This document shows positions 1 through 23,674 of a stretch of 23,674 bases of DNA, piece after piece (within the stretch, counting starts at the first letter, position 1; each line of letters starts with the position of its first letter). The position numbers and the translations under genes are program-made. This stretch comes from an uncultured candidate division Zixibacteria bacterium. Lineage in GTDB: Bacteria > Zixibacteria > MSB-5A5 > UBA10806. The notes below the pieces were generated by a model. That model was not told where the DNA came from. It worked only from the letters and a program-made list of their open reading frames with translations, and did no database searches. The stretch spans positions 1-23,674 of the forward strand of contig CAWFQL010000022.1 of the NCBI GenBank assembly GCA_963817915.1, in the 5' to 3' direction.

Positions 1-1
1 T

Positions 2-761
2 CTGATAGTCGGAGAGACGACCGTTGATTCGGGGGCCACATTCGCGTTTGTTCAGATCTTCGCGGTCACCGACGACTCAGTAGCGTATTACAATTTTCCG
101 CTGCGTTGGACCGCGCCGGGCGGAGGAATCTATCCGGGCAGCGGCACCCTCTATTTTCCTCCCTTGACGGGCTGGGATGACACCTACGATTCTGTTCTCG
201 TCAGCCAGGGATTTATCCGTCAATTTGGATTTTACGATCTTGGCGGCGAAAACAATCCAACCCTATTTACAAATGGCCAGCGGTTAAACGCCTGGAATAT
301 TCGTTTCGTGATTTCCCCCGGCGCTCCATCGCAATTGGTTACTATCGATACGACCTGGGATCCTCGCAGCGGTTCTGTCATAGTTGGGCTAAAGGGTGGT
401 GACCGTGAATTTGCACCGGCTATAAAGGGCGGATTTTTGGGCGTAGGCGTGGGAGTGGACAAAGATATTTCGGGCCTGCCCAATGCTTTTGCGCTGAAGC
501 AAAACTATCCCAATCCCTTCAACCCCACGACCAGTATCGAGTTTACAATTCCCAATCAGGGTCATGTCTCGATCGCGATTTATGATGTCACGGGACGGGA
601 AATCCGTCGGTTGATAGATGGCATGCTCGAGTCGGGAATCCATCGGGTAATATGGGACGGCCTCAATAACGACGGCCAAGGATGTGTCATCGGGGATTTA
701 CTTGTATAGGCTTGTATCGGATGGTAATAGCGAGATGAGGAAGATGACCTTGCTAAGGTAA
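2..761 (+). CDS. 5'-truncated secreted protein, cohesin-like beta domain plus T9SS type A/FlgD-Ig CTD, with one frameshift near 680
   Basis: Frame of ORF 164..709 is open back to base 2 (LIVGETTVDSGATFAFVQIFAVTDDS...). CTD motif LKQNYPNPFNPTTSIEF is present. Removing one G near 680 restores the canonical tail GQDVSSGIYLYRLVSDGNSEMRKMTLLR and TAA at 759-761. Confidence 0.8.
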
Positions 762-779
762 TAAATAAGGAGATGGCCC

Positions 780-1588
780 ATGAGATCGTTGCTCTATGCG
801 CCAACCCTGTTTAGTGTTTATACAATGGTATATGCCCAGCAAGATCCCGATGACCCGGGAAATCAGGATAGCGTGATAATAGAGACTGTCACGATTAACG
901 AGGCGATGCGGTCAGTGCTTGTGATATCTATTTTGTGACTGATGAGGCTGTCATGTATGCCAATATACCGCTACTCTGGGTATCTGAGAACGACAGTATA
1001 TATCCCAGCGATGTGCTTTTTCCGGAGGGACAGAATTGGTATGATTCCATAATGTACGATCAACATCACATCAGGATTTTCGGCTTTTCCGATCTTAATG
1101 ATTCAATGGATACTCATGGAATTAGACAGCAGATGATGTCGATACAATTTCAGGTCATGAGCCAGCAATCTCAGGTAATCACGATTGATTCTACTTGGGA
1201 TGATCGCAATTACTCACTGAAGTTCGGGCTTCCCGATGGCGTCACCGAGTTTACGCCCGCGCTTGTTGCAGGCGGAATTATCTACGACCCATTGGGAACA
1301 GATAATAATTCCGGCCAAACGCCTGGCGTATTTTCTCTCTCCCAAAACTACCCCAACCCTTTCAACGCCCAAACCACGATTCGCTATTCGCTTCCCGAAA
1401 CCGGCCCGGTAACGCTTACCATCTACAACCTCCTCGGCCAGAAAGTAGCAACGCTGTTTGACGGTGTGCAGACAGCGGGGGAGCATAAGGTGGTATGGGA
1501 CGCGAATAAAATGAGTTCCGGGGAATATATTATGCGGCTTGCCCATAAAGACGAGTCCCAAGCAAAGGTTCTATTGATACAGAAATAG
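780..1588 (+). CDS. Secreted protein paralogous to the upstream gene (cohesin-like domain plus CTD), with frameshift(s) near 900-930
   Basis: AAGGAG RBS precedes ATG 780, giving MRSLLY...VYAQQDPDDPGNQDSVIIETV, which shifts into ORF 935..1588. Motifs VTD..V.Y.N.PL.W, TID.TWD.R and EF.PA..GG are shared with the first gene. CTD NYPNPFNAQTTIRY is present. Confidence 0.75.
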
Positions 1589-1602
1589 AGGAAAAGCCTA
1601 AT

Positions 1603-2856
1603 ATGCGGATTTTTTTAATTTTTCTAGTTTGGGCGCAAGCTTTGATATTTTTATCAAACTCGACAGAAGCGCAAACCTTTGTTGGCGAATGCGAGATTGA
1701 GGGCGCGACAAATATTGGTATGAATAAAAACCCCAATTTTGTCTTTATTTCTGTAGATAGGAATCGAATAGTAGCGGTCGACGTTTCAAACCCTGCAAAT
1801 CCTTTTGTGGCCGATTCGCTTCAATTTAATACTGGAGCCATCGATTATATATTTATTCGCGACAACTCTGCCTATTTGACAGGGATAGCTTCGGATGTAA
1901 ATATTGTTGACATTTCAGATCCTTATGACATGAGATTAATTACCGAATGGCAGCCCGATGGAAACCCCGACCATTGTACCTATGTAAGACACAACATCGC
2001 CTATGTAACTACTTGCTACAGAATGCTGGTTGTTGACGTTACAAATGAATATTATCCCGAAGTAATAAGAACATTTTCTCATTGCGGTGATGGATATGGA
2101 ATTTGCGCAGAAGAAGGCTATCTTTATATAGCGGACATGAATAACGGATTGCAGATTTTTGATATCACAGATGCGGCGGATCCAGTATTATTGTCGTCAA
2201 CTCCAATATGTCAATACGCAACATTTTACTCTTCAGCTTACAATCACCACATTTATTTACCTTCGGCCGATCGCGGTATAACGATAGTCGACGCCTCAGA
2301 TCCATTAAATCCAATAGTGGATATTATAGTTGGAAGCATCAATTACATTTCCAGTACCTATATATTAAATTACTATTTGTTTGTCGTCGGCGCAGGAGAT
2401 CACGAGTTCGAACCGCATGGTCTGTTTATTTATGATATATCGGTGCCGGACGATCCGATGCTTGTTGGATATTATGAGGGATGGTTCTCGGGGGTTTGGG
2501 CCACGGAAGGTTTTGTCTACTTGGTAAGCGGGGGATTAGTAATATTATCGTTTGACGCGACTTCGAATGACCGTGGTGAAGTCCTAATTCCGAATAATAC
2601 AACTGTTTTAACCTCCTACCCCAACCCCTTCAACGCTCAGACCACGATTCGCTACTCGCTACCAGAATCGGGGCCCGTATCGCTCACAATCTACAATATC
2701 CTCGGCCAGAAAGTAGCGACACTGCTTGATGGAGTGCAGGCCGCCGGAGAGCATAGAACAGTATGGGATGCTAATGGTCTACCATCGGGGATATACCTTT
2801 GCAGGCTGCATACAAACGGATATGCAAATTCCGAACAATTATTCCTTATGAAATAA
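1603..2856 (+). CDS. LVIVD-repeat beta-propeller protein with signal peptide and T9SS-type CTD
   Basis: Hydrophobic N-terminus ending TEA-Q, repeats VDVSNPANP / IVDISDP / IFDITDAADP / IYDISVPDDP, and C-terminal SYPNPFNAQTTIRY...FLMK. Confidence 0.9.
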   Translation: MRIFLIFLVWAQALIFLSNSTEAQTFVGECEIEGATNIGMNKNPNFVFISVDRNRIVAVDVSNPANPFVADSLQFNTGAIDYIFIRDNSAYLTGIASDVNIVDISDPYDMRLITEWQPDGNPDHCTYVRHNIAYVTTCYRMLVVDVTNEYYPEVIRTFSHCGDGYGICAEEGYLYIADMNNGLQIFDITDAADPVLLSSTPICQYATFYSSAYNHHIYLPSADRGITIVDASDPLNPIVDIIVGSINYISSTYILNYYLFVVGAGDHEFEPHGLFIYDISVPDDPMLVGYYEGWFSGVWATEGFVYLVSGGLVILSFDATSNDRGEVLIPNNTTVLTSYPNPFNAQTTIRYSLPESGPVSLTIYNILGQKVATLLDGVQAAGEHRTVWDANGLPSGIYLCRLHTNGYANSEQLFLMK

Positions 2857-2901
2857 CTCAACATATTCGGAGTTCATGCCTATTCTCCGATTAAGCAAGG
2901 C

Positions 2902-2932
2902 AGGGGCGCATAACACGCGCCCCTATTTTTTT
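2902..2932 (+). terminator. Rho-independent terminator
   Basis: AGGGGCGC-ataacac-GCGCCCCT followed by A and T7. Confidence 0.8.
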
Positions 2933-2934
2933 AG

Positions 2935-3095
2935 AACCTTCTATGCCAGAAAGTAGCAACATTGCTTGACGGTGTTCAAATAGCGGGGGGCACAGGGCGG
3001 TATGGGATGCCCAAAATCAGCCGTCGGGGGTATATTTTGCAAAGCTGAAATCGGCGCAGCGCAAATCGACAACCCATATGGTGCTGCTAAAGTAA
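2935..3095 (+). pseudogene. Orphan C-terminal part of a CTD, with no start codon in the CTD frame
   Basis: Translates NLLCQKVATLLDGVQIAG/HRAVWDAQNQPSGVYFAKLKSAQRKSTTHMVLLK* if one G is added in the G-run near 2985-2990. Confidence 0.85.
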
Positions 3096-3119
3096 TATTT
3101 GTATCATAACATTTTATAC

Positions 3120-3148
3120 TTGACAAGCCCGTCTATACTAATTATCTT
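3120..3148 (+). promoter_or_regulatory. sigma70-type promoter
   Basis: TTGACA (3120-3125), 17 bp spacer, TATCTT (3143-3148). Both boxes are conserved in the second copy. Confidence 0.75.
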
Positions 3149-3154
3149 AAGATT

Positions 3155-3389
3155 ATAAATTAATAATAGCGATAACGACAGCACTTGATTTAGCATCTTT
3201 TGGATCGCTTGGAATTTTATCTATGAGGATTCCATGCGCTGTCGATTTCAGGAAAATAGCTTTAACCCCAACTGGACTCGTGCCCCCCGCTAACTTCTTG
3301 GGGGGGGGGGCATATACGCGCTCCGCCCATAACGAACCTTCTTGGCTTGTGTGTTAACATTCTTCTCTAAATCTTTAAGGAGGTTCAAG
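3155..3389 (+). ncRNA. Putative structured 5' leader RNA, copy 1 (three-way junction, C6/G11 hairpin, anti-SD helix)
   Basis: Helices 3176-82/3238-44, 3187-93/3200-06, 3210-18/3226-34, 3280-88/3305-13 and 3334-43/3377-86. Differences from copy 2 preserve pairing. The 5' end is inferred from the promoter. Confidence 0.6.
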
Positions 3390-3827
3390 ATGTCTTCCAA
3401 TTCCATTCGTACTTTCAAAATCATTGCACTTCTGATCTTCGTCTTTAGTGCCCAGTTTGTCCTTGCCAATCCGGTCCAAACCATGAGATTATATGCCGCA
3501 GATGACAATGTTCAGGACACAATAATAGCTAGGAGCGGAGTTTTTGACCCCACCGATTCCTACATGACATGGGCAGATACAATTTACTGTGATAATACCT
3601 ACTCCTATTACACAGTCTATTTAGAATATCGCGGTACAAGTATCAGTCATAGCTACCAAATGTCAAGTCTTACGCCGGGGTTAACATATACCGCTGGCGG
3701 CGGTCCTACGTGGGTTGGTCCGAGTACCAGCCATGAATTGGTTATGAGGAAAGATTCAATAGGCAACAAGAATGATCTCAGAAATCTCAGGATGAGAGTC
3801 TACTACAATGCAGGTGGCGCGGATTAA
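3390..3827 (+). CDS. Small secreted protein of unknown function (145 aa)
   Basis: AAGGAGG RBS at 3377-83 and ATG 3390. Sec-type signal MSSNSIRTFKIIALLIFVFSAQFVLA. Shares motifs with 9062..9487. Confidence 0.85.
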   Translation: MSSNSIRTFKIIALLIFVFSAQFVLANPVQTMRLYAADDNVQDTIIARSGVFDPTDSYMTWADTIYCDNTYSYYTVYLEYRGTSISHSYQMSSLTPGLTYTAGGGPTWVGPSTSHELVMRKDSIGNKNDLRNLRMRVYYNAGGAD

Positions 3828-3854
3828 TTCCCAAAACGAATAGGGTCAAATATC

Positions 3855-3882
3855 AAGGTCCCCGATAGAATTCGGGGACCTT
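3855..3882 (+). other. Intergenic stem-loop without a U-tract
   Basis: AAGGTCCCCGA-tagaat-TCGGGGACCTT, a perfect 11 bp stem. Confidence 0.75.
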
Positions 3883-3923
3883 AGTTAGATAATTGAATAA
3901 AGTGAGAATAAGGAAGATAACCT

Positions 3924-6251
3924 ATGCAAAATACAAAAAATCTGTTTACGATTATTGCGTGTTTTATTGTGCTTATTTTCCATGCTTCACAGGTTCAAAG
4001 CGGTGAAAATGTATGGACGACTTCCGGCCCGGAAGGCGCAAGCGTTAAAACAATAGCAATAAATCCTATGGACAACAATGTTATTTATATAGGAACCATT
4101 CAAAACGGAATTTATAAAAGTATTAACGGGGGAGAAAACTGGACTCATTTAGAAATAAGTACAAATCTTCAATCTACTACAATGCGAAAGATCGTGGTTC
4201 ATCCCTTTGGGCCCGACACTATTTATGGGGCCACTGCCGGCGGAATATTTAAGAGTACTGATGCTGGATTATCATGGAATAATATTTCACCTCCGGGAAG
4301 AGAAAATCAGGAATACAGAGCCGTTGTCTTAGATCCATTACGGCCCTATATTATTATTACAGGGGGAGTCTGGGACCGCTGGAAATCAACAAATTCAGGG
4401 CAAAGCTGGACAGAATTTTCCATAGATCCGGAAGGTGGCATGGATCATGAAATCGACGGTTTAGCAATCAACCCTCAAAACCCTAATACTATGTTTCTTG
4501 TTACCCCTGATTCTCAATACGGGAGAGGAATTTATAAGAGTACGGATGAAGGCATTACCTGGTTTAGTACTCAAAATAATTGCGATAGCTCCGGCGTTGG
4601 CCGCGATGTTGAAATAGATCCAATCGACACTAACATTATTTATTTTGCACGAGATGACGGCTTTAGGGTATCTGGCGGGCGATTTCTATCAAAAACAACA
4701 GATAACGGGGTAACCTGGTTTGATATTTCTCCTAATGGCCTTAGTAAGTGGACGGTATTAGATATCTGTATTTCTCCAATAGATCACAATACTGTTTTTA
4801 TCGGCACCGAAACTGATGGGATATTTAAAAGCACTGATGGCGGACTTAATTGGTCTCCTCAAAATGATAGCTTGAGAGCATTAAGTGTATTCTCAATAGA
4901 AATTGCACCTTTGACAGGCACTGTTTTCTCCGGTTTTATTATGGATGGGATTTATAAGTCAGCCAATGGCGGTATTTTCTGGAGAAGAATCAGTCAGAAT
5001 ATTTTTGCGGCTGATTTAATGGATCTTGCGATTATGCCAGATTCAACTGGTGTATTTGCGGTCGGTCAAATTGGGTGTTATTTTTTGCCATCCGGAGGTG
5101 AATCATGGAGGTATATAAATACCGGAATTCCCCCTGGGAATAAACCGGGGTCAATAGAAATGGATGAACATGATCCGTCTGATATTTTTATTAATACTTT
5201 CTCGCCCATTTATCCTCCCCTGTCACCAAATGGTGTGTATCTATCCACCGATCGAGGTCTAACCTGGAGATTTTCAAACAACGGCCTTCCGGTAGACCAG
5301 GGCTATTTCGGTATAGGAATATCCTATCTTGATAATTCAAGGCAAATATACACTGGTACATTTTTTGAATTCGAGACAGCAGGCGTTTATTACTCTTATG
5401 ATATTGGGGAAACCTGGACAAAATGTCAAGGCGGATTGCCCAATCTCTCGCTTTACCCGATTATTGTTGCACCAAACAATTCCAATATCGTATTAACAGC
5501 TGATGGCGATAATAGAGTATATCTATCTACCGATAGAGGCAATACATGGCAGGAAACAACGCCCCTTCCCAGAATTGATTATGAATTTGTATTTGATATT
5601 AATATTGACCCTACAGATTATAATCATATTTTTGCTTCGTGCCATTATGGTGGACTATTTGAATCGCCCGATTTGGGCCAAAGTTGGGATAACATTAATA
5701 ATGATCTACCGCTTTATCCTTCAATTCCCAAAATATACGGCCCTGCAATAAATCCTTCTAATCCGCAAAATATGTTTGTTTTCTCAAATCATAATGGTGT
5801 GTTTCAAACTCACGATGGAGGAACCCATTGGGAATCTTTTAACAATGGTTTCGATATGAGCGCCAGCTCTGGCAATATATATTTTGCTCCGAATGATACA
5901 ACAAGTTTATATATTATTACGCCAAGCCGCTCCGTCTGGTCCATCCATCGCACATTGGACGGAGTTAATGATGATGACTCGACCTTGCCCTCCTCTCTTT
6001 CCCTTTCCTCCTACCCCAACCCCTTTAATGCGCAAACCACAATAAGCTATTCACTCGCCAAGTCCGGCCCGGTAACACTCACCATCTACAACATCCTCGG
6101 CCAGAAAGTAGCTGTACTATTTGACGGCGCGCAGACTGCGGGAGAGCATAGAACGGTATGGGATGCCCAAAATCAGCCGTCGGGAATTTATTTCTACAGG
6201 CTGAATTCCGCCCAATCCAGCAATTCCCGAACGATGCTGTTGCTCAAATAG
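3924..6251 (+). CDS. VPS10/BNR (Asp-box) repeat beta-propeller protein with signal peptide and T9SS-type CTD
   Basis: Many SxDxGxxW Asp-boxes (KSINGGENW, KSTDAGLSW, KSTDEGITW, STDRGLTW) and C-terminal SYPNPFNAQTTISY...MLLLK. Confidence 0.92.
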   Translation: MQNTKNLFTIIACFIVLIFHASQVQSGENVWTTSGPEGASVKTIAINPMDNNVIYIGTIQNGIYKSINGGENWTHLEISTNLQSTTMRKIVVHPFGPDTIYGATAGGIFKSTDAGLSWNNISPPGRENQEYRAVVLDPLRPYIIITGGVWDRWKSTNSGQSWTEFSIDPEGGMDHEIDGLAINPQNPNTMFLVTPDSQYGRGIYKSTDEGITWFSTQNNCDSSGVGRDVEIDPIDTNIIYFARDDGFRVSGGRFLSKTTDNGVTWFDISPNGLSKWTVLDICISPIDHNTVFIGTETDGIFKSTDGGLNWSPQNDSLRALSVFSIEIAPLTGTVFSGFIMDGIYKSANGGIFWRRISQNIFAADLMDLAIMPDSTGVFAVGQIGCYFLPSGGESWRYINTGIPPGNKPGSIEMDEHDPSDIFINTFSPIYPPLSPNGVYLSTDRGLTWRFSNNGLPVDQGYFGIGISYLDNSRQIYTGTFFEFETAGVYYSYDIGETWTKCQGGLPNLSLYPIIVAPNNSNIVLTADGDNRVYLSTDRGNTWQETTPLPRIDYEFVFDINIDPTDYNHIFASCHYGGLFESPDLGQSWDNINNDLPLYPSIPKIYGPAINPSNPQNMFVFSNHNGVFQTHDGGTHWESFNNGFDMSASSGNIYFAPNDTTSLYIITPSRSVWSIHRTLDGVNDDDSTLPSSLSLSSYPNPFNAQTTISYSLAKSGPVTLTIYNILGQKVAVLFDGAQTAGEHRTVWDAQNQPSGIYFYRLNSAQSSNSRTMLLLK
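6000..6149 (+). repeat. 150 bp exact direct repeat inside the CTD, partner 11616-11765
   Basis: tccctttcctcctaccccaac...gggagagcat reads identically in both propeller genes. Confidence 0.9.
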
Positions 6252-6421
6252 TAACACCATTAAGAGTATTATATATATCAACTTAGCCCTATCGTGCCGG
6301 GGCGAGGTTGCATTGCGGGTGATCGTCACTAATCAATTATAAAAAGATGGCGATATTATATTATAGATTTGTCCTTTTTTTATGTTTGGTAAAAATGAGA
6401 ATTTTATAGCGGAGGTTTGAA

Positions 6422-8524
6422 ATGAAATCGATTTATATGCTTTTTTTCCTGATTGCCGCGCTGGCAGTCGTAACTGTCGCAGAGGAAGTTAGATATGTTA
6501 ATTCGATTCTCTGGACACAGGCCGCCGATGTCGAGGTGGTCGACAATTACGCTTTCTGCGCCTTTTCCAAGGGGTTGGCCGTATTCGATATTACCGATCC
6601 CAACCCGCCAATCTGCCAGGCCAGGCTCCTTCTTGGGGGAGTGCCCCTTAGCATGGATATCGAGGGGAATTACGCCTACATAGGCGATCAATCTTATTTC
6701 CTCAGGATTATCGATATCACCGAGCCGCTCGCCCCCCAGATCGCCGGAACGTGCAGCACTCCCGGTTTAGCCTACGATATTCATATACGCGGTAATTACG
6801 CCTATATGGCCTGCGCCACCGAGGGTTTTCAGGTCGCTGATATCAGCAACCCAGACAATCCAGCGATTGTCGGCGGTGTTACCACATCGGGTAATGCCCA
6901 GGGCATTTTTGTTTACGGAGATTATGCCTTCATGGCTGATGATACGATGGGGTTGGAGATTTTCAATATCGTCAATCCCGCCCAGCCGGTTCTCATTAAC
7001 AGGGTGGATTCGCTCGGCACTGCTTACGACGTTTATGTCAGCGGCGGATATGCCTATGTCGCCAGCGAATACTCGGGACTATGGATTATCAATATAACCG
7101 ACCCCGAAAATGCAGTGATTGTTACGCGCGACTATTCCGCGGTCTATGCCAACGAAGTTCAGGTTACGGGGTCGTACGCCTATGTCGGCTCCAGGATTCA
7201 GGGGATGCAGATCATCGATATCACCGATCCTGCCAATCCCTTTTTGGCAGGTACATCCAGGACACCGTATTCGGTCAATGCCCTTTGTATCGACGGCTCT
7301 TACGCCTATATCAACGATGAATATCACGGACTGTATGTGGCCGATATCAGCAACCCCAACGATCCGGTTTTAATTGGAAGCTATAACACCAGCGGCAAGG
7401 TCAACGATGTTTGCCTGTCTGGTTCCTATGCTTATATAAGTACATATCTCTGGGGCATGCAAATTTATGATCTGGTGGATCCGGCCAATCCCAATTTACT
7501 GGGAAGTTACCCCTACGGCGGTATGGCTAACGCTATTGACGTCTCCGGTTCTTACGCTTATCTGGTAGCATCGAATTATGAATTGAAAATTCTCAGTGTC
7601 AGCGATCCCACTGACCCACAGCTAATCAGCGGTTATGGCGATCAATATTCCACCAATATCGATGTTGCCGGAAACTACGCCTATGTAGTAGGGCTTGAAT
7701 ACGGCCTGGATATTTTCGATATCTCAAACCCGCTCGGCCCATCCCGTGTCGGCAACTATAATCCGACTCCCGATATTTACGATGTCGCCGCTTCCGGTTC
7801 TTATGCCTATCTGGCAGAATGGGATACCGGCCTGGAAATTCTGGATATCAGCGATCCCGCAAACCCGATATCGGTGGGAATTTGCAATACCCCCGGTTAC
7901 GCTCAAAGCGTAGTTGTGGCCGGCTCCTATGCCTATGTCGCCGATAGCTACAGCGGCTTGAATATTATCGATATCAGCGATCCCGCCAATCCCATATCGG
8001 TAGGGCAAGTCGGCGTAATAGGAAGCGCTTATGATTTAACCGTTGTGGGCGATGTTGCCTATGTAGCGGAAATGACAAACGGTATTCGCGTTGTCGATAT
8101 CAGCAATCCTGCGGCGCCGACTCTGATCGCGTTTTATCCGACTACCGGTCTGCTTCCTGCGGTTGATGTTATGTTGCCATATATTTACATGGCCGATATG
8201 TATTCTTTGATGATATTCCATTTCGATCCCACGAGCGTTGACAACGAAGCCAACGCCCAACCGGAGGCGTTTACCCTTTCGTCATATCCCAACCCTTTCA
8301 ATGCTCAAACCACAATCAATTATACTTTGCGCGATGACGGTCCCGTCACGCTCTCTATCTATAATCTCCTCGGCCAGAAAGTGGCGACATTGTTCGACGG
8401 AGTGCAGACAGCCGGAGAGCATAGAACGGTATGGGATGCCAATGGTCTACCATCGGGGATATACCTTTGCAGGTTACATACAAATGGATATGCAAATTCC
8501 GAACAATTGTTTTTGATGAAATAA
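6422..8524 (+). CDS. Large LVIVD-repeat protein with signal peptide and T9SS-type CTD
   Basis: GGAGG RBS and about 13 regular ~42 aa repeats (V.V.GSYAYVA....GL.IIDISDPANP). The last 37 aa are identical to the 1603..2856 protein. Confidence 0.92.
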   Translation: MKSIYMLFFLIAALAVVTVAEEVRYVNSILWTQAADVEVVDNYAFCAFSKGLAVFDITDPNPPICQARLLLGGVPLSMDIEGNYAYIGDQSYFLRIIDITEPLAPQIAGTCSTPGLAYDIHIRGNYAYMACATEGFQVADISNPDNPAIVGGVTTSGNAQGIFVYGDYAFMADDTMGLEIFNIVNPAQPVLINRVDSLGTAYDVYVSGGYAYVASEYSGLWIINITDPENAVIVTRDYSAVYANEVQVTGSYAYVGSRIQGMQIIDITDPANPFLAGTSRTPYSVNALCIDGSYAYINDEYHGLYVADISNPNDPVLIGSYNTSGKVNDVCLSGSYAYISTYLWGMQIYDLVDPANPNLLGSYPYGGMANAIDVSGSYAYLVASNYELKILSVSDPTDPQLISGYGDQYSTNIDVAGNYAYVVGLEYGLDIFDISNPLGPSRVGNYNPTPDIYDVAASGSYAYLAEWDTGLEILDISDPANPISVGICNTPGYAQSVVVAGSYAYVADSYSGLNIIDISDPANPISVGQVGVIGSAYDLTVVGDVAYVAEMTNGIRVVDISNPAAPTLIAFYPTTGLLPAVDVMLPYIYMADMYSLMIFHFDPTSVDNEANAQPEAFTLSSYPNPFNAQTTINYTLRDDGPVTLSIYNLLGQKVATLFDGVQTAGEHRTVWDANGLPSGIYLCRLHTNGYANSEQLFLMK

Positions 8525-8567
8525 CTGATCTTATTCGGAGTTCATTCCAGTTCTCCAATTTAATAAG

Positions 8568-8600
8568 ACAGGGGCGCATAACACGCGCCCCTGTTTTTTT
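8568..8600 (+). terminator. Rho-independent terminator
   Basis: ACAGGGGCGC-ataacac-GCGCCCCTGT running into T7. Confidence 0.8.
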
Positions 8601-8602
8601 AG

Positions 8603-8765
8603 AACCTTCTATGCCAGAAAGTAGCAACATTGCTTGACGGTGTTCAAACAGCGGGGGGGCACAGGGTGGTGTGGGGATGCCCAAAAGCCGCCGTCGGGGG
8701 TCTATTTCGCAAAGCTGAAATCGGCGCAGCACAAATCGACAACCCAAATGGCGTTGTTAAAGTAA
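8603..8765 (+). pseudogene. Orphan C-terminal part of a CTD, copy 2
   Basis: Translates NLLCQKVATLLDGVQTAGGHRVVW/DAQKPPSGVYFAKLKSAQHKSTTQMALLK* if one G is removed near 8673-8676. Confidence 0.85.
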
Positions 8766-8790
8766 TTTTTGTATCAAAACATTTTTATAC

Positions 8791-8819
8791 TTGACAAGCC
8801 CGTCTATGCTAATTATCTT
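8791..8819 (+). promoter_or_regulatory. sigma70-type promoter, copy 2
   Basis: TTGACA (8791-96), 17 bp spacer, TATCTT (8814-19). Confidence 0.75.
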
Positions 8820-8825
8820 AAGATT

Positions 8826-9061
8826 ATAAATTAATAATAGCGATAACGACAGCACTTGATTTAGCATCTTTTGGATCGCTTGGAATTTTACTTTTGGGGA
8901 TTCCGTGCGCTGTCGATTCAGAAAAATAGCTTTAACCCCAACTGGACTCGTGCCCCCCGCTAACTTCTTGGGGGGGGGGGCACATACGTGCGCCGCCCGA
9001 TAAACTCCTTATAGTTGTACTTCACTTGTAACACCTTAAAACGATTTTAAAGGAGTTGTTT
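8826..9061 (+). ncRNA. Putative structured 5' leader RNA, copy 2
   Basis: Same helices as copy 1 (8847-53/8909-15, 8881-89/8897-8905, 8950-58/8975-83). Anti-SD AACTCCTT (9003-10) pairs with AAGGAGTT (9050-57). Confidence 0.6.
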
Positions 9062-9487
9062 ATGTACAAGAAATTAATTTTCCTTTCTATTATGGCAATC
9101 GGACTGTTTTTCTTGGCTGGTGTACAAACATCTAATGCCTGCGGAAATCAATATTCTATTTCGGCCCAAGATGACAGCTATTTACCAGTGGAACAGAACT
9201 ATGATCCCTGCGACTACTGGGTATCTTGGACCTTTTCATTGAAACGAAATTCGGCTGATAATGGTACTCATGTAGTTGTTAGGTTTGAGGTTATAGGAGC
9301 GAATGTGCTAGAAGATTTCGATTCTCTCGATTTCGATCATTGGGAGACAAAGACTCGTACCGGCGAAGCGTATGTTGGGCCTAGCACTTCAAATACAATT
9401 AAAATATCTAAACTTTCAGGAGTGGGGACAAAATTCACTAACCTGTCAAATTCTGTAAATTATTACAACGATAACGGTAGTAAGTAA
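9062..9487 (+). CDS. Small secreted protein of unknown function (141 aa), distant paralog of 3390..3827
   Basis: AAGGAG RBS and ATG 9062. Signal MYKKLIFLSIMAIGLFFLAGVQTSNA. Shared VGPSTS and YYN motifs. Confidence 0.85.
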   Translation: MYKKLIFLSIMAIGLFFLAGVQTSNACGNQYSISAQDDSYLPVEQNYDPCDYWVSWTFSLKRNSADNGTHVVVRFEVIGANVLEDFDSLDFDHWETKTRTGEAYVGPSTSNTIKISKLSGVGTKFTNLSNSVNYYNDNGSK

Positions 9488-9505
9488 GGGAATTAATATT
9501 CACGA

Positions 9506-9537
9506 TGAATTCCCCGAGCTCAAACTCGGGGAATTCA
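9506..9537 (+). other. Intergenic stem-loop without a U-tract
   Basis: TGAATTCCCCGAG-ctcaaa-CTCGGGGAATTCA, a perfect 13 bp stem. Confidence 0.75.
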
Positions 9538-9554
9538 CCTAAAAGGAAAGCAAA

Positions 9555-11867
9555 ATGTCAACGATTAAAATGATAGCGTATAAAGTTAGTATCATGCTTT
9601 TTATGTCGCTTTACGGTGTGCCCGCTAATTCACAGGATAATACTTGGGTAACCAGCGGTCCACCTGGTGGCAGCATAATGACAATCGCTATCAACCCATT
9701 AAATAACAATATCATATATGTTGGAACCGTTCAAAAAGGAATATTCAAGACTACCGACGGCGGAATATCATGGCGGCATCTTGATTCGAACATACTCTAT
9801 ATGAATCAGAGGGTAATTGCTATTCATCCTACGGCCCCAGACACGGTATATGCTGCCACAAATGGAGGCATTTTTAAGAGCAGTGACGCCGGTGAAACAT
9901 GGCGATTACTCTATCCTCCTTCGGGGCACGATGCTGAATATAGGGCTTTTATCATTAATCCCCAAAACCCAAGCATGCTTTTTGCTGGTGGCCTTCCAGA
10001 ATGGAAATCCACGGATAGCGGCGAATCATGGTTTCAGCTAAATATATGGCCCCGCGTAGGCATAGATGCCTTTGCCGTTAATTATCGCAATCCAAATGAA
10101 ATGTATTTCGCCAGCGGTTCGGTTCTTTATGGTTTAGGAGTATGGAAAAGTGATGACATGGGCGAAACATGGTTTTCAATCCAAAACAACATCGATTCCA
10201 GTCGCAGCACCGGAACAGATGTAGCAATCGATCCTACTGATAGTAATATCTTATATTTTAGTAGAAACTCCGTTAACTCCGGAAATAATAAATGTTTGTT
10301 CAAGTCAACGGACGGCGGACAATATTGGATTGATATTTCTCCACAACAATTAACGGAATTTAATATTAAAAAAATCGCAATATTTCCACATAACAATCAG
10401 ATTATCTTTGTATGTACTTTTACCGATGGCGTGCTTAAAAGCACCGATGGCGGCGTAGCTTGGGTGCCAAAAAATCAAGGACTCGATGGCTTACGCACCA
10501 AAACAATAGTAATTGATTCGATATCAGACATAATTTACCTCGGTACATATATCAATGGGCTCTACAAATCGCTTGATAACGGCGAAACATGGCAGAGTAT
10601 TAGCGAAAATATTACAGCATCATACTGCAATACAATCGCTTTTAAGCCGGATGATCCATCTCCAATATATGCGTCAGCCACCAATGGAATTTTTAAATCC
10701 GCGGACATCGGGCAGTCCTGGGAGCGTATAAACATTGGAATTCCGATTCAAAATATCCCCGGCGGCGGCATTATATTTGACAATCTTAACAGCAACAATA
10801 TATTTCTAACCAGTAGTCAGACGGAATTCCCCGATGTTCCTGCCGGAATCTACCGCTCGACCGATTCCGGTGTTAGTTGGGAATTTCTCATTAACGGAAT
10901 AGCGCTGGAAATCGGACTAAACGATATAGCGATATCCTGCCTCTCCACTGGAGAAAAGCGTCTTTTTACAATAGGGCAAGGAGTATACTTTTCGGATGAT
11001 ATGGGCGATTCCTGGAATCTCTGCGACGGTTTTTCACCTAATGGCCCTATTCACACAGTAATCGATCTTGCCCCCAATAATCCCAATATAATTGCGGTTG
11101 GCGAGGGTTGGGGCGAATGGGATCAGCGAATTTTTATCTCGACAGATCGCGGTGAATCATGGAATCAGACAACTCCTTTGCCATCAAGACATTTTCCCGG
11201 AATAAACAGCTTAAAATTTGATCCTCAAAATGCTAATCATATTCTGGTTGCCAGCGACAATGTAGGGCTTTTCGAGACTTATGATTTTGGTACAAGCTGG
11301 GCCGATTTGACAAATCAGGTGCCTCTCTTACCGCAATATAGGGAGTACCCGGCAATTTCCGGTATTGCCATCAATCCCAACAATCCTATGAATTACTTCA
11401 TCCAACCTCCTTTTCAGGGGGTCTATCAGAGCCATAACGCCGGTCTTACATGGGAGCCATTTAATAACGGACTCGATACGGCTTTTGCCTATGGCAAAAT
11501 ATATTTTATGCCTGATGATACTACACGCTTATTTGTTACCGGCCATGCGGTATCTACCATCCATCGCACTCTCGACGGTGTCGACGATGACGCGCCAACA
11601 TTGCCTGCTATCCTCTCCCTTTCCTCCTACCCCAACCCCTTTAATGCGCAAACCACAATAAGCTATTCACTCGCCAAGTCCGGCCCGGTAACACTCACCA
11701 TCTACAACATCCTCGGCCAGAAAGTAGCTGTACTATTTGACGGCGCGCAGACTGCGGGAGAGCATTCGCTGGTCTGGGATGCCCAAAATCAGCCGTCGGG
11801 GGTGTATTTTTACCGCTTACAGGGCGGAAACTTCTCGAAATCGAGCCAGATGGTCCTCCTGCGATAG
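9555..11867 (+). CDS. VPS10/BNR (Asp-box) repeat beta-propeller protein with T9SS-type CTD, paralog of 3924..6251
   Basis: Same blade organisation (W.TSGP.G.S..TIAINP..NN.IY.GT.Q.GI.K...), multiple Asp-boxes and a CTD. Confidence 0.92.
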   Translation: MSTIKMIAYKVSIMLFMSLYGVPANSQDNTWVTSGPPGGSIMTIAINPLNNNIIYVGTVQKGIFKTTDGGISWRHLDSNILYMNQRVIAIHPTAPDTVYAATNGGIFKSSDAGETWRLLYPPSGHDAEYRAFIINPQNPSMLFAGGLPEWKSTDSGESWFQLNIWPRVGIDAFAVNYRNPNEMYFASGSVLYGLGVWKSDDMGETWFSIQNNIDSSRSTGTDVAIDPTDSNILYFSRNSVNSGNNKCLFKSTDGGQYWIDISPQQLTEFNIKKIAIFPHNNQIIFVCTFTDGVLKSTDGGVAWVPKNQGLDGLRTKTIVIDSISDIIYLGTYINGLYKSLDNGETWQSISENITASYCNTIAFKPDDPSPIYASATNGIFKSADIGQSWERINIGIPIQNIPGGGIIFDNLNSNNIFLTSSQTEFPDVPAGIYRSTDSGVSWEFLINGIALEIGLNDIAISCLSTGEKRLFTIGQGVYFSDDMGDSWNLCDGFSPNGPIHTVIDLAPNNPNIIAVGEGWGEWDQRIFISTDRGESWNQTTPLPSRHFPGINSLKFDPQNANHILVASDNVGLFETYDFGTSWADLTNQVPLLPQYREYPAISGIAINPNNPMNYFIQPPFQGVYQSHNAGLTWEPFNNGLDTAFAYGKIYFMPDDTTRLFVTGHAVSTIHRTLDGVDDDAPTLPAILSLSSYPNPFNAQTTISYSLAKSGPVTLTIYNILGQKVAVLFDGAQTAGEHSLVWDAQNQPSGVYFYRLQGGNFSKSSQMVLLR
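11616..11765 (+). repeat. 150 bp exact direct repeat, partner 6000-6149
   Basis: Identical to 6000-6149 on reading. Confidence 0.9.
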
Positions 11868-11928
11868 TGCCATCTACACAATTTAGCACCTATTCTCATT
11901 AGCGGCCGCGGATTTCCTAATAATTATA

Positions 11929-11957
11929 TTGCTAATAAATTACCCAATATTTATAAT
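11929..11957 (+). promoter_or_regulatory. sigma70-type promoter for the flotillin gene
   Basis: TTGCTA (11929-34), 17 bp spacer, TATAAT (11952-57). Confidence 0.65.
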
Positions 11958-12092
11958 AATTGCCTGTTGGTAAACGTGTCGTCGCTCCCCGATTATGGCA
12001 AGTTTTCGGGAGAGCAGGGAACTGAATTATATCGCGTGCGGCCCCATATAGGCCGTCGTTTTGATTCTTGAGATTGTGAAAAGGAGAACAAT

Positions 12093-13504
12093 ATGTCCCT
12101 AACCACGCTATTGATTTTGATCGGCGCAGTCGTTTTAGTCGTGGTCTTGATTCTGGTCGTTCTGGCCAAACAATACCGCAAGGTCGGCCCCAACGAGGTC
12201 CTTATCGTCTCGGGTGGCGGCAAACGGACAATCACCGATCCCGATGGCACCAAGCATCTGGTCGGCTATAGAATGAGAATCGGCGGCGGCGCTCTCGTTC
12301 TCCCGTTCGTAGAATCATATCAAGTCTTGCCTCTCGATGTCTACACTCTCGACCTACAGGTCCCCGATGTTCTGACGGCTCATGGTATCCAGATAGCCGC
12401 ACAGGGACAGGCCCAGGTCAAAATCGCCAGCGACGAGAGCTCGATCCGCATGGCATCCGAGCAGTTTCTCGGACGTGGCGGCGAAGGCATCAAGGATGTC
12501 GCCGGACAAATACTCGAGGGTCACATGAGAGCCGCATTGGGCAGCATGACTGTCGAGCAGCTTTACCAGGAGCGCGGCGTGTTTGCCGAAAAGGTTCGGC
12601 AATCAGCTACGGGCGATTTCGTTCGCATGGGATTGCAGATACTATCGTTCTCTTTGAAAGATTTCTCAGATAAACAGGGATATATCGAAGCTCTCGGCAA
12701 GCCGCGTATCGCGCAGGCTCGCGGAGAGGCCGCAGTCGCCGAGGCCGAGGCCGAGCGCGATGCCACGGTCAAAGCCGCGGTTGCACGCAAAGAATCTGAT
12801 ATAGCCAAGTTCAAAGCCGAGGCTGAAATCGCCGAGGCCAACCGCGATTACGAACTCAAGCGCGCTGAATATTCATCTATGGTGAATCAGAAAAAGGCTC
12901 AGGCCGATCTCTCCTATGAAATCGAGCGCCAGAAAATGAATCAGTCGCTAAAGAAAGAAGAATACGCCGTCAAGCTGGTAGAAAAAGAGAATGCCATCAA
13001 GATCGAGGAGAAAGAAATTATCCGTAAGGAAAAAAAAAAAAGAACTCGAATCGACCGTGATGGTAAACAGGCGGATGCCCGTAAATACCAGATTATCTCC
13101 GAAACCGACGCCAACGCATACAAGCTGGCCGAGGAAGCCAAGGGAAGGCTGCCGGTATCAGGCTCTACGGTACCTCCGAGGCCGAGGCCATGAAAGCCAA
13201 AGCTGCGGCCTACGCCGAATACAATGAAGCCGCCATTTACCAGATGATGATCTCGGTTCTGCCCGAGTAGCCAGAGCCGTATCCGAGCCTCTCTCCAAGG
13301 TTGATAAAATCATCATGATCGATTCCGGGCAACGGTGGCTCCGGCGCTTCCAAGATCACCAAGCAGGTGACCGAGGTTCTGGCTCAGCTTCCGACAGTGG
13401 TGGAATCGCTTTCCGGTGTCGATCTCAACAAGATGTTGGAGAAGTTCACCAAATCGGGTGATAAGCCGGCGAATCCGCAGCCTAAAGACGGTGACAAGAA
13501 GTAG
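12093..13504 (+). CDS. Flotillin family SPFH (Band 7) protein, with several frameshifts after ~13030
   Basis: N-terminal TM helix, YRKVGPNEVLIVSG, ILEGHMRAALGSMTVE and an AEA-rich coiled coil. The typical flotillin C-terminus (KAAAYAEYNEAA...EPLSKVDKIIMID...LSGVDL) lies in shifted frames and ends at TAG 13502-04. Confidence 0.88.
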
Positions 13505-13546
13505 GCGGTCCCGCGGCACCTTTAATAGAAACCAAGGGAAGACTAC

Positions 13547-15886
13547 ATGTTAGCAGATAGATAGACAACGTATCGGTGAATCGCCGACTCTTAAGATCTC
13601 GGCTAAGGCAACTGCCATGAAGGCCGAGGGCCTTGACGTTATCGATCTCTCGTTGGGTGAGCCTGATTTTCCAACTCCTGAGAATATTCGTCAGGCAGGC
13701 AAGAAAGCGATTGACCAGAACTTTACAAAATATACCGCCAATAACGGCATCATGCCGCTCAGAAAGGCGATCTGCCGCAAGCTCAAGAGGAAAACGGTGT
13801 CGATTACGAACCGGATGAAATCATAGTATCGTCGGGTGCCAAAAACTGTCTCTATAATCTCTGTGTTGCCCTCTTTAACAAAGGCGATGAGGCTATCATC
13901 CCGGCGCCATACTGGGTAAGCTATCCGGCCGATGGTGGAACTGGCAAAGGTGTTCCGGTTGTCGTACAGACCAAAGAAGAAAACGGATTCCGCATCACCC
14001 CCAAAGAGCTTTCGGCCGCAATTTCGCCATCGACAAAGGCCCTGTTCCTTAATAATCCCTGCAATCCGACAGGCGGAGCCTATACAAAAGACGAGCTTCT
14101 CGAAATCGCCAAGATAGTAGTCGACGAAGGTATCGTTGTCATCTCGGATGAAATCTACGAGAAACTCATTTACGATGGTTTCAACTTCACTTGCTTCGCA
14201 TCGCTGGGAAAGAAAATCAAAGAGCAGACTATAACCATCAACGGCATGTCCAAAGCTTACTCGATGACAGGTTGGCGTCTCGGTTACGCGGCCGGGCCGA
14301 AAGAGATTATCATGGGGATGTCGAAGGTGCAGTCGCATAACACATCCAACGCCAGTTCCATTTCACAAATGGTGGCGTGCCGCTGCCCCCTACCGGTCCG
14401 CAGCATGAAATTCGAAGGATGCAAAACGAATTCCAAATTCGCCGCAATTACATGATAGACCGTCTACGCTCGATTCCGGGAGTCTCCTGCTACGAGCCGC
14501 GGGGAGCGTTCTATCTTTTCCCGAATATCAGCGCCTATTTCAAGAAGGAGTTCGAGGGCACACAGATTCGCAACTCGTATGGTATGGCGTACTATCTCCT
14601 GAAACAAGCGCACGTGGCGCTCGTACCGGGTGAGGCGTTCGGCACCGAGGGATTTATCAGATTGTCGTATGCCACCTCGATGGAGAATATCGTCAAGGCG
14701 ATGGATCGTATCACAAAGGCCCTGGCCAAGCTCGAGCCGACTCGTCAATCGAAAATGATCTCGCTCAACAATACTGTCACGCAAAAGAAAGATTTCGTTG
14801 AAACCGAGGTTCATGTGGGACCGGAACTGCGCGATGCTCTGGTGGCCGAGGCCGATTGTTACCTCTTAGAGAATAAGGAATATTACGAGTGGAACGCAAC
14901 ATACTTGGCGTGATAATACAGCTTCGCACCAACCTGCCGCCATTTCTATGATTTCTGGATGGAGAACTGGTATCCGGGCCAACTCGAGAGCGATCTCGAA
15001 CCGCATGGCGTTATCTACGCGGTCGGCTCGATTCCTGGACGAGAAGCCCGCGCCTACTATAGCTCGGAAACCAAGACGGCGGTCTTCTTCAAATCGGCTT
15101 ATTACGGGCAACTTCGCTCGCTTGCAATCGGAATGGCCGATGATGACGTCGCGGCTTTCCAACACCTACTCCGTACGCGGTTTGGGTCTCGATTTTGGCG
15201 GTAACGGTGTCATGCTGATTGCGCCGAAAGGAACAGGCAAGGCGGGGGATTTTCGCCAACCTGCTGCGTCATCCGAAATCGAAACTGCTTACCGACGATA
15301 TCGCTTTTGTGCGCTTCAACGCCAAAGAGGCTATCGCCGACGCGCCGGAACGCAAGCTTTACATGCAGACTAATTTTGTTGAGAAATTCCCCGACTTGGC
15401 GCCGCTTTTCGATAAATCGAAATGCGCGATGTTGTCACCAGCCGCGACGAGTGTGTCAACGGCCCGTGCCAGCGCTTGGATAACTGCCGCTTAGACCGCG
15501 GAGCCCCGTTTTGCTACGAGGCCACGGGCGAATCGCGCGCCATGCTCGATCCCTACTGGATCGACGGCAGCGCCGAGCGTACCAAGCGGACATCGCTAAA
15601 ACATATCCTGCTTTTGAAGAACGATCCTATCAGCCCGATCATCTCTCAGCCATCGGTTGAGGAGGCGATTCGCTTCTGCGAGGAGGGCTTGTCGCAATCG
15701 GGGCCGATGCGAAGCGAGCCGTTCTTCAATCCGCATTTGTTGGTTAACTCCGGCGATAGAATCGAAGCCCGCAAACGCTTCTATGAGAAACTCTTCGGGT
15801 TCGCCAAACCGTATTTCATCAATGTCGGCGGCACGGCCCCCAAGGAGGATATCCAGAAGCAGATCAACAAGATTGTGGGGATCTGA
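13547..15886 (+). CDS. PLP-dependent class I/II (aspartate-type) aminotransferase apparently fused to an HprK/PEPCK-like P-loop domain, with many frameshifts
   Basis: Stitched frames give [38 protein letters not shown] (PLP Lys at 14252) and RLSYATS. The frame continues without a stop into a second domain containing APKGTGK and LLTDD. Confidence 0.75.
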
Positions 15887-15966
15887 TTTCTCCGTGACAA
15901 CCATGGAGTCTTGAAATTACCATTTGCGACTTCAAGATGAACTGGATAAGGATCATACTACCAATG

Positions 15967-16003
15967 TGGCGTCAACTTCCCGAAGTTGACGCCATTTTTA
16001 TTT
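15967..16003 (+). terminator. Rho-independent terminator
   Basis: TGGCGTCAACTT-cccg-AAGTTGACGCCA followed by TTTTTATTT. Confidence 0.8.
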
Positions 16004-16646
16004 GCGCGTCACAGCTTGTCGTGACCGTAATTTATACCCCACGATAGTGCCTCTTGACATCCTGGTATCAAATTCAAGGCGCTTTAAGCATCTGGATGTC
16101 GGAACCTTCTCCATCCTGACGCATACCTTAAATATTGGCATAATCGCGATTAAATTTTCAATGAGAAGTGTAACCACTGGCCCCTCTTTTTCGTATCTCT
16201 TGTATAGAATCAGTTCTTTTACGCAAGGAGAGAGTAATGCGAAAAATTTCGAGCATCGTAATGGCGATGATAATGATTTTAGTATCCCTTTCATGCGGAA
16301 AAGATTCGAAGCCGACCACCCGCCCCGAGGATGAGGAATTCGCGTGAGCGCTACGCGAATATCAAAATTATTATCACGCTGGGAATTATTGGGGCTGCAT
16401 AAGGCTGTCACTCGATGATAATAATATCGATAGATGCAGCTTGGGGATAAATTCAGGCAGCTTTCCGATTCGCGAATACACCTGGACCCTTTATGTGATA
16501 GATAACAGACAGGAGGAAGAGGCTTACCTTCAGGTTGCCACAGGGCGGGTGCAGGTCAATCGCAATATCACCTGCAATGTAAACGGCAATACTATTACGT
16601 GGCAGTAAATATTCTTGTTAACATTCATATCGTCTTGCAAATATAC

Positions 16647-16745
16647 CATGCTTACCACGACTACGTCGTGGAAAGCATGCCACCCATGTAATTAACCCTG
16701 CATTCGGTTGGCATGCTCGCGCTGTCGCCAGACAGCGTGAGCATG
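16647..16745. repeat. Inverted pair of REP-like palindromes
   Basis: Both 16647-16685 (minus) and 16706-16745 (plus) read GGKTGGCATGCT-[internal hairpin]-AGCATG. Confidence 0.6.
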
Positions 16746-16771
16746 TACATCAATCACCAAACGTTAATATC

Positions 16772-17992
16772 TTACCTATGGTATGGGCCCCAGCTGGGAG
16801 AATAATCGGCTGTTTGGTTGTTGGTTATATTGCGCTGGTCGGAGCCATCGGTATTCATTACGTAGATTTCGGATTCGTTGTCGCCTGGTAAGTAGGATAC
16901 AAAAGCTATCCTGCTGTCATCGGGCGACCAGCACGGCGATACTCCGCTCTGTTCGGAATTCTGAATATTATGGATATCAGACCCATCGGAGTTCATTACA
17001 AAAATTTGCGGGATATTCGATTCGGGTAGATAACGTGCAAATGCTATCCGGGAGCAATCATGCGACCAGGCCGGTTCAAAATCGTAATAGGAGTTGGTGG
17101 TAATCTGCCGCAAATTGGAGCCATCCGAATTTATAGAATAAATAGCATAGCCGGCGCCGTCTGTGCTGTCGCTTGAAAATACGAACTGGTCCTGCATCGA
17201 CCACGATATCTTATCGCTCTCCCAATTAGGGATAATATTACCGGTTATCTGGTGAGGGTTTTCCCCGTTCGCGTCGGCCACCCAGATTGCGACATGAAAG
17301 ACCTCGTTGCCGCCATCCACCACATAAGCTATGCGACTACCATCTGGAGACCAAACCGGCAAATGGCCGTAAATATCGCCATATGTAACTTGAATACGTT
17401 CGGTACCGTCATGATTCATCGCATACATAAGGTCATTTTCGCGGTCAAAAACTATTTTGGAACCATCATTTGACAGCACCGGATTAAAATCGCCGGGATC
17501 CAGCGGATTTGAAATGATATGCGTGTTTGAACCATCCGGATTCATAATGAAAATTTGACGGTTTCCGTCTATGTAAGATACAAATGCGATCTGTTCCGGC
17601 CCCTCCATTGTAGTAAAGCTCCATATCGGCGATGATGTCTCGCTATTATGCTCATCGCGCGCAATTACTTTCCAATAATAGGTCATATAAGTTTCCAGTT
17701 CGGGAACGCTATATACTGTGTCAATCAGATTCGAATCGATAATAGCCGGTTCAGGTATGGTATCGAGATAGAGATCATATTTGACCGAGTCACCGTCGGG
17801 ATCGACGCATAGCCAGTTAAGCGTAACAAGGGTGTCTATCCCAATTGCCGCGTTTGCCGGTGATGGACTTGACGGAGCGTTCGGCGCATTATTGACGGGC
17901 GGTTGGGTGGTTTTCTTATCGCTGCAGTCGGATATTAGGATGAATCCGCATACCAATATGATAGCCCCTATCGCACGTAAAATCGATGACAT
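16772..17992 (-). CDS. Probable lipoprotein with an Fn3/Ig-like domain and TolB-like PD40 repeats
   Basis: Hydrophobic leader followed by Cys (LISDC-SDKK), DPDGDSVKYDLYL...YYWKVIARD, and repeats PVWSPDGSRIAY / PAWSHDCSRIAF / PCWSPDDSRIAF. Confidence 0.85.
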   Translation of the reverse strand: MSSILRAIGAIILVCGFILISDCSDKKTTQPPVNNAPNAPSSPSPANAAIGIDTLVTLNWLCVDPDGDSVKYDLYLDTIPEPAIIDSNLIDTVYSVPELETYMTYYWKVIARDEHNSETSSPIWSFTTMEGPEQIAFVSYIDGNRQIFIMNPDGSNTHIISNPLDPGDFNPVLSNDGSKIVFDRENDLMYAMNHDGTERIQVTYGDIYGHLPVWSPDGSRIAYVVDGGNEVFHVAIWVADANGENPHQITGNIIPNWESDKISWSMQDQFVFSSDSTDGAGYAIYSINSDGSNLRQITTNSYYDFEPAWSHDCSRIAFARYLPESNIPQIFVMNSDGSDIHNIQNSEQSGVSPCWSPDDSRIAFVSYLPGDNESEIYVMNTDGSDQRNITNNQTADYSPSWGPYHR

Positions 17993-18157
17993 CGCAATTC
18001 TCCTTTGCCAATAACATCATTATTCTTCAACCCGTTGTAGCCGCAATAGATATTGATAATATTATAAATATTGGCAAAAAGGAGCCTTTTGTCAAGTCTT
18101 AATGGTAATAATTGGGATAGAATGAAAGGGTGTAGCGCGAAGCATCAAAATTTAGGC

Positions 18158-18185
18158 GAAGAGGCACCATATATTGTGCCTCTAC
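18158..18185 (-). repeat. GTAG-type REP-like palindrome downstream of rmuC
   Basis: Minus strand reads GTAGAGGCACAATATATGGTGCCTCTTC. Confidence 0.55.
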
Positions 18186-18194
18186 AAAATATCA

Positions 18195-19583
18195 CTATTC
18201 GGAATTGATTTCTCCGGGCTCGGTCTCATCCGTAATCTGGGGAGTGACATCGATAGCGCTGGGGGCTTCAATCTCGGTAGAGGAGGAAGTTCCCATATCG
18301 CGCAAGCGCCTGGCAGACGGAAGTACTCGATGGTCGAGTGAGCCGACCGAGTCATTAAAACTTTCAACCGCCCGCTTTAGGCCGGTGCCTACATTTTTCA
18401 GGTGGCCGACAAATTTTGACAAGCGTTCATGAAGCTCTTTTGATTCATTGATAATCAGGCGTGAATTTTCCGCTACCCGGTGCTGCTGCCATCCATAAGC
18501 CACCGATTTAAGCAATGCGTATAGTGTGAAAGGAGAAGTTATAATTACGTTGTTGGTAACCGCGAAATCGAACAGCCCAATATCATGTTCAAAGGCTGCC
18601 GCAATACAACCGTCACTGGGTATAAACATGATTATTATCTCGGGGGATCTATCAAGTTTTTTCCAATATTCCTTGCTTCCCAGATTTTTTATAGTGCTCC
18701 GCATCGCGACAGTTAATTCCAGGAATTTTTGATGTCGAAAGGCCTCGTCATCCGATTCCATGGCATCGAGATAACTGGTCATAGGAGTTTTGGCGTCTAC
18801 GGGTAGCAGGCCTTTATTGGGAAGATTTACTACCATATCCGGCCTGCCCTCTGCCACAGAAACCTGTTCGGCGAAATCCACATGATCGAGCATATTGGCC
18901 AATTCCACAATACGCCGAAGCTGTTCCTGTCCCCAATTACCCCTGACATTCGGCGATCTTAATGATTGCGCTAATTTGGTAGTGGTAATTTGCAGTTGTC
19001 CCTGGGTATCTGCCAACTGCCTTAATTGCTCTTGCAGGCCGCTATAGGCTCCCTCGCGCTTGGACTCTAAATCTTTCGTTTGCTGGTCGAGCAGGCTTAG
19101 CGTCTTTTCCAGCGGTTCAACCATTTTTTGCAATTCAACTTTATGGGTGCCCCAATCACCGCGAACCTGCTTCAACATACCCTCAAATACTTCTCTGGCG
19201 TTGCTCAGGTATTGCTCGGAGTTATTTTTCAGGACATCGGTTGACAGCGACGAGAACGCATCCTTCATTTGTGCCTGACGTTGCTCGGTCCAGACAGTGA
19301 ATTCGATGTCGGAATCATGTTGTCTCTTGAGCGATGAATTTTCCTGAAGCAGGTTCTCTTTTTCGTGTTGAAGGTCGTCTACCTGCTTTTCAAGCTCCGG
19401 TATCCGCGATGCCACCGCCACTGCCGAGGCCCGCTCCGATATGGCGGCTTTAAACTGATTATCAAGCTCGGCGTTGGCCGCCTGCAATTCCGTTATCCGC
19501 CCTTTGTATATGCGGCTAAATACAATTGATAGGCCTATCGCACCGACTATAAATATCAGGATTAAAATCGATATTTCGTTCAT
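18195..19583 (-). CDS. rmuC: DNA recombination protein RmuC
   Basis: N-terminal TM helix and coiled coil, RGNWGQEQLRRIVELA, RPDMVVNLP...VDAKTP, IMFIPSD, SPFTLYALLKSVAYGWQQ. Confidence 0.93.
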   Translation of the reverse strand: MNEISILILIFIVGAIGLSIVFSRIYKGRITELQAANAELDNQFKAAISERASAVAVASRIPELEKQVDDLQHEKENLLQENSSLKRQHDSDIEFTVWTEQRQAQMKDAFSSLSTDVLKNNSEQYLSNAREVFEGMLKQVRGDWGTHKVELQKMVEPLEKTLSLLDQQTKDLESKREGAYSGLQEQLRQLADTQGQLQITTTKLAQSLRSPNVRGNWGQEQLRRIVELANMLDHVDFAEQVSVAEGRPDMVVNLPNKGLLPVDAKTPMTSYLDAMESDDEAFRHQKFLELTVAMRSTIKNLGSKEYWKKLDRSPEIIIMFIPSDGCIAAAFEHDIGLFDFAVTNNVIITSPFTLYALLKSVAYGWQQHRVAENSRLIINESKELHERLSKFVGHLKNVGTGLKRAVESFNDSVGSLDHRVLPSARRLRDMGTSSSTEIEAPSAIDVTPQITDETEPGEINSE

Positions 19584-19704
19584 GTTAATTGCCTCTGTAA
19601 TCGAAACCGGAACCCCAAAATCGACGACCGAATATTAATTAGATTACTATATCAAACGTCACCATCAAAGCGATTTTTTGAGATCAATGCTGGTAATCAG
19701 CCCG

Positions 19705-19738
19705 AAACAAAAGGCGTCGAGTGCAAACCCGACGCCTT
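19705..19738 (-). terminator. Rho-independent terminator of the SOD gene
   Basis: Stem AAGGCGTCG (19711-19) / CGACGCCTT (19730-38), with a T-rich tail on the minus strand. Confidence 0.7.
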
Positions 19739-19764
19739 ACTAATACTCATTGTTTTATTTATGT

Positions 19765-20364
19765 CTACTTAAGTTGAGCGTTGACAAAATCCCAGTTGAT
19801 CAGATTTTCGATGAAAGCGCCGATAAAGTCCGGCCGACGATTCTGATAATCGAGATAATAAGCATGCTCCCAGACATCGCAGGTAAGCAGAGGTTTCAGA
19901 TTCTGTGTTACCGGATTATCAGCGTTGGCGGTCTTTACGATTTTAAGCTTGCCCGCGGAATCGAGAGCCAGCCAGGCCCAGCCGCTCCCAAACTGAGTGA
20001 CGCCGGCGTTCTTGAATTCATCGACAAATTTTTCATACCCACCCAAATCCGATGCAATCATTTTGGCGATTTCACCTGACGGGGCCTTGCCGCCCCCCTT
20101 TTTCATGCAATTCCAGAAGAAGGAATGATTCCAGGCCTGTGCTACGTTGTTGAAAATGGGTGTCAGCGACGGGTTGCCGGCAGCCTGCTTGATAATTGTT
20201 TCGATATTGTTTTCCTTTTCGAATTGCGAGCCAACCAGGAATTTATTGGCATTATCGACATAGGTCTTGTGATGTTTGCCGTAATGAAATTCCAGCGTAC
20301 GCGCGCTTATAAACGGTTCCAACGCTTCTTTTGGAAATGGCAGTTCGGGGAAAGTGATTTGCAT
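19765..20364 (-). CDS. sodB: Superoxide dismutase, Fe-type signature
   Basis: HYGKHH, FNNVAQAWNHSFFW (AQ rather than Mn-type GG), FGSGWAWL, NADNP, DVWEHAYY, and an AAGGAG RBS. Confidence 0.93.
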   Translation of the reverse strand: MQITFPELPFPKEALEPFISARTLEFHYGKHHKTYVDNANKFLVGSQFEKENNIETIIKQAAGNPSLTPIFNNVAQAWNHSFFWNCMKKGGGKAPSGEIAKMIASDLGGYEKFVDEFKNAGVTQFGSGWAWLALDSAGKLKIVKTANADNPVTQNLKPLLTCDVWEHAYYLDYQNRRPDFIGAFIENLINWDFVNAQLK

Positions 20365-20659
20365 AATGACTCCTTTGAGTAAAAATTAATTATTCGTAAT
20401 TTATACAATCTCAGATTTGTATCGATTGACAATGAAATAATTTCAATTAGGGACAGACTCGTAATTGTTGTTCATAATCTCCCCGCCCATTTCATTGATT
20501 CCCTGTCCCGGCCTGTCCTTGGCAATAAATAAATAAAACAGATATTACAACCTTTAAACGGCGCTCGAATCTTATCGGTTCCGAAAAGGAACCATTAATA
20601 TATTGTTTGGCCACTGTTGTGTGAATATAATTAGGGGGAGATCCTATCCCCCGATTTCT

Positions 20660-23341
20660 TCAGCCGATGATCTTACTTACCTCGACAGTCGAATCTTCGG
20701 TATCATAGTTTATTTCAAAGCCAAGATTCTGAAATACCTTTATCATTTTGCGGTTATCGGTTGTCGTAACCGCAACGACCTTTCGAAGATTCCAGTGTTT
20801 GGCGATCTCAAGACAGTAATCGGTCAGGATTTTCCCCAGGTCTTTCTTCTGCCAGGCATCGGCGATAAGAACGGCATATTCGACGCTCTCATGGTCAGGA
20901 TCAGCGATAAGCCGTCCAACTCCTATAATCTTGCGCTCTCCCTTTTCGATAATTTCCGCTACAATCGCGATTTCACGGTCGTAATCTATATAGCAGTAGC
21001 GTGTGGCCGTTTCATGCGAGGTCCATTGGAAGAGATAGCGAAAACGCATATAGATAGATTCGCGCGAACAATTCGATAGAAGCTCCATCCAGAGAGGTTC
21101 GTCCTCGGGCTTTATCGGCCTCAGCAGTACCTCGGTCTTATCCTTGAGCTTAGCGGTCTTGACATACTTTTCCGGATATGGCCTTAGCGCCAGATGAGAA
21201 TAAGGCTCGATATCCTTACCGATTAATTCTTTATCCAGCACGATTCTGGCATCTAGCGCTATAACGTCTTTGGGACCAACCAGGAGTGGATTTATATCGA
21301 GTTCTGTAATCTCCGGATAATCTGCCGCCAAATATGAAAGACGTATCATCACCTCTATCAGCTTATCGGTATTGGTCTGAGGGCGGCCCCTGTAGCCTGT
21401 TAATAACGGCCAGATTTTGAGAGATTCCAGCATTTTCCGCGCCAGGCTTTCGTTGAGCGGAGGGAACCCCAGCGCCTTATCGCCGAAAAGCTCGGCGCCC
21501 GTCCCTCCCATTCCTGCCATCATGACCGTACCGAAAACAGGATCCTTTTTAATCCCGACAATCAACTCAACGCTGTTGCGATTGTCGATCATCTTCTGAA
21601 CCGTGACACCATCGATTCTGGCCGATGGCAGCTTGCTGATAGCGCCCGAGACTATCTTTTCATAAGCCTGTTTAACCATCGCGGAGTTTTCGAGATCGAC
21701 AATGACGCCGCCGACATCGCTTTTATGAGTAATATCCGGTGAATGAATCTTTAGGACGACAGGATAACCGATTTTATCGGCAATCTTGACAGCTTCATTG
21801 GCGGATCTGGCTGGATATGGCGTCACGGAGCTGATACCATACGCGTCAATCAACCCCTTAGAGATATCCTCGGAGAGAATATGTCTATCGATTTTGGATA
21901 GAAAATCTGTGCGGGTTTTATCGCGATCAATCGCGAAATCAACCCTGATATCTTTTGGCGTTTCGTAGAGCGATTCCAGATTTCTGGCATAAGCCACTAA
22001 TGTCATAAATGCCCGGATCGCCTGTTCTGGCGTCTTATAGGCTGGAACACCGGAATCGATCAATGTTCTGATACCGTCCTTCATGGCTGTCCCGCCCAGC
22101 CAGGCGGCGAGGATTGGTTTTGGCGAAGTTTCCGCCAGTTTGCCAATAACTTTGGCTGATGCGGTAGGATTTGTCATAGCTTGTGGTGTTAAAATCACCA
22201 ATAAAGCGTCAATTTGGGGATCCTGCAGTACGATCTGGGCCGCTTTTTCGATTCGCTTGGAATTGGCATCTCCGAGAACATCGATTGGATTGCGATGCGA
22301 CCAGAAAGGAGGCAGATTCTCGTTAAGGCTTTCCATCGTCTTATCGGATAACCTGGCCAATTCGCCATTGGATGCTATCAGGGCGTCGGTGGCCATCACT
22401 CCCGGCCCTCCGGCGTTAGTGATTATCCCTAATTTGGGTCCCTGAGGAATCTTGTTTCGGCCTATCAATTCGGCACAGTCGAATATTTCTCCAATATCAA
22501 AGACGCGAGCAACGCCTGTCCTTTGAAATGCAGCGTCGTAAACAGCATCCTCGGAGGCCATAGCGCCCGTATGCGACGCAGCCACCTGCGCCGATTCCGG
22601 GAATCGCCCCGCTTTATATGCTATAATCGGTTTGGTACGAGCGAAAGCCCTGGCGGCAGCCATAAAATTTCTGGCCTTAGTGATAGATTCAATATAGAGA
22701 ATTATGGATTCGGTCTTTTCATCCTCGCCTAAATAATCTATTAGATCGCCAAAATCGACATCGGCGGTATTACCGATTGAAATAAAATGAGAGAAACCTA
22801 TCTTCCCCTCGAGCGCCCAATCGAGAACCGACGTACAAAGCGCGCCGGATTGCGAGATGAAGGCTACGTGCCCGGCTTTCGGCATTCCCGCGGCAAAGCT
22901 TATATTTAATTTTGAGTTAGGGCTGATAATACCAAGGCAATTAGGACCGATTATGCGCATACCCGAGAATCTGGCCGCCTCCGTTTTGATCTGCTCTTCA
23001 AGCGCCTTGCCCTCGGGACCGGTTTCCTTGAATCCGGCTGAAATGACGATCAGTCCCATGATGCCGGCCTCGCCGCACTCTCTTACCAGGCTAGGAACTT
23101 GAGTAGCTGCCGCGCAAATCACTCCCAAGTCTGGTGTTTTCGGGAGCTCCTTTATGCTTGGGAAACAATGAATTCCAAGTACGGCTTCGCGATCCGGATT
23201 GACAGGATAGACAACGCCGTCGAAACCGCCTCCGACCAGATTACTTAAAACCTTGCCACCTACACTATTAGGGTTAGGCGAGACGCCCATAATTGCTATT
23301 CGTTTGGGATTAAAAAAGCGATTTAATTTATGTACATCCAT
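20660..23341 (-). CDS. Bifunctional acetate--CoA ligase (ADP-forming) family / GNAT acetyltransferase (Pat/Pka-like)
   Basis: CoA-binding domain (YPVNP, IIGPNCLG, ISQSGAL), SHTGAM, ATP-grasp (GYPVVLKIHSPDITHKSDVGGV, ELDINPL) and a C-terminal GNAT (LRPIKPED...EYAVLIADAWQKKDLGK). Confidence 0.93.
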   Translation of the reverse strand: MDVHKLNRFFNPKRIAIMGVSPNPNSVGGKVLSNLVGGGFDGVVYPVNPDREAVLGIHCFPSIKELPKTPDLGVICAAATQVPSLVRECGEAGIMGLIVISAGFKETGPEGKALEEQIKTEAARFSGMRIIGPNCLGIISPNSKLNISFAAGMPKAGHVAFISQSGALCTSVLDWALEGKIGFSHFISIGNTADVDFGDLIDYLGEDEKTESIILYIESITKARNFMAAARAFARTKPIIAYKAGRFPESAQVAASHTGAMASEDAVYDAAFQRTGVARVFDIGEIFDCAELIGRNKIPQGPKLGIITNAGGPGVMATDALIASNGELARLSDKTMESLNENLPPFWSHRNPIDVLGDANSKRIEKAAQIVLQDPQIDALLVILTPQAMTNPTASAKVIGKLAETSPKPILAAWLGGTAMKDGIRTLIDSGVPAYKTPEQAIRAFMTLVAYARNLESLYETPKDIRVDFAIDRDKTRTDFLSKIDRHILSEDISKGLIDAYGISSVTPYPARSANEAVKIADKIGYPVVLKIHSPDITHKSDVGGVIVDLENSAMVKQAYEKIVSGAISKLPSARIDGVTVQKMIDNRNSVELIVGIKKDPVFGTVMMAGMGGTGAELFGDKALGFPPLNESLARKMLESLKIWPLLTGYRGRPQTNTDKLIEVMIRLSYLAADYPEITELDINPLLVGPKDVIALDARIVLDKELIGKDIEPYSHLALRPYPEKYVKTAKLKDKTEVLLRPIKPEDEPLWMELLSNCSRESIYMRFRYLFQWTSHETATRYCYIDYDREIAIVAEIIEKGERKIIGVGRLIADPDHESVEYAVLIADAWQKKDLGKILTDYCLEIAKHWNLRKVVAVTTTDNRKMIKVFQNLGFEINYDTEDSTVEVSKIIG

Positions 23342-23470
23342 TACGGTTCACCATTTCCTAAAATTGTTCTAATACCATATCGGATAATGAAAGTAAGTAA
23401 TTTATATGTCTATTGCAAGCCGCAACTTAATGGTATTTAGGCTCCTCAAAATCCATTTTAGGGGTGAAAC

Positions 23471-23499
23471 TTGACAAGCGAATCGAGATTGTCTATTAT
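23471..23499 (+). promoter_or_regulatory. sigma70-type promoter for a transcript leaving the window
   Basis: TTGACA (23471-76), 17 bp spacer, TATTAT (23494-99). Confidence 0.65.
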
Positions 23500-23674
23500 A
23501 TTCGGGGTTATAACAACGTATTATGATGCAGTTTGGGCCGGGGTAGCGTTCTGAGCCGGAAAATTAGGAAAATAATTAGCTCCTGATGAATTTTGAGGCC
23601 GTTTTCAAGGTGCTTTCCTTAGGGAAAACCAGGGTATCGTCAATATGTCAATCGAACAAAATGAAAAGCGAAAT

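Follow-up and report, generated by a model that had tools for sequence, protein, structure and literature searches.

In a 23,674-nucleotide stretch of DNA from an uncultured candidate division Zixibacteria bacterium (contig CAWFQL010000022.1, hereafter the window), two gene units stand in tandem, and the DNA joining their genes is better conserved between them than the genes it joins. What maintains such a spacer? An earlier note on this DNA had proposed a cassette array, in which a near-identical non-coding junction serves as homology arms for the swapping of surface-protein payloads. We compared both units with each other and with related loci, and our results point to a different answer.

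The repeated unit

Sequence comparison placed the two units about 5.67 kb apart, in keeping with the period of 5.6-5.7 kb noted before. All features lie on the forward strand. The first unit is flanked by an LVIVD-repeat protein with a T9SS-type C-terminal domain (CTD; 417 aa, 1603-2856). Then follow an intrinsic terminator-like hairpin with a T tail (2902-2931; copy 2 at 8570-8599), a broken, orphan 3' half of a CTD (2932-3095), a sigma70-like promoter recognized by consensus match only (TTGACA-17-TATCTT, 3120-3148), a predicted leader uORF (3223-3370), a small secreted jelly-roll protein of 145 aa (3390-3827), a CCCC/GGGG hairpin whose structure is kept in relatives (3855-3882), and a VPS10/BNR beta-propeller of 775 aa with a T9SS-type CTD (3924-6251). 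The second unit repeats this order with an LVIVD-repeat protein with T9SS-type CTD (6422-8524), the orphan CTD half (8600-8765), a promoter again matched by consensus (8791-8819), a predicted leader uORF (8905-9031), a small secreted jelly-roll protein of 141 aa (9062-9487), the inter-gene hairpin (9507-9536) and a VPS10/BNR propeller of 770 aa with T9SS-type CTD (9555-11867). Gene coordinates confirmed that the LVIVD proteins differ in length (417 versus 700 aa). The orphan CTD is closest to VPS10-type CTDs (67-70%, versus 58-65% to the LVIVD type), and TTGAC also occurs upstream of most relatives' leaders.

The junction (2614-3332 against 8282-9003) was 88.2% identical over 723 nt and its non-genic portion 92.0% over 473 nt; the repeat is real. 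Segment by segment, identity was 66% and 89% in the 5' and 3' halves of the LVIVD CTD, 84% in the 3'UTR/terminator, 92% in the orphan CTD, 94% in the promoter and 94% in the leader as far as its Arg-Ala-Pro-Pro (RAPP) codons. From there to the ATG it was 52%, and 44% in the inter-gene hairpin. The RAPP codons are the point where junction identity stops. A second conserved block, about 150 nt of 100% identity, lies within both VPS10 CTDs. Collapse of the junction by the assembler was ruled out, because the copies are 8% diverged and the pattern recurs in three relatives; the identical CTD tract may still stem from such a collapse. The small proteins, said to align by short motifs alone, are full-length homologues (27% identity, E 2e-5). 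The propellers are diverged as claimed (46% over their full length), with CTD ends much less so: at four-fold sites the bodies are saturated (23/113 identical) and the CTD ends are not (35/48). In Rfam, neither the window nor 10 relative loci had a match at gathering score; the six weak matches in the window were of chance level, and no known riboswitch was recognized.

Judged from sequence across the order, the conserved unit is promoter, leader, small secreted jelly-roll protein, hairpin and VPS10 propeller with T9SS tail. This module is present in 16 of 24 genomes, with three copies in the present one, the third (contig C18) being unrelated in DNA to those in the window. A VPS10 gene followed at all 32 loci examined; of these, the two window copies alone were immediately preceded by an LVIVD gene, which is not, as had been supposed, part of the unit. 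The same leader type heads a second family, an unrelated pair of small protein and FG-GAP propeller with CTD (5/6 usable leaders, chosen blind to the motif described below; 3/9 matches were dropped, two at contig ends and one leaderless). The two small-protein families gave no alignment beyond 21 columns. Neither the small-protein alignment nor the window leader pattern returned a match in metagenome scans, and a genome-collection scan returned a single locus, left out as a repeat of L011. Also left out were four loci with no usable leader (the second copy of L052, L069, L062 and L009), the duplicate L070, the first copy of L050, in which run and motif overlap, and two leaders in which no start was found.

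A peptide motif in the leader

Of 41 leaders of the module family, 27 had a strict R[AGSDPE]PP motif between -170 and -50 of the small gene, about 60-100 nt ahead of its start. In a first count (27/39), 200 shuffles gave a mean of 0.7 and a maximum of 5, and the opposite strand gave 1. Other leaders of the genome carried the motif in 4 of 607 cases, three of which proved to be module leaders. Combinations of a G run with RxPP outside modules occurred at chance level in the 24 genomes, and none of the six other places lay in such a leader. When Arg was not presupposed, it stood two positions before Pro-Pro in 31 of 78 cases.

The codons are informative. The Arg is encoded by CGN in 14 and by AGR in 13 leaders, with third positions free; after AG the third base is a purine in all 13, and both Pro codons vary freely at the wobble position. 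The two window leaders differ at three positions within the RAPP codons, all synonymous. Hence the junction is not the non-coding scaffold it was taken for, and RxPP is, by its codon usage, conserved at the protein level, with Arg kept through both codon families. This codon pattern also led us to set aside the idea that the CCGCC motif is an RfaH ops-like or anti-SD element. At the middle position we found A, G, S, E and P, the residues that preserve arrest in ApdA/ApdP mutants (PMC12992588). The 14 leaders without the strict motif include two with KSPP, one with a stop in place of Arg, and another, stem-loop leader type.

Upstream of the motif the leader peptides share no common sequence. 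They are short (about 12-36 residues before the motif) and unconserved, and inspection by eye found no signal peptide, membrane segment or ligand motif. RAPP alone is insufficient for stable arrest in ApdA/ApdP (PMC7897499).

Reading frame and proposed mechanism

In window copy 1 the leader begins at ATG 3223, a start that is not secure and has a weak SD; a G11 run (3300-3310) precedes the RAPP codons (3317-3328), which lie in the +1 frame, closed by a stop at 3368-3370. Copy 2, with a GTG start at 8905 that is not secure either, has G11 at 8970-8980 and RAPP in the +1 frame at 8987-8998. The starts differ because of a 1-nt indel, and in neither leader does the motif lie in an ORF that has a start codon of its own.

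The offset recurs beyond the window. Among 35 run-bearing leaders with a start, motif and start codon were in different frames in 30: +1 in 24 and -1 in 6, with 5 in frame. In 22 of the 35 the frame of the motif contained no start codon at all. Start codons were chosen by a crude SD score, which was weak (7-8) in 8 of the 35. The +1 state was the commonest in 11 of 13 genomes and held for 14 of 18 leaders from assemblies with at least 100 contigs; 11 of 35 leaders were not +1. With lineages collapsed by eye the split was 9:4:3 (p 0.05, kin not being independent). In run-less leaders (G004, G003, G008) the motif is in frame. In two copies, L115 and L123, a stop separates the run from the motif.

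We lean, if not strongly, towards an operon leader in which RxPP lies out of frame behind a homopolymeric run, so that a +1 slip would lead to a stall and turn on the downstream pair. Gene order, RxPP codon conservation, the offset and the intervening run are read directly from the sequence. The leader would be translated from its own start. Ribosomes slipping +1 on the G (or C) run would enter the RxPP frame, where they would likely stall some 75 nt ahead of the following start codon; for C runs, +1 slips have been described (PMC6335274). The stall would mean ON, either by excluding Rho or by exposing the ribosome-binding site, in the manner of CruR and SecM, and the ON state would raise the small secreted jelly-roll protein and the T9SS-tailed propeller. 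A long run that changes length in the DNA could also reset the gate. The output step is weak, because in folding calculations a stalled ribosome would open the ribosome-binding site in only 9 of 29 leaders, with the opposite in 2.

An unlikely competitor is phase variation at the DNA level, with slipped-strand mispairing shifting the motif in or out of frame per cell and assemblies having mostly caught the OFF phase. The genome has very few runs of 10-13, and those outside the leaders lie within frameshifted CTD genes; three of the four G runs of at least 11 are in module leaders, far above background. Paralogous leaders vary in run length (G7, 8, 8, 8, 8, 11, 12 in G017; C7 versus C9 in G015) and in frame, all three states occurring, and in Helicobacter pylori the length of a leader G repeat modulates expression (PMC8295292). 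However, free mutation should balance the two out-of-frame states, and we counted 24 against 6. The +1 offset also persists with runs as short as 6, in L149 despite a T interrupting the run, and through wobble changes plus a whole-codon run change in one leader lineage (6 copies). Run lengths themselves need caution: the assembly contains indel errors, with an aminotransferase split into three or more framed pieces, and both of its long G runs within coding genes likewise carry one surplus base, so the window G11 may be over-called.

It is much less probable that the element acts as RNA alone, CCNCC pairing with the ribosome-binding site or the G run, with RxPP incidental and the offsets noise or assembly error. 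The motif region does pair with the ribosome-binding site (probability >0.3) in 13 of 29 folded leaders, and many copies lack an in-frame start. Pairing would explain neither the retention of Arg across two codon families, with a purine after every AG, nor the freedom at Pro wobble positions and the synonymous changes between window copies, and in-frame, run-less leaders exist.

Probable exchange between neighbouring copies

Tandem pairs in three relatives (G004, G014, G017) resembled those of the window: leader and/or CTD were 87-99.7% identical, small proteins 21-28% and propellers 40-48%. In a quick propeller tree, tandem neighbours fell into different clades, and the propeller of window unit 1 was sister to one from G004, not to that of unit 2. 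In this respect the earlier note was right that conserved blocks flank payloads of different ancestry. Homogenisation of CTDs is general: 31 of 89 neighbouring CTD gene pairs in the genome were at least 72% identical, compared with 43 of 9,781 other pairs. Sequence comparison thus makes it likely that the junction is near-identical because a CTD-end/promoter/leader block was recently gene-converted or copied between neighbours; the bodies would be too diverged for conversion.

A dedicated cassette array with homology arms is hardly probable, even though each payload lies between a leader and a CTD that are homogenised across clades in three relatives and the window, and G002 and G010 carry orthologous payloads (propellers 87%) behind unrelated leaders: instead of the many copies expected, junction DNA occurs only twice in the genome, both times in the window, and as 22-nt matches alone in 2 of 40 relatives; no recombinase is found among the window genes; in one relative the tandem pair is a conventional duplicate at 91%; the 3' edge of the block is the apparently functional peptide motif; and constrained shared blocks would convert passively.

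The small protein and its propeller

Propellers matched PF18962 and TIGR04183 above cut-off, so the C-terminal sorting domain is present. SprA, PorV and PorU were also above cut-off in the genome, and GldM was not found in a search that had no positive control. For the small protein we found no Pfam or NCBIfam family and no usable match in a protein atlas. Its fold (model pLDDT 92.7 for copy 2) matched generic jelly rolls only (TNF/C1q/CBM/GOLD-like, Z at most 7.9), so its function was not taken from fold.

The predicted complex of small protein 2 with its propeller scored 0.82, compared with 0.01 for the best of three controls; 116 of 157 solved pairs and 2 of 215 mismatched pairs reach 0.82. 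At least 90% of contacts agreed between runs, partner pLDDT was at least 83, and contacts ran all round the propeller. The small protein is thus predicted to bind and cap the propeller. The complex score may stem from likeness to solved propeller complexes. Small-protein and propeller trees were congruent (Mantel r 0.52, 0/2000 permutations), partly through linkage alone. Trees and model support the suggestion that each small protein is matched to its own propeller.

Relation to known systems

ApdA, ApdP, SecM (RAGP) and Streptomyces RAPP/RGPP uORFs share with our leaders RxPP near the uORF end, an invariant Arg, a permissive middle residue and a short distance to an exported-protein gene (PMC12992588, PMC10987492, PMC7897499). 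Unlike them, the present leaders have only about 12-36 residues before the motif, lack a signal peptide or conserved sensor, for the most part have the motif out of frame and preceded by a G/C run, and precede small-protein/propeller T9SS pairs. CruR (DUF2946) of Bordetella pertussis is a RAPP uORF heading an envelope operon (PMC9426467), and its stalling keeps downstream expression on, as proposed here; our leaders have no CXXC or signal peptide, and frame entry, rather than ligand-triggered release, appears to be the input. In the ermC leader with ketolides and in pheL, a shift within the uORF alters the ribosome near the downstream start, but it is drug-induced or incidental and does not lead into an arrest motif (PMC5009743). 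The tlpB leader of H. pylori has a variable G run ahead of an envelope trait, read by the sRNA RepG (PMC8295292), whereas our runs, of G or C, fall within a reading frame. VPS10/BNR propellers with Por_Secre_tail (PF15902, PF18962) have the same domain make-up as ours, which differ in a dedicated small jelly-roll partner without CTD or known family.

No slip-gated RAPP leader is described in the literature searched, which did not cover subscription journals; the word 'frameshift' is absent from the main texts of PMC12992588 and PMC10987492 and from 10 of 11 supplements of the former. Tentatively, and with some doubt, these leaders may form a new class: an arrest peptide without ligand or secretion sensor, gated by a programmed +1 slip on runs of Pro or Gly codons, in a portable block that recombination copies between unrelated payloads.

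Implications

In known RAPP-type leaders pulling force or a metal releases the stall; here a frameshift seems to decide access to the motif. If this is true, two separately known control devices are joined in one 150-nt element invisible to gene callers. Patterns of spacers more conserved than genes in CTD-rich genomes would be explained by conversion on shared constrained blocks. The unnamed small-protein family likely serves as a propeller cap and could exit the cell on its partner's T9SS tail. Under the tentative reading of the leaders as a new class, frame fidelity itself (tRNA modification, EF-P, charged tRNA supply) would set the output of lid plus propeller.

Results

The window spans an entire contig (C22) of a genome of 3.3 Mb (G000). 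Gene calls and domain matches confirmed the positions of both tandem units proposed in the earlier note. The junction (2614-3332 versus 8282-9003), described there as near-identical, has an identity of 88.2% over 723 nt, and of 92.0% over 473 nt in its non-genic part. Many copies of it had been expected, but a DNA search of the whole genome revealed no third one. Identity climbs in the middle of the CTD of the flanking LVIVD gene and drops to 52% right after 3328/8998. The small proteins, thought to align merely by short motifs, are homologous end to end with 27% identity, and the window propellers are 46% identical to each other. Between units 1 and 2, four-fold sites are saturated in the propeller bodies (23/113 identical) but not in the CTD (35/48), and both propeller CTDs have ~150 identical bases in common. 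The orphan CTD of the junction most resembles propeller CTDs and is probably the scar of a conversion-type event. Further downstream, 16772-23341 holds ordinary genes (a TolB-like PD40 lipoprotein, RmuC, an Fe/Mn superoxide dismutase and an acyl-CoA ligase-GNAT fusion).

A third small-gene homologue was found on another contig of G000, C18, with promoter, leader containing a G12 run, hairpin and VPS10-CTD gene, but lacking the LVIVD gene and any DNA similarity to the window units. Profile searches with the small protein returned 61 representatives, including two long spurious ones, and matched 17 genomes out of the phylum's 285; the order contributes 15 of these from its 23 genomes other than G000. 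G000 included, the small gene occurs at 44 places in 16 of the 24 genomes of the order. A VPS10-type gene follows it in 32/32 loci examined, while the upstream neighbours differ; this variation and the C18 copy show that the LVIVD gene is not part of the conserved unit. In genus g4 (loci L054, L055, L056), the VPS10 gene comes after a gene that is regulator-like by eye, and ahead of both lies a tandem row of two to four small genes; several of these are preceded by an in-frame RxPP leader of their own, for which ATT or TTG may serve as start.

A pattern search detected the same leader in front of an unrelated pair. This second module (L112, L113, L115-L120, L123, L137-L141, L146 and L149) combines the leader type with an unnamed secreted protein of 120-137 aa, a hairpin and an FG-GAP propeller with CTD; it is present in 10/24 genomes of the order and absent from G000. 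In G017, a module of each type carries an insertion of the same transposase-like gene at its inter-gene hairpin (L059:3136-4242, and L116 past the second small gene). Of the T9SS machinery, SprA, PorV and PorU are present in G000, and GldM was not found there by a search run without a positive control.

In the model of the small protein (pLDDT 92.7), eight strands form a jelly roll, for which a fold search gave generic matches only (Z at most 7.9); Pfam and NCBIfam returned no family for the protein. Its N-terminus is signal-peptide-like by eye, and a CTD is absent. The predicted complex with its own propeller scored 0.82, a mark reached by 116/157 solved and 2/215 mismatched pairs; of three controls, the best scored 0.01. 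At least 90% of contacts were shared between runs, partner pLDDT was at least 83, and contacts spread over the whole propeller length, as for a lid on the propeller face. The model thus supports binding of the small protein to its propeller. That each small protein is matched to its own propeller also agrees with the small-protein and (quick) propeller trees, which have a deep split and most pairs in common, but the distance correlation (Mantel r 0.52) can also be obtained from linkage alone.

The junction had been regarded as non-coding. The conserved block closes, however, with codons for His-Ile-Arg-Ala-Pro-Pro in both window leaders, all three differences there being synonymous, and relatives carry RAPP, RGPP, RSPP, REPP or RPPP at the same position. 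RxPP was found in 27/39 leaders versus 0.7 in shuffles and 4/607 control leaders, three of these four being from these modules; after removal of one duplicate and addition of three leaders, the count was 27/41. Second-module loci not picked by motif had it in 5/6 usable leaders. Arginine is encoded by CGN (14) or AGR (13), and third positions are free. Synonymous variation, excess over shuffles and use of both Arg codon families therefore indicate, at the sequence level, that constraint acts on a peptide. Mutants of ApdA and ApdP retain arrest with these same middle residues (PMC12992588, section 7).

The sole other RAPP leader found in G000 (C16:314925-316007) lacks a run and precedes a secreted outer-membrane-like protein. 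Another leader type (L013, L057, L058, L061, L065, L066, L124, L125), also without a run, features repeats of a GGGACGCC-like stem; six genomes have it in front of the same small/VPS10 pair, and Rfam gave no match in the six scanned.

Most leaders contain a G or C run, 6-12 nt long and located 0-40 nt upstream of RxPP. Relative to the best upstream start, the motif frame of 35 run-bearing leaders of both module types was +1 in 24, -1 in 6 and in frame in 5, and 22/35 lack a start codon in the motif's own frame; in run-less leaders the motif is in frame. The +1 offset is the commonest state in 11/13 genomes and occurs in 14/18 leaders from fragmented assemblies (interim count 21/32, P=2e-4; by lineage 9/16, P=0.05). 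One lineage kept it even though wobble positions changed and an entire Pro codon was lost, as did another leader copy whose run is interrupted by a T; this is not what a mutating DNA repeat predicts. Counting against a fixed offset, paralogous leaders in G017 and in G015 vary in run length and frame state, and in two leader copies a stop codon separates the run from the motif.

Housekeeping genes of the window are frameshifted. At 12093-15886, an SPFH gene is split over several frames, as is a gene containing an aminotransferase (A12 run at about 13031), and two further CTD genes have frame breaks in the first 935 bases; these breaks are probably local assembly errors. Coding G/C runs of G000 are in frame at length 7-8 (20/20) and one base too long at length 10 or more (2/2), as are three G000 leader runs. 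This makes it possible that the frame state of the window leaders themselves is over-called or represents an OFF phase. Three long secreted-type genes of G000 have frame breaks at G runs (G13 at C3:38823, G10 at C16:183736, G9 at C10:63437; the first two genes bear a CTD), which are either contingency loci or over-called homopolymers. The starts of the window leader peptides are insecure, and the offset argument rests on relatives with short runs.

Discussion

RAPP-type uORFs, shifts inside leader ORFs (PMC5009743) and G repeats in leaders (PMC8295292, abstract) are each known separately; their union was not found in literature searches, in passages of PMC12992588 and PMC10987492, or in 10/11 supplements of PMC12992588. 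The most probable mechanism is a +1 slip, of a type known for C runs (PMC6335274), by part of the ribosomes as they translate the run of Gly or Pro codons, which brings them into the RxPP frame. Shifted ribosomes would then stall at RxPP, ~75 nt upstream of the small gene. RAPP by itself is reported as insufficient for stable arrest in ApdA/ApdP (PMC7897499). By analogy with CruR, where stalling keeps downstream genes on (PMC9426467, Discussion), and SecM, where it turns on downstream expression (PMC7897499), stalling would likely switch the operon on. Folding backed opening of the ribosome-binding site by a stalled ribosome in 9/29 leaders only, so that Rho exclusion appears as plausible an output step. 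The strong inter-gene hairpin would favour small protein output over propeller output.

The window pattern recurs in tandem pairs of three relatives, G004, G014 and G017, with bodies at 21-48% and conserved blocks at 98.8% (CTD, 254 nt), 99.7% (leader, 297 nt) and 94.7% (junction, 449 nt); exceptions are one more G017 pair, a plain 91% duplicate, and another with leaders just 72% alike. Tandem neighbours fall into different clades of the quick propeller tree. The nearest CTD came from the same genome for 12/17 units, the nearest propeller body for 6/17. G000 has 141 complete CTDs, whose DNA is far more alike between neighbours than that of the bodies; 31/89 neighbouring CTD pairs are at least 72% identical versus 43/9781 other pairs. 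G002 and G010 carry close orthologues, yet their leaders are unrelated. Leaders, payloads and CTDs therefore reassort, as the earlier note proposed, but its dedicated cassette system is not needed: passive conversion on shared constrained blocks would explain why the spacer outlasts the genes.

Follow-up and report, generated by a model that had tools for sequence, protein, structure and literature searches.

The window, by which we mean the whole stretch of DNA that was analysed, is an entire contig (C22; 23,674 bases) of an uncultured Zixibacteria genome of 3.33 Mb in 22 contigs. The contig starts with tandem paralogous gene units. In each, a gene for an LVIVD-repeat protein that carries a C-terminal sorting domain for type IX secretion (T9SS) is separated by a long intergenic stretch from a small ORF, which is followed by a gene for a BNR/sortilin-repeat protein (Table 1). 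A self-comparison revealed a duplicated block, 88% identical over 723 columns, that begins with the last part of the LVIVD sorting domain, runs through the terminator of that gene, a sorting-domain relic, a promoter-like site and the leader, and stops 58 nt before the ATG of the small gene. Outside this block the gene units are unalignable as DNA, with small ORFs that are 27% identical at the protein level and 38% identical in DNA columns. Both copies of the three-way junction considered here lie inside the block.

Table 1. Features of the paralogous gene units, with positions given for the window
Feature	Copy 1	Strand	Copy 2	Remarks
LVIVD-repeat protein gene	1603-2856		6422-8524	T9SS C-terminal sorting domain
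Duplicated block	2614-3332	+	8282-9003	About 720 nt
Intrinsic terminator of upstream LVIVD-repeat gene	2902-2930	+		GC stem, then T7
T9SS sorting-domain relic	2932-3095	+	8600-8765	Degenerate, frame-broken, partial, non-coding; 72-81% identity to the contig's other sorting domains
Promoter-like site	TTGACA 3120-3125; TATCTT 3143-3148	+		Sigma-70-like; 17-nt spacer; 10/12 matches
Three-way junction (RNAfold)	3176-3244	+	8847-8915	Five substitutions in copy 2, all in the P3 loop or P3 3´ arm
P1	CGACAGC 3176-3182 / GCTGTCG 3238-3244			
P2	GATTTAG 3187-3193 / TTGGATC 3200-3206			
GC/GC helix	3207-3208 / 3236-3237			2 bp; U bulge next to it
P3	TGGAATTTT 3210-3218 / AGGATTCCA 3226-3234			Loop ATCTATG, 3219-3225
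Hairpin with homopolymer arms	3283-3310	+	8953-8980	C6 3283-3288, 11-nt loop, G11 3300-3310; G11 of copy 2 at 8970-8980
Candidate anti-Shine-Dalgarno (anti-SD) word	GAACCTTCTT 3334-3343	+	AACTCCTT, from 9003	Predicted pairing with the Shine-Dalgarno sequence
Shine-Dalgarno sequence (SD)	AAGGAGGTT 3377-3385	+		Core predicted to be paired in copies 1 and 2 (copy 1: unpaired probability 0.00-0.16)
Small secreted protein gene	3390-3827	+	9062-9487	145 aa; ATG 3390-3392
BNR/Sortilin-Vps10-repeat protein gene	3924-6251	+	9555-11867	775 aa; T9SS sorting domain

The relic sits in the intergenic region, past the real stop codon and the terminator of the LVIVD gene. One metagenome contig joins position 2755 straight to 2999, which suggests that relatives carry an uninterrupted sorting domain at this place and that the genome studied here has gained about 243 nt by insertion or duplication. 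There are five coding segments for T9SS sorting domains on the contig (1278-1534, 2546-2802, 5941-6197, 8214-8470 and 11557-11813), with 62-88% DNA identity, and the left edge of the duplicated block falls within one such segment. Repeats of this kind could act as recombination substrates.

From the promoter-like match alone, transcription is predicted to start at about 3155-3157, a position from which the junction would begin some 20 nt downstream. The junction is probably located in a transcribed 5´ leader that extends about 234 nt to the ATG at 3390. The word CCCGTCTAT, which is found in the promoter spacer (3129-3137), also occurs at a different offset just before a -10-like TATTTT in the homologous leader of another genus (L172, G004:C79), and may be either a chance occurrence or a regulator site.

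The MFE and the centroid structures of 3170-3250 computed by RNAfold are both exactly the three-way junction, at -25.3 kcal/mol compared to -14.6 +/- 2.7 kcal/mol for 200 dinucleotide shuffles, none of which was as good (z -3.95). The sequence, the positions and the three helices P1, P2 and P3 agree with those given in an earlier note on this DNA, which had also placed the element about 20 nt after the predicted start. The same fold is recovered as the centroid in each of the two 240-nt leaders, and its pair probabilities are 0.62-1.0 in the full predicted leader of both copies. In these models, the junction folds as an autonomous domain. The strands that connect its helices are short, with four unpaired bases in J1/2, none in J2/3, and none or one in J3/1. 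In a coarse scan of the contig (81-nt windows with 16 shuffles each, the minus strand covered in part), 26 of 1554 windows reached z <= -3.9, several of them terminators; the stability of the junction is therefore in the top 2% of contig windows and is not unique.

The opposite strand of the junction also folds well (-21.8 kcal/mol, z -3.88), 3.5 kcal/mol less stably than the plus strand and with P2 largely lost, because 5 of the 25 pairs in copy 1 and 7 of the 25 in copy 2 are G-U. That both strands fold, that P1 constitutes a 7-bp inverted repeat, and that a GC hairpin (3283-3310) follows 40 nt downstream of the junction are all features that could be expected of a DNA-level site, such as an operator or inverted repeats for recombination, or of part of a separate small RNA terminating ahead of the operon. 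However, the G-U pairs would be mismatches in duplex DNA, the downstream hairpin lacks a U tail, a scan found no terminator between 3149 and the ATG, and the ORF that begins at 3223 has lost its ATG in copy 2. We consider it highly improbable that the element is of either kind.

Copy 2 differs from copy 1 by three substitutions in the P3 loop (3220 T>C, 3221 C>T and 3223 A>T, converting ATCTATG to ACTTTTG) and two in the P3 3´ arm, where the A>G changes at 3226 and 3234 each face a U. These are the changes that the earlier note had described, and all 25 pairs are standard in both copies. With just two sequences to compare, two pairs are changed on one side and none on both sides. In simulations, five random substitutions were all compatible with pairing with a probability of 0.015-0.10, depending on the share of transitions, and five substitutions clustered within 15 nt were all compatible with a probability of 0.03-0.13. 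The caution, voiced in that note, that two copies give weak statistical support was well placed.

The relic, which is presumed to evolve close to neutrality, provides a yardstick for conservation of the junction. Identity between the copies is 82.1% for the coding sorting domain, 84.0% for the 3´ UTR and terminator, 91.6% with two indels for the relic, 93.4% for the promoter region, 100% for 3156-3175, 92.8% for the junction, and 90.9% for the rest of the block, which is the 3´ part of the leader. The junction (92.8%) is therefore no better kept than the relic (91.6%), and its conservation may reflect only a recent duplication or gene conversion. On this account, an intergenic block of 720 nt was recently duplicated, or homogenised through gene conversion between the tandem units, and a stable fold that arose by chance in AT-rich DNA has not yet decayed and has no function of its own. 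The account is in keeping with an identity no higher than that of the adjoining non-coding relic, with the presence of just two copies, both within the block, with the lack of any pair changed on both sides and the weak significance of the compatible substitutions, and with the similar z values of about 2% of the contig windows and of the opposite strand. Other observations fit it less well. The flanking genes have diverged past recognition at the DNA level, and no part of the unit is better preserved than the non-coding block. Moreover, there is not one change between the copies over the 82 nt from 3138 to 3219, nor over 3253-3312, against an average divergence of about 8-12% for the block, and none of the five changes breaks a pair. 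We regard an incidental fold as quite possible, if somewhat short of an even chance.

Metagenomes supplied additional versions of this sequence. A look-up of sequencing runs for the locus returned five DNA runs with small shares and no RNA runs, and contigs from four metagenome runs contained further versions of the promoter and leader. One contig has a diverged sorting domain, then 178 unrelated bases, and then 3089-3197 with 14 differences, of which all those listed are at or before 3166. A second contig, covering 3185-3375, has 3223 A>G, 3226 A>G, changes at 3248, 3252, 3272 and 3280, and one deletion, and a third run gave pieces spanning 3089-3205 and 3175-3330. The differences listed fall at 20 positions in 3097-3167 and at just two in the junction (3223 A>G in the loop and 3226 A>G, which turns U-A into U-G); with 45 differences beyond those listed, these counts, and the apparent invariance of 3168-3222, set a lower bound on the variation. 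Even in the divergent versions, which are 83-87% identical in the promoter part, the P1 5´ arm and P2 are without change among the differences listed, a point that also weighs against an incidental fold. Considering the two copies and the metagenomes together, position 3223 is found in three states (A, T and G), and the P3 loop is therefore not expected to make a specific contact. Constrained stems and an unconstrained P3 loop could produce such a pattern, which does not amount to a covariation test.

A search of the whole window against Rfam 15 gave no matches at the gathering score, in agreement with the impression of the earlier note that the element belongs to no known riboswitch class. 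At E <= 10, the region 3100-3400 gave only three matches at chance level, the best of them to the eukaryotic snoRNA SNORD11B (E 2.2; 17.4 bits, where the gathering score is 50). We built a covariance model, R1, from the two junction copies, and these two were the only ones found in the genome itself, where the third-best match scored 13.6 bits (E 8.7) and blastn matches beyond the two copies were at chance level (E >= 0.2). R1 had no match in any of the 13 genomes of the family or the 23 other genomes of the order, and blastn against 60 relatives detected no homologue, only two AT-rich matches of 22 nt. With filters off, R1 likewise found no junction upstream of 11 homologous genes, comprising the third paralogue in this genome and 10 loci elsewhere (best match 10.9 bits, E 0.57); the third paralogue's leader differs in its 5´ portion and lacks the junction. 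An exact 19-mer from the P2 3´ and P3 5´ arms gave six chance matches among 185,579 species genomes, none of which fits R1. In metagenome contigs, a gapped pattern of 23 bases had no matches, and a looser pattern anchored on P1 had at least 120, of which 80 were examined and none was related to the junction. Among these 80, 26 are 78 nt long, most of them representing one protein-coding word that we take to be typical of tyrosine recombinases, and R1 matches at the 80 loci were on the opposite strand with at most 24.2 bits. The junction is real, is retained in both copies, and is restricted to this lineage. Its absence from the 23 genomes of the order and from the 11 homologous loci is a further point in favor of an incidental fold.

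The earlier note proposed that the junction serves a new cis-regulatory RNA as its aptamer or protein-binding domain, here one that would control the two-gene operon by sensing a ligand or a specific protein. A stable and defined three-way junction in a long leader, positioned 5´ of a helix predicted to mask the SD, would suit such a role, as would stems that are kept while the apical loop varies, and the absence of an Rfam family would suit a new class. Three-way-junction aptamers, such as the purine aptamer (RF00167), and the hammerhead ribozyme have a P1 that encloses two hairpins, and the junction in this 5´ leader shares the overall topology, its two enclosed hairpins being 7-9 bp long and capped by loops of 6-7 nt. 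It differs from three-way-junction riboswitches and the hammerhead in that hardly any unpaired bases connect its helices, which gives a pocket little space, the loops differ between copies, the element occurs in one lineage only, and no Rfam match rises above chance. The aptamer of a riboswitch would be conserved across species upstream of related genes; this junction is instead confined to one genus-level lineage, while the same operon and leader platform occur across the order without it, and homologue collection for a covariance model yielded only the two tandem copies, with no double-sided change. Nor did the predicted folds of the full leader contain an alternative, mutually exclusive pairing that would link the junction to the expression platform, and removal of the junction in silico left the predicted SD pairing unchanged, so that the predicted fold is uncoupled from the ribosome-binding site. 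The three states of 3223 likewise do not fit a sensor that contacts the P3 loop.

The leaders of related genes were compared as well. Of 285 genomes in the class, 15 encode homologues of the small secreted protein; these belong almost exclusively to this order (8 of 13 genomes in family f1, 5 of 10 in f2 and 1 of 5 in f4) and have up to six copies per genome. The genome studied here has a third copy on another contig (C18, 13957-14349). The secreted proteins of this family are roughly 140 aa long (141-145 aa for the copies in the window), share the motifs AQC, YDPCD..W..F.RT and VGPSTSHEL, and have no match in Pfam or NCBIfam. An AlphaFold model (pLDDT 82) gave Foldseek matches to jelly-roll proteins with TM 0.4-0.5, including viral protrusion domains, TNF/C1q-like trimers and the BC2L-C lectin N-domain, and a jelly-roll fold is thus predicted. 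For the downstream ORFs, 20 of 24 were put to Pfam, the remainder being the two C22 copies, which were already annotated, and two ORFs of 136 aa. All 20 carry Sortilin-Vps10/BNR repeats, and the two-gene module is therefore conserved.

There were 33 matches to the small protein, 32 of which were examined after a 51-residue fragment was dropped, and for 30 of these the sequence extends 450 nt upstream. In 24 of the 30 leaders (L166-L196), across at least 10 genera, a run of six or more G or C starts 79-148 nt before the ATG, and TTGAC[AT] is found 189-306 nt before the ATG in 17 of the 30. Runs of six or more occur once per 10 kb in this genome, with a chance expectation of 0.0058 per 58-nt window. 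In the window, the G11 tract at 3300-3310 lies between the promoter-like site and the ATG, in the predicted leader, and the same layout is seen in 24 of the 30 leaders. A C-rich word (GTCCACC, TCCGCC, GCCTCC and similar) is usually present 3´ of the run, and in many leaders this word is the best partner of the SD region. For the anti-SD words of the two copies in the window, the best duplexes with the SD region have predicted energies of -16.0 and -11.6 kcal/mol, and we infer that the SD is masked. An upstream ORF through the G tract, starting at the ATG at 3223, was considered and rejected because copy 2 lacks the ATG.

The tract varies in length. Over the leader family it ranges from G7 to G12 and from C6 to C10, and of the four runs of 11 or more in this genome, each of the three paralogous leaders holds one (G11, G11 and G12, the last at C18:13838-13849), while the fourth is inside a gene that it splits into two frames. 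One metagenome contig has one G fewer in the tract at 3300. Two paralogous leaders in genome G017 are near-identical over 260 nt except that one has G7 and the other G11, the kind of length difference between strains or recent copies by which a phase-variable leader is recognized. The leader family is probably phase-variable.

A structured 5´ domain is not a general feature of these leaders, and we rejected it as such. The 5´ parts of 15 leaders, the two C22 copies among them, have a median z of -0.08 compared to -0.11 for coding controls, the exceptions being one leader at -5.3, one at -2.1, and the copies in the window at -1.8 and -0.9 over a longer segment. A structured 5´ domain is therefore not required in the leader family, and the conserved features that are likely to be regulatory lie 3´ of the junction rather than in it. 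Given the absence of the junction elsewhere, an unusual structure that is not family-wide, SD pairing that is unaffected by the junction, and junction strands that are nearly absent, an aptamer is disfavored, and an accessory module or an incidental fold is favored. We think it unlikely that the junction is a sensor domain. As described by sequence and predicted folding, the G or C tract together with the anti-SD platform is a better-supported result than any function of the junction.

If the junction has been selected, we suggest that it is a young, lineage-specific accessory in the 5´ leader of a two-gene operon and not the regulatory core. The core, shared by homologous leaders across the order, would comprise a G (or C) tract of changing length some 100 nt 5´ of the ATG and, after it, the anti-SD word that would mask the ribosome-binding site. 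The junction, which would sense no ligand, could have a structural role as a stable 5´-proximal domain that protects the long leader from decay. Alternatively, it may keep the first 90 nt from mispairing with the platform formed by the G tract and the anti-SD word, or may offer a docking site for an RNase or another protein. We put forward such a selected structural module of a probably phase-variable leader, whether stabiliser, folding insulator or docking site, tentatively and with a little less than even confidence, the same as for an incidental fold. Known stabilisers at the 5´ terminus of bacterial mRNAs, such as the ompA leader, are simple hairpins at or a few nt from the 5´ end. The junction resembles them as a stable 5´-proximal structure in a long leader whose sequence is unconserved outside close relatives; it differs in being a junction and in beginning about 20 nt past the predicted start. 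A more ambitious version of the model, which we consider unlikely, is that the whole leader is a new cis-regulatory unit of Zixibacteria-type genomes in which a hypermutable G tract and the anti-SD word set translation of multi-copy T9SS cargo modules, giving phase variation via RNA folding, and in which the junction gained in this lineage binds a factor (a protein, an RNase or a small molecule) and thereby adds a physiological input to a stochastic switch.

There are parallels to the G tract and the structured leader in other bacteria. The tlpB G-repeat of H. pylori is a transcribed repeat that tunes expression post-transcriptionally (PMC8295292). As in the tlpB/RepG system, the G homopolymer described here varies in length and belongs to a 5´ leader, which in our case is predicted to be transcribed, with a tie to post-transcriptional control that for our leaders is deduced from sequence. 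The two differ in that the partner of the tlpB repeat is a trans-acting small RNA, whereas the partner here would act in cis (the C6 arm and the anti-SD words), and the three-way junction has no known counterpart in the tlpB system. In Haemophilus influenzae, the hmw1A 5´-UTR hairpin is a target of RNase III that is needed for repeat-dependent phase variation, so that folding of the UTR contributes to how a surface protein gene phase-varies (PMC12721329). A simple-sequence repeat is transcribed there within a structured 5´ UTR and pairs with a G-rich region, an arrangement predicted for the leaders here as well. The hmw1A leader differs in having a heptamer repeat and a long single hairpin, while here a three-way junction is followed by a hairpin that contains a homopolymer. 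A limited literature search found no published description of these Zixibacteria leaders, which does not establish that there is none.

On its own, the junction matters little, as it is an unproven leader structure restricted to one lineage and is not to be counted as a new riboswitch class at present. The leader context is more useful, since it comprises two-gene modules for secreted proteins of an uncultured phylum that have a positionally conserved, length-variable G or C tract beside a word predicted to mask the SD. If tract length tunes translation, environmental, non-pathogenic bacteria would show the behavior of contingency loci at the RNA level, and the tracts would help to identify the surface or secreted proteins that are varied by these organisms. 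The longest homopolymer in the genome lies elsewhere. It is a run of 13 C on the plus strand of another contig (C3:38811-38823), and thus G13 on the gene strand, inside a minus-strand gene, which breaks at the tract into two overlapping frames (335 and 254 codons). The run looks like either a contingency tract in a coding region or a sequencing slip.

Follow-up and report, generated by a model that had tools for sequence, protein, structure and literature searches.

A leader hairpin predicted to sequester the Shine–Dalgarno sequence recurs before small secreted-protein genes of an uncultured Zixibacteria order

Does the complementarity between an mRNA leader and the Shine–Dalgarno (SD) sequence at its end, which is found at two operons of an uncultured candidate division Zixibacteria bacterium, reflect a helix that governs translation, or is it what a pyrimidine-rich leader would show in any case? 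The window analysed here, 23,674 nucleotides long, is the whole 23.7-kb contig of a 3.3-Mb MAG. Each of the two operons starts with the gene of a small secreted protein and continues with that of a BNR/Sortilin protein:

3390–3827, + strand: small secreted protein, copy 1, 145 aa, signal peptide plus eight-strand beta sandwich (AlphaFold2)
3924–6251, + strand: BNR/Sortilin-Vps10 protein with T9SS sorting domain, 775 aa, the conserved operon partner (domain matches)
9062–9487, + strand: small secreted protein, copy 2, 141 aa, 27% identical to copy 1 (E 2e-5)
9555–11867, + strand: BNR/Sortilin T9SS paralogue, 770 aa, 46% identical to the product of 3924–6251

A gene for an LVIVD-repeat T9SS protein follows the operon. 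Judged from their sequences, the two operons are ancient paralogues. The AlphaFold2 model of the 145-aa product, in which the signal peptide is followed by the eight-strand beta sandwich, has a pLDDT of 86.7. No Pfam or NCBIfam match was found for the small protein, and a Foldseek search against the PDB returned nothing at E ≤ 1e-3 (best TM-score 0.48, E 1.1e-3); the best likeness, which is weak, is to jelly-roll or lectin-like folds and carbohydrate-binding modules, and Atlas scores were 0.83 or less.

The putative hairpin is formed, in each copy, by an anti-SD arm and by the SD itself:

3334–3343, + strand: anti-SD arm of copy 1, GAACCTTCTT (read from the sequence; local fold; background, shuffle and own/foreign SD tests)
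3377–3386, + strand: SD arm of copy 1, AAGGAGGTTC (read from the sequence; folds; ensemble pairing)
9003–9010, + strand: anti-SD arm of copy 2, AACTCCTT (read from the sequence; local fold; background, shuffle and own/foreign SD tests)
9050–9057, + strand: SD arm of copy 2, AAGGAGTT (read from the sequence; local fold; ensemble pairing)

The helix of copy 1 comprises 10 bp with one G-U pair, GAACCTTCTT being otherwise the reverse complement of AAGGAGGTTC, and the ATG is at 3390; that of copy 2 comprises 8 bp, all Watson-Crick, with the ATG at 9062. The spacers between the arms (33 nt in copy 1 and 39 nt in copy 2) are A/U-rich and mutually unrelated, and both anti-SD arms begin 5–6 nt past the end of a duplicated tract, the boundary of which lies at 3328/8998. 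On re-reading the window, the helix coordinates, letters and base-pair counts of the first-pass annotation were exact in both copies, and its statement that the arms lie just beyond the point where the leaders stop aligning, with unrelated sequence in between, agrees with the collapse of the alignment after 3328/8998. In a comparison of these two sequences, the differences between the arms of copy 1 and copy 2 are compensated, an extra C standing opposite an extra G, and pairing is retained through G-U where the copies read CUUCUU and CUCCUU.

The two leaders belong to a wider family, defined by a profile of the small secreted protein that was searched over genomes (the genome under study is G000). 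Within the order the profile gave 36 matches, in 15 of the 24 genomes, and across the phylum it matched in 16 of 285 genomes, the protein family being limited to this one order plus one genome outside it. The operon occurs in several paralogous copies per genome, with a third paralogue on contig C18 of the genome under study, and orthologues of the copy 1 protein are 87–66% identical. In nearly all loci checked the next gene encodes a BNR/Sortilin homologue, except in some arrays, found in three genomes, where copies of the small gene stand in tandem. The 35 upstream regions read share a common plan in which a G/C homopolymer run is followed by a CC[AGT]CC box and then by the SD, the box lying 56–89 nt before the ATG in 26 leaders. 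In the window the box is found immediately upstream of the tract boundary in both copies:

3323–3327, + strand: CCGCC box of copy 1, family-wide CC[AGT]CC (leader comparison)
8993–8997, + strand: CCGCC box of copy 2 (leader comparison)

The promoters predicted for the two operons lie far upstream of these elements:

3120–3148, + strand: sigma-70-like promoter of copy 1, TTGACA-N17-TATCTT, 10 of 12 (consensus only)
8791–8819, + strand: promoter of copy 2, TTGACA-N17-TATCTT (consensus only)

By promoter consensus, transcription of copy 1 is predicted to start at about 3155, which would leave a 5′ UTR of about 235 nt. In 19 of 33 leaders, a strong match to TTGACA-N16-18-TAnnnT (9–12 of 12) lies 204–356 nt before the ATG, its position in the window copies being −270/−271; the family's 5′ UTRs, predicted from the same consensus to be 170–320 nt long, would contain the run, the box and both arms. 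From these upstream promoters, and thus on the strength of a consensus, we infer that both arms are carried on one transcript.

We propose that each small-protein/BNR operon would be transcribed from such a sigma-70-like promoter with a long 5′ UTR, of about 235 nt in the window and 170–280 nt across the family, and that near the 3′ end of this UTR a CU-rich segment just 3′ of the CC[AGT]CC box would pair with the SD and its flanks. The long-range hairpin so formed would occlude 30S binding and damp translation of the small protein until the helix opens; coupling or mRNA stability may extend this damping to the downstream BNR gene. It is probable, though by no means secure, that an SD-sequestering leader hairpin damps translation of the small protein in this way until it is opened. 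The helix would presumably act as a repressor, and translation of the small protein might then be ‘off by default’, as the first-pass annotation put it; that wording comes from predicted folding, and the agents that may open the helix belong to the model.

The first-pass annotation had gone further and placed translation under the control of the structured leader upstream. That leader is part of a longer repeated tract, which in copy 1 contains the following features:

2902–2924, + strand: hairpin with T run resembling an intrinsic terminator, 3′ of the LVIVD gene, within the duplicated tract (sequence)
2988–3095, + strand: relic of a T9SS C-terminal sorting-domain tail, ending …WDAQNQPSGVYFAKLKSAQRKSTTHMVLLK and a stop, with in-frame stops upstream (likeness to BNR tails)
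3176–3245, + strand: hairpin domain at the 5′ end of the leader, its hairpins nested in the MFE and centroid structures (predicted folds)

The upstream tracts of the two copies align at 88–96% identity from about 2546/8214 to 3328/8998, the leaders themselves being 95–96% identical up to that boundary. The tract, of ~800 nt, spans the 3′ end of the LVIVD gene, the terminator, the sorting-domain relic, the promoter and about 175 nt of leader. The small proteins are only 27% identical, yet these tracts are near-identical, and the tract is therefore, on this comparison, a recent duplication or gene conversion that took in coding DNA as well. Since the likeness of the leaders comes from such a tract, it cannot be taken as a sign of a conserved sensor. 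Differences between the copies within the 5′ hairpin domain fall, by eye, in a loop or change U-A to U-G. BLAST searches returned the two copies of the leader DNA from its own genome and nothing from 60 relatives. Rfam gave no gathering-score match across the whole window and only noise on 3090–3420 (E 2.5–6.9), so that with hits up to E ≤ 10 included no conserved aptamer upstream of the helix was found. With the identity belonging to the duplicated tract, and with these negative searches of the relatives and of Rfam, control by the upstream structured leader is unsupported.

Near-identical leaders in front of diverged operon paralogues were also observed elsewhere, at L025/L037 (G014) and L027/L040 (G019), and the same pattern is found in G017 (L044/L047/L048/L049/L061/L063). 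The sorting-domain relic, which sits between the terminator and the promoter and has a twin in copy 2 at about 8661–8765, suggests from its sequence that the leader once directly followed a BNR-type gene; the two relic copies differ by G6 versus G7 (2984–2990 versus 8655–8662).

The helix could be real without being an on/off device, in which case it would impose a fixed low rate of initiation, provide a 30S standby loop or protect against 5′ decay. This alternative overlaps our main reading and nothing stands directly against it. It is consistent with the absence of a conserved sensor domain in Rfam and in BLAST searches of relatives, with loops that are long (33–39 nt) and A/U-rich, and with run-length changes in silico that leave SD pairing unmoved, whereas the conserved, unpaired CC[AGT]CC box beside the arm hints at a binding site and hence at regulation. 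On balance we consider this alternative unlikely, and return to sequestration by a helix that can open.

Among the candidate triggers, a factor acting in trans on the box or on the CU-rich arm, either a protein or a small RNA, is put forward tentatively as one to be taken seriously. Among the 26 leaders, the box is predicted to pair with the SD region in 8, with the run in 7 and with other sequence in 11; conservation without a constant partner is what a site bound by a protein or a small RNA would be expected to show. It is possible that there is no switch, the helix acting as constitutive damping or as a standby loop. Temperature-type melting of a U-rich, G-U-containing helix is doubtful; the helix of copy 1 has one G-U pair and the arms of the family are U-rich, and the helix of copy 2 consists of 8 perfect pairs. 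A ligand-sensing upstream domain is improbable, and a metabolite riboswitch is the least likely of the triggers because no conserved aptamer was found.

A leader rich in C or in C and U will often complement a purine-rich SD, and the helices might accordingly be by-products of composition without any function. The background used for the two copies consisted of 881 sites of the form GGAG-N4-9-ATG followed by an ORF of at least 80 aa in the same genome, and helices over the GGAG with at most one G-U pair were counted. A helix of at least 8 bp within 70 nt upstream is present at 14 of the 881 sites, both copies included, and a helix of at least 10 bp at two, one of them copy 1. When the 32-nt anti-SD windows were shuffled with composition kept, p was 0.003 for copy 1 and 0.021 for copy 2, although the shuffled windows of the two copies already give a mean helix of 3.5–4.8 bp. 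The arms are also better matched to their own SDs than to family SDs from foreign genomes: the helix of copy 1 is 10 bp with its own SD and at most 8 bp in the crosses, and that of copy 2 is 8 bp with its own and at most 7 bp in the crosses.

By energy-based measures, in contrast to these counts of paired bases, the two copies do not stand out. The z-scores are −2.27 and −1.19 for the folds of the full leaders and −1.63, −0.72, −1.83 and −1.97 for those of local pieces. The predicted SD pairing probabilities of 0.94 and 0.93 fall only in the top 8–9% of 832 genes of this genome, where the background median of 0.63 means that the SDs of most genes pair in silico anyway. The SD pairs with the proposed arm in the local MFE and centroid structures and in the ensemble of both copies, and in the local fold of copy 1 the CAU at 3328–3330 additionally pairs with the start codon; in the full-length MFE of copy 2, however, the SD is paired with another partner and the proposed helix is unused.

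Across the family, the helix was sought in a 32-nt window starting 6 nt before the box and was required to cover at least 4 nt of the SD core with at most one G-U pair. With the box adopted as anchor only after the data had been inspected and the background drawn from one genome, a helix of at least 6 bp is found at the box in 14 of the 26 leaders versus 225 of 4150 position-matched windows of this genome's other genes, and one of at least 8 bp in 8 of the 26 versus 25 of the 4150. In the other 12 leaders the helix at the expected place is shorter than 6 bp; eight of these have a weak helix and four have none at the box (G000:C18, which is the third paralogue of this genome, G018:C58, G016 and G013). 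Shuffling of each leader's own window gave p < 0.05 in 11 of the 26. When the whole 140 nt upstream is searched, at least 8 bp are reached in 7 of 32 family leaders versus 25 of 832 genes, and at least 10 bp in 3 of 32 versus 2 of 832, while 21% of the background genes have a helix of at least 6 bp somewhere within that distance. Duplex energy over 136 nt is no different in the family from the background (Mann-Whitney p 0.22).

Each arm is matched to its own SD. Summed over 21 distinct leaders, the length of the helix with the own SD is 113, versus 83.4 ± 6.9 when the SDs are permuted among leaders (20,000 permutations, p about 5e-5), and arms that differ from one another fit the flanks of their own SDs, for example CCTCCTTTTTAG/TTAAAAAGGAGG, TTTCTTTCAAAT/ATTTGAAAGGAA, TTTCCTCCT/AGGAGGAAG and CGCCTCC/GGAGGCG. 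An unguided RNAalifold consensus of seven paralogous G017 leaders consists of a hairpin between the G run and CCACC and then of a 9-bp anti-SD:SD helix, which contains two compensatory pairs (double changes). The members of the family are kin, so the counts overstate independence, and helices of at least 7 bp are found in about six independent lineages.

The pairing is thus above chance in four controls, namely the genome background, the position-matched windows, the shuffles and the own/foreign SD permutation. The leader comparisons show the anti-SD/SD helix to be a recurrent, position-fixed feature, matched to its own SD, across paralogues and genera. The complementarity that the first-pass annotation looked for in homologues is accordingly there in these three respects, and falls short in the 12 leaders with less than 6 bp. 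Those leaders, the unexceptional duplex energies, the 21% of background genes and the helices of shuffled windows all speak for chance or composition; set against the shuffle and permutation p values, the position-matched enrichment and the compensated consensus, they leave a by-product without function quite unlikely.

It is highly improbable that the elements act at the DNA level, as a promoter or operator with a short 5′ UTR, an untranscribed arm and a run that acts in promoter spacing: the fairly fixed distance of 56–89 nt between box and ATG, the occurrence of the run as G in some leaders and C in others, which a role in DNA would tolerate, and the best promoter match lying downstream of the run in two leaders (G002:C11 and G013) fit such a reading, but the matching of arms to their own SD flanks would be unexpected of a promoter element, as would the asymmetry described below, the orientation of the box stays that of the sense strand in leaders with a G run and in those with a C run alike, strong promoters lie upstream in the 19 leaders mentioned above, and no consistent −10-like word is seen by eye downstream of the box. 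The asymmetry is that allowing one G-U lengthens the helix more than allowing one A-C in 11 of the 26 leaders and the reverse holds in 2 of the 26, which favours pairing of the arms in a sense-strand RNA over pairing in an antisense transcript or as a palindrome in DNA. A reading of the run and box as a sigma-54 or ECF-type promoter was also considered and set aside, the spacings being inconsistent by eye.

In addition to the arms and the box, the leaders carry the homopolymer run, which in the window forms the 3′ strand of a hairpin:

3280–3313, + strand: C6 (3283–3288)/G11 (3300–3310) hairpin of copy 1 (sequence, folds)
8950–8983, + strand: C6 (8953–8958)/G11 (8970–8980) hairpin of copy 2 (sequence, folds)

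A G or C run of at least 6 within 200 nt of the ATG is present in 28 of the 32 family leaders. These runs are 6–13 long, lie 80–135 nt before the ATG, consist of G in some leaders and of C in others, and would be situated about 110–140 nt inside the predicted transcript. Seven runs of at least 9 occur in this genome, of which three precede the three paralogues (the third at G000:C18 13838) and four lie inside reading frames; among its 332 runs of at least 6, the composite of run, box and SD-ATG is found only at the three paralogues. In G017, about 10 of the 23 runs of at least 8 are in leaders of small secreted-protein genes, two of these genes being family-like and missed by the profile. Near-identical paralogue leaders of G017 differ in run length (G7 versus G11; G8, G9, G12). 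Both copies in the window are G11, and one low-depth related-strain contig is one G shorter.

Two roles for the run were tried and rejected. A leader peptide or uORF through the run is not indicated by the open spans, which average 46.8 codons in sense and 51.5 in antisense, the sense span being the longer in 12 of 31 leaders. A ‘rheostat’ in which the G run serves as an anti-anti-SD is not indicated either, as modelled SD pairing is flat from G5 to G14 in 12 of 13 leaders. A second word resembling an anti-SD, AACTTCTT (3293–3300, and 8963–8970 in copy 2), lies in the loop of the C6/G11 hairpin and could pair with the SD arm of copy 2 over 8 bp with one G-U.

Hairpins in 5′ UTRs that sequester the SD are well known as the expression platforms of translational riboswitches and of RNA thermometers (fourU, ROSE). 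The working principle proposed here is that of the well-known SD-sequestering leader hairpin: as in those systems, an upstream pyrimidine-rich arm would pair in cis with the SD, G-U pairs occur between U-rich arms, and the helix lies at the 3′ end of a long leader. Unlike in known riboswitches and thermometers, no Rfam aptamer or thermometer model is matched here, the loop is long (33–39 nt), a CC[AGT]CC box is adjacent and a G/C run lies upstream.

Phase variation of surface proteins through homopolymer tracts is familiar from the Bordetella fim promoters and from Neisseria porA/opc. The present leaders resemble such loci in that G/C runs of 6–13 precede multi-copy genes for secreted or surface proteins, with run length differing between near-identical paralogue leaders, and a G/C run of about 7 or more is indeed tied to the gene; they differ in that the run lies inside the predicted transcript, and not in a promoter spacer or a coding frame.

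For the run, the closest published parallel that could be confirmed is the tlpB leader of Helicobacter pylori, in which a variable G-repeat is reported to be targeted by the small RNA RepG, the length of the repeat tuning regulation by this trans-acting RNA (PMC8295292). In both cases a G run of variable length is located in the mRNA leader of a gene with an envelope or secreted function and C/U-rich sequence is available to it, but here the leader itself supplies the C/U-rich partners in cis, and SD pairing stays unchanged when the length of the run is varied in the model.

The first-pass annotation had also named type I toxin mRNAs among its analogues. In the aapA1 type I toxin mRNA of H. 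pylori the SD is sequestered, a long-range 5′–3′ interaction being reported to mask the SD of this small gene (PMC5416894). The analogy breaks down at the product, which is here a 141–145-aa signal-peptide beta-sandwich protein in a BNR operon with a 770-aa enzyme, and no short hydrophobic toxin.

The leader family itself is new and undescribed. Literature searches on Zixibacteria, type IX secretion and BNR proteins, and on SD leaders with homopolymer tracts, gave nothing on such a leader among titles and abstract openings. To our knowledge, hardly any cis-regulatory RNAs have been described from uncultured lineages of the FCB group. An observation made on the sequence of one contig has thus survived comparative tests and led to a leader family in front of an operon that is specific to the lineage and encodes a small secreted beta-sandwich protein together with a T9SS BNR enzyme. 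If the helix gates translation, it would offer a way to approach the rationing of secreted glycan-active proteins in these bacteria; if it merely damps translation, it would be an ordinary case of a familiar mechanism.

The association with the run raises the further question of whether slippage can act on expression within a 5′ UTR. The leader might be read as a composite in which the promoter would be followed, in order, by some 120 nt of 5′ domain, a hypermutable G/C homopolymer, the CC[AGT]CC box, the anti-SD and the SD. On this reading an uncultured order of the FCB group would possess a composite cis-regulatory RNA of a kind not described before, in which slippage and a factor at the box together set the number of paralogous operons translated. 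This is a speculative extension that we regard as unlikely; were it correct, it would amount to phase-variable translational control from inside a 5′ UTR.

Sequences close to copy 1 were also sought. Metagenome scans for its close relatives gave no match, and a search for related loci from a narrow leader alignment recovered only two loci already known. Three short related-strain contigs, each single and of low depth, are identical to the window in the parts of 3331–3393 that they cover and different upstream, with X1 reaching only to 3375. Contig X3 (3253–3393) matches the leader, SD and ATG with 4 differences, the shorter G run noted above being found in this contig, and switches right after the ATG to a different coding sequence. 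Because X3 departs at this point, the block of leader, SD and ATG may travel as a unit that is recombined onto other genes.

Further runs and repeats were observed beside those of the family. In G017, L064, L065 and L070 have a C8 or G11 run and then a GC-rich CCGCC/CCTCC before other small signal-peptide genes, which were not picked up by the family profile. The long in-frame runs of the genome under study are at C3:38811 (C13), C16:183727 (C10), C10:63429 (C9) and C17:126778 (G9), and the runs on C3 and C16 mark the point where overlapping pieces of a split ORF join. Such in-frame runs may reflect frameshift switching or else errors of assembly. At the DNA level, the ends of the two BNR genes that encode the sorting domain are 88% identical (5941–6197 versus 11557–11813), with whole proteins at 46%. 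All five sorting-domain ends of the window belong to a single repeat family, and concerted evolution extends to the tracts before the two small genes.
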